DNA from: an uncultured Pirellulaceae bacterium
Lineage (GTDB): Bacteria; Planctomycetota; Planctomycetia; Pirellulales; Pirellulaceae
Assembly (NCBI GenBank): GCA_964558755.1
Contig: CAZLFF010000009.1
Location: 1-62,292, forward strand
Reading direction: 5' to 3'
DNA: 62,292 nucleotides
Below, one piece after another: positions 1 through 62,292 of the stretch. The position numbers and the translations under genes were made by a program. Below the pieces are notes generated by a model. The model was not told the origin of the DNA and did no database searches. It saw only the letters and a list, made by a program, of their open reading frames with translations. Each line of letters opens with the position of its first letter. Position 1 is the first letter of the stretch.

Positions 1-93
1 CCGCTCAAGCATCGCTCCGTGGTTCTCGGCAGCCGAAATCCATGGCGTGAGCGCTCGGGACAGGCCGAAACGAACGGAAACAGGTGTCGGAAA

Positions 94-501
94 ATGAAGC
101 GAGTATTGATCCTTTGCACGGGAAACTCCTGCCGTTCGCAGATGGCAGAGGCGATTTGGCGAGATCTTGGCGGTGGCAAATGGCTGGCAGATTCCGCCGG
201 CTCCCGACCGACAGGAGAAGTACACCCACTGGCAATCGCGGCGATTGAGGAGCTTGGTTTGCCGACCGAGGGATTGGTGAGCAAGTCGGTGGATCAGTTC
301 TTGGATGAGCCGATCGACTTGGCCGTGACGGTTTGCGATAACGCCTTGGAGGCATGCCCCAGTCTGCCCCACGCGGCACAGAAACTCCATTGGCCTTTCG
401 AGGATCCCGCCGACGCGACGGGAACCGACCACGAGGTCATGGGGTGTTTCCGTCGTGTGCGAGACGAAATCAAACAAGCGATCGAAGGATACCTAGCATG
501 A
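94..501 (+). CDS. arsC: Arsenate reductase, thioredoxin-dependent (LMW-PTP fold)
   Basis: P-loop CTGNSCRSQMAE, SAG, resolving Cys pair VTVCDNALEACP and HWPFEDP; ATG at 94 preferred over GTG at 19. Confidence 0.85.
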   Translation: MKRVLILCTGNSCRSQMAEAIWRDLGGGKWLADSAGSRPTGEVHPLAIAAIEELGLPTEGLVSKSVDQFLDEPIDLAVTVCDNALEACPSLPHAAQKLHWPFEDPADATGTDHEVMGCFRRVRDEIKQAIEGYLA

Positions 502-1445
502 GCGCAGTCAATTCACACCAGCTTGATGCCGCGACCCGGGCCGACGCGTTGAAACTGATCGAGATGGCGTTAGCCGAAGACATCGGTTCGGCCGACTTGA
601 AAGCGGGACGCGATTGTACGACCGACGCGATCGTGCCCTCAGATGTCCGTGGCAGCGCCGCGTTCGTTAGTCGCGGCGACGGCATTGTTTGTGGTGTCGA
701 GGTGGCGAAGCTGGTGATCGAGCAGCACGCGTTGACGTTGGAGCTAGACGTTCGGCTGAATGATGGCGACGCAGTCGAAGCCCAGCAAACGATCGCCGTG
801 GTCACTGGGCCGGCAGCGGAGATATTGGTGCTCGAACGAACGTGTTTGAACTTTATGTGCCGACTATCGGGCATCAGTTCATTGGCGAATCAGTACGCGG
901 CTGCGATCGAGGGGACGTCGGCGACCGTACTGGATACCAGAAAGACGACACCGGGCTGGCGACGTTTGGAGAAATACGCGGTTGCATGTGGCGGCGGAGC
1001 GAACCATCGCATGGGTTTGTACGATGCGATCATGATTAAGGACAACCATCTGGCTTTTCGTCGCAGCCAAGCGGAGAACAAATCGGTCACCATTCCCGAC
1101 GCGATTGAATTGGCTCGTGGTTGGATCGACCAACACGCGGCGTCCCTCCCTAACGGCAACGAAACGGTTTTGCAGTTGGAGGTCGATACGCTTGACCAGC
1201 TGAGAATCGCTTTGGATACCAGCGTTGATGTCGTCTTGCTGGACAACATGGGCAACGAGTTGTTATCTGAGGCCGTTGCCATGCGAAATGCGGCCGCTCC
1301 AAGCGTTTTGCTGGAGGCATCCGGTGGTGTCAATTTAAGTACCGTCGCGGGGGTTGCAGCGACAGGTGTCGAGCGAATCAGCGTCGGCGCGTTGACTCAT
1401 TCGGCCGTCAACTTTGACATCGGCTTGGACTGGACGATCGGTTAG
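498..1445 (+). CDS. nadC: Carboxylating nicotinate-nucleotide diphosphorylase (quinolinate phosphoribosyltransferase)
   Basis: DTRKTTPG, HRMGLYDAIMIKDNH, LEVD, LLDNM, EASGG, ISVGALTHS; ATGA overlap with the arsC stop. Confidence 0.95.
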   Translation: MSAVNSHQLDAATRADALKLIEMALAEDIGSADLKAGRDCTTDAIVPSDVRGSAAFVSRGDGIVCGVEVAKLVIEQHALTLELDVRLNDGDAVEAQQTIAVVTGPAAEILVLERTCLNFMCRLSGISSLANQYAAAIEGTSATVLDTRKTTPGWRRLEKYAVACGGGANHRMGLYDAIMIKDNHLAFRRSQAENKSVTIPDAIELARGWIDQHAASLPNGNETVLQLEVDTLDQLRIALDTSVDVVLLDNMGNELLSEAVAMRNAAAPSVLLEASGGVNLSTVAGVAATGVERISVGALTHSAVNFDIGLDWTIG

Positions 1446-1550
1446 ACGGTGCCATGGATTGACAATGCGCCCGGGCTGTCTGTTGCTCACGTGTCGAGTG
1501 GTGATTCCAGCGGGTAGCTTGCCGGAGCTTTTATTTACCAAATCTCTCGT

Positions 1551-1578
1551 TTGACATCCCATAAACGCGACCTAGTTT
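1551..1578 (+). promoter_or_regulatory. Putative sigma70-type promoter
   Basis: TTGACA (1551-1556), 16-nt spacer, TAGTTT (1573-1578); predicted +1 falls at the start of the hairpin at 1584. Confidence 0.45.
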
Positions 1579-1583
1579 TCAGT

Positions 1584-1667
1584 AAGCTTGTTTGTGCTGG
1601 GGAGCAACGAACAAGTTTGGCGGTGAGGACTTGGCATGATGCCAACGGGGCCTTGCCGCCATTTTTT
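1584..1667 (+). ncRNA. Candidate small structured RNA (two hairpins, the second an intrinsic terminator)
   Basis: Hairpin 1 AAGCTTGTTTG-TGCT-GGGG-AGCA-A-CGAACAAGTTT (1584-1618); hairpin 2 TGGCGGTGAGG...CCTTGCCGCCA (1618-1661) followed by T6; G-U pairs favour the + strand. Confidence 0.45.
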
Positions 1668-1810
1668 ATGCGCGGTTGGGCCGCCGGGCCGATTCGTCTG
1701 GTCGTTTGGCTGAGTGTCAGTTCAACGTTGGCGCAGCAGAACACGGCATTCACTAAGAGCGAATGCCGTGATGATGGTTAAGTTGATACGGAATTGGTTC
1801 CCGGCACCAG

Positions 1811-2839
1811 TTAGTTATTTGGTGCGAGTTTCCAACCTGCCTCGCGTGTCACGCTGAAGCTCCAACTGCTTTCCTGCCCTCTTGGAATCACAACTTTGTC
1901 GTCTCCAAAGTCACCGCCGCGGGCGAAGCGAATTTCTACTTCTTTGTCGGCCGCTCGAGCGAATCGTTCACCCGGTTTCAGTTGGATGACTTGGCGGTTC
2001 GCAACGAACCAGACCGGAAGCTGGTTGCCCCGAGGATTCAGGATAGCAAATTCTCCAACGGTCTCGTCAGTTTCTGGTGTGAGATCACCAGCAACCACAT
2101 TCTCGGTTGGCGCTTCTTTCAACTGGATATCCTCCGCCTGGCTATCTTTGGTCAGGGGCTCGGCGGGCACTGCCTCTTGAGCGACTTCCTGAGACGCTTT
2201 AACGTCGATCGCTGAGGCGGCAAGTTCTGGCTCCTCTAGGCCGGGCTCGGCAACAATGATTGGTTCCGATTCGGGTTCTTTCAAACCGGTTTCTAATTCT
2301 ACGGTCGGGGGCAGCGACGTTGATGACTTGGTGACAGAGCTAACGGCGGCAACGAGATCGGACGCCAAAGCTTGTGATTCGCCAACCACCACGGCAAGAA
2401 GCTCCGATGGATTGGCGGTGTCGGCTGGATATTCGTTCTCCGTTTCTGTCGTCGCGTCGGTTTCCGGTTGCACAGAAACAACGTCTTGGCGAGGTTGCGG
2501 TTCTGTGGCGTCTGTGATTTCTGGGCTAGGTTCCTCAACCAAAAGATCGTCAGCGTCGCCAAGGCCATTCGGTTCGGCAACAACGATTACCGGACTTTCC
2601 GTGCTAGGAGGCTCTGGCGTCGGGGGCGTGTCTGCCGTGTCGATCTTTGAACTGTCGGCCGCGTTTGTATCCGTCGTGCTCTCAACCGCAACCTGTTCCT
2701 GCGCGACGGGAGGCGGCGTTGTACTTTTTGATGACGCCTCGCTAGTCGATTTAAGGTATAGGACGCCGATAAAGCCAACCCCTAGGGCGCAAATTGCCAT
2801 GAAGGTTGTCGGTAGCTTTTGAAGAGTTGATGTTCTCAC
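1811..2839 (-). CDS. Hypothetical membrane-anchored protein with acidic Pro/Glu/Thr-rich linker and a small C-terminal beta-rich domain
   Basis: 342-aa ORF; N-terminal hydrophobic helix, low-complexity middle, C-terminal ILNP...FARGGDFG...GWKL segment. Confidence 0.7.
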   Translation of the reverse strand: MRTSTLQKLPTTFMAICALGVGFIGVLYLKSTSEASSKSTTPPPVAQEQVAVESTTDTNAADSSKIDTADTPPTPEPPSTESPVIVVAEPNGLGDADDLLVEEPSPEITDATEPQPRQDVVSVQPETDATTETENEYPADTANPSELLAVVVGESQALASDLVAAVSSVTKSSTSLPPTVELETGLKEPESEPIIVAEPGLEEPELAASAIDVKASQEVAQEAVPAEPLTKDSQAEDIQLKEAPTENVVAGDLTPETDETVGEFAILNPRGNQLPVWFVANRQVIQLKPGERFARAADKEVEIRFARGGDFGDDKVVIPRGQESSWSFSVTREAGWKLAPNN

Positions 2840-3562
2840 GATAGCTCTCGCTTGCGAAGCTCAGGTGTAGGGGCCAAACAGCCGACGCACACGCGCCGAC
2901 GCACACGCGGCCATCATGTTTAACGATGATTGAGTCCGCGCCGTGGGCAAGCGTAGGTCGCGCAGTGCGCCAGGCCAGTGATTTCTGTGGTGATTCTCGC
3001 GCAGAGGAAAATTTGATCGAGCAAAGCGAGGGCGAAGGCTGGTGATTCGCACAACGAATCTTCAGTTTGTAACCGTTCTGCTGATCGCTAACGCGCACGA
3101 TCGGTCGACCACGCAGGATAATCCGGTTGTTCTGATTGTTAGGTCAACCGAATCTGCTTCCATCTGCTTCCGTTTCGCTTATTTGCGAACTTCGTGAATG
3201 GGCGGGCTCCTATCCAAAATGGGTTGTGCCGGAGGTGATTTCCGGTTGCTCGCGTTACCAGCCTCGTTGCAGAATTCCCAGCACAACGCCGCACGGATCG
3301 GATTCTGCGGTTTCGCATGAATGTCACGGTTGCTGGGAGTCACTCGCCCGCCGTCTTGGCCATCCGCAGCGAAATATCGCCTTGGGCCATGTGAAATCGA
3401 CCTACCGTTACCGATAGACCCGCGGGTACTGGCATCTCTAACGGTGTCGGCTACGAAGCAAGTAACCATGGCTGATGTTTTCAGCTCGTGATTACCTGGC
3501 CTCGTGCTGCGTCTTTGAATAGGTCAGTTTTCGACCCGACTAAATCCAACGAGAGTTATGCG

Positions 3563-4756
3563 ATGACCCTAGAAAACGTTCAAGGCTGCTCAACCGATGC
3601 TGCCGCAGCGATCCTTGCCGGTAACCGCTTGATCGCCCAGCTGAACATCGAGAACGCGATCGTTGCGAATCGAGATTCGATTGACGCGTGGCTGCTCTAC
3701 GCGTGGACATCGGACTCCCCCTCGGCTGCCGAATTGGCAATTAGCCGAGCGATTAAAATCGACCCTACTAATGAGGTGGCTCTGGCGGGACAACGTTGGA
3801 TCGAAGGCGTTACCGCTTTAGCAGCTGAGCTGATCGTCCACGAAGAACCGTGCGATGATGCTTCGACTGACAATGATTCGTCAAACCTGTCCGAGTTAAC
3901 GGACGGTCCTTCGCAAGTCGAGAAGACCGCCGATTCGGCTGGAGATAGGGAAGAGGCTGAGGTGACCGGGGAAGTAGTAGCTGAGCAAGCGGATGACATG
4001 GTTGTCGAGTCCTCAGAAGACACCGCATCAGAAAGCTTGTTAGTTCGCGACGTTCGCAGTTCCTCGCAGGAGTCGATCAATCTTCCGGAGCTTGGTGCCG
4101 TCGCGAAATCCGAGACTGAATCGGTGGCAGCTTTGCCTGCTAATCCGGAACGTGTTGACACAACATTGGAACATCCAATCGTTGTTGAGTTGCTGGAAGA
4201 GCAGATCGTAGGTCAGGTTTCGGATATCACCAAAGACGTGTGCGAGATGTTCGGTGTTGAATCAACTCACACCGGCGAGCCAAGCCTAGCCGAAACGACG
4301 GAAGTTGAAACGAGACAAGCTGAGGCCCCTGCCCCGGCTACCCAGACGCCGATCGCTGATCAGCTGACCGTTGAAGGCCAGCCTGTCGTGATGATTGTCG
4401 ACGACAGCCCCACAATCCAAAAATTGGTTTCCATGACCTTAGGCCGCAGTGGATTCAGCGTGATCGCGGCCGACGACGGGATCGAAGCCATCGCGTTGTT
4501 GTCGCAGCAACGCCCTGACCTAGTTCTGGCGGATACGGAAGCGCCTCGGATGAGCGGCTATCAGTTGTGCAAACAAATCAAGAAACACGCCGACACAAAA
4601 GCGATCCCTGTTTTGATGCTCGCCGACAAGGACGGCGTGTTTGACAAAATGCGAGGCAAAATGGTTGGAGCGAACGGGTGTATTTCGAAACCCTTTGAAT
4701 CGGCTGATCTCGTTAATCAGGTCCGCCAGCAATTGCTCGCTTCCAAGACCAAATAA
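3563..4756 (+). CDS. Response regulator with N-terminal TPR-like segment, acidic linker and C-terminal PilG-like receiver domain
   Basis: VMIVDDSPT...DLVLAD...P...GYQLC...KDGVFDK...KPF; start ATG 3563 or GTG 3488. Confidence 0.8.
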   Translation: MTLENVQGCSTDAAAAILAGNRLIAQLNIENAIVANRDSIDAWLLYAWTSDSPSAAELAISRAIKIDPTNEVALAGQRWIEGVTALAAELIVHEEPCDDASTDNDSSNLSELTDGPSQVEKTADSAGDREEAEVTGEVVAEQADDMVVESSEDTASESLLVRDVRSSSQESINLPELGAVAKSETESVAALPANPERVDTTLEHPIVVELLEEQIVGQVSDITKDVCEMFGVESTHTGEPSLAETTEVETRQAEAPAPATQTPIADQLTVEGQPVVMIVDDSPTIQKLVSMTLGRSGFSVIAADDGIEAIALLSQQRPDLVLADTEAPRMSGYQLCKQIKKHADTKAIPVLMLADKDGVFDKMRGKMVGANGCISKPFESADLVNQVRQQLLASKTK

Positions 4757-4861
4757 AGAACAAAGTTAGAGTAACTTGCGACCAGTTTTCGGCACCAGCA
4801 CGCCATTTCGAAATGCGATGCCGATCTTTCCGTATCACTTTGTTGACCACGAGCCCGTCCT

Positions 4862-5389
4862 ATGCAACCGCAACTTCAGCCTGAGTCGAATGCTGTTTCT
4901 GTGCTGACACTGCCGCCGTTCGAGTCGCCGAGCGTGGACGTGGAAGCCGCGTGCATCGACCTGCTGTGCCGGCTGGAGTCTCTTGTTTGTGCCATCAAGC
5001 AAGGCGATCCCGCTGACCGCAACGAGATTGCGGTTGAAACTGCTCAACGGATGATGGTGGAGATGGTGGATTTTGCCGTCGGGTTTCTCGGTAGCGATGC
5101 GAACCATCGACTCGACAAAGAAATCAGTCTAGCTTTTGAGGCCACCATCGAGCTGGATGAGCTCAACCGTAGTCGTTCGATCAAGGACTTGCTCCGTCGT
5201 GCTTTGGGGCGCGAGCATCCGAACGCTGTTCGGCTGGATGTGGCCTTTGCGAATCTGATCGAATCACTCAACCGTAGTATGGTGACGCTTAGTTTTCATG
5301 CCATCGAGCTAGTCGGCGTCGACACGACCGTAGGAAAGCAGCTGAACGAAGGAACGCTGTTGCTCGTTGAGGAACTAGAGGCCGTCTAA
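4862..5389 (+). CDS. Hypothetical protein (predicted helical)
   Basis: 175-aa ORF with ATG start, co-directional with its neighbours; no family recognised. Confidence 0.6.
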   Translation: MQPQLQPESNAVSVLTLPPFESPSVDVEAACIDLLCRLESLVCAIKQGDPADRNEIAVETAQRMMVEMVDFAVGFLGSDANHRLDKEISLAFEATIELDELNRSRSIKDLLRRALGREHPNAVRLDVAFANLIESLNRSMVTLSFHAIELVGVDTTVGKQLNEGTLLLVEELEAV

Positions 5390-5554
5390 ACAAGTGGCAC
5401 GATCGCGATCGCTTCCATCGAAGCTGATCCCGGTCAATTTACTTCCATGGCTTCCGCAGCTAAGCGCCGGGAGCGACAAGAGGACGGCCATCGCAAAAAC
5501 CGACTCAAAGGGCGCTCGCCGATGGACAGAATAATCGTTCCCCAGCTAAGCTAG

Positions 5555-7738
5555 ATGTCCACAGATTGCTCGGCAGTCATTCGTATGTCCCGGTGCAGCG
5601 AATCGATGCTTGGCTTGAAATTGGCAGGGCGAGGGCGAAATACGGACGTGCGGCGGACCAAATACTCTTATCGCAGCGGCGACAGGCCGTTTGAGGACTA
5701 CACGATCAAGCGTGGCTTGGGTGTGGGTGGTTTTGGCGAGGTCTATTTTGCTGTCAGCAAGGCGGGCAAAGAAGTCGCGCTCAAAAAGATCCAGCGGAAT
5801 TTGGATATTGAACTGCGCGGCGTGCAACAGTGCTTGAATCTGAAGCACGTTAATTTGATCTCGCTGTGGGATATTCGCAGTGATCGCTACGGCGAGAGTT
5901 GGGTGGTGATGGAGTACGTTCCGGGCCCAAGCCTGCGCGATGTTGTCGAGGCTTATCCGCAGGGGATGCCTGAACCGCAGGTCAAAGAATGGTTCACCGC
6001 CATCGCGTCGGGTGTCGCTTATTTGCACGAGAAAGGCATAGTGCATCGCGATTTGAAGCCGGGCAACGTGTTCTGCGACGACCTCGCCGGCATCGTGAAG
6101 ATCGGGGATTACGGTCTGTCCAAGTTTATCTGTTCGACTCGCGACAGCGGCCAAACCGAAGCCGTCGGTACGTTCCACTACATGGCCCCAGAGATCGGCA
6201 ACGGCATCTATGGCAAAGAGATCGATGTCTACGCCTTGGGCGTCGTGCTGTTTGAGATGCTAACCGGCACCCTGCCCTTTGATGGCGAAAGTGCGCAAGA
6301 GATCATCATGAAGCACCTAACGCTTCCGGTGGATTTGAGCGTCGTCCCCGAGCCCTTTCACACAGTGCTAAAGAATTCTTTGACCAAAGATCCCGAGCAG
6401 CGCTACAGCTGTATCCTCGAGATGCTGCGGGATCTTCCTTGGCCCGACGTCGTCGATAACGCCCACAAGATTGTGTCGTGGCACACCGTCGGATCAATGC
6501 TAGAGACCAGCGACATCCCGCGCGGTGCTGCGGTTTCGCCAACCGACGTTCATCCCGCCGGCCTGTTTAAAAACTCGCCGCCGCCCGCCGAAACTAATTA
6601 TCCCGATCGAGCGGTGGCCGAAACCAAAGCCGTGGTGCTCGAGGCATCGCCAAACGAAGTCGTGGTGCCCGACATTCAGTTTGGCCCGCTCAAGCACGGC
6701 GAGGCACCTCGTCGAACTTCGCTGCTTTTGGATGCCGACATGATCGGGCCGGTGACGCGATTGCTGGGAGGCACGTTCCCGGGGTTTGCTGACTGGTGGA
6801 ATCGGGGCGGCGTCAGCACGTCGGTGCGGCTGTTGTTATTGGTGCTGGCCGGCCTAGTCGCGTTAGCGTGGCCGACTTGGTTGGTGCCGGCGGCAGTGAT
6901 CGTGGGCGCCATTTATTTCGCCTATTACTCCTTGGCCGGACGGGGGCAGAATGTTGTCAGTAAAATGTTGCTCGAACGTGAGGCCCGCCGCGTCCAGGCC
7001 GTTTTGGTCCGCAAATGGATTGCCGCACGGCCAATCGAAGATCGTTTTACCGAGTTGGTCGGTTCGTTGTTGGGCAGTGGCATCTGCTGTGTAGTACTCA
7101 GTTTTCTTGGGTTGGTGGCGCGCGGAAGATTTTTGAATCCGTCGCTGGATTCGTGGAGTCAATACTTGTGGATGACGATCGCTAGTATTGGTTGCTGCTG
7201 GACGGCCATCGTTGCCGGGAAACTCTGGGAGCACCAAACCGAACCCGGTGGGCTTCGGCGGATGACGATGCTGCTGAGTGGTTTCTTGATCGGTGGCATT
7301 GTTTACGTGGCCGCTCGATTTTTGAGAACAGACTTGTTCCAGTTGGCGATCGTCGAAAATGAGTCAAGCTTTCCGACCTTATCCTCGTTGGCGGTTTTGC
7401 CGGCTTGCCTGTTGATGTTCTGCAGTTTGTTGGGCACATTGCGGTGGTGGCGACAGGCAGATCCATTGCGGCGGACTCGGATTAGCATCTGGAGCGTCGG
7501 GCTGTGCATGATGTGGGCCATTATCTTTAGCGACCTGTTTCACTTGCCCGGTCAGACGATTTGCACGGTCGCGTTTGCGGCTGCGGTTTCCATTCAGTTC
7601 GCCTCGCCCTGGTTGGGCCCACAGAAGCGAGAAGAAATCTGTCAATTGCCTGCTGGGCGATCGATATCACTTGCTTCGGGGGGAGGATCACATCAGGCCG
7701 CTGGTGCAGTCGTAGGAGAAGTGGGGATTGGCCCGTGA
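5555..7738 (+). CDS. Hanks-type Ser/Thr protein kinase with C-terminal multi-pass membrane domain
   Basis: GVGGFGEVY, VALK, HRDLKPGN, DYG, GTFHYMAPE, DVYALG; several hydrophobic helices C-terminally; exact start uncertain. Confidence 0.92.
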   Translation: MSTDCSAVIRMSRCSESMLGLKLAGRGRNTDVRRTKYSYRSGDRPFEDYTIKRGLGVGGFGEVYFAVSKAGKEVALKKIQRNLDIELRGVQQCLNLKHVNLISLWDIRSDRYGESWVVMEYVPGPSLRDVVEAYPQGMPEPQVKEWFTAIASGVAYLHEKGIVHRDLKPGNVFCDDLAGIVKIGDYGLSKFICSTRDSGQTEAVGTFHYMAPEIGNGIYGKEIDVYALGVVLFEMLTGTLPFDGESAQEIIMKHLTLPVDLSVVPEPFHTVLKNSLTKDPEQRYSCILEMLRDLPWPDVVDNAHKIVSWHTVGSMLETSDIPRGAAVSPTDVHPAGLFKNSPPPAETNYPDRAVAETKAVVLEASPNEVVVPDIQFGPLKHGEAPRRTSLLLDADMIGPVTRLLGGTFPGFADWWNRGGVSTSVRLLLLVLAGLVALAWPTWLVPAAVIVGAIYFAYYSLAGRGQNVVSKMLLEREARRVQAVLVRKWIAARPIEDRFTELVGSLLGSGICCVVLSFLGLVARGRFLNPSLDSWSQYLWMTIASIGCCWTAIVAGKLWEHQTEPGGLRRMTMLLSGFLIGGIVYVAARFLRTDLFQLAIVENESSFPTLSSLAVLPACLLMFCSLLGTLRWWRQADPLRRTRISIWSVGLCMMWAIIFSDLFHLPGQTICTVAFAAAVSIQFASPWLGPQKREEICQLPAGRSISLASGGGSHQAAGAVVGEVGIGP

Positions 7739-8148
7739 TTCGTAACTCACTTTTTCACTCAATCGGAATCGCCTTGGTGTTGTCCATCATTAGTATCCAG
7801 GCCACTTCGTTGGCGGCCTCTGTCGCCCAAGAGGCGATGGTTTCTTTGGATGATGTAGAAGCAGCGAGTGGCATGGTGCCGGCTGCGATTGAGTTGTCCC
7901 AGCCAGCGGCTGATGATCCAGTGACTCAGGTTTCGGCACCCCAGCAAGGACAGCGGAACCGTTTGCTGCTGACGGGGACGTTGGTAGGATGGATGTTGGC
8001 CGAATTGGCCGTGTTGTTTGGGTACTTAAAAATTCAGCACGCGACGCGCGGCTTTTATAGTGGTCGTCTGCAATCGCTTGCTGCTGCCGTTGCCTTGGCC
8101 GTTTTGGGATTTGCTTGTCTGTTTTACTTCGCATGGATGTCAAACTGA
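7735..8148 (+). CDS. Small membrane protein
   Basis: GTGA overlap with the kinase stop; signal-like N-terminus and two C-terminal hydrophobic helices flanking TRGFYSGRLQ. Confidence 0.65.
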   Translation: MIRNSLFHSIGIALVLSIISIQATSLAASVAQEAMVSLDDVEAASGMVPAAIELSQPAADDPVTQVSAPQQGQRNRLLLTGTLVGWMLAELAVLFGYLKIQHATRGFYSGRLQSLAAAVALAVLGFACLFYFAWMSN

Positions 8149-8200
8149 TGGGTTACGGACCCGAACAAGAAACCAGTCAAACTGAAAACGGTCCTCATTC

Positions 8201-10018
8201 ATGCCCGAACTGATCGCTCAAGGAACTCAGCCATCGCATCGGTGGCGTCGGACGCTGCCGGTCAACGATATGATCGAGCTGGGGCGTGCCACGCCGACGT
8301 TTGCCGTTCCGTGGGACAATCAGATCTCCCGCCGCCACATTCAGCTTGTTTTGCGGGGCGAGCGAGTGAACGTAATTCGACTGCCAACGGCATCGAACCC
8401 GGTATTCTTGAATGGCGCACAGGAGGACACGTTTTGGTTGTCGCCCGGTGAGCACTTTGTGATTGGCGAAACGACTTTCACGCTGACCGCCGACCGCGCC
8501 GAAGCGACGATGGACATGCCGGTCCCGGTTAGGCAACAGACGTTTAGCCGAGACTTTTTGCAAAACGTTCGCTATCGGGATGCCGCTGGCCGCGTGCAAG
8601 TGCTCAGTGGGCTGCCCGAGTTGATCAGCAGTGCATCGAATCGAGCCGATTTGTTCAACCGGATTGTAACGACGTTGCTCGAAGGGATTCGTTCGGCGGT
8701 TTCGATTGGAATCGTCCAACTGCCCGTTCCCGACGACGGCGTTGAGCCAGAAAGTGTGCCTCCAGTGGTTCTGCACTGGGATCGTCGGGGGGCCAGTGGC
8801 GGTGACTTTCATCCCAGCACGCGATTGATTACTCAGGCGATGCAAACCCAGCAATCGGTGCTGCACGTCTGGGAAGCAACAGCAGGCAAATCCGCGGACT
8901 ACACAATGGACGCGGAGAATGACTGGGCGTTTTGCTGTCCCATCGACGGCCAAGCCACCAAGCGGTGGGGCATTTATGTCACGGGTTCCAAGAATCCCGT
9001 GGGTATCGGTTCGGATCGGTCGAACCGTTCAGTCGATTCGGGCAGTGACGTGGTTGATCTTCAGGGCGATGTGAAGTTCTGCGAGTTGGTTGGCACGACG
9101 TTAAAGAACCTGTTACTGGTCCGGCAACTGCAGCAGCGACAAACAAGTCTCGGTCAGTTTTTCTCACCCATCGTCTTGCAAGCGATCGGCAACCAAGACC
9201 CCGACGAAGTGCTGGCCCCGCGCGAGTGCCGGGTATCGGTGATGTTCTGCGATTTGCGTGGGTTCTCGCGAGCGTCAGAACGGCTGGCTGATAATTTACC
9301 TGACTTGCTGCGGCGAACGAGCGATGCGTTGGGCATTATCACGCGGTGCATCATGGCCGCCGGAGGAGTCATTGGCGACTTTCATGGTGATGCGGTGATG
9401 GGTTTTTGGGGCTGGCCGTTAAAGCCAGCCGACGACCAAGCGTTGGCCGTGCAGGCGATCGCTGCGGCAACCCAAATTCAAACGGCGTTCCAAACGATGG
9501 CTTCCGATCAAGCGAACGCGTTGCACAATTTTCGCGTGGGCGTCGGGATCGCGACCGGACAAGCGGTCGCGGGCAAGATCGGGACTCGCGATCAGGTAAA
9601 GGTAACCGCCTTCGGCCCCGTCGTGAATTTGGCAGCTCGACTTGAGGGAATGAATCGCCCGCTTGGGACGCAAGTGCTGATTGATGGTGCAACACTCGAG
9701 TGCCTTGGTTCGCGGTCGTCGGAGATTGGTGCGACGTGCGAATCGGCGCTGATCCGCCGCTTTGCTCGATTCCAACCGTACGGAATCTCGACTGCCAGCG
9801 ACGTGTACGAGCTTCTTCCAGAATCACAGCTAACCCAAAGTCAGCTCAAGGAATACGAGAACGCGCTCGTGGCGTTTGAGAGCGGTATGTGGGATCAGAC
9901 GCGGGAGCAGATAGCGCGGTTGCCTGAGGCTGACGCGGGCGTACGGTTCTTGAAACAACAGACTGCTCGAGACACTCCCGACGATTGGGCGGGGGTCATT
10001 CGGCTCAGCGGGAAATAG
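8201..10018 (+). CDS. FHA domain + GAF-like + class III nucleotide cyclase
   Basis: FHA motifs LGR...ISRRH...SNPVFLNG; cyclase motifs MFCDLRGFS, GDAVM, RVGVGIATG, VNLAARLE. Confidence 0.88.
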   Translation: MPELIAQGTQPSHRWRRTLPVNDMIELGRATPTFAVPWDNQISRRHIQLVLRGERVNVIRLPTASNPVFLNGAQEDTFWLSPGEHFVIGETTFTLTADRAEATMDMPVPVRQQTFSRDFLQNVRYRDAAGRVQVLSGLPELISSASNRADLFNRIVTTLLEGIRSAVSIGIVQLPVPDDGVEPESVPPVVLHWDRRGASGGDFHPSTRLITQAMQTQQSVLHVWEATAGKSADYTMDAENDWAFCCPIDGQATKRWGIYVTGSKNPVGIGSDRSNRSVDSGSDVVDLQGDVKFCELVGTTLKNLLLVRQLQQRQTSLGQFFSPIVLQAIGNQDPDEVLAPRECRVSVMFCDLRGFSRASERLADNLPDLLRRTSDALGIITRCIMAAGGVIGDFHGDAVMGFWGWPLKPADDQALAVQAIAAATQIQTAFQTMASDQANALHNFRVGVGIATGQAVAGKIGTRDQVKVTAFGPVVNLAARLEGMNRPLGTQVLIDGATLECLGSRSSEIGATCESALIRRFARFQPYGISTASDVYELLPESQLTQSQLKEYENALVAFESGMWDQTREQIARLPEADAGVRFLKQQTARDTPDDWAGVIRLSGK

Positions 10019-10040
10019 CCTCGTCGCCGTGCTGCAGTAG

Positions 10041-10071
10041 AAAAAGCGACAGCCAAACGACTGCCGCTTTT
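10041..10071 (-). terminator. Intrinsic terminator (minus strand, possibly bidirectional) between the cyclase gene and amtB
   Basis: Minus strand reads AAAA-GCGGCAGTC-GTTT-GGCTGTCGC-TTTTT. Confidence 0.65.
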
Positions 10072-10321
10072 CGGGTATCAGACCAAGCCGTTTGGAGGAC
10101 CGCCGGTCTCGTCTCAGGTGTTAATATTCATAAATGGTGCGGAGGAGTACGCCAGAACCCAAGGGTTCCGACGTACCCTCCAACCACCATTGACCACTTC
10201 GTTGGCTCGTTCAACAACCGGTCGCGGCCGGTTATTGATTCGCACATATGGTTTCCGCCGCTTTCGCGTTAGGCCGGCTGGTCGTTGTCGGCCCGCGGAG
10301 ATTTACAAATTGCTTTTAGGC

Positions 10322-11818
10322 CTAGTTGATTGAGTATGCACTCATGCCGTGCTCACCCAAGTCCAAGCCGCGTTCTTCTTCCTCTTCGCTGACACGCAAG
10401 CCCATGGTGGCTTTCAGGATCAAACCAACGACCAGCGTGAACACAACGGTGAATGCACCGATCGATCCAATACCGCACAGTTGATGCATCAGTTGCTCGC
10501 TACCTGCCTTGGCACCGAAGATGCCGACAGCCAGCGTGCCCCAGATGCCGCAAACCAAGTGAACACTGATCGCACCGACTGGATCGTCGATCTTGATCAC
10601 GCCATCAATAAAGATCACGGCGAAGTAAACCAGGAAGCCTGCGATCAAGCCAATCACGATCGACTCCCAGCCTGTCATCTGGTCAGCCCCTGCCGTAATT
10701 CCGACCAAGCCGGCCAGAATTCCGTTCAGTGCCATCGACAGGTCAGGCTTGCGGCCGTGAACTGTTGAGATAAATGCAGCAGCGACACCACCGGCGGCGG
10801 CAGCAAGCGAAGTGGTGACAAGGGTCAGTGATACTAGGCCTGGATCAGCACTCAAGACCGAACCGCCGTTGAAGCCGAACCAACCGAACCACAGCAAGAA
10901 CACGCCGATGGCTGCCAAAGGCATGCTGCTCGGTGCGATTGCTGCAGGGCGTCCGTTCACATACTTGCCTTTTCGTGGGCCAAGTAGGGCCGCCATCACG
11001 AGGGCTCCCCAACCACCAACCGAGTGGACGAGTGTGGAACCTGCAAAGTCATAAAACCCAAGGGCATCCAACCAACCAGCGCCCCACTTCCAAGCACCTG
11101 TGATTGGGTACGAGATGCTGACGAACAGCGTGCAGAAAACCAAGAAGGTGCCAAGCTTGATTCGACCGGCGACGGCTCCCGAAACGATCGTGCAGCAAGT
11201 CGCAGCAAACATCGCTTGGAAGAAAAAGTCAGTGTACCAAGTGTAGCCGGCGTACTCTTGAGTCGACTTCGCGTTGTAAGCGTTCATCGCGTCGTCGCCC
11301 AAGCTGGCGGCAGTCGATGCGTCGGCAAGTTCCAAACCAGTGCCCAAGAAGCCGAAGCTAGCTGCGCTGATTTTGAAAAATCCTTGATCCCCGCCCTCAA
11401 GGTCAAAACCTGGGTACATCAAGTTAAAGCCAATGATCGCGTAAGTGATGATCCCGATACAAACGATCATCGTGTTCTTGAACAAGATGTTGACCGTGTT
11501 CTTCGATCGGGTCAGTCCACTCTCGAGCGTGGCGAAACCTAGGTGCATGATGAACACCAGCATTCCAGCCAACATGATCCAGAGGTTGCTAATCGTGAAC
11601 GCATCGGTTTGCTCGATGGGCTCAATGGTTGAGGCGGCGACGGCCTCTTCCCCGGATGCTTCTTCGGTGGTCTCGTCAAGAGCTACCGTATCTTCGGTGG
11701 CGGAGGCAGCCGGTGCGTCCTGTGCAAAACTGGTGGCGGCACTGAAATTTAGAAAGGCGACACATCCGAGCATCGCGAACAAGGCTACGCAAATCATGTT
11801 GCGCGAAATCTTTGTCAC
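10322..11818 (-). CDS. amtB: Ammonium transporter with signal peptide and acidic N-terminal extension
   Basis: FQAMFA, DFAGSTLVHSVGG, LWFGWFGFNGGS, NGILAGLVGIT, DDPVGAISVH, GLDLGEHG. Confidence 0.95.
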   Translation of the reverse strand: MTKISRNMICVALFAMLGCVAFLNFSAATSFAQDAPAASATEDTVALDETTEEASGEEAVAASTIEPIEQTDAFTISNLWIMLAGMLVFIMHLGFATLESGLTRSKNTVNILFKNTMIVCIGIITYAIIGFNLMYPGFDLEGGDQGFFKISAASFGFLGTGLELADASTAASLGDDAMNAYNAKSTQEYAGYTWYTDFFFQAMFAATCCTIVSGAVAGRIKLGTFLVFCTLFVSISYPITGAWKWGAGWLDALGFYDFAGSTLVHSVGGWGALVMAALLGPRKGKYVNGRPAAIAPSSMPLAAIGVFLLWFGWFGFNGGSVLSADPGLVSLTLVTTSLAAAAGGVAAAFISTVHGRKPDLSMALNGILAGLVGITAGADQMTGWESIVIGLIAGFLVYFAVIFIDGVIKIDDPVGAISVHLVCGIWGTLAVGIFGAKAGSEQLMHQLCGIGSIGAFTVVFTLVVGLILKATMGLRVSEEEEERGLDLGEHGMSAYSIN

Positions 11819-11874
11819 TTTGAGTTCCTCTAAGTTGAGTAATGGTGGTTAAAAACAATGGTCAGAGGCGTGCA

Positions 11875-11890
11875 AGCAGCCCTCGTGCCA
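11875..11890 (-). promoter_or_regulatory. Sigma54 (-24/-12) promoter of amtB
   Basis: Minus strand TGGCACG-AGGG-CTGCT versus consensus TGGCACG-N4-TTGCW, about 57 nt upstream of the start. Confidence 0.7.
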
Positions 11891-12020
11891 ATTGGTCTTG
11901 CGGCGAAAGGAAAATAGCCAGCTGTTAGCAAAAACGACGCGTTTCATGGGGCGTGCGATTGCGGAATTTTTTTTTCTCGGATACGAGACAGCTGGGCAGA
12001 TCGGAGTTCAGGGCGGGGTT

Positions 12021-12077
12021 TGCCTATTCCAACAGCAGCCTCTGCAAGCAGCATCCAAACCGCACAAAAAACAGGCT
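12021..12077. promoter_or_regulatory. Two NtrC-like enhancer boxes
   Basis: TGCCTATTCCAACAGCA (12021-12037) and CGCACAAAAAACAGGCT (12061-12077), both GC-N11-GC, 130-190 nt upstream of the sigma54 site. Confidence 0.35.
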
Positions 12078-12335
12078 CTCAGGCGCTCTGCCGTTACACC
12101 CGTTTAGTGGAATCTTAGTCTCCGCTAACGTTTTCGCGATGAACGCAAAACTGCCATGGCACGGTCAAAATCCCACCTCCGATCGTCTCAACCGTCGCGC
12201 TTAAAAACCCTCGATTGAACGTTGTGAAACTTAGTGGGAGCCAGTTGCTATATTGGACCGATCTTTTTTGAGCCAACGCGTTGAGCCCAGATGCGGCGCG
12301 GTTGGATTCCCCATCACTCTTTGCAAAGTAAGCGA

Positions 12336-13226
12336 ATGTCACGACTGGCCAAACGTGTGAATCAAGGGCAAGGGCCCAAGTTAGCGAGTTGTAAGGCCAG
12401 CCAGTTCTCGTTTAAGTCCTTCGCCGATTCGCCCATCCGCGACTGGTCGCTGGGCCGTAAGTCGGTGCTGTTTGCCGAGGTCTCGATGATCTCGTACCTG
12501 CCGATTGAGGAGTGCAATGTGGCGGTGGGACTGCTGGGGTTCACCGACGGTAAGTTCTTCAACTGTGGTTCCTCGCAGGCGTACTGGTTTTCTAACGAGC
12601 ACGATAGCGTGGTGGTTTGTCGCGGCACCGAGCCAAACAATTGGGAAGATATCTCGGTTGACGCTGACGCGATCACTGCGGTGGCGGAAACGGTTGGAAA
12701 GGTCCATCGTGGTTTTAAGCGCGAGGCCGATGAGGTCTGGCCGTACATTGAAACGGCGATCGAGCCCAACGACAAACCGCTTTGGTTTTGCGGCCATAGC
12801 CTCGGAGGAGCTCTGGCGACCATTTGTGCGGCTCGGTGTGAGTTGTCCAGCATCCGCAGCAAACCTGAACAAGTTTTTACTTACGGCAGCCCTCGCGTTG
12901 GCTGTCACAAATACGTTAACTATGTTCAGCTGGAGCACTACCGTTGGGTCAACAACAACGACATCGTGACTCGCGTCCCGCCTGTGTGGTTGGGCTACCG
13001 GCACTGCGGTAAAGAGATGTACCTAAACCGGCACGGCATCGTGCAATCGCTAAAGGGCTGGCGTCGAATGAGCGATCGATTGCAAGGTTTTTTTACGGGG
13101 TTAACCAAGTGGCGAATCGATCATTTGTCTGACCACTCCGCGGTTTGTTACAAAGACTACTTGTTCAATCATTATCGGAACGAAGTGCCTTGGAATACGG
13201 GCAAGAAGCCGGTGGTGGCTGAGTGA
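12336..13226 (+). CDS. Lipase class 3 family protein
   Basis: CRGT, VHRGF, GHSLGG nucleophile elbow, TYGSPRVG, DIVTRVP, DH; start uncertain. Confidence 0.88.
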   Translation: MSRLAKRVNQGQGPKLASCKASQFSFKSFADSPIRDWSLGRKSVLFAEVSMISYLPIEECNVAVGLLGFTDGKFFNCGSSQAYWFSNEHDSVVVCRGTEPNNWEDISVDADAITAVAETVGKVHRGFKREADEVWPYIETAIEPNDKPLWFCGHSLGGALATICAARCELSSIRSKPEQVFTYGSPRVGCHKYVNYVQLEHYRWVNNNDIVTRVPPVWLGYRHCGKEMYLNRHGIVQSLKGWRRMSDRLQGFFTGLTKWRIDHLSDHSAVCYKDYLFNHYRNEVPWNTGKKPVVAE

Positions 13227-13321
13227 GTCGTGGAGTGATCCCGGTCATTGGAATCCAAAACCTGAAATCCAAGAACTGCAAACGGAAACCTGCGTCCCCA
13301 ACACCGAACACTGCCCCGCCG

Positions 13322-13975
13322 ATGAACCTAATTCTGTTTCCAACCGCCTTGGAGCATGACATCTGCTGGCCAAAAGTGCAGCCTCATCTTGACGCCGAAC
13401 AAGTCGTTGCTGCGGTCTGCGGGTTTGGGTTGGTCGGCGCAGGAGTCGAAACGGCTCGGCTGATCGCAAAGCATCAACCGTCTCAAATCCTGCTGTTGGG
13501 GATCGCCGGCGGCTACCGTGCCGACGACGTCGAGACCGGTGTCTTTCAGTTCACGCATGTGGCTTGCGACGGCATCGGAGTCGGTGAAGGAGCCTCATTC
13601 CGATCAGCGTCAGAAATGGGATGGCAGCAGTGTCCAGATAACGGCAGCGATCCGGAAATTGGTGACCAGATTTCTTTGGCCGTGATCAGCCCAACTGAAA
13701 CGGCAGCCGAAAGCCGGCTTCTATCGGTCACTAGCGCTTCGGCCGATGCGAACCATGCGGCCCAGCGTCGACAGCGGCACCCAAGCGCCATCGCGGAAGA
13801 CATGGAAGGTTTTGCCGTCGCCATGGCGGCGACGCGAGCCAGGGTTCCTGTCGCAATCATTCGAGGCATCTCGAACCTCGCAGGGGATCGGAATCATGCT
13901 AATTGGAAAATCGAAAGAGCTTTGGAGCTTGCCGCTGAATTGGCAATCGAGCATTTGCAGCGAGTATCATCGTGA
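13322..13975 (+). CDS. mqnB: Futalosine hydrolase
   Basis: PNP/MTAN fold (GIAGG, EDMEGFAVA, RGISN, NWKI) directly upstream of mqnD. Confidence 0.85.
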   Translation: MNLILFPTALEHDICWPKVQPHLDAEQVVAAVCGFGLVGAGVETARLIAKHQPSQILLLGIAGGYRADDVETGVFQFTHVACDGIGVGEGASFRSASEMGWQQCPDNGSDPEIGDQISLAVISPTETAAESRLLSVTSASADANHAAQRRQRHPSAIAEDMEGFAVAMAATRARVPVAIIRGISNLAGDRNHANWKIERALELAAELAIEHLQRVSS

Positions 13976-14859
13976 GTGATTCCAACGATCAAATTCAGCT
14001 GGCGATTTCGACTTGCCCCAACGATACGTTTGCCTTTCATGGAATCATCAATCGCAAGATTGACTTGGAGGGCATCGACTTTCAGGTTGAGCTGTTGGAC
14101 ATTTCGCAGCTTAACGACGGTTTATTCTCGGGTAAGTTCGACGTCGCCAAAGCCAGCTTCCACGCCGCGTTGCAGCTGGCTGACCAAACGGTTGTGTTGC
14201 CATCAGGCAGCGCCCTTGGCTTTGGCGTCGGACCGCTGCTGTTATCGTCCGAGCCCGATACGAGCCCCGACGTCCTGCTGTCCCCATCATCGACAGTCAC
14301 CTTGTGTCCCGGCCCGCACACGACCGCGACCCTGTTGATGAAGATGTTCTACGGCGACGCGATTGAGAAACAGCGAACGCGACTAGAGCATCGTGTGTTT
14401 TCGGAGATCATGCCCGCCTTGCAGAACCAATCGGCCGATTTCGGCGTGTGCATCCACGAAGGCCGCTTCACGTGGCAAGAAGAAGGCTTGCATTTGGTCG
14501 AAGATCTCGGCATCCGTTGGGAGCGTGAAACCGATTGCCCTCTGCCGCTGGGCGGCATCCTCGCGCGTCGCTCTTTGGGCGACGACCTAACGGGACGAGT
14601 GCAGCGTGTGATTCGCCGGAGCATTGAATACGGCCTCGCCAACCGCCAGGAAACGCTTCCCACCATGCGGCAACATGCTCAAGAATTCAACGACGACGTG
14701 CTCATGCAACACGTCGATTTGTACGTCAACGATTGGACCGTTGATCTAGGAGGTATCGGCGGCAAAGCACTTAGTTGCCTCTCCAGCCTAGCCGGCGATC
14801 GAAGAGTGGGCTTAAGCGACTCGGTAGCACACCAACTACAGATTTGGTCAGTTGACTAA
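13972..14859 (+). CDS. mqnD: 1,4-dihydroxy-6-naphthoate synthase
   Basis: STCPNDTF, ALGFGVGPLL, PGPHTTA, IHEGRFT, PLPLGG, HVDLYVN; GTGA overlap with mqnB. Confidence 0.92.
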   Translation: MSDSNDQIQLAISTCPNDTFAFHGIINRKIDLEGIDFQVELLDISQLNDGLFSGKFDVAKASFHAALQLADQTVVLPSGSALGFGVGPLLLSSEPDTSPDVLLSPSSTVTLCPGPHTTATLLMKMFYGDAIEKQRTRLEHRVFSEIMPALQNQSADFGVCIHEGRFTWQEEGLHLVEDLGIRWERETDCPLPLGGILARRSLGDDLTGRVQRVIRRSIEYGLANRQETLPTMRQHAQEFNDDVLMQHVDLYVNDWTVDLGGIGGKALSCLSSLAGDRRVGLSDSVAHQLQIWSVD

Positions 14860-14950
14860 ATCATTTCATGTGTTGACGTTATAAAAAGAGGTGCTTCGAA
14901 GCCAGTAGAAAACTAGCCCGTACATCGTTCGCAACTTGCTGAATTTGATC

Positions 14951-15634
14951 TTAAGGCTTTGAAGTGTCGCTGTCAGACGCATTCTCTTGAATGACATTGA
15001 TTCGCTTCTCCGACAATTCTGGTACCGCCACTTGCTGTTGATTGCCCGTTGGCCAAACGACTGTGATTTTGGCGATCGGGTCGGCTGTCTGAAACCCGAC
15101 GCCAAGAACGGCGCTGTTCTGAGCGACGTTTCCTTCCCCCGATTGGCGGTGGAGCATTAAGATTCTGCCAGAGCGATAATTGACAATTACCTTAGCGCCG
15201 ATCGCGTCACGGTTGGTTAGAAGGAGATTGGGCGAGTCGCCGGAATGGCCGCCCCGTAGTTTGATTCGGTACCGTCGGTTTTTCGAAATGTCCGCCAATT
15301 GATTGCGGAGGAGGGTAAACCTGGGACGATTGGTGCTCACGAGAGCGATATCGGTCCAGCCGTCATTGTCAAAATCGATTTTCGCGAACCCTCGACCGTC
15401 TCCCAGATGATCGGCGCCGCTGACAAGCGAGATGTCCAGGTAGTTCTGGCCGTCGTTGAGGAACATCCGATTGGGTTCGCTGCCGCTAAATGAGTTGCAT
15501 TCATAGAACGGGGGGCCCTTTTCTTTTTTCACAAACATCGCGTCGCGATACTTTTGATGCTTCCAAGCATCGGCGTGAATCATTTTGGAGCTTCGGGTTC
15601 GATCCGTACGCACGACCGTGCGCCACCAGCAACT
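14951..15634 (-). CDS. C-terminal FG-GAP + ASPIC/UnbV segment, in frame with the upstream segment (fused product 881 aa if TGA is read through)
   Basis: Open from the TGA onward: SCWWRTVV...SFSGSEPNRMFLN...DGRG..DFDNDGWTDI...NRDAIGAKV...WPTG; 17596-15613 = 1983, a multiple of 3. Confidence 0.8.
   Translation of the reverse strand, partial: SCWWRTVVRTDRTRSSKMIHADAWKHQKYRDAMFVKKEKGPPFYECNSFSGSEPNRMFLNDGQNYLDISLVSGADHLGDGRGFAKIDFDNDGWTDIALVSTNRPRFTLLRNQLADISKNRRYRIKLRGGHSGDSPNLLLTNRDAIGAKVIVNYRSGRILMLHRQSGEGNVAQNSAVLGVGFQTADPIAKITVVWPTGNQQQVAVPELSEKRINVIQENASDSDTSKP
15608..15623 (-). promoter_or_regulatory. Bacterial SECIS-like stem-loop
   Basis: UGA, 11-nt spacer, then GCGCAC-GGUC-GUGCGU; same spacer length and GGUC loop as the E. 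coli fdhF SECIS. Confidence 0.65.
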
Positions 15635-17596
15635 TCATATGTCGACTTTACTGTCGGATTCATCAACAGCCGTGAAGTAACCGCTAGGAACGTATAAATC
15701 CAAGAAACCATTGTTGTCGAAGTCGGCGAATTGACCGCCGTAGGACCATCCAACCCGGCCAACATCCTGTCGAGCAATTGTATCGCCGGGTGATTTAGTG
15801 CCGGCTACATTGCGTAGCTGACCGTTGCCGTTTTGATATAGAAAATTTCCACGCGTGGCGACCTCCATCCGAGTGTCGCCTTTGCCGAGAAATTTTAGAA
15901 TCCGTGTGCCGGCTTTCGAGTACATATTCGACACGTAGAGGTCTAGATCGCCATCGGAGTCGTAGTCGCCCCAGCTGGCTCCCATTGCAAACCCAGATTC
16001 TTGTCCTGGAAGCCACTTGGAAAGGCCATCGGAGAACGTGGGAACCGCGGCGCCGGCCGGAGTTTCATTGATCAGGAACCCGTCACCCGCGAAATCGTTG
16101 GCAACATACAGGTCATCGTCTCCGTCTTGGTCAGCATCTGCCCACGCCGACTGATAAGAGTGATGCCATTGCTCGGTGAGCGCAGTTCCCTTGATCATTT
16201 CCAGCCGACCCCCTCCCCGGTTCATTACCAGCAGATTGGGTGGTCCAGCGTTGTCGACAAATCCGTGACCTTTTTGGTGTTTGGAAACCAGTTTCTCGTA
16301 ATCCTCCAAATCTAGAAAACGGTTCTTCCAATCATTTGCTTGGGTTATGTTCTGCGGGACGTTCTGGCCAAAAGGTCCGTAAGTGCTCAGGTATAAATCT
16401 ACCAGACCATCACGATTCACGTCCGCGGCCGAGATCGCGGAAACCAAATATTGGCCATGTAGGTTGGAAAGATCCCAGGTCACGTTGGTGAACTTTCCGC
16501 CATCATTCCGCATGTAGGCTAGCGGCTCGAGCGAGCGACCGATAATTGCGTCTTTGTCCCCATCGTTATCAAGATCGACGAATGCTGAGCAGTTGACGAC
16601 CGCAGCAAACCTTAGTCCGACTTCATCGGTGACGTCTTCGAACGTACCGTCTCCTTTGTTTCGAAGCAGTTGCGTGGGGCACCACCGACCACTAATAAAT
16701 AGGTCGTCAAGCTGATCGTTGTCATAGTCCACGACGGAAACAGAAGGCAGCGTGTGCGGAGAAGCCGCGTCGATGTACGGCGAGTATGGACCCAAATCGG
16801 GCATCGCTCCGGTCAGCACCGTGTTCGTGATCAATTCTTCATGGCGAGAGCGTTGGGCGGCCTGAAGGGTTGCGGGGTTTGTTAGGCACCGCGATGTAAC
16901 GTCAGAGAACATGGGAATCGGGCTAGTTAGTACGTTTAGCTTTTGCGACTCCCAACCGATAAGTCGCCATTGCTCACCCTGTTGTTCCCAGGTTAGTTCT
17001 TGCTCACCCGTGAATCCTGCGGCCACATCTGCCGGAATGAACTTGCCCCACAGTTTTGTTTTCATCACAAATCTGGAACGGTCCGCGTCCACAAAGTCCG
17101 CCCACAGAATGCCAAACTTGAGAGACTCTAAGCGCGGAAAAGACTTCATCAAAAAATCAATTGGCTTCGCACCGCTATTCACGTCAAGCGTTTGTAGCGG
17201 CCAATCGAATGAAGCCGTTTCGAATTGTCGCTGCCCATTTGGGGCTGCATTCAGCTCACTCAATTCAGTGACGGTCAGCTCTCCCGCACCTACGCATCTC
17301 GACAACGCATAGAAACTCGGTGGCGTGGCTTGGTTCGGCGAGTCTTGAAACCAAGCTGCTAACTTCTTTAGGCGAAAAGTCAGATCGAGACCAAGGTCTT
17401 CGACCTGTACTAGGCGTTCGACCAAGCCGGCTTCCGGGTCAGTATTCTTCAACGCTGTCGGATCCTCTGGAGCCCGAACATCTGAATTTGAAGACGTCCT
17501 TGGATCAGTTGCAGTGGGCTCCGGTGATCCGCATCCGGTTGAAACAAGAAATAAAAGGACCAGTGCGGAAAGCGAACGAAGACGAAAATCCGTCAT
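15635..17596 (-). CDS. CRTAC1-family FG-GAP/VCBS repeat lipoprotein, N-terminal segment up to an in-frame TGA (probable Sec codon)
   Basis: Lipobox ...VSTG-C; repeats DYDNDQLDDL, DLDNDGDKD, DVNRDGLVDL, DADQDGDDDL, DYDSDGDLDL, DFDNNGFLDL; ends ...KVDI-TGA. Confidence 0.85.
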   Translation of the reverse strand: MTDFRLRSLSALVLLFLVSTGCGSPEPTATDPRTSSNSDVRAPEDPTALKNTDPEAGLVERLVQVEDLGLDLTFRLKKLAAWFQDSPNQATPPSFYALSRCVGAGELTVTELSELNAAPNGQRQFETASFDWPLQTLDVNSGAKPIDFLMKSFPRLESLKFGILWADFVDADRSRFVMKTKLWGKFIPADVAAGFTGEQELTWEQQGEQWRLIGWESQKLNVLTSPIPMFSDVTSRCLTNPATLQAAQRSRHEELITNTVLTGAMPDLGPYSPYIDAASPHTLPSVSVVDYDNDQLDDLFISGRWCPTQLLRNKGDGTFEDVTDEVGLRFAAVVNCSAFVDLDNDGDKDAIIGRSLEPLAYMRNDGGKFTNVTWDLSNLHGQYLVSAISAADVNRDGLVDLYLSTYGPFGQNVPQNITQANDWKNRFLDLEDYEKLVSKHQKGHGFVDNAGPPNLLVMNRGGGRLEMIKGTALTEQWHHSYQSAWADADQDGDDDLYVANDFAGDGFLINETPAGAAVPTFSDGLSKWLPGQESGFAMGASWGDYDSDGDLDLYVSNMYSKAGTRILKFLGKGDTRMEVATRGNFLYQNGNGQLRNVAGTKSPGDTIARQDVGRVGWSYGGQFADFDNNGFLDLYVPSGYFTAVDESDSKVDI

Positions 17597-17674
17597 GAGC
17601 CTAGCTAGTTCCTGGAAAAGCGGCGAGGGAAACTCAAAATGTTAACTTATCAACCGAATTGACCGCGTGGCATT

Positions 17675-17706
17675 AAAAAAAGTCGCGCCGAATTCGGAGC
17701 GACTTT
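17675..17706 (-). terminator. Intrinsic terminator after the PEP-CTERM gene
   Basis: Minus strand AAAGTCGCTCCG-AATT-CGGCGCGACTTTTTTT. Confidence 0.75.
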
Positions 17707-17733
17707 GCGGTCGGTTAAGAGTTGTCGACGGTT

Positions 17734-18609
17734 TTACGCCCGACGGCGTGCGACCAAGGCAAGCCCAAGCAATCCCAACACGCTCAGGCTTCCTGGTTCA
17801 GGAATTCCGGCGATAACCGGATTGATCTCCAAAAAGAAGCTGTCGATCCGAGCGTTTTGTGCTCCAGCTGATTGAAAGAAGCCGGCGGTTTCTGCTGCCG
17901 GCTTGCCAAACACCGGGGCGATGCCAGTCTCAGACAAAATCGGAGTTGCACTTCCGTTAATGAAATGATCGATGTCAAAAGTGCCGGATCCGGTCGAAGT
18001 CAGCACGATTTCATATTCGGACAACTCAATTGCCCCTGGAGTTGTATCAACTGCAATACCGGTTGCAGCTGAAGCGGGGCTATTGCCGAAGCCTCCGTTG
18101 TCAATGAAGACGTTGCCACCTTGATTGCGAACTTCACCGCCAATCGCCAAGCTGCTATTGCCGACGGGGTTGCTGGTGTCGCCATCGACCAAACCAATGG
18201 GGTTGCCACGGTTGTCCGTGTTCGTCACGAAATCAAAGTTTGTGACTCGCGCGATGATCGTTGATCCGGCGGCAAGCCCCAGAATGTTTGCCTCTTTCAA
18301 AAGGCTCGACGATGGCTGCGAATCGTTGTTGGGATCGTCATCTCCCAGCAAAGCGCGGCCAAAACCAGCATTAGCACCGAAGAAACCGGCACCGGCGGAA
18401 TCCTCGACATAGGTCGTTCCTTGCCCAAAGACATTCATGTCCGTGTTGTTGTAATTGATGCTGCCAGGGGCCGGGCCGCCGTCGGCGAAACCTTCTGCCG
18501 CTGTGAAGTCCAAATTGACGATCACGTCGGCATGAGAAATCTGACCTAGCGTCAAAAACAAAGCGATGGCCACTATGACCGACAAAGAAAATCTATTCAT
18601 TGGAGGCAT
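17734..18609 (-). CDS. PEP-CTERM sorting-domain surface protein
   Basis: Signal peptide ending SHA-D; C-terminal IPEPGSLSVLGLLGLALVARRRA. Confidence 0.9.
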   Translation of the reverse strand: MPPMNRFSLSVIVAIALFLTLGQISHADVIVNLDFTAAEGFADGGPAPGSINYNNTDMNVFGQGTTYVEDSAGAGFFGANAGFGRALLGDDDPNNDSQPSSSLLKEANILGLAAGSTIIARVTNFDFVTNTDNRGNPIGLVDGDTSNPVGNSSLAIGGEVRNQGGNVFIDNGGFGNSPASAATGIAVDTTPGAIELSEYEIVLTSTGSGTFDIDHFINGSATPILSETGIAPVFGKPAAETAGFFQSAGAQNARIDSFFLEINPVIAGIPEPGSLSVLGLLGLALVARRRA

Positions 18610-19055
18610 ACCTTTTGAGGCTCAGGAGGAACTCGTCACCCAACCGGGAGGAAGTGGATTGGATTGTTTTTCGTCTATTGTTAACAGATCGCATCTTAAC
18701 TATTGGAGGACGGGATCGGAATGCAAAACTGCTGGGAATTTCAGATTTTAATCGTTTTGAGGCTTAGCCAGACTCGTTAGTCTCCGCTAATGGCGTGCTA
18801 GATTCCATAGATCGGCCGAACGCCGCTCGTGTCAGATCTGAAATGAGGTTAAACGGACAAATATCAATTTCCCATGCACGTCCTTCAATCTGACGCGGAC
18901 AGTCGGGCGAGACCAAATAAACGGCCACGCGAAACGATACCGGATTTTAGGGCCAGTTGGGCCAGCGGAGTCAGCCGCGGCAGGGGTGAAACTGACTTGC
19001 CGATAAAACTCCGCAAATCGAGTTGAAGTTGATCAACCATGAAAGTCCAGTGTAA

Positions 19056-19595
19056 CTATTTGCGGTCGAGCTGTTCATTCTCGATTGCGGCCAAAAGCAG
19101 CGACAACAGATGGCTGGCAGCTTCCGTTTGGCGATCAATTCGGGTCGATTTCAGAAGCTCAGCGCTGGCTGCGGTGTGGCTTGCTAGGTCGGAGTGACGG
19201 TGAGCGACGGCCATGAAAACGTGTGGTTGAGGCGTTCGCCGCGATTTCTCAGCACTTAGATGTCCGGTAATTGCCGCCGAGATCGATGCTTCGGGCGTAC
19301 GTTCGAGTGCGGCCTTTGCTAATGCTAGGGTCACTTCTGCGGATTCAGCCGAGTGCTCGCGAATCAAATCTGAGGGAATCTCCAGCCACTGTATCTTGGA
19401 GGCGGATCGGTACACGACATGCGAACCACAAAAATACTGTGAGATTCCTGGGACGGCAACGAGAGCCGCAGCGGCTCGACCACCCGTGCAGCTTTCACAC
19501 AGCACGAACTTGGTGTCCAGTCGGGCCTGATCGATTCGATCATGGATCGATTGCGCGAGGACCAAGAGTTTTTCGTCGCCTGCATCCACAGTCAA
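19056..19595 (-). CDS. pncC: CinA C-terminal family protein (NMN amidohydrolase)
   Basis: ESCTGG, PGISQYF, Y...K, ITG motifs. Confidence 0.8.
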   Translation of the reverse strand: MTVDAGDEKLLVLAQSIHDRIDQARLDTKFVLCESCTGGRAAAALVAVPGISQYFCGSHVVYRSASKIQWLEIPSDLIREHSAESAEVTLALAKAALERTPEASISAAITGHLSAEKSRRTPQPHVFMAVAHRHSDLASHTAASAELLKSTRIDRQTEAASHLLSLLLAAIENEQLDRK

Positions 19596-19738
19596 TCCCT
19601 TAGTGGGCTGAAAAAATATCTGAACGTTGTTACCAATCCGTGCGGTCGGATTCTAGGGAGCTGCAAAACGGGGTAAACTGTTTGACGCCAGTCCTGTCGT
19701 AGCAACCAGCCATCAGACCAACCTGAACCGGGTATTCC

Positions 19739-20371
19739 TTGTCCACTTTCAAACTAGCTCTCGAACAGTTTAACGTCGAAGTGCCCGAATCGGCATACCC
19801 GCAGCTGAAGCACTACTGCCAAGCTTTGTGGGAGGTGAATCAGACGATGAACCTGACGCGGCACACAAGTTACGAACTTTTCGTGACGCGCGACTTGATT
19901 GACACGCTGGAACTTTCCAAACTGATCCCTGAAGGCAAGGAAGTTCTCGACGTCGGCTCGGGCGGTGGCGTCCCGGGCATGCTGCTGCAAATTTTGCGAC
20001 CGGATCTCAAGGTCGCGTTGGCCGAGTCGATTGGCAAAAAAGCCCAAGCGTTGGGCGACATCGCGGAGGCGATCGACTTGAACCTCGAAATCTACCACTG
20101 CCGCGCCGAGAATTTGTTAGAGGATTTTCGTTACGACTACACAACGGCTCGCGCGGTTGGGCCGCTGGTGAAGTTGTGTACTTGGTTCGAGGACGTCTGG
20201 CCGTCGGTCGGACGGTTGCTGGCTGTCAAAGGGCCTCGTTGGGTCGACGAAAAGAACGCAGCGGCCGAACGCGGTATGCTGAAAAAGCTCGACCTGCGAG
20301 TCGTTGCGCAGTACCCGACTCCCGGGACGGAATGGGAGAGCGTGATTTTGCAAATCAAACGCTCGTCGTGA
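19739..20371 (+). CDS. rsmG: 16S rRNA (guanine527-N7)-methyltransferase
   Basis: NLT, LDVGSGGGVPG, ES..KK, RAE, ARAV, KG. Confidence 0.9.
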   Translation: MSTFKLALEQFNVEVPESAYPQLKHYCQALWEVNQTMNLTRHTSYELFVTRDLIDTLELSKLIPEGKEVLDVGSGGGVPGMLLQILRPDLKVALAESIGKKAQALGDIAEAIDLNLEIYHCRAENLLEDFRYDYTTARAVGPLVKLCTWFEDVWPSVGRLLAVKGPRWVDEKNAAAERGMLKKLDLRVVAQYPTPGTEWESVILQIKRSS

Positions 20372-20385
20372 CAACGGATCGTTGC

Positions 20386-20432
20386 CGCGATGGTCACGAT
20401 AACAACGCGATGGTCGCGATAACAACGCGATG
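20386..20432. repeat. 20-bp tandem repeat, about 2.3 copies
   Basis: CGCGATGGTCACGATAACAA / CGCGATGGTCGCGATAACAA / CGCGATG. Confidence 0.8.
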
Positions 20433-20640
20433 CTGCGTTTGGTTAAGTTTTGGTTTGCTGGGAAAACAAGCGAGCTTGGGGCTGCGATGACGGCTCGTCG
20501 AAGCGCTGTTTGCCGTGTCGGGATCCCCTTGTCTTGCTGGTGCCAAGAAAATCTTTGCAATCGCTGCGAATAAGTGTTAGGCTGACGGCGCCCATGGATG
20601 GCCACTTCCCTGCAACTGCTCTTTACAGCCGAGGGCCGTC

Positions 20641-21702
20641 ATGTTTCATCTGCCAAATGTCAGGCACCGACTGCGTTTCCAGCGAGTCGGGTTTACGCTC
20701 GTTGAGCTTCTCGTCGTGATCGCGATCATCGGTATCTTGGTCGGAATGCTTTTGCCAGCGGTTCAACAGGTGCGCGAGGCAGCCCGCCGCTCGACGTGCT
20801 CGAATAATTTGCGGCAACTTGGCCTAGCCTGCCAAAACTATGAATCGGCCAAGCAACGTTTTCCCGAGGGCTGCGTTCTGGGGCAAGGAGCAGGTTGGTC
20901 GGCGTTTATTCTTTCGCAGGTTGAACAGAACGCGATCGCGGATCAGCTGCGGCTGGATGATCGGTCGACTGCTCCCGGCGGCAGTGGCAATGCGAGCAAT
21001 TGGACCAACGGATTTAACCGTGACGCGTGTGCTCAGTACATCCCAATGTTCCGCTGCGCGAGTGATCTTGTCCCGAACCATATCGATAGCGGGGCTGGCC
21101 CAGTAATTCCCTCGCGCGTTCCGTCCAGCTACTTGGGCGTTGGAACTGGCACGACGAAGGATCACAACGATTTCTATTTCGCCGAAAGTAAGAAACACAT
21201 TCGCAGCAAAGAAGACGTCAGGCGGTTCCGCAACGGAATGCTGATTCCCAATCAGAAAGCGGACTACTTTGGTGGCTCACGATTGAAAACGATTGTCACT
21301 TTCGCTGACTGCCGTGACGGGTCCTCGAACACGCTGCTGATTGGTGAGTCGATTTTTGACACATCTGAGATCAACGGAGTGTCGCGCGGAATCGACCATT
21401 GGTACATCGGTTCCTACCAAGTCGATTACAACATCGAGATGTCCGAATTCCTTGGTTCAACCGCGGTCGAACTGAATTTGTACCACCGCTATCGAGATGC
21501 AAAGCTTGAGGTGCTCAGCGATAGCAAACGGACGGGCTTGAATAAAGAAATGGCGTTTGGCTTTGCCAGTTGGCACGCGGGCGACGTCGTCAACTTCACC
21601 TTCGCCGACGGCTCAACCCGTTTGTTAGCAGCAGACGTCGACTCGGAAGTTTACGCGAATTTGGGCAACCGGTCGGACGGGAAATCGATTCCAGCGTTCT
21701 AG
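20641..21702 (+). CDS. DUF1559 prepilin-type N-terminal cleavage/methylation protein
   Basis: GFTLVELLVVIAIIGILVGMLLPAVQQVREAARR..C.NN; DGSSNT; C-terminal H...DG motif (WHAGDVVNFTFADGS). Confidence 0.93.
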   Translation: MFHLPNVRHRLRFQRVGFTLVELLVVIAIIGILVGMLLPAVQQVREAARRSTCSNNLRQLGLACQNYESAKQRFPEGCVLGQGAGWSAFILSQVEQNAIADQLRLDDRSTAPGGSGNASNWTNGFNRDACAQYIPMFRCASDLVPNHIDSGAGPVIPSRVPSSYLGVGTGTTKDHNDFYFAESKKHIRSKEDVRRFRNGMLIPNQKADYFGGSRLKTIVTFADCRDGSSNTLLIGESIFDTSEINGVSRGIDHWYIGSYQVDYNIEMSEFLGSTAVELNLYHRYRDAKLEVLSDSKRTGLNKEMAFGFASWHAGDVVNFTFADGSTRLLAADVDSEVYANLGNRSDGKSIPAF

Positions 21703-21936
21703 CACGGGCCGCACCCAAAGCCTGCGTCTCGTTCGCGGTCAGCTACCGCCAGTCACAGTCAAGAATTTGTCAATCGAGAAGACCGAATGTCAAAGTCCCT
21801 CCGTCGATGCCGGTGTCTGTTCCTCGTCGCCTTTGTGATCTTACTTGCCGGATGCCCCAGCTACTCGCACCTGCGCGAGGCCCCCGACTACAAAAACATG
21901 AACGATTCAGCCGGCGAAGTTGATCGCGAGTGAGGC

Positions 21937-23310
21937 TCAGTCGTCCAAGCGGTCGGCGAGCGTTTGCAGCAACGCAGACGCTTCCGCTCGAGTCAGTCGA
22001 GTCGGGTCGTAGTTGAGGCACAGATTTAGCTGCCGCCGATACTGGAAAACGCAAATCGCGGCTGCCGTTCCCGGGCGAATGGGGGCTGCGACATCCATCT
22101 CGACAAGAGTCGCACTGCCGATCTGAATGGCTCCGTCCGACGTGCCCGAGCGTTTCTTCAGCCGTAATCGCTGAGTGATTTGTCCGAGGTTGGTAAGCAC
22201 ACAACTCGATCGGCAAGTGTCCGTCGCGAACCACCGCCGCAGTCCACCCAGCCGCCGGAACAGACTGAGCGATTGCCAGAAGCTCAGCCCCAGACGCCAG
22301 CGCCGCACCGTTTCGATGTCGCGATGCACCTTTTGCAGCAGCCGCGCCGCGCTGTCGGAGCCCGGTTCGGTGCTGACGTCGGCTGGGCGTTCATCAAGGC
22401 TAATCATCGTACAATGATTGCAAGCGGGCATGCGACGATGCCGAGCCGTGCGTTCGTTGATCGGAACGGTCACGCGAAAATGACTGCCCACTGGCGCGAT
22501 TTGATTCTCGGCTTGCCATTGCTTCAGTGTCGGGTAAAGCTCGGCCACGATTGCGTCATTGGCGGTCACGCCCACTTCCTTCGCGCGCGCTGCCAAACGC
22601 TGCGTAACACTTTGGTTTAGCCGATGCACCACCATCGACGATCCAGCTTCGGGCGCCGGCGTGACTCGATTCGCGGGAGCCAGCGGGATCGGACGATGGC
22701 GAAAAAAGTACCAGAACCCTAACGAGCTAAGCCAGCCTAAGGGCATTAATCGCAGCCGCTCGGTCAGTGACAGCCCGGATGTGCAACGCGTCGCGAGCAT
22801 AGGCAAGTCCAACCGATAGCCCAATGAGCTCGCAGAGGAATCCGTCGTCGTGCCGGCCACTAGGCCGTCGTAGGCTCGCATCCAGTTGCCCATTACTTGC
22901 AACGCGCCGAGCCCATCGAAGGCAGCGTGATGAAAACGCAACGTCATCTGCGTGCCGGTTGGCTGCACCTGCAAGGTTAACTCAAACGGCGGTTCGTTGG
23001 GCAAATCAAACGGTTTGAACCGATCCACCGTCCCGTCGCGTGCTTCACAAACGTTGACCTGCGGTTGACACGAGCGATCTTCGATCCAACGAAATGCTTG
23101 ATCACTTCCTCCAACCGTTTCCAACCGGCTGCGCAGCATCGGCTGTCGAGCGACCACCATGTCGAGTGCCTGTTGGGCCCGGGTGGTGTCTAAGGAATGG
23201 TCAAACGTCAGTTGGAACGAGAACGCCGCCGGGTAATGGGGCGGACGATCATCGACCACAAACAGCTCTTCAAAGCCTTTGAGGGGTAATGGGAAGACGG
23301 ATTCAGGCAT
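21937..23310 (-). CDS. Stand-alone condensation-domain / CoA-dependent acyltransferase superfamily protein
   Basis: HHxxxDG (FHHAAFDGLG), P.LR, VPIN.R, LTNLG; divergent from the PPTase. Confidence 0.75.
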   Translation of the reverse strand: MPESVFPLPLKGFEELFVVDDRPPHYPAAFSFQLTFDHSLDTTRAQQALDMVVARQPMLRSRLETVGGSDQAFRWIEDRSCQPQVNVCEARDGTVDRFKPFDLPNEPPFELTLQVQPTGTQMTLRFHHAAFDGLGALQVMGNWMRAYDGLVAGTTTDSSASSLGYRLDLPMLATRCTSGLSLTERLRLMPLGWLSSLGFWYFFRHRPIPLAPANRVTPAPEAGSSMVVHRLNQSVTQRLAARAKEVGVTANDAIVAELYPTLKQWQAENQIAPVGSHFRVTVPINERTARHRRMPACNHCTMISLDERPADVSTEPGSDSAARLLQKVHRDIETVRRWRLGLSFWQSLSLFRRLGGLRRWFATDTCRSSCVLTNLGQITQRLRLKKRSGTSDGAIQIGSATLVEMDVAAPIRPGTAAAICVFQYRRQLNLCLNYDPTRLTRAEASALLQTLADRLDD

Positions 23311-23613
23311 GACGGATCGGGCGACATCGCTTTGGAATCGCTACTCGTTTGTTCGTTCGAAGGCCGCGATTGTAGGGGCTGGGGCCACCAGCCGGGAGAG
23401 CTGCGAATTCGGATTCCGCACCGACGCCTGATCCGAGTCGTGTTGAGTTCTGGCAACATGATTTTGGAGTGGTAGCCCGCATAACCCAAAAAATGCTCAC
23501 GGTCAATCAAGTCCATGCTAGGACGGCCTGAATCGCACGCGGATTCGGACTACGGCGCAGTTTGTAACCTAAGAATTAGTGACCCTTGCTTGCCTTTCCA
23601 CTTGGAAACACTC

Positions 23614-24318
23614 GTGAACCTAGCAAACTTAGCGCCGCCCTCAGCCAAATCCCGTGTTGAGTCGTTGAAGCACCGACCGTGCGCTCGGCCTGCGCGGTGG
23701 ATGTCGCATGTGCTCGCCAGTACGCCCGCGACCCGGTTTTCGGTTGGTTCCAACCGTGTTCCACCCGGCGCGTCGCAAGCCAAGGGGCGTTCGAAACGAC
23801 AAGCCGAGTTCGCATCAGGGCGCCGTGCGGCGGCCGATTTGCTTAACTCGTTTGGCGAAATTCATCCCGTTGGCGTGAACGAAGATCGGTCACCCGCGTG
23901 GCCCGCCGGCTTTGTTGGTTCCATCTCGCACAGCGATCACTGGACCACAGTCGTGGTGGCTCAGGATTCCGCGTTGCGATCGATCGGTGTCGATACCGAG
24001 CCAATCATTTCTCGTGCGAGCAGTGAACAGATTCGGGAAGAAGTCGCCACACAGGCTGAGCTGCGGTTGCTCGCGTGGTTGGGTTTGTCCCCCGAGGCAA
24101 CTCTGACGCTGATTTTCTCAGCCAAAGAGTCGTTTTACAAATGTCGCTATCCGCTTGATCGAACCTTTTTGGAATTCTCCGACGTGCGTGTCGTCGCGGC
24201 GACGGCCAATCGATTGAGCCTAGCGTTGGCGACAGACGAGGCGACTGAGCACCTGGATATCCACTACTACGTCGATCAGCAAGATGTGTTCACGTTGACA
24301 TGGAAAGAGGCGATTTAA
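23614..24318 (+). CDS. 4'-phosphopantetheinyl transferase (EntD/Npt-like)
   Basis: KRQAEFASGR, PAWPAGFVGSISHS, IGVDTE, FSAKESFYK; start uncertain (23515, 23614 or 23701). Confidence 0.9.
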   Translation: MNLANLAPPSAKSRVESLKHRPCARPARWMSHVLASTPATRFSVGSNRVPPGASQAKGRSKRQAEFASGRRAAADLLNSFGEIHPVGVNEDRSPAWPAGFVGSISHSDHWTTVVVAQDSALRSIGVDTEPIISRASSEQIREEVATQAELRLLAWLGLSPEATLTLIFSAKESFYKCRYPLDRTFLEFSDVRVVAATANRLSLALATDEATEHLDIHYYVDQQDVFTLTWKEAI

Positions 24319-27300
24319 TGAACGACGTTGAGCATATTTATGCACGCTTGAACGATGAAGCGAAAACTGACTACCCGCAAATGTCGCTGCCTGCGCTTAT
24401 TCAGCAGCAATGTGACCGTACGCCCGACGCAATCGCCGCAATGGGTGGTGATGATTCCCAGACCTACGCGGAACTTTCTCGCAAGAGCGATCAGGTTGCC
24501 GCGTTCTTGAGCCAACAAGGTATCGGCGCGGGCGACCTGGTGGGACTCTGTTGCAACCGCGACGTCGACACACCTGCTCTGTTGGTCGGGATCATGAAGT
24601 CTGGCGCGGGTTACGTGCCTTTAGATCCCGACTATCCGGCCGATCGGTTGAAGTTCATGGTGCAGGATGCGGGCTTGAAGCATGTGCTTCACCACGCAGA
24701 GCAAACGTCGCTGGTTCAACAGTTCGATGTGCCGACCACCGCGATCGAATCGCTTGATGACACAAATGCCGAGGCCCCGCAGGTTGAAATCGACATTGAT
24801 CGTGACGTCGCCTACGTGATTTATACCTCGGGCTCGACCGGCCAGCCCAAGGGCGTGCTGGTGCCTCATCGCGGCGTGGTGAACATGCTGTCGAGCATGA
24901 TCCAGTGGCCCGGATTTACCTCTCGGGATCGGATCCTCGCAACCACAACACTTTCGTTCGACATTAGCGTCGCAGAAATGTTCCTGCCGCTGATCGTCGG
25001 CGGAAGCGTGGCGGTCGTTGATCGGCAAACCGCCAAAGACACTGTGGCTTTGGTCGCGGCTATGCAGAAGTTTGATGTGACCTTCATGCAAGCGACGCCC
25101 GCCATGTGGCGGATGATCGTCGAAACGGACTTTGCCGGCCGCGATGGCATGAAGTTCGTCACCGCCGGCGAGCCTCTGCCGCGTGATTTGATTCAGCCGC
25201 TGCTTGACCGCTGCGATGAGCTTTGGAACCTGTACGGACCGACGGAAACGACCGTGTACTCGTCGGGAACTCGGGTTCAAAACGACATCGATCCAATTTT
25301 GATTGGTGTGCCGGTTGCGAACAACCAAGTCTTTGTCGTCGATGAAGACAACAAGCTATGCCCAGCGGGCGTTGCCGGTGAGCTGCTGATTGCGGGCGAT
25401 GGAATGACGCTCGGCTATTTGAATCGGCCGGAGCTGAATGCGGAGAAATTCACCGATTGGAATGGAGTTCGCGTCTACCGCACCGGAGATTTGGCCAAGC
25501 TGACCTCCGATGGCCAGATCGATCACCTCGGTCGCATCGACCATCAGATTAAATTCAACGGCCATCGCATCGAGCTGGGCGAGATCGATGCCGCCATGGC
25601 GATGCAGCCGGGAGTCCGTCAAGCCGCCACCGTGCTGCGAGAAGATCGCCCCGGTGACATTCGGCTGGTCGGATACCTTTTGGCCAAAGCGGACCAGACG
25701 CCCAACGTGTCGCAGATCCGAAACGAGATCGCCAGCCAGTTGCCCGACTACATGGTCCCGGGCACGATTGTAGTCGTTGAAGAGTTTCCGCACACGCCCA
25801 GCGGCAAGCTGGACCGTAAGTCGTTTCCGCCACCTTCGACGGCTCGGCCTGATATCGGAACCGAGTTTGTTGCTCCGAAATCAGATACAGAGAAGAAGTT
25901 AGCCGCCATCTGGTCGGACGTTCTGCAGTTGGATGAAGTTGGCGTCCAAGACAACTTTTTCGAACTCGGAGGAAACTCAATCCGCGCCGTCAAAGTGGTT
26001 GCGTCGGCCAAAAGCCAATTACAGATCAAGGTGACCGGCGCGGAGTTTTTTGATAACCCGACGATCGCTGCGTTGTTGTCGCTGGCAGAGAAAAAGAAAT
26101 CACTCACCGACAAGTTCCGCGTGGGCTCGTGCAAAGGCGAATCTCAAAACGAATCGCAAACGCAGGGCAACGACCGCGCGACTGCTGGCCAATACGCCGT
26201 CGTCGGCATGGCCGCGCGGATGCCCGGCGCGGGGGATGTCGAGTCGTTTTGGGACAACCTGATCGAACAGCGTGAATCGATCAAGGTCTTCAGCCCCGAA
26301 GAACTCGACGAAACGCTTGATCCACGCGACACTGACGACCCGAACTACGTCCCGGCGCGTGGAATAATCGAAGACGCGACCGAGTTCGATGCTCGGTTCT
26401 TTCGCACGCCACCACGCAACGCCGAGCTGACTTGTCCCCAGCAACGCGTGATGTTGGAGCTTGCTTGGACGGCTTTGGAAGACGCGGGCATCATTCCGAG
26501 CAACTCCCAGAGCACGATCGGAATCTGGGCCGGCACATACTCGACCAGCTACTACATCAAGAATTTGCTCACCAATCCAGAGCTTGTCCGGCAAACAGGC
26601 GAGTTCCAATTGGGGGCCATGAATGAGAAAGACTACATCGCCACCCGAGTCGCCCACGCGCTCAATTTGACGGGGCCCGCGATCAACGTTAACACCGCGT
26701 GCTCGACTTCGCTGGTCGCACTGATCGAAGCCTGCCAGTCGTTGAACGCTGGACACTGCGACGTTGCGTTGGCGGGTGGAGCGTCGATCACGTTCCCGCA
26801 AAACCAAGGTCACTTGCACCAGACCGGCAGCATTTTTACTCCCGACGGACATTGCCGCCCTTTCGACGCGGCCGGGGCGGGGACACTGTTCAGCGACGGT
26901 GCGGGTGTTGTGGTAGTGAAGCGTTTGGCCGATGCGATCGCCGACCAAGATCGCATCTATGCCGTCGTCAAGGGCTTCGGCGTCAACAACGACGGCGGAG
27001 AAAAAGCCAGCTTCAGCGCGCCGAGTATTTCAGGGCAGGCCGGCGCGATCGCGATGGCTCAAGCGATGGCCGGCGTGAGCCCAGAAGATATTGGCTACAT
27101 CGAAGCACACGGTACCGCGACACCGATCGGAGACCCCATCGAGGTTGCAGCACTGCAAACGGTGTTCGAATCGCAAACCGACCGAAAACAGTTCTGTGCC
27201 ATCGGCAGCGTGAAGTCGAACATTGGTCACACCGTCGCGGCGGCCGGAATCGCGGGCTTCATCAAGGCCGCCTTGTCGCTGCATCACGAGCAAATTCCCG

Positions 27301-30300
27301 CAACCTTGCACTTCAAAAGTCCGAACCCACAGATTGATTTCGCCAACAGCCCGTTCTACGTCAACGATAGACTCACGCCGTGGAAGCGCGGTGACCAACG
27401 ACGCTTGGCGGGCGTTAGCTCCTTCGGTGTCGGCGGCACGAATGCACACGTGTTGCTCGAAGAAGCTCCGGCAATCGAGCCCGCTGCAGCAACCGATCGA
27501 ATCGGGAATCTTCCGGTTGCGGTTTTGCCAGTTTCTGCAAAAACACAACCGGCCCTCGACGCCAACGTGGCCGAATTGGCATCGGCGCTTCAGCAAGATC
27601 CCAATGCTGACTTGCACCAAATTGCCAGCACGTTGCAGCTTGGCCGCGATGAGTTCGCTTACCGCGCGGCAATTGTTGCCGACTCGTTGGAGGACGCAGC
27701 CGCAACGTTGGCTGATCGCAAACCACCTCGCTTCATGAAGCGAAAATCTTCAGCCGCCGCACGCGATGTGGTGTTCATGTTCCCCGGGCAAGGTTCTCAG
27801 TACGTGCGGATGGGGCAGAATCTTTACGAGCACTCCAGCGTGTTCCGTGAGCACTTGGATCGCTGCGCCGAAATTCTGATTCCGCTGTTGGGGCGCGATC
27901 TGCGAGACGTCTTGTTCCCGGCCTCTGGTGATGAAGAAGCGTCTAAAGAAATCCTGAAGAACACCCAATTCACTCAGCCGGCCCTGTTTGCATTGGGCTA
28001 CTCGTTGGCAAAAGTTTGGCAAGCGTGGCACGTGACGCCAACCGCATTGATGGGACACTCGATTGGCGAATTTGCGGCTGCCGCCGTGGCGGGCGTGTTC
28101 CGCCTAGAGGACGGTTTGCGAATGATCGCCGAGCGTGGTCGCGCGATGCAGGCGTTGCCGGGCGGGAGCATGATGAGCGTTCGTATGCCGGGCGCGGAAG
28201 TCGAACCACTGCTGTGGGGCGACATGGCCATCGGTTCATTTAATGGACCCGAACTATGTGTCGTGGCTGGGCCGGACGACCAAGTGAAACAGCTACAAGA
28301 GAAATTAGAAGCGCAAGACATTGTGTGTCGTCACCTGCACACGTCCCACGCCTTCCATTCGCCCATGATGAATGATATCGTCGATCCGTTCGCCGATTTC
28401 GTTGGCCAGTTCGAATTGTCGCCGCCGCAGATCCCGATTCTGTCTACCGTGACGGGCGATTGGATGACGGATGAGCAAGCGACCGACGCCCGCTATTGGG
28501 CTGACCATTTGCGATGCCCCGTTCGCTTTAGCGAAGCCGTGACGCAGATGTGGGACGACGATCCAACGCGAATTCTGATCGAACTTGGACCACGCCGAAC
28601 TTTGGCCACCCTGTCACGTCAGCACGCGACGGACCCGAAAACTCAACTTGCTTTACCGACGCTGTCCGACAATGCGGACGGCAATACGGAATGGAGCAGC
28701 ATGCTATCCGCCGTTGCTCAACTATGGCTGGCCGGCGCGGTGATTGATTGGCGGCGTCTGTCTGCTGATGCCGATCCACGTCCGCAGCAGCCGCACGTTA
28801 CGCTGCCGACTTATGCGTTCCAGCGAAAAAAATACTTTGTTGAACCGGGCCGCCCAACCAAGGTCGCCGCTGTTCAAGCCTCAAATTCACCCGCTATGCA
28901 ATCGGCGATCGCCGAACCTCAGCCGAAACCCTCCGCCGTATTGGAAACTGCTATGAGCCGAACTCCCAACTTGATTTCCGCGATCCAAGACGTCTTTGAG
29001 AACACCTCAGGCTTTGACTTGACGGAGTTCGAAGGTGATACCACCTTCTTTGAGATGGGCTTAGATTCGCTGGTGCTTACTCAAACCGCGACGGCGTTGA
29101 AGAAAGAATTGAACTACGAGGTCACCTTCCGCCAGCTGCTAGAAGAAACCCCAACGGTCGATTCATTGGCCGCGTGGTTGGACGAAGTGTTGCCCGCAGG
29201 TCAATTGGCCGCCACCGCACCCGCTCCTGCCGCCGTGCCCGAATCAACCCCGGCACCAGCCGCTGTGCCCGAGTCCAAGACCTGCGAGGTAGCCGCCGTT
29301 GCGACTCCCGTGACAGCGCCAGCCGTTGCTCCGGTCAGCCAGCCGGCCCCCGCACCGATCGCCGCGCCAGTGCAGGTTGTTTCGCAGATGCAGCCAACGG
29401 TCGGTGGTGACGCGATGCAGACGATTGTGCAAAACCAGCTACAGCTCATGCAGGCTCAACTGCAGTTGCTCGGTGGAAGCAGCCCGGCTCCGGCCAGTTT
29501 GCCCGTCGCGGCGGTCGCCGTGACCGAGTGTGCGACCACTCCAGCGGCTCCCGTTGTTGATGAAGTGTCAGTCGCTGCTCCGGTCGCCGCGTTGCAGGCT
29601 TCGGCCGTCACCGAACCCGAGGTTTCGTCAAAAGAAGAGCCTGCGAAAGCGAAACGGTTTTCCACAGTCAAAACAACCGACGGCGACCTGACGGCCGCCC
29701 AACAAGTGGCTCTCGATCGGATCATTCGTGACAGCAACGCGATGTGGCCTAAGAGCAAAGATTACGCTCAGCAGCATCGAAAGTACATGGCCGACCCGCG
29801 TACGGTTTCTGGGTTTCGTCCGAACATGAAAGAGATGACTCATCCGATCGTCGTTGAGAAATCAAAAGGCGTTCAGTTGTGGGACATCGACGGAAACGAG
29901 TACGTTGATTTCACTTGCGGATTCGGCTCGAACTTGTTGGGGCACACGCACGAAATCACGGTTGCCGCGATTTCGGAGCAAGTGCAAACCGATTACGCGA
30001 TCGGGCCTCAGTCACCGTTGGCTGGCGAAGTCGCTCGGCTGTTCTGTGAAATCACCGGCAACGAACGGATGGCGTTTTCCAATACCGGTTCTGAAGCCGT
30101 GCTCGGTTGCACTCGATTGGCTCGTAACGCCACTGGACGCGATTTGATCGTCATGTTTAACGGCGATTATCACGGAATTCTGGACGAAGTGATCGCTCGC
30201 GGCAGCAAAAAACGTCAAAGCTTCCCCGCTGCGACCGGCATTCCAAAGTCTCATGTTAACAACACGCTGATCTTGGATTATGGAACGCAGGAATCGTTGG

Positions 30301-31187
30301 ACATCATCCGCGAGCGGATGGATGAGATTGCGGCGGTCTTAGTAGAGCCAGTCCAAAGCCGGACCCCCGAATTGCAACCGAAGGCGTTCTTGCAAGAACT
30401 GCGTCGCATGACCGAGGACCAGCCAACGTGCCTGATTTTTGACGAAGTCATTTCTGGTTTGCGAATCGGATTGGGCGGTGCTCAAGAGTATTTCGGTATC
30501 AAGGCTGACCTCGCGTCCTACGGAAAAATCGTCGGCGGCGGTATGCCGATCGGTATTGTGGCCGGTAAGGCCGAGTACATGGACGGCTTTGATGGAGGTT
30601 TCTGGCAGTACGGTGACGACAGTCGCCCTGAGGCCGGGATGACCTACTTTGCGGGGACGTTCGTGCGTCATCCGCTGACGTTGGCCGCATCCAAAGCGAT
30701 TTTGGAACACTTGCAGGCAGGCGGACAGCCAATGTACGACCGCCTGAACAAGGTCAGTCAGTACTTGGCCGACGAGCTTAATCGTGTCTTTGAGGAACTC
30801 GAGGCACCGATGTTCCTAGCGAACTTTGGATCTCTGTTCAAAATTCAGTTCCACCAAGAACTGGTGTACAGCGAGATCTTTTTTGCGGGACTGCGGCGAC
30901 GCGGAATGCACATTTGGGATCACCGCCCTTGCCTGCTGACGTTGGCTCATGATGAATCGCATGTCGATCAACTGGTCGACGCGATGCGAGAGACCATTAT
31001 CGAATGCCAGAGACACGGGTTCATGCCGGGCGAAGGTTATCGCAAGGCCGCGACCGCGTTCGACCCAAACAATCCACCGCAAACCGGTGCCAAAATTGGC
31101 AAGGACGAGCGTGGAAGACCCGGTTGGTTTGTCGCCGACGATCTGAACCCGGGTCAGTACACCCAAGTCGGAATTGCCCAAAACTAG
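24318..31187 (+). CDS. Hybrid NRPS/PKS: A-T-KS-AT-ACP-class III aminotransferase
   Basis: A: YTSGSTGQPKG, YGPTE, YRTGD; T: GGNS; KS: TACSTS, HGT, NIGH; AT: GHSIG, HAFH; ACP: GLDSL; aminotransferase: FDEV, GKIVGGG; TAATG overlap with the PPTase. Confidence 0.95.
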   Translation: MNDVEHIYARLNDEAKTDYPQMSLPALIQQQCDRTPDAIAAMGGDDSQTYAELSRKSDQVAAFLSQQGIGAGDLVGLCCNRDVDTPALLVGIMKSGAGYVPLDPDYPADRLKFMVQDAGLKHVLHHAEQTSLVQQFDVPTTAIESLDDTNAEAPQVEIDIDRDVAYVIYTSGSTGQPKGVLVPHRGVVNMLSSMIQWPGFTSRDRILATTTLSFDISVAEMFLPLIVGGSVAVVDRQTAKDTVALVAAMQKFDVTFMQATPAMWRMIVETDFAGRDGMKFVTAGEPLPRDLIQPLLDRCDELWNLYGPTETTVYSSGTRVQNDIDPILIGVPVANNQVFVVDEDNKLCPAGVAGELLIAGDGMTLGYLNRPELNAEKFTDWNGVRVYRTGDLAKLTSDGQIDHLGRIDHQIKFNGHRIELGEIDAAMAMQPGVRQAATVLREDRPGDIRLVGYLLAKADQTPNVSQIRNEIASQLPDYMVPGTIVVVEEFPHTPSGKLDRKSFPPPSTARPDIGTEFVAPKSDTEKKLAAIWSDVLQLDEVGVQDNFFELGGNSIRAVKVVASAKSQLQIKVTGAEFFDNPTIAALLSLAEKKKSLTDKFRVGSCKGESQNESQTQGNDRATAGQYAVVGMAARMPGAGDVESFWDNLIEQRESIKVFSPEELDETLDPRDTDDPNYVPARGIIEDATEFDARFFRTPPRNAELTCPQQRVMLELAWTALEDAGIIPSNSQSTIGIWAGTYSTSYYIKNLLTNPELVRQTGEFQLGAMNEKDYIATRVAHALNLTGPAINVNTACSTSLVALIEACQSLNAGHCDVALAGGASITFPQNQGHLHQTGSIFTPDGHCRPFDAAGAGTLFSDGAGVVVVKRLADAIADQDRIYAVVKGFGVNNDGGEKASFSAPSISGQAGAIAMAQAMAGVSPEDIGYIEAHGTATPIGDPIEVAALQTVFESQTDRKQFCAIGSVKSNIGHTVAAAGIAGFIKAALSLHHEQIPATLHFKSPNPQIDFANSPFYVNDRLTPWKRGDQRRLAGVSSFGVGGTNAHVLLEEAPAIEPAAATDRIGNLPVAVLPVSAKTQPALDANVAELASALQQDPNADLHQIASTLQLGRDEFAYRAAIVADSLEDAAATLADRKPPRFMKRKSSAAARDVVFMFPGQGSQYVRMGQNLYEHSSVFREHLDRCAEILIPLLGRDLRDVLFPASGDEEASKEILKNTQFTQPALFALGYSLAKVWQAWHVTPTALMGHSIGEFAAAAVAGVFRLEDGLRMIAERGRAMQALPGGSMMSVRMPGAEVEPLLWGDMAIGSFNGPELCVVAGPDDQVKQLQEKLEAQDIVCRHLHTSHAFHSPMMNDIVDPFADFVGQFELSPPQIPILSTVTGDWMTDEQATDARYWADHLRCPVRFSEAVTQMWDDDPTRILIELGPRRTLATLSRQHATDPKTQLALPTLSDNADGNTEWSSMLSAVAQLWLAGAVIDWRRLSADADPRPQQPHVTLPTYAFQRKKYFVEPGRPTKVAAVQASNSPAMQSAIAEPQPKPSAVLETAMSRTPNLISAIQDVFENTSGFDLTEFEGDTTFFEMGLDSLVLTQTATALKKELNYEVTFRQLLEETPTVDSLAAWLDEVLPAGQLAATAPAPAAVPESTPAPAAVPESKTCEVAAVATPVTAPAVAPVSQPAPAPIAAPVQVVSQMQPTVGGDAMQTIVQNQLQLMQAQLQLLGGSSPAPASLPVAAVAVTECATTPAAPVVDEVSVAAPVAALQASAVTEPEVSSKEEPAKAKRFSTVKTTDGDLTAAQQVALDRIIRDSNAMWPKSKDYAQQHRKYMADPRTVSGFRPNMKEMTHPIVVEKSKGVQLWDIDGNEYVDFTCGFGSNLLGHTHEITVAAISEQVQTDYAIGPQSPLAGEVARLFCEITGNERMAFSNTGSEAVLGCTRLARNATGRDLIVMFNGDYHGILDEVIARGSKKRQSFPAATGIPKSHVNNTLILDYGTQESLDIIRERMDEIAAVLVEPVQSRTPELQPKAFLQELRRMTEDQPTCLIFDEVISGLRIGLGGAQEYFGIKADLASYGKIVGGGMPIGIVAGKAEYMDGFDGGFWQYGDDSRPEAGMTYFAGTFVRHPLTLAASKAILEHLQAGGQPMYDRLNKVSQYLADELNRVFEELEAPMFLANFGSLFKIQFHQELVYSEIFFAGLRRRGMHIWDHRPCLLTLAHDESHVDQLVDAMRETIIECQRHGFMPGEGYRKAATAFDPNNPPQTGAKIGKDERGRPGWFVADDLNPGQYTQVGIAQN

Positions 31188-31239
31188 TCTGTACACAATC
31201 CCCTCCCATTCTGCGCTGACCTCATCCTCTGGAGCCATC

Positions 31240-34200
31240 GTGAACTCATCGAACACGCTCGCAAACCTATCCGAAATTCCACTCGCCGTTGGTGCGACCA
31301 GCGACGCTGTGACCCGTTACGCAGCCGCCGAAGCGCAGCTCGAAGTCTGGCTTTCGAGTCAGCAAAGTATCGAAGCTAGCTGTGCGTATAACGAGATTAG
31401 CTCGTTGATGATTTCAGGTTCACTTAACACCGATCGTCTAAAGAAAGCAATCAATCAGGTCGTCAATCGGCACGAAATGCTCAGGTCAACGCTCAGTGCT
31501 GATGGACGCGAGGTGATTGTCCGTCCGCAGGGCGAATTCGGATTCGAGGAAAAGGATTTTTCCGGTGACTTGCCCGACGGTGTCGAGGAAGCACTGTCCT
31601 CAGTTGTGCACCAGCAGGCGACGACGCCGTTCGATTTGGTGAACGGACCGCTTTTGCGCTGCGTCCTGCAGAAGGTCTCCGCAACCCAGCACAAACTAAC
31701 GTTTGCAGCCCATCACTTGGTGCTGGACGGCTGGTCGTTGGCAGTTTTCTGTCAGGATCTCGGTCACTTTTACGACACCGCCGGTGGCGTGAATCGCGAA
31801 CAACTACCCGCGGTCAATTCTTACCGCGACTACGCAGCTAAGATTGACCAGTACCTTAGCTCAGACTCGGGCCAAGCCGACGAAGCGTTTTGGGTTGAGC
31901 AGTTTTCATCAAATGGGCAGACTGATATTCCGGTCTTAGATCTGCCAACCGAGAACCCTCGTCCTGCCTTGCGAACGTACGAGGGCCGACGTTTCGATCA
32001 TTTGCTCAGCACCGATCTAGTTGAAAAGGTGCGAAAGATGGGCGCGAAAAGTGGATGCAGTCTGTTCAACACCATGCTCGCAGCCTTCAATGCGTATCTA
32101 GCACGGATTAGCGGGACGGATGATTTTTGTGTCGGCATTCCAAGCGCTGGGCAAGCTGCGATGGACCAGCCGGAACTGATCGGCCACTGTGTCAACACGA
32201 TGCCACTGCGAACACGAATCGACACGAGCCAGGCCTTTGTCGCCTATTTGAAATCCTGCCGCAGTCAGTTGCTGGACGCGTTCGAGCACCAGCGCTACAG
32301 CTATGGAACGTTGTTGCGAAAACTCGCACCGCCCCGCGACCCGTCTCGACCGCCGATGCTGAGTGTTTCGTTCAATGTTGACCCGATGATTGAGCGTGAC
32401 AAGTTGGGTTTCGCTGGCTTGGACGTTGAAGTGGTCATCGAACCGCGTAGCTTTGAGAACTTTGAGTGGTTCGTCAATGGCGTGATCTTGGCGGACAAGT
32501 CGATCGAGATGCAGGTGCAGTACAACAGCAATCTGTACAGCAAACAATCGATCCGCTTCTACCTAGAAGGCTTCGAGGCTTTCTTGGCAGAACTCGCTAC
32601 CGACCCAACCCAGAAAATTGTCGACACGCATTTGATGAGCATCGCTCAGCGTCAGCAGGCGATCGTGGATTGGAATCGAACGGAGCTCGAATACCCAACC
32701 GAAAGCACTTTGCACGCCGAGTTTTCGCGTCAATGCTTGGCGACGCCCGATAAAACGGCTGTCGTTTTCGGAGACGCCTCGCTAACCTACGCGCAGGTCG
32801 AATCGCGTAGTAACCAAATCGCCCGGCATTTGCAGGCCTCAGGCATTGGTGCGGGCGACCTGATCGGGATCTGTGTTGAGCGAAGCGAGCGAATGCTGGT
32901 TTACCTTTACGGGATCTTAAAATCCGGCGCTGGCTACGTGCCGCTCGACCCGGCCTATCCCAGCGATCGACTGCAATACATGTGCGATCACTCGGGTCTC
33001 AAACTGATCGTTACCGAAAGCGAATTAGCCAATCGCGTGGCCCAGTTTAACAAGCCGCAGATTGCCATCGACGACGCGTCCGACGCGATTGACCAGCTGG
33101 ATTCAAGCTCGGTCGAATCGCAGGTTGACCCGGCCAGCATTTGCTACGTGATCTACACATCGGGCTCGACGGGCAAGCCGAAGGGCGTCCAAGTTCCGCA
33201 CGGTCCGGTCGTCAACTTCTTATACGCGATGCAGGAAACACCCGGGTTTAGCGAAACCGATTCCGTGCTGGCGGTGACGACGCTGTCGTTCGATATCGCG
33301 GTGCTGGAGCTGTACCTGCCCACGATCTCTGGCGGTCAAGTCGTGATCTTAGACAGCTTGACTGCCGCCGACGGAGCGAAACTGGCCCAGCAATTGGTCA
33401 CGCACGATATTTCTCTGTTGCAGGCGACGCCCGCGACATGGCGGCTGATGCTGCAAGCTGGCTGGGAAGGAAAAAAAGACCTGAAAGTGCTCTGCGGCGG
33501 TGAGCCCATGCCGCAGGATTTGGTCGCGCCGCTGCTTGAGCGGTGTGGTGAACTTTGGAACATGTACGGACCGACGGAAACGACCGTTTGGTCGGCCGCC
33601 TACCAAATTACCAGCCCGACGGCTCCGATTTTGATCGGACGTCCGGTTGGCAACACGCAAATTTACTTGCTGGATGACCATGGCCGCGAGGTTCCCGTCG
33701 GTTGCGAAGGCGAAGTCTACATCGGTGGCGCGGGCGTTACGTTGGGCTATCGGCACCAGGCCGATCAAACCGCCGAACGTTTCGTTTCAAACCGGTACCG
33801 CAATCCGTTTGTCGATTACGTCAGCGATCGGTTGTACAAAACCGGTGACTTGGCAAAGAACCCGTTCGCCGGCACCCTGAAATTTTTGCGGCGAAATGAT
33901 AAGCAGGTAAAGGTCCGCGGTTTTCGAATTGAGTTGGGCGAGATCGAGCAAAATCTGAAACGACACGACTCAATTGAGCAAACGGTCGTCATCGTTCGCG
34001 AGGACACGGCCGGTGACGCTCGTTTGGTGGCCTACATGGTCCCCAAAAACGGCCAAACGATCGCCGACAATGCGTTGCGTGATCACCTGAAGCAATCGCT
34101 GCCTTACTACATGGTGCCGCAGCATTTTGTGACGCTTGAATCGATGCCACAGACGAACAACGGCAAGATTGATTACCGAGCCCTCCCCGCGCCGGTCGTG

Positions 34201-34626
34201 GAAGCGGCGCCGAAGGCAGGTTCGGTTGAACTTGCGATGCCCGAAACGCAGGCCGAGAAATACTTGGCCGGCGTGTGGGAGCAAGTCCTCGAGATCGAGG
34301 ACGTCGAGCGTAACGATTTGTTCTTTGACATCGGCGGTCATTCGTTGCTGGTCATGCAAGTCATCACTACCGTTCATGAAAAGACAGGCATCAAACTGGG
34401 GCCGCAAGATTTCTTGATCGCAACTTTGGAGCAGATGGCCGGCAAGATCGAGCCATCGCATGCCTTTCAATCCGTCCAAAAACCGTCGGTAACAGCCGAG
34501 CCAGTCGCGACGGCACCCCCAATCGCGGCCGCTCCATCTGCCAACAGTGAGCAATCGAAACCGCTCGCCGATCCCAAGCCCGAAAAACGATCCGGCTTCC
34601 GCAAGTTAACCGGCTTTTGGAACTAA
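31240..34626 (+). CDS. NRPS module C-A-T without thioesterase (A domain predicted Gly-specific)
   Basis: HHLVLDGWS, YTSGSTGKPKG, YGPTETT, YKTGD, GGHSL; GGAG RBS before GTG 31240. Confidence 0.93.
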   Translation: MNSSNTLANLSEIPLAVGATSDAVTRYAAAEAQLEVWLSSQQSIEASCAYNEISSLMISGSLNTDRLKKAINQVVNRHEMLRSTLSADGREVIVRPQGEFGFEEKDFSGDLPDGVEEALSSVVHQQATTPFDLVNGPLLRCVLQKVSATQHKLTFAAHHLVLDGWSLAVFCQDLGHFYDTAGGVNREQLPAVNSYRDYAAKIDQYLSSDSGQADEAFWVEQFSSNGQTDIPVLDLPTENPRPALRTYEGRRFDHLLSTDLVEKVRKMGAKSGCSLFNTMLAAFNAYLARISGTDDFCVGIPSAGQAAMDQPELIGHCVNTMPLRTRIDTSQAFVAYLKSCRSQLLDAFEHQRYSYGTLLRKLAPPRDPSRPPMLSVSFNVDPMIERDKLGFAGLDVEVVIEPRSFENFEWFVNGVILADKSIEMQVQYNSNLYSKQSIRFYLEGFEAFLAELATDPTQKIVDTHLMSIAQRQQAIVDWNRTELEYPTESTLHAEFSRQCLATPDKTAVVFGDASLTYAQVESRSNQIARHLQASGIGAGDLIGICVERSERMLVYLYGILKSGAGYVPLDPAYPSDRLQYMCDHSGLKLIVTESELANRVAQFNKPQIAIDDASDAIDQLDSSSVESQVDPASICYVIYTSGSTGKPKGVQVPHGPVVNFLYAMQETPGFSETDSVLAVTTLSFDIAVLELYLPTISGGQVVILDSLTAADGAKLAQQLVTHDISLLQATPATWRLMLQAGWEGKKDLKVLCGGEPMPQDLVAPLLERCGELWNMYGPTETTVWSAAYQITSPTAPILIGRPVGNTQIYLLDDHGREVPVGCEGEVYIGGAGVTLGYRHQADQTAERFVSNRYRNPFVDYVSDRLYKTGDLAKNPFAGTLKFLRRNDKQVKVRGFRIELGEIEQNLKRHDSIEQTVVIVREDTAGDARLVAYMVPKNGQTIADNALRDHLKQSLPYYMVPQHFVTLESMPQTNNGKIDYRALPAPVVEAAPKAGSVELAMPETQAEKYLAGVWEQVLEIEDVERNDLFFDIGGHSLLVMQVITTVHEKTGIKLGPQDFLIATLEQMAGKIEPSHAFQSVQKPSVTAEPVATAPPIAAAPSANSEQSKPLADPKPEKRSGFRKLTGFWN

Positions 34627-34638
34627 CCACTTAGAAAT

Positions 34639-34662
34639 CCTGAACCCTGAACCCTAAAACCT
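34639..34662. repeat. Heptamer tandem repeat
   Basis: CCTGAAC CCTGAAC CCTAAAA CCT just before ATG 34669. Confidence 0.6.
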
Positions 34663-34668
34663 TCTCTC

Positions 34669-35508
34669 ATGCAGCAATTCTTTGGACATCCCGAATCACC
34701 GCTCTTTGGCGTCTACCACGCGCCACGGGGTGGGCGTGCGTCTGCTGGGCGAGCGGTTTTGATTTGTCCACCGATTGGGCAAGAGTACGTTCGTACTCAC
34801 TGGTGCTTAAGATTGTTAGCCAACCAAATCGCGCGCGGCGGTGCTCATGTGCTGCGGTTGGACTACCACGGGTTGGGAGACTCGGCAGGCCGAGTCGATC
34901 AGGTGGACTCGCTGGAAGTATGGCGACGCAACGTGCGGGCCGGGATCGAGCAGCTAAAAAGCTTAGCCGATGTCGATACCGTGATGCTGATCGGGCAACG
35001 GTTGGGCGGGACGCTTGCCGCCGACGTGGCGACCCAAAGTCCTGACGTCAACAGCGTGGTCTTGTGGGAGCCGGTTCTCGACGGAGCCGTTTACCTCGAT
35101 GCCCTTCGCACGATGCACGCTCGGATGTTGGATCTGTGGGTGTGCAAAATGCAGACGCCCGACGACGACTCTCGCGAGGAAATTCTCGGCTCGATGTACG
35201 CCCGGTCGCTACTCGCTGAAATCGAGGCCGTTCGCTTGGACGTGGGCCAAATTCCGCAGCCGCAATTGGTCGTCGAAACTGAAGGCAGTCAGCGTGGCCT
35301 CGACCACGTTGAGCCGTCGCTTCAGAAAATTATTTATGACAAACGGGAGCCATCGTGGAGCGATTTGCGGGAACTGGAATCCGCATATTTGCGTCCGGCG
35401 ATCAGTCGCCAGATCGTCAAACGCGTGAACGACATGTTTGGCCGGCTGGAGCAATTTAACGCGCTGTCGTTGCCCACCGAATCGGTTTCCCACGAGGTGA
35501 ACGCATGA
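34669..35508 (+). CDS. Alpha/beta-hydrolase fold protein, exosortase-system hydrolase-2-like, no Ser nucleophile
   Basis: LFGVYH.P, CPPIGQE, RLDYHGLGDS, GQRLGG elbow, LWEPV. Confidence 0.8.
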   Translation: MQQFFGHPESPLFGVYHAPRGGRASAGRAVLICPPIGQEYVRTHWCLRLLANQIARGGAHVLRLDYHGLGDSAGRVDQVDSLEVWRRNVRAGIEQLKSLADVDTVMLIGQRLGGTLAADVATQSPDVNSVVLWEPVLDGAVYLDALRTMHARMLDLWVCKMQTPDDDSREEILGSMYARSLLAEIEAVRLDVGQIPQPQLVVETEGSQRGLDHVEPSLQKIIYDKREPSWSDLRELESAYLRPAISRQIVKRVNDMFGRLEQFNALSLPTESVSHEVNA

Positions 35509-36359
35509 AAGAACAAGTTTGCAATTTCGGCAAAGACGGACACCTGTTCGGAATCTTAACCACGCCCGACGAAGACGTTCGCGTTGCTGACGCTCCGATC
35601 GCGTTGATTCTGAACGCGGGCATCGTCCATCGCGTTGGGCCGTTTCGCATGAACGTTGATATCGCACGCCAGTTGGCCCAGCTGGGTTACTCGACGCTGC
35701 GGATGGATTTGTCGGGGTTGGGCGATAGTGGCCCGCGAACCGGAAAGTTAGAACTGGAAAACCGCGCGGAACTTGATGCGGCCGATGCGATGACCTATTT
35801 GGAAACCGAAACCGGCACGCGTGAGTTCGTGATCGTCGGCCTCTGCAGCGGCGCATATAACGCTCATTGTGTTTCGGTGAAAGACGATCGAGTCGTCGGA
35901 GCGGTGTTCATGGACGGGATTGTGTTTCGTACGCTCGGTTTCTTTCTTCGTCATCACGTCGCCCGAGTCTTTCGTCCCCGATTTTGGCGAAACGCAATCA
36001 AGCGTCGTTGGCAGCAGCGACCGATCGGGCCGACCGAAGCCGATGGAAACGCGTTAGCAGAGAGTGAGTTCTTTGGCGAAGACTTAAACAAAGACAAGAT
36101 CATCGACGACCTGACGCGGTTGGTTGATCGCGGTGTGCAGATGCTGTTCTTGTACACCGACGGTTACGACGACATTTGCGGACGGTCTCAGTTTCGCGAG
36201 ATGTACGGTTTGCGGCCCGACGACGGGCAGTTGCAGGTCGAATATTATCCGAAATCGGAGCACACGTTTCGGCTAACGGAAAATCGCAAAGCCGCCTGCG
36301 ACCGCGTCGCGCGTTGGTTCGAAGGACGATTCGCAAAAGAGTACGCCCAAACATCGTAG
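35505..36359 (+). CDS. Alpha/beta-hydrolase fold protein, exosortase-system hydrolase-1-like, Cys at the elbow
   Basis: LNAG..HRVGP.R, RMDLSGLGDS, GLCSGA, EHTF; ATGA overlap with the upstream hydrolase. Confidence 0.8.
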   Translation: MKEQVCNFGKDGHLFGILTTPDEDVRVADAPIALILNAGIVHRVGPFRMNVDIARQLAQLGYSTLRMDLSGLGDSGPRTGKLELENRAELDAADAMTYLETETGTREFVIVGLCSGAYNAHCVSVKDDRVVGAVFMDGIVFRTLGFFLRHHVARVFRPRFWRNAIKRRWQQRPIGPTEADGNALAESEFFGEDLNKDKIIDDLTRLVDRGVQMLFLYTDGYDDICGRSQFREMYGLRPDDGQLQVEYYPKSEHTFRLTENRKAACDRVARWFEGRFAKEYAQTS

Positions 36360-36673
36360 TTCACTGTCTAAAACTCGCCTGTGTCGTGAACTGGTTGCGT
36401 CCGGGTTTGTCTCGCTCTTTTGGCTGTCCTAGCCGATCAAGAATCGAGCCTTTGATGTGTCCTTCAGCACTGTCTTGAGGTTCGTCTTTTGAGTCGGTGC
36501 GTGCTACGCCGTGCGGTAGGCGACAGCGATAATCGTTCTCTGATTTAGGGAGCAGTTTTGCCTCGGCTACATCACGCGGAGCGGTGATGACGACATTGTA
36601 CCCATCACATTCCATGTGATGCCGCGGAGCCAACCGGCTACTCACTCCCATCAGTCAACTTTTCCATCACGGA

Positions 36674-38734
36674 CTACGGACGTTTCTTTTTGGCGGCTTT
36701 GCGATCGGGGCGATAGCCCTGCCCCGGCGCGTAGCGGCCCTGCTTTTTCTTGCCTTTCTTTTTACCACCCGCTGCGGTTCCGTCAGGCATCTGATGCACG
36801 TACTCGCCGCGGAACTGCTTGCCGGCCATCTTGCGGCGTTGAATGACGGCTTCTTTGGGTGGCTTGGCGGGAATCAAGCAATCGCAACCGTTGCCGATTA
36901 GTTCACCACGGCCAGCTTTGCGTAACGCTTTGGCGACCTCAAAATAATTCTCGGGCTTGAAGAACTGCATCAACGCACGCTGCGTGTTGCGGTCCTTTAG
37001 CTTCTTGGCGATGAAAACGGGTTTCTTGGTGAACGGGTCCATCTCGGTGTAATACATCGTCGTCGCGACATCCAGCGGCGCGGGGATGAAGTCCTGCACT
37101 TGGTCGGGCTTGTAGCCATTGCGTTTCAAGAACACGGCCAGATCGATCATCGAGTTCACATCGCTGCCGGGATGCGACGAGATGAAATACGGAACCAAGT
37201 ATTGCTTTTTGCCGGATTCTTTTGACTGTTCGCGGAAAATGTCGCTGAAGTTTTCGAAATCGTCGACGCTTGGTTTTCGCATCTTGTCCAGCACGCCGTC
37301 GCTCGCATGTTCGGGCGCTACCTTCAACAGGCCACCCACGTGGTGCTCCGTCAGTTCCTTGACGTACTCGGGACTCCGACGAGCCAAATCCATCCGCACG
37401 CCGCTGGCGATCAGGACTTTCTTAACGCCTTTGACTTCGCGCGATTCCTTCATCAACTGGATCAGCGGGCCGTGGTCGGTGCCCAATAATTTGCAAATCT
37501 TGGGGTGAACGCAAGACTGACGCCGGCACTTGGCTTCGACCTCGGGGCGACTGCACTTCATTTGGTACATGTTGGCCGTCGGACCCCCGATGTCGCTGAC
37601 GACACCGCTGAATTTCGGATCGGCCGCCATCGTGTTCAACTCGCCCAACACACTGTCCTTCGAGCGCGATTGGATGACGCGACCCTGATGAGCCGTAATC
37701 GAACAGAAGGTACAGCCGCCAAAGCAGCCGCGCATGATGGTGACGGAATCCTTGATCGTGGCGAAGGCAGGGATCGGCTCCTTGTACGACGGATGAGCCT
37801 TGCGGGTGTATGGCAGTCCGTAGATCGCGTCCATGGCGTCTTGGCTGATCGGGAACTGCGGCGGGTTCACCACGACGGTGACGTTCCCGTGCTTTTGAGT
37901 CAGGCGTTTTGCGTTGTACGGGTTGGTTTCGTGATGAATGATTCGCGTCGCGTCAGCGAACGACCATTTGTCTTCTTTGACTTTTTCGAACGAGGGCAAT
38001 TCAATTGCGTCGTCAGGAATTGGGTCTTTGGCGCCCGCAACGTAAGCCACGCCCAGCATGTCGCGCAGGTCCTTGACCGTTTCGCCGGCGTCCAAGCGTT
38101 GAGCCATTTCGACGATCGGGTTTTCGCCCATCCCGTAAGCCACCAGGTCTGCCTTGGAGTCCAGCAGAATCGACTTGCGAACGTTGTCGCCCCAGTAGTC
38201 ATAATGAGCCAGCCGCCGTAGCGACGCTTCGACACCGCCCGCAATGACCGGCACGCCCTTGTAGGCCTCACGGGCTCGGTGGCAGTAGGACAGTGTGGCT
38301 CGATCGGGACGCAAACCAATGCGACCGCCCGGCGAGTACGCATCGCTGTTACGGACTTTACGGTTGGCCGTGTAATGGTTAATCATGCTGTCCATGTTCC
38401 CGGCACTAATGCCAAAGAACAAACGCGGGCGACCGAAGCGTTGCCAGTCCTTGCACGATCGCCAATCGGGTTGCGAGACGATGCCAACGCGGAATCCGGC
38501 GGCTTCTAACGTCCGCCCCAAGATCGCCATAGCAAAGCTTGGATGATCGATGTAGGCGTCCCCGGTAACGAACACCACATCCAGCTCATCCCAGCCCCGA
38601 GCCTTCGCTTCCTTCATCGACATCGGCAGCGGTAACTTGGCCGCAGGCGTTGGCTTCGCTTTGCCGGATAGGACCTCGAGCCTTACGCATTCTTTCTTCG
38701 CTTGGTCGAGTTTTTCAATAACAGGAAGTTGCAT
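36674..38734 (-). CDS. ygiQ: YgiQ family radical SAM protein
   Basis: GDAYIDHPSF, GNMDSM..HYT, GGVEASLRR, CFGGCTFC, DIGGPTANMY, KVAPEH, QVQDF. Confidence 0.93.
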   Translation of the reverse strand: MQLPVIEKLDQAKKECVRLEVLSGKAKPTPAAKLPLPMSMKEAKARGWDELDVVFVTGDAYIDHPSFAMAILGRTLEAAGFRVGIVSQPDWRSCKDWQRFGRPRLFFGISAGNMDSMINHYTANRKVRNSDAYSPGGRIGLRPDRATLSYCHRAREAYKGVPVIAGGVEASLRRLAHYDYWGDNVRKSILLDSKADLVAYGMGENPIVEMAQRLDAGETVKDLRDMLGVAYVAGAKDPIPDDAIELPSFEKVKEDKWSFADATRIIHHETNPYNAKRLTQKHGNVTVVVNPPQFPISQDAMDAIYGLPYTRKAHPSYKEPIPAFATIKDSVTIMRGCFGGCTFCSITAHQGRVIQSRSKDSVLGELNTMAADPKFSGVVSDIGGPTANMYQMKCSRPEVEAKCRRQSCVHPKICKLLGTDHGPLIQLMKESREVKGVKKVLIASGVRMDLARRSPEYVKELTEHHVGGLLKVAPEHASDGVLDKMRKPSVDDFENFSDIFREQSKESGKKQYLVPYFISSHPGSDVNSMIDLAVFLKRNGYKPDQVQDFIPAPLDVATTMYYTEMDPFTKKPVFIAKKLKDRNTQRALMQFFKPENYFEVAKALRKAGRGELIGNGCDCLIPAKPPKEAVIQRRKMAGKQFRGEYVHQMPDGTAAGGKKKGKKKQGRYAPGQGYRPDRKAAKKKRP

Positions 38735-39410
38735 GGTCGTTGGACAGGCTGCCCGCCCCGTTCAAAGAATGATGAGCAAGAGTGTCGCCCGATAAAACGC
38801 GTGAGAACAAAAGCCGAACGGTGCGCGGTCGATCTAGGCCACTCCATCATGACGCATCGTCGGCCCAATGACGATGCATAAACGCCTATTATCAGGTAAA
38901 ACGGCCATCTTCGCAGCCGATTCGGATCGCCGCCGTCCCAATCGGAAAAGTTGCCGAAAAGTCGTTTGTTACCGCCGCGGAATTCAGTTGGATAAGGCAA
39001 TGCCAGAACCCCGCTCTAAACGTTACCGCCACCATCCCAATTGGTTTGGCCCTTGCTAGGGATTCCGAGCATTTGCCGGCGGCGGCACGGATCCGTTTCA
39101 CCAAGCAGCGTTCTTTTGCCTCACCAAAATCTTGCTGTCAACTGAAAGCAAACCAGTTCCCATTTGTCAAGGGTTCAGTTCGGGTTGGACGACCGATTGT
39201 GCAAAATAGGTGCTGCTGTTTTGTCGCATGTTCGACGCGACCTTCCTCGTCAGAACACTGCCAGCAGCGGTTGGGCATTCAGTCGGGTGGCCGTACAATG
39301 TGATGTTCGAAATCTGCGCGCGTGTTGCTTTGCCTACTCTTGGCGAATGGTTGATGGACCCACGTCGACCGCTCAACACGACCAACTACTGGACGGACTC
39401 ACCTACGCTT

Positions 39411-42400
39411 ATGCCTGCTTCGGATATCGTCGTCAAAGGTGCTCGCGAGCACAACCTTCAGGACGTCAACCTTGTTCTGCCCCGCAATCAGTTGATTTGC
39501 CTGACCGGCGTCAGTGGAAGCGGTAAAAGTTCTTTCGCGTTCGACACTGTGTTTGCAGAAGGCCAGCGTCGCTACGTCGAAAGCCTGTCCTCGTACGCGC
39601 GGCAGTTCTTGGGACAGATGCCCAAGCCCGACGTTGATTTGATTTCGGGTTTGAGCCCGTCGATTTCGATTGCCCAGAAATCATCCGGCAACAATCCGCG
39701 CTCGACCGTCGGAACGATCACGGAGATTTATGACTTCTTGCGCGTGTTGTTTGCTCGGGTCGGCCAAGGTTACTGCCCCAAGTGCGATCAACCGATCTCC
39801 GCCCAGTCGCGAGACCAGATCGTGGGCAGCATTCTGCAACTAGAGAAAGGCACCGACTATGCCGTGCTGGCTCCGGTTGTGCGGAACCAGAAAGGCGAGC
39901 ACCGGGATCTGCTGACCGATTTGCAGAAGCAAGGCTACGTTCGCGTTCGCGTCGACGGTGAGGTCGTTCCGCTGGCTAGCGAGATCAATCTCGACCGCAC
40001 CAAGCGACACAACGTCGAGGTTGTGATCGATAGGTTAACAGCTCGCGGCGATATTCGCGGGCGACTGGGGGAAGCCGTCGAGGCCGCGTTGAAACTGGGC
40101 AAGGGCACGTTGATCGTGTCCGTCGATGCGGGCGAAGCCCCCGCGCCAGCGCCGGTCGACCGTGATGGCGGTGACTCGAGCGAGGATGATAGTGATACGA
40201 AGAAGGCCAAGCAGACCAAACGCAAGACTCGAGGCCGCAAGAAATCAGTCCCCGCTGGCGATCGAGTTTACTCGGCCGACTACGCCTGTGCGAACTGTGG
40301 CATTAGCTTCAACCCGCCCACCCCGCAGATGTTTAGCTTCAACAGCCCGCAAGGCATGTGCGGTAGCTGCGACGGGTTGGGCGAAGTGTTTACGTTTGAC
40401 CGCGACCTGATGGTGCCGGACCCTAGCAAGTCGTTCCAGCAAGGTGCGATCGAGTTGTTGGGTAAATGGAAAACGATGGGACGCTGGCGGCGTCACATTT
40501 ATCAGGGGGTTGCCGACGCGGTCGAGAAAGATCGTGGCTGGGAGGAAGGCACGCTGCTGGAAACCGCGTGGGAGGAATTGACCGAAGAACAACAAGATCT
40601 GTGGCTGTACGGCACCGGCGATTTGCACATCACCTACACGTGGCGCGGCGGTAACTCGCCCATGAAGTACGGCGGTAACTTCGAGGGGCTGGTCAGCGAG
40701 TTCGATGAAAAATATCGCAACACCAGTAGCGCGCCGAAGCTGCGGGCGCTGGAAGAATACATGGCCGAAATCCACTGCGTCGACTGCGACGGCGCACGGC
40801 TGAACGCTCAAGCGAGAAACTTCCGGTTGGATTCAGCCAGTCCAAAATTCGCGGAGAATCCTAGCCAGACGATTTCCGAGATCTGTGATCTCTCGATCGC
40901 TGACGCGCACGAGTTCTTTGCGGGGCTCGATCTGGACGACACGAAGCAGTTCGTTGCAACCGAACCGATCAAGGAGATTCGAAACCGGTTGGGCTTTTTG
41001 CTGAATGTTGGTTTGGATTACCTGATGCTTAATCGCACTGCCCCGACTCTTTCGGGTGGTGAAACCCAGCGAATTCGGCTCGCCGGGCAGATTGGTGCCG
41101 GCTTGGTGGGCGTGTTGTACATTTTGGACGAGCCGTCGATTGGCTTGCACCCGCGCGACAACGATCGCTTGATTAGCACGCTTCAGCATCTACGTGATCT
41201 TGGCAACACGGTCGTCGTCGTCGAGCACGATGAAGACACGATGCGTGAGTGTGATTACTTGATCGATTTTGGGCCGGGACCGGGCGTGCGCGGTGGCGAG
41301 GTGGTTGTTGAAGGTCACCCGTCGGAGATCATCAAAAGCAAAAAGAGCGTGACGGCTCAGTACCTGAGCGGTCGTCTTGAGATCGCGGTGCCAGATAAAC
41401 GCCGCGAGGGCGATCCGGCGAAGCAGCTAAAAATCAGCGGCGCTCGACACAACAATCTGAAAGATGTTGACATCGAGATCCCGCTGGGCAAGTTCGTTTG
41501 TGTGACTGGCGTCAGCGGCAGCGGCAAGAGTTCGTTCGTCAACGAAATCTTGAAGGAGGAACTGCGTGAACGCCTGAACGGCGGCATCGGCGATCCGGGT
41601 GACTTCGACCAGATCGAGGGCGTCGAGTTGCTCGATAAAATGATCGCGATCGACCAATCGCCCATCGGTCGCACGCCCCGCTCGAATCCGGGGACTTATA
41701 TCAAGCTGTTCGACGAGATCCGAAAACTTTACACCCAGTTGCCAGAAGCCAAAAAGCGTGGCTACGCGGCGGGACGGTTTAGCTTCAACGTCAAAGGCGG
41801 CCGGTGCGAGGCTTGCGAAGGGAACGGATCGAACAAGCTGGAGATGGATTTTTTGGCCGACGTGTGGGTGACGTGCCCGGTCTGTGAGGGCCAGCGTTTC
41901 AATCGCGAGACCTTGCAGGTCAAGTTCCGCGGCAAGTCGATCGCGGATGTTTTGAACATGGACATTCAGGAGGCGATGCAGTTCTTCGAGAACGTGCCGA
42001 CGGTGCTCAAGAAACTGAAAACGCTGCACGATGTCGGGTTGGATTACCTGAAAATTGGTCAGCCTTCGCCTACGCTGTCCGGCGGCGAGGCCCAACGGAT
42101 CAAGCTGGCGCGGGAACTGGTCAAGCGCAGCACGGGCAAGACGCTGTACTTGCTGGACGAACCAACGACTGGCCTGCACTTTGCCGACATTCAGTTGCTG
42201 TTGAAAGTTTTGCAAAACTTCGTTGAAGCCGGCAACACGGTGTTGGTCGTTGAGCATAACTTGGACGTCATCAAAACGGCCGACTGGATCATCGACATTG
42301 GCCCCGAAGGCGGCAGCGGCGGCGGTGAAGTCGTTGTGGCGGGCACGCCTGAGGAGGTCGCTGCGTGCGATCGGTCGTACACCGGCAAAGCGCTTAAGAA

Positions 42401-45400
42401 AACGTTGGCGGAGCGTCCTGAGATTCCCAAGCCGAAAAAGGGTGGCTCCAACGCGCCTGTTCAGGCGACGGAGATTAAGGTTCGCGGGGCGAAGCAGCAT
42501 AGTTTGAAAACGATCGACGTCGATGTGAATCGCGACAAGATGTCGGTCTTCTGCGGTCCGTCAGGAAGCGGCAAAAGTTCGATGGCGATGAGCACAATCT
42601 ACGCCGAAGGTCAGCGGCGATATGTCGAAAGCCTGTCTAGTTACGCACGGCAGTTCGTGAACCAACTGGAGAAGCCTCGCGTCGATCAGATCGAAGGTCT
42701 CTCGCCCGCGATCGCGATCGAGCAAAAGAATCTCAGTAGTTCACCCCGTTCGACCGTGGGGACGGTCACCGAAGTATACGACTACCTGAGGATTTTGATG
42801 GCTCGTTTGGGTGAGCCTCATTGCCCCGATTGCAACATCCCGATCGGGACTCAGACCAGCGACAACATCGTTGACAAGATTCTACGCTACGAAGAAGGCA
42901 CGCGGCTAATGATGCTCGCGCCGATCGAGCCCGATCAGACGCAGAGTTACGAGCAGTTGTTTGACGACATTAAAGGCAGCGGCTTCGTTCGCGTTCGAAT
43001 CGATAACAAAACTTACGGCATCGACGAGGTGCCGGAGCTCAATCGTCGCTCGCGGGTTGCGATTGAGATCGTGGTCGATCGTTTGGTGGTCAAGCAAGAG
43101 TCTCGCTCGCGAATCGCTGACAGTGCGGAATCGGCGTTGGCGATCGGCAAAGGTGTGCTACTGATTGCCGAGCCAAACAAAGACGTTGACGAGAAGCACT
43201 GGAAAGTCGTCAAACACAGCCAGCACCTTGCGTGCGAGTGTTGCGGACGCAGTTTCGACGCGCTGACACCGCACAATTTTAGTTTCAACAGCCAGCTGGG
43301 TTGGTGTGAAGACTGTGAAGGCATCGGGACTCAAACCGGAGCCAATCCGAATGTCGTAATGAATGACGGCGAGTTGTCGCTGGGCGACGGTGCGATCGGT
43401 TTGTGGCCGGACGTCGCGACCAAAACGTCAAAACAAATGCTGACCGCGTGGACGCGTGGAACCGGGATTCCGATCGACAAGCCGTTCAATCAACTGGACG
43501 CTCGCCAGCGTCGGTTGGTCTTTTTCGGCACCGGCGATCGTTGGTTTGACGCGTTGGACAAGGACAAGAACGTTGCGTTCAGCTTCCAGTACAAGGGCGT
43601 GTTCCCGACGATGGACGAGGCCTCGCGGCTGTCGGCTCGTCTGCGACAGCACCTGCAATCACTGATCGGCGAAGTCGAGTGTGGCACTTGCGGTGGCAGT
43701 CGATTGCGTGACGATGCGGCGGCGGTGCAGTTCCGCGAGCTGTCGATCGATGGGATTTGTCGCATGCCGATGGGCGAACTGCAGCGGACGCTGAAGAAGT
43801 GGAAGCTGGACAAACGGGAGAAAAAGATTGCGGGCGAATTGATTCGCGAGATCACCGGTCGTATCCAGTTCTTGAACGATGTAGGGCTTGAGTACCTGAC
43901 TCTCTCGCGCACCGCGGCGTCGCTGTCCAACGGCGAAGCACAGCGGATCCGTTTGGCCAGTCAGCTGGGCAGTGGATTGTGTGGCGTGCTGTATGTTCTG
44001 GACGAGCCGACGATTGGCTTGCACCCGCGCGACAACCATCGTTTGCTCAAGGCTCTGCATCGCCTGCGAGATTTGGGCAACACGTTGATCGTGGTCGAGC
44101 ACGACAAGGAAGTCATCGAAAACAGTGACGAAGTATTCGACTTCGGACCGAAAGCGGGCACCGGTGGCGGCCAGATCGTGGCGTCGGGCACTCCGACCGC
44201 GTTGGCAAAAAAGAAGGGCTCGGTCACCGGCCCGTTCCTTAGCGGCAAGAAATCCATTCCAATCCCGTCCAACCGACGCCCGGCGTTGGTGCTGCAGAAT
44301 CCGGGACCGGATAAGAAGCCTTGGAAGAAGACGGACCCGGACCTGCCGACCGAGTTGGTCAATACGATCGACGTCGTGCAGGCTCGGCATAATAACCTGA
44401 AGAACATCAACGTTCGTTTTCCGCTTGAGACGCTGACGGTCGTGACGGGGCCGAGCGGTTGCGGCAAGAGTTCGCTGGTGAACGAAATTCTGTACAACTC
44501 GCTGGCGCGGCGTCTGCATCGAGCGTCGACCGTGCCGGGGGCTCATCGCGGGATTCGCGGTATCGAGCACATCAATAAAGTGATTCGTGTCGATCAGACT
44601 CCGCTGGGCAACAGTCCTTCCTCCAACCCGGCGACTTACACGGGCGCGTTTGATCTGATCCGCGAACTTTTCGCTCAGCTTCCCGACGCCAAAGTCCGCG
44701 GTTACACAGCGCGGCGGTTTAGCTTCAACGTGCCGGGCGGACGGTGCGAGGAGTGCTTTGGCAACGGTCAGATTTGCATTGAGATGCACTTCTTGCCTGA
44801 CGTGTGGGTCGAGTGCGAGGCGTGCCGCGGGCGGCGCTACAATGAGGACACGCTGGCCGTTCGTTACAACGGTAAAACGATCGATGACGTGCTGAAAATG
44901 TCTTGCGGTGAGGGCATCAAGCACTTCTCGAACATCCCCAAGATTCGGCGCATCTTGCAAACGCTGTGTGATGTGGGGCTGGATTACCTAACGTTGGGCC
45001 AGAGTGCGCCGACGCTGTCGGGTGGAGAAGCCCAGCGTGTGAAACTGTCCGCCGAACTCGCGCGTCCTGACACGGGGCGAACGTTGTACTTGTTGGACGA
45101 ACCCACCACAGGACTGCACTTTGAGGACTTGAGCAAGTTGCTCGAAGTGCTGCAACGCTTGGTCGATGTGGGTAATAGCGTCGTCTTGATCGAACACAAC
45201 CTCGACTTGATTAAAGCGGCCGACTGGGTGATCGACATGGGACCGGAGGCTGGAATCGGTGGCGGTCAGATCGTCGTCCAGGGTACCCCTGAGCGCATCG
45301 TCGAGTATGCGGCGAACGCGAAGGCCGCAGCCACTAAGACGGGTAAGAGCAAGGCCGGTTTGCCTCGCAGTTATACGGGCGAAGCGCTCGCACCGATTCT

Positions 45401-46427
45401 GGCCAGTGACCCGTATAAGAAACGCAAGGCCTACGATCCTTCGAAGGATGATCGTTGGAAGAAAGGCGACATGGACATCGAAGACGTCGGCGCCAACGCG
45501 CAGATGCCTTGGGAGGCCGACGGTCGCCGCTGGCACACGATTGATCGCGTTGCTCGGGGTGGCGAGCCGGTAAAGTGGGACGGTGACTTGGTGGCTCGCG
45601 TCGTTGATCGAATCCAAGAGAACGAAGGCTTTAGCGAAACGAAGTGGAACGAACAGACTCGCGTTGAGATCAGCGGCACGAAGAAAAGTGCTGGTTGGTT
45701 CTTTCACGCGATCACCGGCGACGCGTGGTTTGTGAAGCTCAAATTCCACGTGCGACCGAGAACGTTTAAGCGCGAGGACTTGATCGCTCGGCTACCGTTG
45801 CGGACGCCCAACGAGATGGACGAAGTTCCCGTTTATGGGAATGCTCCGCGAGTGAAGCTAACTAACACCAAAGCTGCGTGGCAGGAGGTCGAGATCCGAG
45901 CGCACACGATGCAGGAGCTTGACCATCCCGAGTTCTGGAAGTTCGTGGACGAAGCGATCGATAGTTTCCTCAAACGGACTCAGGCCAAGGACGCGAAGAT
46001 CAGCGACGAAACGCCGTGGGCCAAGCTCGGTCGTAAGTGGCATTTCATGCCCAAAGGTTTTGCGGCGGGCAAAGAAGTTGAGTGGGACGTGAAGGTTCTG
46101 GAAACCCTGCAAACGGTTTTGGAGAAGACCGTTCCCGGCGGCGAGTTCGAATGGAGCAATAAACAGGTGGTTCACTTCCGTCGCCCGGATGAGAAGGACC
46201 CGCTGGTTAGTATCCAAACGAAGAAGACGGACGGAGTTTGGCTGCACGTTCCGGCACCCAAGGACAGCGTGACGGCAGGCCAAGTGGCTGATATTGCCGA
46301 GGATTGTTCCGTGACCTCCGGCAGTAAGGGCGACACCCTGAAAATGAGCTTCCGCAGCGTCGATCAAGTTAAAAACAAAGAACTGAAAAAGTTCCTCAAG
46401 GAGCATATCGATTCGCTGCCAGCGTAG
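39411..46427 (+). CDS. uvrA: Excinuclease ABC subunit A, tandem-duplicated, with C-terminal extension
   Basis: Four Walker A motifs (GVSGSGKSS x2, GPSGSGKSS, GPSGCGKSS), LSGGE x3 plus LSNGE, LDEP x4, zinc-finger CxxC pairs; start MPASDIVVKGAREHNL. Confidence 0.95.
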   Translation: MPASDIVVKGAREHNLQDVNLVLPRNQLICLTGVSGSGKSSFAFDTVFAEGQRRYVESLSSYARQFLGQMPKPDVDLISGLSPSISIAQKSSGNNPRSTVGTITEIYDFLRVLFARVGQGYCPKCDQPISAQSRDQIVGSILQLEKGTDYAVLAPVVRNQKGEHRDLLTDLQKQGYVRVRVDGEVVPLASEINLDRTKRHNVEVVIDRLTARGDIRGRLGEAVEAALKLGKGTLIVSVDAGEAPAPAPVDRDGGDSSEDDSDTKKAKQTKRKTRGRKKSVPAGDRVYSADYACANCGISFNPPTPQMFSFNSPQGMCGSCDGLGEVFTFDRDLMVPDPSKSFQQGAIELLGKWKTMGRWRRHIYQGVADAVEKDRGWEEGTLLETAWEELTEEQQDLWLYGTGDLHITYTWRGGNSPMKYGGNFEGLVSEFDEKYRNTSSAPKLRALEEYMAEIHCVDCDGARLNAQARNFRLDSASPKFAENPSQTISEICDLSIADAHEFFAGLDLDDTKQFVATEPIKEIRNRLGFLLNVGLDYLMLNRTAPTLSGGETQRIRLAGQIGAGLVGVLYILDEPSIGLHPRDNDRLISTLQHLRDLGNTVVVVEHDEDTMRECDYLIDFGPGPGVRGGEVVVEGHPSEIIKSKKSVTAQYLSGRLEIAVPDKRREGDPAKQLKISGARHNNLKDVDIEIPLGKFVCVTGVSGSGKSSFVNEILKEELRERLNGGIGDPGDFDQIEGVELLDKMIAIDQSPIGRTPRSNPGTYIKLFDEIRKLYTQLPEAKKRGYAAGRFSFNVKGGRCEACEGNGSNKLEMDFLADVWVTCPVCEGQRFNRETLQVKFRGKSIADVLNMDIQEAMQFFENVPTVLKKLKTLHDVGLDYLKIGQPSPTLSGGEAQRIKLARELVKRSTGKTLYLLDEPTTGLHFADIQLLLKVLQNFVEAGNTVLVVEHNLDVIKTADWIIDIGPEGGSGGGEVVVAGTPEEVAACDRSYTGKALKKTLAERPEIPKPKKGGSNAPVQATEIKVRGAKQHSLKTIDVDVNRDKMSVFCGPSGSGKSSMAMSTIYAEGQRRYVESLSSYARQFVNQLEKPRVDQIEGLSPAIAIEQKNLSSSPRSTVGTVTEVYDYLRILMARLGEPHCPDCNIPIGTQTSDNIVDKILRYEEGTRLMMLAPIEPDQTQSYEQLFDDIKGSGFVRVRIDNKTYGIDEVPELNRRSRVAIEIVVDRLVVKQESRSRIADSAESALAIGKGVLLIAEPNKDVDEKHWKVVKHSQHLACECCGRSFDALTPHNFSFNSQLGWCEDCEGIGTQTGANPNVVMNDGELSLGDGAIGLWPDVATKTSKQMLTAWTRGTGIPIDKPFNQLDARQRRLVFFGTGDRWFDALDKDKNVAFSFQYKGVFPTMDEASRLSARLRQHLQSLIGEVECGTCGGSRLRDDAAAVQFRELSIDGICRMPMGELQRTLKKWKLDKREKKIAGELIREITGRIQFLNDVGLEYLTLSRTAASLSNGEAQRIRLASQLGSGLCGVLYVLDEPTIGLHPRDNHRLLKALHRLRDLGNTLIVVEHDKEVIENSDEVFDFGPKAGTGGGQIVASGTPTALAKKKGSVTGPFLSGKKSIPIPSNRRPALVLQNPGPDKKPWKKTDPDLPTELVNTIDVVQARHNNLKNINVRFPLETLTVVTGPSGCGKSSLVNEILYNSLARRLHRASTVPGAHRGIRGIEHINKVIRVDQTPLGNSPSSNPATYTGAFDLIRELFAQLPDAKVRGYTARRFSFNVPGGRCEECFGNGQICIEMHFLPDVWVECEACRGRRYNEDTLAVRYNGKTIDDVLKMSCGEGIKHFSNIPKIRRILQTLCDVGLDYLTLGQSAPTLSGGEAQRVKLSAELARPDTGRTLYLLDEPTTGLHFEDLSKLLEVLQRLVDVGNSVVLIEHNLDLIKAADWVIDMGPEAGIGGGQIVVQGTPERIVEYAANAKAAATKTGKSKAGLPRSYTGEALAPILASDPYKKRKAYDPSKDDRWKKGDMDIEDVGANAQMPWEADGRRWHTIDRVARGGEPVKWDGDLVARVVDRIQENEGFSETKWNEQTRVEISGTKKSAGWFFHAITGDAWFVKLKFHVRPRTFKREDLIARLPLRTPNEMDEVPVYGNAPRVKLTNTKAAWQEVEIRAHTMQELDHPEFWKFVDEAIDSFLKRTQAKDAKISDETPWAKLGRKWHFMPKGFAAGKEVEWDVKVLETLQTVLEKTVPGGEFEWSNKQVVHFRRPDEKDPLVSIQTKKTDGVWLHVPAPKDSVTAGQVADIAEDCSVTSGSKGDTLKMSFRSVDQVKNKELKKFLKEHIDSLPA

Positions 46428-46490
46428 AAAAAGCAGAACTGTTTCGTCTCAAGAAGACACCGATTCCCTGCAAACCATTACCTTTGAATT

Positions 46491-46778
46491 TTGTCCGCCA
46501 TCGTGGTGAAGACCATCACAATTTATTTGCTGGCTGTTGTGACGCTTAGCTTGGTTACCTTCGCCGTTTACGGCTGGGACAAGCGACAGGCTCAGCGGCA
46601 CGGTTGGCGGACGCCAGAGAAAACGTTGCACCTCCTGTCGTTGCTAGGCGGCTGGCCCGGTGCGATTTTTGCTCAACAAATTTTCCGACACAAAACTCAG
46701 AAACTATCCTTTCAAGTTACTTTTTGGATCACCATTGCGTTGCATCTGGCGGCCGTTGTTATGGTCGCTTGGCCGTAG
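46491..46778 (+). CDS. DUF1294 domain membrane protein
   Basis: YGWDK..A....WRTPEKTL...GGWPGA..AQ..FRHKT.K..F. Confidence 0.85.
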   Translation: MSAIVVKTITIYLLAVVTLSLVTFAVYGWDKRQAQRHGWRTPEKTLHLLSLLGGWPGAIFAQQIFRHKTQKLSFQVTFWITIALHLAAVVMVAWP

Positions 46779-46836
46779 CGTTCGCGGGCGAGAGCAGCCG
46801 ATTGCATGCAGAGCACAGCTTGCCGATTTGTGATTG

Positions 46837-46870
46837 CCGAACACCGAACACCGAACACCGAAAACTGAAA
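46837..46870. repeat. Heptamer tandem repeat
   Basis: (CCGAACA)3 CCGAAAA CTGAAA abutting ATG 46871. Confidence 0.75.
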
Positions 46871-47530
46871 ATGTCCAACGTCATCACCAAACAGATCCCC
46901 AAAAACTTGCTCTTTCGCTACCGCATTGCCTGCCGCTACGCGAAACTGAAAGCGAGCGAAAAGTTCGAGTTGGATGAAACGCATCAGCTGCAGAACTTTG
47001 GCGGCTTTGAAGGCCAAGAGCCGTACGCTGATGTCCGCGCTGCGTGGAATGAGAAAGGTCTCTTCTTTAGTGTTGAAGTCACCACGAAAAAGCAATCACT
47101 GTGGTGTCGCGAGAATCAGCTGATGGAGAGCGACGGGGTGCAACTGTGGATCGACACGCGCGACACTCATAACGTCCACCGAGCCACTCGGTTCTGTCAT
47201 TGGTTCGCCATGCTGCCCAGTGGTGGTGGAGCCAAGCAGGATAAGCCCGTCATCAGCACACTCAAGATTAACCGCAGCCGCGAGGACTCGCCGGCGATCA
47301 ACCGTGCGAAGCTGAAGGCCAATAGCTCGGTGACCAAGAAAGGTTATCGCGTTACCACCTATATCCCAAGCGAGGCGCTCAATGGGTGGAACGTTGATGA
47401 CCATCGCCAGCTTGGCTTTAACTACGCGATCACTGATCGAGAACTCGGATGGCAAACGCTGGCGATTGGCCCCGAGCTACCGATCGCCGAGGACCCCGCG
47501 CTTTGGCAAACGCTGCACTTGGTGGACTAG
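46871..47530 (+). CDS. CBM9-like / DOMON-like sugar-binding domain protein
   Basis: AWNEKGLFF.V.V, DGVQLWIDTR, GY....IP, GFN..I.D pattern of the CBM9-like fold. Confidence 0.65.
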   Translation: MSNVITKQIPKNLLFRYRIACRYAKLKASEKFELDETHQLQNFGGFEGQEPYADVRAAWNEKGLFFSVEVTTKKQSLWCRENQLMESDGVQLWIDTRDTHNVHRATRFCHWFAMLPSGGGAKQDKPVISTLKINRSREDSPAINRAKLKANSSVTKKGYRVTTYIPSEALNGWNVDDHRQLGFNYAITDRELGWQTLAIGPELPIAEDPALWQTLHLVD

Positions 47531-47708
47531 CGTAAGTTTCCTCGTGCGAGCCCACGGATGTGCTTTCCTGGTCGATTGACTCACTTCTTTTGTGCGGACG
47601 TTTGGGCAAAACTTGGCACGCCGTGGTTTGAAAGCGTTTTCGGTTTGGGTGATATGTAAAAAGTGGGTCATTTTTATCGATTAGTTCAAGTTTAAGGGGG
47701 CCGGCTCG

Positions 47709-47736
47709 TTGACAGTCCGATCGACGGGGGTAAATT
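47709..47736 (+). promoter_or_regulatory. Putative sigma70 promoter of the Cys-rich protein gene
   Basis: TTGACA-N16-TAAATT; AGGAG RBS before ATG 47787. Confidence 0.45.
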
Positions 47737-47786
47737 TTCTCGCTCGCCAAGAGGTAAATTTCAACTGAGACATTTAGGAGACCCAG

Positions 47787-48398
47787 ATGAACCGTTTTTT
47801 CATGATGCTGGCTGCTGCTGCGATGGTAGTAGCAACCGTTGGCCAAGCTGAAGCTGGCCTGTTTGACCGAGGCTGCTGTGCAGCCCCTGCACCTGCTTGC
47901 TGCCCTGCCCCACGCGTGAGCCTTCGCGATCGTTTGGCTTGCCGTCCGAAGCGTGAGCGTTGCTGCCGTCCGCGCCCCGTTCGTTGCTGCAAGCCAGCTC
48001 CGGCACCTTGCTGCCCAGCACCGGCTCCAGCACCATGCTGCGAACCAGCTCCCGCGCCGGCACCATGCTGTGCTCCAGAGCCCGCACCAGCACCTTGCTG
48101 CGAGCCAGCTCCAGCGCCGGCACCATGCTGTGCTCCGGAACCCGCTCCTGCACCTTGCTGCGAGCCGGCCCCAGCTCCGGAACCATGCTGTGCCCCGGAA
48201 CCCGCTCCTGCACCTTGCTGCGAGCCAGCACCAGCACCAGCACCCTGCTGTGCCGCTGCACCTGCTCCAGAGCCTTGCTGTGCTCCAGCACCGACTTGTT
48301 GCCCAGCACCGCGTGTGAAGCGTTGCTGCCCACAGCCTCGTGTTCGTCGTTGCTGCACACCGCGTGTTCGCCTTCGTTCACGTTGCTGCTGCAACTAA
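47787..48398 (+). CDS. Secreted Cys/Pro-rich repeat protein
   Basis: Signal peptide ending AEA; 38 Cys, mostly CC doublets, separated by PAPAP-type spacers; has its own RBS and terminator. Confidence 0.85.
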   Translation: MNRFFMMLAAAAMVVATVGQAEAGLFDRGCCAAPAPACCPAPRVSLRDRLACRPKRERCCRPRPVRCCKPAPAPCCPAPAPAPCCEPAPAPAPCCAPEPAPAPCCEPAPAPAPCCAPEPAPAPCCEPAPAPEPCCAPEPAPAPCCEPAPAPAPCCAAAPAPEPCCAPAPTCCPAPRVKRCCPQPRVRRCCTPRVRLRSRCCCN

Positions 48399-48427
48399 GC
48401 TTGATCGCAAGATCGAACGAAACTCGG

Positions 48428-48464
48428 AAACCGAATCGGCATCCTGATGCTGGTTCGGTTTTTT
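48428..48464 (+). terminator. Intrinsic terminator
   Basis: AAACCGAATCGGCATC-CT-GATGCTGGTTCGGTTTTTT. Confidence 0.75.
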
Positions 48465-48502
48465 CGTAGACTTTTCAGTCTGCCCAATTTTGCTTGTTGA
48501 GC

Positions 48503-49501
48503 ATGAAGATGATCACACCCCATCAAACGACGCTCGGTCTTGGCCTTGCCGCACTCGGTCGCCCCGGTTACATCAACCTTGGCCACGCCAACGATCTGCA
48601 ACGCAACTACGACGTCGCCGCAATGCAGCAACGCGCGCACGAGGTGTTGGATGCTGCTTGGGCGAGTGGCATTCGGTACTTCGACGCCGCGCGGTCGTAC
48701 GGTCGAGCGGAACAGTTTTTGGCCGAGTGGCTGAAGTCGCGGCAGATTGATCGGGACGAGGTCACCGTTGGCAGCAAGTGGGGCTATACCTACACGGCCG
48801 ATTGGAACGTGACCCTGCCGGCGGGGCAAGCGCATGAGGTCAAGCAGCATTCGCTCGATCGCTTGAACGAGCAGCTGACCGAAAGCCAAGCGTTGCTGGG
48901 AGACCAGTTGAACCTGTACCAGATCCATTCCGCCACGCTCGAAAGTGGCGTGCTGAACAACGACGCAGTCTTGGCTCGGTTGGCACAGTTGCGCGATCAG
49001 GGCCTGCGTATCGGGCTATCGGTAAGTGGTATCGCTCAGGCGGAAGTGATTCGACGGGCAATCGATTGCGAACACGATGGTCGCCAAATTTTCTCTGCTG
49101 TCCAAGCCACGTGGAATTTGCTCGAACGCTCGGCCGGCCAAGCGTTGCAGCGAGCGAGTGACTGCGGCTGGAAGGTAATCGTCAAAGAGGGTGTTGCCAA
49201 CGGACGGCTGACCGAAAGAAACAACGAAGCCGATTTTGCAAACACCAGTCGACATTTGCGAACGCTTGCTGATCAGCATGAGGTGTCGATCGATGCCGTC
49301 GCACTCGCCGCCGTGCTAAAACAGCCGTGGTCCAGCATCGTCCTCAGCGGCGCCGCGTCATGTGAGCAGTTGGCTTCCAACGTGCGAGCATTGCAGTTGA
49401 CCGCGCGTATCAGCGCGGATGAAATCGAGCAGCTTGTTTCCGACATCGGCGAAACGCCCAGTGCCTACTGGCAAACAAGATCATCGCTGGCGTGGAATTA
49501 A
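48503..49501 (+). CDS. Aldo/keto reductase
   Basis: GIRYFDAARSYG, SKWG, LYQIHS, IGLS, Q..WNLL. Confidence 0.9.
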   Translation: MKMITPHQTTLGLGLAALGRPGYINLGHANDLQRNYDVAAMQQRAHEVLDAAWASGIRYFDAARSYGRAEQFLAEWLKSRQIDRDEVTVGSKWGYTYTADWNVTLPAGQAHEVKQHSLDRLNEQLTESQALLGDQLNLYQIHSATLESGVLNNDAVLARLAQLRDQGLRIGLSVSGIAQAEVIRRAIDCEHDGRQIFSAVQATWNLLERSAGQALQRASDCGWKVIVKEGVANGRLTERNNEADFANTSRHLRTLADQHEVSIDAVALAAVLKQPWSSIVLSGAASCEQLASNVRALQLTARISADEIEQLVSDIGETPSAYWQTRSSLAWN

Positions 49502-49592
49502 ACGGCCCGCTAGAAATCAAATTCTGCACCGAGTCAAGAAACCGTTTCGCTTATTAGAACCCTTCGCCCAATAGCAAGCCTTTGCTCAGGCG

Positions 49593-50861
49593 TCACTCGT
49601 CCAGCGTCGCGATATCACGCGGTAAATTGCGATCGACGATTCCCCACGCCCCGCGTCCGTTGCTATCGATTCGATCCTTTGTGTCGCGAGTGATTTTGCG
49701 GATGTCAGCTTTCCAGAACGACTCTTGGTCTTGGCGCGTTGCGGGAGCATCGAGCGGGCGGATGATTCGAAACCCGACGCCCAAGCCCGGCGAATCCGTG
49801 AACCACCACGGGCTCTTAGGGAAATTCGGATCCTCGAGCGACCAGTCCTTGTCGTGTGACGCCAGCCGCGCCGCGCTGCGACAGTCAGAGGCATCAAGCT
49901 CCCATGATCCACCGCGCAGGACGCGCGGGAATAGTTTCGTTGGTCGCAACCAAGCATCAGCGGCAGGTACTGCGGATAACTTCAAATCTGCCAAGCGCTG
50001 GTAACCATTGGTCGAATGAGCGTCCAACACCCATTCGGCGACGTTGCCATGCATGTCGTGCAGGCCCCAAGCGTTGGCGGGCAACTGACCGACCTCATGT
50101 CGCTCGTCGTCCGAGTTATCGGCGTACCAGCCGTGTGCAGCCAAGTCGTCTGGGTCGTCACCGAATGAAAACGCGGTTTGCGTTCCTGCCCGGCAAGCGT
50201 ACTCCCATTCTGCTTCGGTCGGCAGTCGATAGAAGCGCCCGGATATTAGGCTAAGCCACTTCGTGTACTGCTTGGCGGCGTATTGAGTCATTGTGGCCGC
50301 CGGTTGACGATCGCCCTCTCCTGCGTCGTACGTAAAATCCGGGTCGTACAAAACCGACGGCGCTGTGATCGCATCGATCTCGTTCTCAGTCGTGACCTTG
50401 CGCAAGCCTGCTTGTTGCAGTTGCTTGAACTGCTCGTCCAATTGCATGTACTGTCGGTATTCTGCCCAAGTGATTTCGAACTTGCCCATCCAAAACGGCT
50501 GAACCTGCACTGAGACCACGGGCCCCTCGTCCGAGCCGCGTTCCGACTGATCTTCCGGGCTGCCCAAGTAAAATGTGCCTCCCGGGATCGGCACCATTTC
50601 ATACGTCACGTCGGTGCCGGGGATGGTGGCCGTGTAAGGCACCATGAACGTTGCCTTCGGCCGCTCGCACGCAACGAACCGCCCGGACTCAGGCTGCGCG
50701 TCGGCCAAACCAACGGCAAGCTTGTGTGTTACGGTTTCAGCGTTATCAGCAGCATCCCCTACGCTCTGTTTGAGAGTCGCCGCCTGAGCTAAGACTGGCT
50801 GGGGCGTGAATGCCAGCGTCGGCAGCAACGCGAGGCAGAGCAGAATCAACAACCTAGTCAT
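49593..50861 (-). CDS. Secreted formylglycine-generating-enzyme (SUMF1/FGE-sulfatase) domain protein
   Basis: IPGGTFYLGS, RLPTEAEWEYACRAG, NAWGLHDMHGNVAEW, RGGSW, GFR; signal peptide from ATG 50861. Confidence 0.88.
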   Translation of the reverse strand: MTRLLILLCLALLPTLAFTPQPVLAQAATLKQSVGDAADNAETVTHKLAVGLADAQPESGRFVACERPKATFMVPYTATIPGTDVTYEMVPIPGGTFYLGSPEDQSERGSDEGPVVSVQVQPFWMGKFEITWAEYRQYMQLDEQFKQLQQAGLRKVTTENEIDAITAPSVLYDPDFTYDAGEGDRQPAATMTQYAAKQYTKWLSLISGRFYRLPTEAEWEYACRAGTQTAFSFGDDPDDLAAHGWYADNSDDERHEVGQLPANAWGLHDMHGNVAEWVLDAHSTNGYQRLADLKLSAVPAADAWLRPTKLFPRVLRGGSWELDASDCRSAARLASHDKDWSLEDPNFPKSPWWFTDSPGLGVGFRIIRPLDAPATRQDQESFWKADIRKITRDTKDRIDSNGRGAWGIVDRNLPRDIATLDE

Positions 50862-51066
50862 GAACAGGCGGGGAAGGTTTTGGTGGGGGAAGGTCATCAA
50901 TGTTGTTTTGAGAGTAAGCATGGTTTCTTTAACCCAGATGCTGAGGTGGGGGCTCGGTCTTTGCGGGTATCGAAACCGGATGCCGAAAATGGTAGCCTAT
51001 CGACCTTTGAAAAACAGCGTCGGCTACGATGCTGCTGCCCCAATTTCCCGCTAGTCAGGAACTACG

Positions 51067-51378
51067 ATGGCCACTGAAGAAACTCAATCGTCCGCTCAGC
51101 GTCCGATCTCGGTCGACGAATCCAAAGCGGTTTGCTGCTACGCTAACTTCTGTCGCGTGACTGGCTCGCCCGAGGAGTTGATTGTGGACTTTGGCTTGAA
51201 CGGCCAGCCAATGGGTAGCAACGAAAAGCCGGTTGAGATCAATCAGCGAATCGTATTGAACTTTTACACGGCCAAGCGTTTGCTGCATGCGTTGCATATC
51301 TCGGTGCAGCGGCATGAGGAGGTTTTCGGCCCGATTGAAACGGATATCAACAAGCGAGTGGTCGGCAAAGAAAGTTAG
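51067..51378 (+). CDS. DUF3467 domain protein
   Basis: YANFCRVTGSPEELIVDFG...RIVL...AKRL...E..FG.IE. Confidence 0.8.
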   Translation: MATEETQSSAQRPISVDESKAVCCYANFCRVTGSPEELIVDFGLNGQPMGSNEKPVEINQRIVLNFYTAKRLLHALHISVQRHEEVFGPIETDINKRVVGKES

Positions 51379-51445
51379 ATGCTCGGTCGAGACCAAATTT
51401 TTAAGAACGTGAAACTACCTTTAACGATAGAGACCTACCAACACG

Positions 51446-52630
51446 ATGGCTAAGAAAACAATTGATGCAGTGGATGTTGCCGGTAAAAAAGTCTTCATGC
51501 GAGTAGATTTTAATGTGCCGCTGGATGATGATCTGAACATCACTGACGATCGCCGCATCGAAATGGCGCTACCGAGTATCAAGTCGGTGATTGACCGTGG
51601 CGGTCGTTTGATTTTGGCCAGCCACCTAGGACGCCCTAAAGGGGAAGCCAATCCCAAGTTCAGTCTGGCTCCTGCTGCCAAACGGTTGTCAGAGATTTTA
51701 GGCAAAGAAGTCGCGTTTGCAGCGGACACGGTTGGCCCCGACGCGGCTGCCAAAGTCGCCGCCCTTGGGGATGGCGATGTGTTGCTGCTAGAGAATCTGC
51801 GTTTCGATAGTCGCGAGAAACACGGTGACGAAGCCTTTTCTGCGCAGCTGGCCGAGTTTGCGGACGTTTATTGCAACAACGCGTTCGGTACCTGTCACCG
51901 CGAGCACGCGTCGATGTACGGCGTCCCGCGAGCAATGGGCGACAAGCCAAAGGTGGTCGGTTCGCTGGTCGAGAAAGAAATCAAGTATCTGACCGACGTG
52001 ATCGAATCTCCCGAGCGTCCCTTTGTTGCGATTTTGGGTGGTGCGAAGGTTTCGGACAAAATCAAAGTGATCGACAACTTGCTGGGTGTCTGCGACAGAG
52101 TCATCATTGGCGGCGCGATGGCTTACACGTTCTCGCTGGCGCAGGGTGGCAAGGTTGGCGACAGTTTGGTCGAGAAGGATAAAGTCGAGTTGGCGAAGTC
52201 GCTCATGGAAAAGGCTGGCGACAAGCTAGTGCTTCCGATCGATACCCACTGTGGCGATGACTTCAACAAAGACTGTAACAAGCAGGTGGTGGCCGCCGGA
52301 GAGATCGCGGACGGTTTTGAGGGCTTGGATATCGGCCCAGAGTCGGCCAAAAAGTTTGCGGAGATCGTCAAAGGAGCGAAAACCGTGGTCTGGAACGGTC
52401 CGATGGGCGTGTTCGAAATGCCTCCGTTCGACGAAGGCACGAAAACAGTGGCTCAAGCGATCGCCGATGGCAATGGAGTCAGCATCATCGGCGGTGGTGA
52501 CAGTGCGGCGGCGGTTGCCCAGCTGGGCTTCGAAGACCAAGTGACCCACGTCAGCACCGGCGGTGGTGCGAGCCTAGCGATGCTCGAAGGGGAAAAGTTT
52601 GCGGCCGTCGAAATCTTGGACGACGCTTAG
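51446..52630 (+). CDS. pgk: Phosphoglycerate kinase
   Basis: [50 protein letters not shown]. Confidence 0.97.
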
Positions 52631-52904
52631 TTCTCCTGCTACCAAACCGCCGAGCCCAGATTGGCTCCCGAAAGCATGGGCGTTTGGCAAGCGTGTGCGT
52701 TTTTTCGCGTTTTTCTTGCGTTTAGGGGGTCAGTTGGTTGATTTCTGGCGCGTGGGGCTTGGGTTGCCTCTCTTGCCAGCATGTAAGAACTGGCGTTGAA
52801 GCGATCTTTGGCATCCTGTTACTGTCCGCCCGGAACGCGGCGGTTTGCTGGCACAGGACGTGCCCCACCGCTCGCGCGAGAACATTCAGATCAAGGAAGA
52901 TCTC

Positions 52905-53525
52905 ATGCGCCTGACTCAGTTTTTTGCTACCCGGTGTTTACCGGCCATCGCGATGCTGCTCGCCGCCGTCGCAACCCTGTCCGCCCAAGGCCAGCTCCGG
53001 GTCGCCGAATCCCCGCAGAAGCGAGCGTTGGATCAGTTGGATCAGCTTCAGGCCGTCAAGCCGGCTGCTCCCTACAAGGTTAGCTCTCGCTTTCATTTAA
53101 TGGAGGGCACGGCCAGCGGTTACTTGGTCGTTCAGTTTGAGCTACCGCGTGGAAGTTACATTTACTCGATGAATCAGGGCGGTGCGATCCGGCCGACCAA
53201 GATCTCGGTTACCGAATCAGATGCGTTTGTCATTGACGGCAAGTTCACACCCGACAAACCTGCTGAGGTCATCGAGCAGGATCCAATTTTTCAGCAACGA
53301 GTTGAAAAGCATAAAGGCAAGGTTCAGTTTTTCGTGCCTGTGAAGTTCAACGACGTTGCGGCCGCGACCTCAACCACGCCGGAAATAACAATCAACGGCC
53401 AAGTTTGTTCTGACGCTGGCGTTTGCCTGCCGTTGCGAGACAAGCAAGTGACAGCAACGTTCGGAGGGTTCTTTGGCCGTACCGTCGAGGCTCCTGAGGC
53501 TCCCGATTCTCCAGTGGTTCGGTGA
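52905..53525 (+). CDS. Secreted DsbD N-terminal (alpha)-like domain protein
   Basis: Signal peptide; YIYS, PTKI, GQVCSDAGVCLP dithiol. Confidence 0.7.
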   Translation: MRLTQFFATRCLPAIAMLLAAVATLSAQGQLRVAESPQKRALDQLDQLQAVKPAAPYKVSSRFHLMEGTASGYLVVQFELPRGSYIYSMNQGGAIRPTKISVTESDAFVIDGKFTPDKPAEVIEQDPIFQQRVEKHKGKVQFFVPVKFNDVAAATSTTPEITINGQVCSDAGVCLPLRDKQVTATFGGFFGRTVEAPEAPDSPVVR

Positions 53526-53611
53526 TCTTCAGAACGCCATTTGGTGAACCAGAACACGGTTGGCATGAGGGGAAATGTGATTGCTGCGGGAATCCGCCGT
53601 CGCTGAAATTC

Positions 53612-53629
53612 CTAGGTAAGTTTACCTAG
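53612..53629. promoter_or_regulatory. Perfect inverted repeat, operator candidate upstream of dsbD
   Basis: CTAGGTAA-GT-TTACCTAG. Confidence 0.35.
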
Positions 53630-53754
53630 CGTGGAACCTCTAATTGTCCAACGATACAATAAATGACTGGGAGTGGCCGTGACGGACCGTTCCTGGTTTC
53701 ATATCGTCACCGTTTCTGAATCTGTCGTATTCTCGCATTAAGAGCGTTACTACT

Positions 53755-55842
53755 ATGTTTGCCTCGGCTCATCCAAGACGCGTGAGTTGGACGCCAGTTG
53801 CTTGCTTTGGAAGTTTCCGGCCGGTCCTGATCGCCACCATGGCACTGATCGCGTTCGGTTGTTTGGCCGATGTTTCGGCTCAGCAGATTGAGTTCAAGCC
53901 TAGTAAGCGAAAGTCGTTGGGCGGTTCTTTGAGCGGACGTTTGGGGAGTTCCCCCGCCGACGCGGATGACCCGGTAACAGTTTCGGCAACGTTCAAAGTT
54001 CATGCTGAATCAAGCACGGGCACGCTTGCCGTCACCGCTAAGATTCAGCCGACCTGGCACATCAATTCGATCACTCAACCGCCCGGTGCCGTCCCGACAA
54101 AGATCTCTTTGGGCGACGGGTCCACGGTGGAACTGGCGGGCAGTTTCAAGCCTGATCGTGAGCCACACTCGGTTAAGCTACCCGTGGGGACCATTGCGGA
54201 ACAGCACGAGGGATCCGTCACGTGGACTGCTCCGATCCGCTTGGAAACTGGATCCGATCCAGAAGACGTGAAGCTCCCCATCAAGTTTTACTATCAGGCC
54301 TGTGCCAATCAGTGTCTATTGCCAACCACGGCGACCGTCGATGCGAGCTATGACGGTGAGCTAAACGAGCCCTCTGTCGCGATGGTTCCAACGCGCGATT
54401 CGAACGATTCGGCCCCGTCAGATGATGTGGTTGTTGAGGGTGAAATTCGCGAACATGTCCGGACGCACGAAGAAATCGCGGAGATGGCTTCGCATTATAA
54501 TCCGGAATCTAAAATCAACTACGTGCCGCTGTACGAGAAAGCGGAGACGACGCTTTTTACCGCCATCATTGGCGCGTTCGTCGGAGGTTTCTTGTTGAAC
54601 CTAATGCCTTGCGTGTTTCCGGTGCTGGGGATCAAAGTCATGGGCTTCGTCGAGCAGGCCGGCAGTTCGGCAGCCAAGGTGCGACTGCATGGGCTCGCGT
54701 TTACCGCGGGGTTAGTTGTGTCAATGTGGGCTCTCGCGGGCTTCATCTTGTTCGTCAAGTTGTCGCTAGGGCAAGAAGTCAATTGGGGGCAACAGATGGG
54801 TAGCCCGTACTTTGTAGCGGCCATCATTGTGTTGTTATTCCTGATGGGATTGAACATGGCGGGCGTGTTCGAGTTCGGCACGTCGATGACTCGGCTCGGG
54901 GGAACCGTCCAAAACAAGAAAGGCTACAGTGCCTCGTTCCTGTCCGGTATCCTTACGACTTTGATCGCAACGCCGTGCTCTGGTCCGTTCCTAGGCGCCG
55001 CCATGGGCTACACGTTGGCTCAGCCGCCCGGGATCGCAATGCTCTTGTTCACTGTATTGGCACTGGGCATTGCTGCTCCGTACTTGCTGCTGTCAATGTT
55101 CCCTGCGTTCATTAATGCGTTGCCGCGTCCTGGCGCTTGGATGGAGACATTTAAGGTAACCATGGCGTTTCTGATTTTCGCAGCAGTCGCCTTTTTCATG
55201 CGAACCTTCGGTGGACAGACGGGTGTCGAAGGCCTGTCGTGGTTGCTGATGGGGTTGGTTGTCATCGGATTGGCAGCATATTTCTACGGCCACTACGGCC
55301 AACCTCACCTGACGATGAAAACGCGTCGCATTGGCGGCATCGTGGTTCCGCTGGCGATCGCCTGTGCTGGCGTATGGCTGATTGGTGCAGCCGCAGCGAA
55401 TGTAAATGACTCGGTTGATCACGGAGCGTTTGTTGAGTGGACGCCGGGGATCGTTGAGTACCAAACGTCACAGAACAATCGACCGGTGCTGGTCGACTAC
55501 ACCGCCGAGTGGTGTGCAACGTGTCAGGTCAACGAACAGCGTGTGTTCACCAACGAGCTGGTTAAGCAAAAGCTCAATCGATTGGGCGTTTTGATCGTCG
55601 CAGCCGACATGACGATCACGGACGAGTCGCAGGAGATCACGGCCGACCTCGCGCGAGCCGACCGCAGTACGATTTCGACCTACCTGCTGTACCCGGCAAA
55701 CTACCCAGCCGAACCGGCGATCTTAATGGAGGAGCTGATCAGCCCGGATGACGTGCTAAAGGCGCTCAAGCGAATCACTCCGAAAGAGAAACCACAGGTT
55801 GCCGGCAAATCAACGAACGAACGAGTCGTCGCAGGGATGTAG
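53755..55842 (+). CDS. dsbD: Thiol:disulfide interchange protein (alpha domain, membrane domain, thioredoxin domain)
   Basis: QACANQCLLP, LNLMPCVFP, ATPCSGP, LPRPGAWM, AEWCATC. Confidence 0.88.
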   Translation: MFASAHPRRVSWTPVACFGSFRPVLIATMALIAFGCLADVSAQQIEFKPSKRKSLGGSLSGRLGSSPADADDPVTVSATFKVHAESSTGTLAVTAKIQPTWHINSITQPPGAVPTKISLGDGSTVELAGSFKPDREPHSVKLPVGTIAEQHEGSVTWTAPIRLETGSDPEDVKLPIKFYYQACANQCLLPTTATVDASYDGELNEPSVAMVPTRDSNDSAPSDDVVVEGEIREHVRTHEEIAEMASHYNPESKINYVPLYEKAETTLFTAIIGAFVGGFLLNLMPCVFPVLGIKVMGFVEQAGSSAAKVRLHGLAFTAGLVVSMWALAGFILFVKLSLGQEVNWGQQMGSPYFVAAIIVLLFLMGLNMAGVFEFGTSMTRLGGTVQNKKGYSASFLSGILTTLIATPCSGPFLGAAMGYTLAQPPGIAMLLFTVLALGIAAPYLLLSMFPAFINALPRPGAWMETFKVTMAFLIFAAVAFFMRTFGGQTGVEGLSWLLMGLVVIGLAAYFYGHYGQPHLTMKTRRIGGIVVPLAIACAGVWLIGAAAANVNDSVDHGAFVEWTPGIVEYQTSQNNRPVLVDYTAEWCATCQVNEQRVFTNELVKQKLNRLGVLIVAADMTITDESQEITADLARADRSTISTYLLYPANYPAEPAILMEELISPDDVLKALKRITPKEKPQVAGKSTNERVVAGM

Positions 55843-55862
55843 ACGGCGCGAGCCTAGCTTTG

Positions 55863-56942
55863 CTACCGGTTGTGGACGGTGACGGACTTCGCCGTTTTGT
55901 CCGCATGAGCCTTCACTTCACCAATGATTTGGCAGTGGTGCCCAGCTGACGTCAACATTCGGCACACGCTTTCCGCGTAGTACGGCGCGACGATCATGGC
56001 GATGCCGAGTCCCATGTTGAATACGCGATACATCTCGTCCGTGTCCACCTTGCCTGTGTCTTGCAGCCAGTTGAATATCTCAGGCCGCTGCCAGGTGTTC
56101 GCGTCGAGGTCAATATGAATGCCCGACGGTGTGATGCGTTCGATGTTCTCCGCCAAACCGCCGCCGGTGATATGAGCGATTCCGTGGACGACGTTTTTGA
56201 CTTTGTAGTGAGACAAGACCTGGCGGATCGCTCGAGTGTAGATCAGCGTCGGCTCGATTAGTGAGTCGCCAATCGTTTGATCCGTCCCGTCCAGCATGTC
56301 ACTCGGTTCCTTGCCCGCCACGTCGAACGCGATCTTGCGGACCAAGCTGAAACCGTTTGAGTGAACGCCCGAAGAATTGATTCCGATGACCACATCATCG
56401 GCCGCGATATTCCGCCCGTCGATCAGGTGCTTCTTCTCGACCACGCCTACGCAAAAACCAGCCAAGTCGTAGTCGCCCCGCGTGTATAGGTCGGGCATGA
56501 TCGCCGTCTCGCCACCCAGCAATGCACAGTCGGCTTGCAAACAACCGTCACTGATCCCTTGCACAATTTGTTCTAGGCGAACAGGATCATCGTGCGACAT
56601 CGCAACGTAATCCAAAAAAAACAACGGCTCCGCGCCGCAGCAAATCGCATCGTTTACGCACATCGCGACTAGGTCGATGCCGACGGTATGGTGACGGTCC
56701 ATCATTTGAGCCAGCTTTAGTTTGGTGCCCACACCGTCAGTGCAAGCCACCATCATGGGCTCTTCGTAATTCCGGCGGAACAATTGGTTCCCAAAATCCA
56801 ACTGAAACAGTCCGGCAAAGCCACCGTCCAGCTTTTGGACTCGCGGCGAAAACGTGCGATGCATCAGACTCGGCAGACGCTTCATCGCCTCGTTGTAAAC
56901 ATCAAGATCAACGCCAGAATCTTTGTACGAAACGCCTGTCAT
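55863..56942 (-). CDS. purM: Phosphoribosylformylglycinamidine cyclo-ligase
   Basis: [48 protein letters not shown]. Confidence 0.96.
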
Positions 56943-57343
56943 AGTCAGCCGGAATATCAAGTGGACACGGTGGTTGGCTCGGACGCACCGCCCGAATGAT
57001 TAGTGTCCTGAAATCGGTCGAGTCGGGCAACCGGCCCGCGGGGCTGATACGAAAACTGCTGAAATAGTTTGCACGTGGAAGGCAGCCGATTTCTGAGGGT
57101 TTGATAGCAATGGGATAATGCCCGTTTAGTCTCCGTAACCCGGGATTACCGGATCACCCATCCATCCTCGTGTCCGAAACCGGTCGAAATACAGCTCGGC
57201 CCGGTTTTTGCCGATGTAGTCAGCTATATTTCCGCGGACAGATGTGGGGTTCTTTGGCCTCACTCTGCCCGCCGATCCCTCGAATTTGCCGGTCAAATTT
57301 GGGGACAAACTCTACTGGGATTGTCGGTTACGAGATTTAGAAC

Positions 57344-59434
57344 ATGCTTAAGACTATGCCACACACGCACCTCGATCTCCAGTTTACGCATACCTTGCCT
57401 TACGGCGCCGTGATTCGCGACGGCGGCGTCCAGTTCGTCGTCTTCAGCCGCAGCGCGACTGAGATGCGTCTGTTGCTGTACAATGAGGTCGAGGATCGTG
57501 ATCCCGTTGAGGTCATTAACTTCGATCCGAAAACCCATCGCTGGGGCGACATCTGGAGCGTTTTCGTCCCCGGTGTTGACGCGGGGCAGCTGTACCATTT
57601 TCAGGCCTGCGGCCCGAACGACCCCAATCGCGGTTTGCGTTTCGACTCGAACGCCCGCCTGATTGACCCGTACGCGAAGGCCTTGGCCGGCGAGTTCCAA
57701 GATTCCTCCGATGGTACGATCCGCCCGCCCAAGTGTGTGGTCGTTGATGACTACTTCGATTGGGCCGGCGACCGGCACCTGAACCGTGACCTGTCCGAGA
57801 GCATCATCTACGAGATGCACGTCAAAGGTTTTACCAAACACGATTCAAGCGGCGTCGAGTACCCGGGGACCTACCTAGGTGTAATCGACAAGATCCCTTA
57901 CCTGCAATCGCTTGGTGTGACGGCGGTCGAACTGATGCCGGTCCACGAGTTTCCCATCCGCGATATCGCTGGCAAGGTGCTTGAGCGCCCAAACTATTGG
58001 GGCTATGACCCGCTGGCGTTCTTCGCGCCGCACCGAGGTTATTCGGCCAGTGGTCGGCCGGGCGAACAAGTGGTCGAGTTCAAGCAGATGGTCAAGGCGT
58101 TACACGAGGCCGGTATCGAGGTCATTTTGGACGTCGTCTTCAACCACACCAGCGAAGGAAATGAGAACGGACCAACACTCAGCTTTAAAGGACTCGAGAA
58201 CTCAGTCTATTACATGCTCGAGAACGACCAGCGTTACTACAAAAACTATTCAGGCTGCGGTAACACGGTAAACGGTAATCATCCGATTGTTCGCGAGATG
58301 ATCTTTCACTGCCTGCGACACTGGGTCCACAACTATCACGTTGACGGTTTCCGCTTCGATCTGGCGTCGATTCTCAGCCGCGATCGTAACGGGCATCTCG
58401 TGCCCAACCCACCGCTGGTCGAAGCGATTGGCGAAGACCCGCTGCTGGCCGACACGAAAATTATTGCCGAAGCCTGGGACGCCGCCGGTGCGTATCAGGT
58501 GGGCTCGTTCGGTGACGACCGCTGGGCCGAGTGGAACGGTCGCTACCGGGACGACGTTAGAAAATACTGGCGTGGCGACGGAGGCATGCGTGGTGCGTTG
58601 GCGACACGGTTGTCAGGTTCGGCCGACTTGTATCAGCCGGGCGGACGTCCACCGTGGAGCAGCATTAACTTTATCACCTCGCACGACGGTTTTACGCTGA
58701 ACGATCTGGTCAGTTACCGCGACAAGCATAACCTTGCCAACGGCGAGGACAATCGCGACGGAGACAACCACAATATCAGTGACAACTTAGGTGTCGAAGG
58801 ACCGTCGGACTCGCCGGTGATCGAGCAGCTCCGTTTGCGTCAGATCAAGAACATGCTGGCCACATTGTTGCTCAGCCAGGGCGTGCCGATGATCGTCGCG
58901 GGCGATGAGTTCCGTCGCACGCAGAAGGGCAACAACAACGCGTACTGCCAAGACAATGAGATCAGCTGGCTAGACTGGGATTTGGTGAAGGAGAATTCCG
59001 AGCTGATTCGATTCTGTCGCTGCCTGATCGACTTTCGTCGCAACCAACCGGCGGTCCGACGTCAGCAGTTTCTCAGTGGCGTCAGTGACAAAGACGGCTG
59101 GTCAGATGTCAGCTGGTACAGCCCACTGGGCACCGCGATCGACTGGCACCATGGCGGCCACGCGATCATGTGCCTGTTGTCGGCACCGTGCGAGCAAGAG
59201 GACCCTGCCGGTGCGGGACGTGACGTGCTGTTGATGATTAACTCGGGCGGCGAGGGTGCTCGGTTTATGCTTCCGGCGATTGCTAAGTCGAGGAATTGGC
59301 GTCGGTTTGCCGACACGTCACTTGAGGCTCCCAACGACATCCACCCGCGACTCGACGAAGGTCCGTTGCTAGGAAGCAAAGGCTCGCACACGGTGCCGTA
59401 CAAGTCGTTGGCCGTGTTTGTGGCCGACCGATAG
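57344..59434 (+). CDS. glgX: Glycogen debranching enzyme (GH13 isoamylase type)
   Basis: [52 protein letters not shown]. Confidence 0.95.
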
Positions 59435-59481
59435 CCACTAGCGCGGACGCCTTCGAAAGCCAACTGCCGTTCCACGTAACG

Positions 59482-59757
59482 CTAGTCGTCCGCGGGCGGT
59501 ACGAACTGGGGCGATGTTGGAATTTCGTCCTGGTCATCTTCGCTGACGTCGAAGTCGTGCTCGATCTTGGGCAGATCATCCTGCACGGAGTTCATCTCTT
59601 GATCGAAGTTCGCCTTCAGATCGTCTAGACCTTTGCGAAACTGGGCGTACGTCTGGCCCAAGGACTTTGCGACCTCAGGCAGGCGGCCACCAAATAGCAT
59701 GACGGCGACTATGCCGATCACTACCATTTCAAGAGTGCCAATGCCGCCGGGTAACAT
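59482..59757 (-). CDS. tatA: Twin-arginine translocase TatA/TatB-family subunit
   Basis: GIGTLE...FGGRLPEVAKSLG...FRKG; acidic tail. Confidence 0.8.
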   Translation of the reverse strand: MLPGGIGTLEMVVIGIVAVMLFGGRLPEVAKSLGQTYAQFRKGLDDLKANFDQEMNSVQDDLPKIEHDFDVSEDDQDEIPTSPQFVPPADD

Positions 59758-59859
59758 GGGAATTGAACCGTAAAAAGAAGTGAAACGCTCGAGCCGACGT
59801 GAGAGCCCCGGTCGTGGGCTAAGCTAGGTGAGAACATCACGGACCGTTGGTGAAACCAA

Positions 59860-60102
59860 CTAGCCAACCGGTTGCTCATCGTTTTTCTTGGCTGCTGACT
59901 GATCTTCGATCGCGTCCTCAGTCGGTTTCTCTTTCAGGCCCGATTTGAATTCGTTCACGCTACGACCCATGTTGCGCATCAGCGATGGCAGCTTCGCGCC
60001 ACCGAACAACAACAAAAAGACAGCCGCCACGATCAGCAATTCCGGCGTGCCGAGCCCCATAAAGCCGACCACCAAGAACTGTGATATCTCAAATTCGATC
60101 AT
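59860..60102 (-). CDS. tatA: Twin-arginine translocase TatA subunit
   Basis: GLGTPELL...LLFGGAKLPSLMRNMGRSVNEFKSG. Confidence 0.88.
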   Translation of the reverse strand: MIEFEISQFLVVGFMGLGTPELLIVAAVFLLLFGGAKLPSLMRNMGRSVNEFKSGLKEKPTEDAIEDQSAAKKNDEQPVG

Positions 60103-60265
60103 CAGATCACTCGAAGAAAATAACTCGTCAACACGTCGCCGAAGCTGAACCCAGCCGGCCGTTTACACGCCAAACGACGAGTCTCCATTGTAGATTCGGC
60201 CATATCAGTGTCAAACCCGCTGGCCAGCGATAGGTTCCGCCCTGTGGCCGATTGTGACGGTTCTG

Positions 60266-62292
60266 CTACCGCAATTGGATGACTTTATCGGTCGCTTTGC
60301 CAACCCGAGGCAAAGTCGTCGTACTGAATTCGTGGGTCGGCAGATAGCGGTAGTAGGCCTGCAGATTCAATGCCGCCATCGCCGTCGAGTACACTCGCCC
60401 GCCGTAGCCGCCCCACAATCCGTTTGGCCTCCAGCTGCCAGCGTCACTGCCTGACGTTTGTTGCAGTGACACCAACGTTGCTTTCAGCCGCGAGTTCCAT
60501 TGTTCCCATGCGTCGCCGCCCACATTTCGCAACGCCAGCGTTCCGTAGTACCAATAGTACAAGTTGACTTGATCGGGTGACGGACGCTCTTGGCTGATGC
60601 GGCGTGATGCCGCGCGCAGCCCATCGCTGGCGGGAACTTCATCGAGTAGGTAACGGCAGAACAATGCCTCGGCTGTCATTGCCGTGCTGGCTCCCTGTCC
60701 TGGTCGATACGAGGCCAATGCGTTGCCCGGCCCGCTTGAGCAACGACCAAGGAAGTACCTCATCCCTTGAAACGTCTTGGCAGGAACCACCGCCCCACCC
60801 AGCTTGGCACTTTGCAACGCCATCAGCACCCAACCGAATTGGCTCATGTCACCCCCGTCACCCGGCTGGTAGCGCCAACCACCGTCGTTACGGTTCTGCG
60901 CGGCAACGCAATAATCGACGCCTCGCTGCACCGACTGTAGCAGTCGCTGATCGCCCGTCATAGCGAGTGCCTCACTGAGCGCCAGCAGCGACATGCTGTG
61001 GCAGTACATCCGAGCGAACAGTTTCGCGTCGCCGGCGAGGTTGCCGTCCTTCGATTGTTGGCTAACGAGATACTCCAGCGCTCGTTGAACGTTCTGCTTG
61101 TAGTTGCCCTCAAAGTGCGAATGGCCGCCGGCTAGCAGCGAAAGCGTTGCCAACGCGGTGATGCCGGTGTCCGCCTGAGACCCCGCGCCGTTGCGGTCGT
61201 GGCCAAACGTTTCGGTTTCTTGCCCGCCGCCTGAGTCACGAGCGCTCCAACGCCCGTCCGATTTCTGCTGCGTCACCAACCAGCCATGGGCCGCATTAAC
61301 AGCACGCTCGGTCAGGACGGAGCCGCCGTATCGCTGGGCAACGGCCAAACGATTCTCGGTCGAGCGCAACGAGTAGCTTTGCGGAAGCGGTTGTCCGTCA
61401 CCCAATCGGCGTTGAGCCCGCACGACCTTGATTCGTCCAGATTCCGATCCGGTACTCGGCTGCCGCGCAAATTCCATGGCGCTACGGGGCGTGGCCAGCT
61501 GACTGGCGACCGGCTGACTGCCAGCGAATCGGACGGGCTGTGAGTTCGTTCGATCGAGAACCGTTTTCTGAAGCTCCACGTCCGTCAACTGGGGTGTCGA
61601 TCGATCGCGCTGCGTGAGTGATGGCGCGACGACCTCGCGGCGTGGAAGTTCGGCCGCGTTGATGTCTTCAAAATCAGGAAGATCGTCAGCGGCCGGGCTA
61701 TTGTTTTGCCCGCGTCGAGCGATCTCGATCGGCTGAACCTCCAGTGTGTCCGCAATCGGAGCGTCGGTTGTTCGTGGTGCGGTCTGGGCCGTCGGCGTGA
61801 CGTTCAGTTGACGTGCATCGGGTGCTTCCAACGCCAAAGCAGCCAAATCGCGCTGATTTGCAACGGGCTTTGAGCTGTCGAGACGTTTTGGCTCAACGAT
61901 CAATTCGGAATCGATCAACGCGCGGCCGAGTGGTTCCAACGACGGCGTCTCGATCGGTTGGTCAGCCAGTTGGTCCCAATCGTTTTTTTCACCTGCTTGA
62001 GATTCACGCTCTCGTTGGATCGCTTCTTCGATCAAGTTCACTTCGATTGACTCTTCGGCAATCGCGATCGGCTGATTGGGTGTTAGAATTACGTAGGTCG
62101 CGTACGCATAACCAAGCAGCAAAATATGCGCAACGAAGGACAGGATCACACACTTCCAAACGGGTCGCGAGTGGCCCCATCGCGTCAGCGCCAGCACTAA
62201 CAGTGAAATTGCCAGCACGCCCGATCCGACCAGCAGCAACACTTGCAGGTTCGCGGTCGAGAACCACGGCGTGATGAACAGCCAGACGCTGG
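60266..62292 (-). CDS. Membrane-anchored prenyltransferase/squalene-oxidase-repeat (terpene-cyclase-like) protein, 5' end outside the window
   Basis: QW-type motifs Q..DGRW, Q...DGGWRY, YYWYY, GGRVYSTA; two N-terminal hydrophobic helices; frame open to the window edge. Confidence 0.8.
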   Translation of the reverse strand, partial: SVWLFITPWFSTANLQVLLLVGSGVLAISLLVLALTRWGHSRPVWKCVILSFVAHILLLGYAYATYVILTPNQPIAIAEESIEVNLIEEAIQRERESQAGEKNDWDQLADQPIETPSLEPLGRALIDSELIVEPKRLDSSKPVANQRDLAALALEAPDARQLNVTPTAQTAPRTTDAPIADTLEVQPIEIARRGQNNSPAADDLPDFEDINAAELPRREVVAPSLTQRDRSTPQLTDVELQKTVLDRTNSQPVRFAGSQPVASQLATPRSAMEFARQPSTGSESGRIKVVRAQRRLGDGQPLPQSYSLRSTENRLAVAQRYGGSVLTERAVNAAHGWLVTQQKSDGRWSARDSGGGQETETFGHDRNGAGSQADTGITALATLSLLAGGHSHFEGNYKQNVQRALEYLVSQQSKDGNLAGDAKLFARMYCHSMSLLALSEALAMTGDQRLLQSVQRGVDYCVAAQNRNDGGWRYQPGDGGDMSQFGWVLMALQSAKLGGAVVPAKTFQGMRYFLGRCSSGPGNALASYRPGQGASTAMTAEALFCRYLLDEVPASDGLRAASRRISQERPSPDQVNLYYWYYGTLALRNVGGDAWEQWNSRLKATLVSLQQTSGSDAGSWRPNGLWGGYGGRVYSTAMAALNLQAYYRYLPTHEFSTTTLPRVGKATDKVIQLR

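Follow-up and report, generated by a model that had tools for sequence, protein, structure and literature searches.

The DNA analysed here, a stretch of 62,292 nucleotides that we call the window, holds a real and very probably selenoprotein-encoding gene at positions 14951-17596 of its minus strand, and comparative sequence evidence argues very strongly that an in-frame UGA within this gene is decoded as selenocysteine (Sec) with the help of SelB. Translation of the region gives 881 residues with a single internal stop, the TGA at 15635-15637 (minus strand), around which the protein reads KVDI, the stop and then SCWWRTVV. The first-pass annotation had described two minus-strand open reading frames separated only by this codon; the frames in question (15635-17596 and 14951-15613, both minus strand) are indeed one and the same, and Pfam finds FG-GAP repeats on either side of the stop, in agreement with the proposed 881-residue read-through product. 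Also recovered exactly where it had been placed is a hairpin of sequence GCGCAC-GGUC-GUGCGU at 15608-15623, beginning 11 nt after the UGA, with the GTG start of the downstream frame inside its 3' arm. The same annotation had anticipated that standard gene calling would split the gene in two, and the C-terminal half of the propeller gene is in fact stored as a separate 210-residue database protein (P0241).

The read-through coding sequence (14951-17596, minus strand, as all features below) would specify, on the evidence of its translation, Pfam and a structural model, a lipoprotein signal, an NTF2-like domain, an FG-GAP beta-propeller containing Sec654, and an ASPIC/UnbV domain. The predicted signal peptide (17531-17596) ends at Cys22 of the lipobox STGC, which is visible in the sequence; that cysteine is kept in 93% of 97 short TGA forms of the family, and the lipoprotein assignment is a prediction from this visible and conserved lipobox. 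The NTF2-like domain (residues ~50-228; 16913-17449) is predicted from a model (pLDDT 81.5) whose top Foldseek matches are NTF2-like folds (best E 2.7e-4, TM ~0.5); a Pfam search of this domain gave no match, and an Atlas search returned hypothetical clusters only. The propeller (residues ~286-769; 15290-16741; PF13517/PF01839), inside which the TGA falls, has murine CRTAC1 (PDB 9etn) as its closest structure (profile E 9.9e-13; fold E 3.3e-23, TM 0.67 on the target), and it is followed by the ASPIC/UnbV domain at residues 798-857 (15026-15205; PF07593, E 2.6e-9). In the model of the read-through protein (pLDDT 88.5, pTM 0.90; 62 sequences, 28 of them over the C-terminal half), there is a single confident propeller, which draws on both halves and has the UGA within it. 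Sec654 (15635-15637) is predicted to lie at the N-terminus of a helix (residues 632-640 in the model's numbering, as read from its secondary structure) in a segment inserted between the strands of a single FG-GAP repeat, and Cys656 (15629-15631) would supply the second position of a U-x-C motif. The order of propeller and ASPIC/UnbV domain is that of the CRTAC1/ASPIC-UnbV family; however, identity to murine CRTAC1 is 16%, and the bacterial protein adds the lipoprotein anchor, the NTF2-like domain and the Sec-bearing helical insertion. The DxDxDG repeat motifs of the propeller are present and near-invariant. Upstream, a terminator-like hairpin with a U run (17675-17706; fold of 17660-17725, z -4.8) lies between a PEP-CTERM gene and the propeller gene; the list from a consensus scan does not include it, and a promoter scan did no better than chance. 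An obligate link to the PEP-CTERM gene was considered, as such a gene lies upstream on the same strand at all four host copies of the family, and rejected because only 10 of 91 TGA loci tested have it.

Evidence that the TGA is a sense codon comes from its conservation. Matches to the gene occur in 27 of 41 genomes (the host and 40 relatives), with up to 15 in a single genome (G033); a single TGA is present in 108 of the 111 matches, the remaining three not extending across the site. Where junctions were read directly, in fetched loci L008-L109, TGA occupies the same column in all 127 (117 of them distinct) and is never replaced by TAA or TAG, a count from which L038-L109 alignments below 33% identity and a misaligned L020 repeat are excluded; with the three host paralogs described below, this bears out the expectation that the TGA would be conserved at this column. 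The frame remains open past the TGA for a median of 227 codons (147 cases, range 109-608). Serine at +1, a position that precedes any start codon, is encoded by AGY in 122 and by TCN in 21 of 147 junctions, and its retention across both codon boxes means that the position is translated.

What occupies the column in homologs that lack the stop is less typical of a selenoprotein. Among the best 120 protein matches, 87 terminate precisely at the column and 30 run across it (Glu in 26, Ser in two, Gly in one and Cys in one); two of the remainder are unrelated repeats and one is unaligned. Among the best 150 representatives at 50% identity, 112 end at the column by pattern and 17 more by eye (~129), these being protein ends at which the identity of the stop codon is unread, and 15 span it (one of them misparsed), with Cys in one of the 15. 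The wider family gave 120 long matches, of which 101 could be aligned; these have Ser (17), Asn (17), Asp (16), Glu (13), Cys (11), Gly (8), Ala (7), His (5), Gln (3), Tyr (2), Arg (1) and Leu (1). Full-length homologs with a sense codon thus span the column, and the existence of intact homologs with Ser, Asn, Asp, Glu or Gly implies that the protein can be kept without a chalcogen. The first-pass suggestion that the column might align with Cys did not hold as a rule: in nearly all known selenoproteins Cys is the usual residue at the Sec column, whereas in this CRTAC1-like family Cys forms exist but are rare.

The host has the means to decode the codon. Its genome (92.85% complete; closest named relatives, Pirellulaceae and Mariniblastus records) encodes selA, selB, selD and tRNA-Sec (selC), the four genes whose presence had been named as a check, all above curated cut-offs and the tRNA with a structure called by ARAGORN. 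An internal positive control is provided by the host formate dehydrogenase (G000:C94:7687), whose gene is split by a TGA at the known U-H-x-P site and followed by a hairpin of 6 bp whose GGTCT loop lies 18 nt past that TGA. A hairpin scan of the host gave 44 matches among 3424 TGA junctions, of which five are interpretable, namely four genes of the CRTAC1-like family and formate dehydrogenase. There are five paralogous matches in the host; the three closest (63, 37 and 33% identity) have both TGA and hairpin at the same column, one of them with a compensatory pair in the stem, and two of them with Asn or Gln in place of Cys at the second position of U-x-C. The two more distant CRTAC1-like genes have neither motif nor TGA. 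A codon-model scan for further host selenoproteins missed both formate dehydrogenase and the CRTAC1-like family and, having failed its own control, was discarded.

The SECIS-like hairpin (15608-15623; 6-bp stem, GGUC loop at 15614-15617) is familiar in kind. The E. coli fdhF SECIS has an 11-nt spacer and a bulged U; like it and the host formate dehydrogenase element, both SelB-decoded, the propeller gene has an in-frame UGA followed by a short GGUC-loop hairpin, although the bulged U is missing here and the loop begins 17 nt past the UGA rather than 18 nt as in the host formate dehydrogenase. E. coli SelB binds the fdhF SECIS (PMC7590224). The consensus bacterial SECIS model specifies a loop of 3-9 nt, a stem of 4-16 bp, a G in the first two loop positions, a distance of 16-37 nt from the UGA and an energy of -7.5 kcal/mol or lower (PMC13188914), and the hairpin agrees with it (4-nt loop, 6 bp, 17 nt, -9.6 kcal/mol); an Rfam search gave no SECIS match. 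Taken alone, the hairpin does not rise above chance against shuffled sequences (z between +0.01 and +0.82 across four windows, and -1.1 for the 24-nt element), and the protein sequence by itself yields a 6-bp stem in 18% of cases and such a stem with a GGTC loop in 2.7%. Since the hairpin is without significance alone and is partly forced by the protein, the case rests on comparison across homologs.

That comparison indicates selection on the RNA beyond the protein. Across the 117 distinct TGA junctions, Thr+6 is ACG in 46 of 46 cases (genome share 0.40) and Val+7 is GTC in 89 of 89 (0.38), and the mean folding energy is -8.6, compared with -5.2 +/- 0.17 in synonymous redraws with host codon usage. 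A metagenome search with a Glu form returned 56 rows, of which 51 junctions aligned (32 TGA, 19 Glu); when distinct junctions are counted, the GGTC loop is present in 20 of 30 TGA forms and none of 17 Glu forms, and Thr is ACG in 18 of 21 TGA forms but four of 17 Glu forms. The Glu forms are a single clade, representing one event, in which the loop change is also a change of Val to Met. Five or six of the six stem pairs still form in 16 of the 17 Glu forms, so the stem is partly imposed by the protein. Pair covariation alone is weak: in 66 hand-picked rows of 104, pairing is 83%, with six two-sided cells, a level reached in 1 of 500 shuffles, and a control slid by +2 scores equally high. Some TGA forms (e.g. 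L047, L070 and L074) have a weak or different hairpin. The hairpin is nonetheless under selection, as its synonymous codons are fixed in TGA forms and relaxed in the Glu clade.

The distribution of the UGA form follows that of the Sec genes. A selA gene is present in 21 of the 25 relatives that have a TGA match (in one as a contig-end fragment under the cut-off); among the others, G006 and G030 have selB and tRNA-Sec, G004 has tRNA-Sec, and G012, which is 75% complete, has a borderline tRNA score only and no clear Sec gene. At least one Sec gene is therefore found in 24 of the 25, G012 being the exception. Conversely, five of the six relatives that are at least 90% complete and lack selA above the cut-off have no match, the exception being G006. 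In an even draw of 120 genomes from the phylum, 14 match a wider-family query, 12 of them with TGA; selA is present in 14 of 14, compared with 83 in the whole draw of 120, and the 37 genomes without selA yield no match. The naive chance of this outcome, calculated by hand, is ~0.01, a value that is overstated because kin are not independent, and the query used missed the host (G000) itself. The five verrucomicrobial carriers all have selA. Among cultured carriers, Oceaniferula spumae (L100) has selA in a complete genome. Among 150 genomes from the phylum of G041, G041 alone gave a match, so the family is patchy in that phylum. Within these samples, and with the same caveat on kinship, the UGA form is confined to Sec-using genomes, apart from the incomplete G012.

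Two readings in which no Sec is inserted have to be set against these data. If the TGA were a true stop, a second polypeptide might be started by translational coupling from the GTG at codon +8, with the two halves assembling into one propeller. A GTG is indeed found there in 115 of 147 junctions, and the halves are stored as separate database proteins; however, Ser+1, the invariant Trp+4 and Arg+5 are conserved as protein ahead of that GTG, in 13 of the 147 junctions the next 20 codons offer no start codon, neither TAA nor TAG ever takes the place of the TGA, the C-terminal half has no export signal of its own in its sequence, and the TGA form tracks selA. We regard such a pair of polypeptides as improbable. 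More improbable still is that the TGA reflects a nonsense mutation, an assembly error or a genetic code in which UGA is Trp. Among contigs of four DNA runs from one study, there is no identical same-strain contig that bridges the TGA, which leaves some room for error in this one copy, but the codon and column are common to four host genes and to more than 100 homologs with the long open frames described above. As for Trp, the host uses all three stop codons, with TGA ending 324 of its 1135 long open reading frames; tRNA-Sec is the only tRNA with a TCA anticodon found in the host; and Trp is never seen at the column in the 30 spanning close homologs, the 101 aligned members of the wider family or the 15 spanning cluster representatives. 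Conservation largely refutes this group of explanations.

Given Sec at position 654, the distribution of partner thiols points to a redox site. The family has short forms, the window's gene among them, and long forms, the latter, which include the host's C39 paralog, ending in a TlpA/ResA-like domain; a fused Redoxin/AhpC-TSA match was obtained in 12 of 13 long forms scanned. Cys at +2, which would complete U-x-C, is present in 80 of 88 short TGA forms, none of 13 short sense forms and none of 163 long forms. The proposal that Sec654 belongs to a U-x-C site therefore stands for the short subfamily and fails for the long forms. In the latter it is the CxxC of the fused domain that accompanies the TGA: by alignment column, with redundant rows included and a lenient call, an intact CxxC is kept by 40 of 41 long TGA forms, by three of nine long Cys forms and by 28 of 113 other (non-Cys) sense forms. 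(A regular-expression count, three of 11 Cys forms and one of 90 others, undercounts and was replaced by the column-based one.) Neither partner thiol is present in eight of the 88 short TGA forms. After thinning, a partner thiol is found in 73 of 81 Sec forms and in 20 of 89 non-Cys sense forms. Contrasts that are independent of the tree run in the same direction, but their number is too small (median p 0.25, 1 and 0.375): for U against CxxC, 4.0 pairs of 9 go the same way and 0.5 the opposite way (median p 0.25, underpowered), and for short form against Cys+2 there are three pairs only. On the tree, whose backbone is weak, U-x-C without the fused domain arises in three places, and there are at least 13 changes between U and non-U. 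An either-or relationship of Cys+2 and fused CxxC is the pattern expected of a redox site that needs a resolving thiol.

These observations can be drawn together in a mechanism. SelB would bind the GGUC-loop hairpin and deliver Sec-tRNA at the UGA, a step in which we have high confidence, to give a predicted membrane-anchored, exported CRTAC1-like propeller of 881 residues, in which U-S-C is probably, though by no means securely, a selenol/thiol redox active site. The selenolate of Sec654 would attack an oxidised periplasmic or surface substrate, such as a peroxide, a sulfoxide or a protein disulfide; Cys656 would resolve the intermediate by forming a selenenylsulfide; and the Sec654/Cys656 pair would be re-reduced by a thioredoxin-like protein of the periplasm, distinct from the propeller protein. 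In long forms, the fused TlpA-like CxxC domain would take the role of Cys656.

Other uses of a Sec residue are conceivable. For example, U-x-C might bind a soft metal or trap an electrophile, serving in sensing, scavenging or covalent capture at the surface with no oxidoreductase turnover. The U-x-C spacing and the position at the start of a helix would suit a metal ligand, structure searches with the Sec-bearing part gave no oxidoreductase fold among their matches, and the NTF2-like pocket domain together with an invariant residue set (M538, N557, M558, S560, R565, W617, S704, E707 and R735) suggests a ligand site. Such a role is nevertheless unlikely, as a second local ligand is missing from long forms, which carry the TlpA-like CxxC domain, and the family alignment contains no conserved His and no further Cys cluster. 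Somewhat less likely again is that Sec is chemically dispensable and that the codon is a switch by which selenium would decide whether an adhesin or scaffold is made truncated or full-length. CRTAC1-type propellers are not known to be enzymes, and the tolerance of at least 12 residues at the column in intact homologs, with the repeated changes between U and non-U, would suit a switch; against it stand the enrichment of partner thiols in Sec forms over non-Cys sense forms and the expectation from the model that a truncated product would miss part of the propeller. A redox site built on Sec654 remains the reading that we favor.

The mode of decoding is an established one, and this family has been glimpsed once before. 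Four ASPIC/FG-GAP gene pairs from two planctomycetes (P1 and P2) were listed in 2016 as selenoprotein candidates aligned to Gly, three of them with a SECIS (PMC4807772, S9 Table); ASPIC and FG-GAP are absent from the main text and S2 Text of that paper, and S9 Table gives no alignment, family size or function. Gly forms are found at the Sec column among acidobacterial matches (P0224), so the 2016 candidates, set beside our family by their table description, very likely belong to it. None of the 119 prokaryotic selenoprotein families in a 2026 catalogue is an FG-GAP/ASPIC one, a term search of the text and one supplement of BSepDB (PMC13326102) did not find the family, NCBIfam 20.0 has no model for it, and a full-text literature search pairing selenoprotein or selenocysteine with CRTAC1, FG-GAP, ASPIC or VCBS returned unrelated papers only. 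Of the UxC selenoproteins in the 2026 catalogue, the thioredoxin-like Sec.2 and the SO_0444 transporter share the U-x-C spacing; their folds, however, are unrelated, and the propeller family has U-x-C in its short subfamily only and the fused CxxC domain in its long one. It differs likewise from selenoproteins of the formate dehydrogenase type in that the scaffold is a propeller of Ca-binding-type repeats rather than a molybdoenzyme or thioredoxin fold, and in the rarity of its Cys homologs. The family is nonetheless missing from catalogues; it is large, has several copies per genome and an unexpected scaffold, and is unusual in that its Sec is seldom paired with Cys.

Selenoprotein discovery has so far been built largely on Cys/Sec pairs. 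That may explain how Cys/Sec screens passed over this family, since its non-Sec homologs mostly have Ser, Asn, Asp or Glu at the column and rarely Cys; if the family is real, it exposes a blind spot of such screens, and many split annotations would be corrected, given how many of the best 150 representatives end at the column. Planctomycetes and verrucomicrobia would also be seen to use selenium chemistry beyond the cytoplasm, and the function of bacterial CRTAC1-like proteins would become testable at one residue. We offer a broader view more tentatively, as a possibility that falls a little short of an even chance: that this is a large, multi-copy family of exported selenoenzymes on a CRTAC1-type propeller, in which Sec would be ancestral, lost mostly to non-reactive residues and seldom to Cys, and recycled interchangeably through a local U-x-C or a fused TlpA-like thioredoxin. 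Were that so, few selenoproteins of marine planctomycetes would be more numerous than these proteins, whose selenocysteine would provide the first chemical handle on the role of bacterial CRTAC1-like proteins.

Tandem pairs and triples are common among the family genes, i.e. the homologues that share the in-frame TGA and the hairpin at the same column, and every tandem copy carries a separate TGA and hairpin (L040-L073; G006:C101 and G010:C40 in two related genomes). In the subgroup with the junction U-S-C-L-W-R-E-A-V-R (loci L054, L055, L059, L064-L068, L075, L076 and L081), the position of the hairpin is shifted and the loop is of the GCAG/GCGG type instead of GGUC. The clade with Glu in place of UGA (L110-L128) carries two further substitutions, A562 to P and S704 to N, at positions that are otherwise invariant, which hints that A562 and S704 are close to the Sec site.

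A same-strand PEP-CTERM gene is found upstream of the family gene in all four host copies. In the window, this gene (17734-18609, minus strand) adjoins the TGA gene on its upstream side and is followed by a strong terminator-like hairpin. On host contig C51 (G000:C51:3656-19396), a TGA-bearing paralog lies ∼11 kb from selD and is preceded by a PEP-CTERM gene, a CRTAC1-like gene that lacks the TGA, and one more ORF; the frame that contains selD spans 753 codons and includes a long extension at the N-terminus.

The convergent genes downstream of the TGA gene (12291-14859, plus strand), which encode a class 3 lipase, a futalosine hydrolase and a protein of menaquinone biosynthesis, have no link to the selenoprotein finding. 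The window also holds a small NRPS/PKS cluster (21937-36359), encoding a condensation-domain protein, a phosphopantetheinyl transferase, a C-A-T module, two hydrolases and a 2295-aa AMP-binding/KS/AT/aminotransferase hybrid, and a gene for a UvrA-like protein of 2405 aa in which the UvrA domains are doubled (39210-46427, plus strand). A DsbD-type protein with a thioredoxin-like domain (53755-55842, plus strand) is a possible candidate for the source of periplasmic reducing power.
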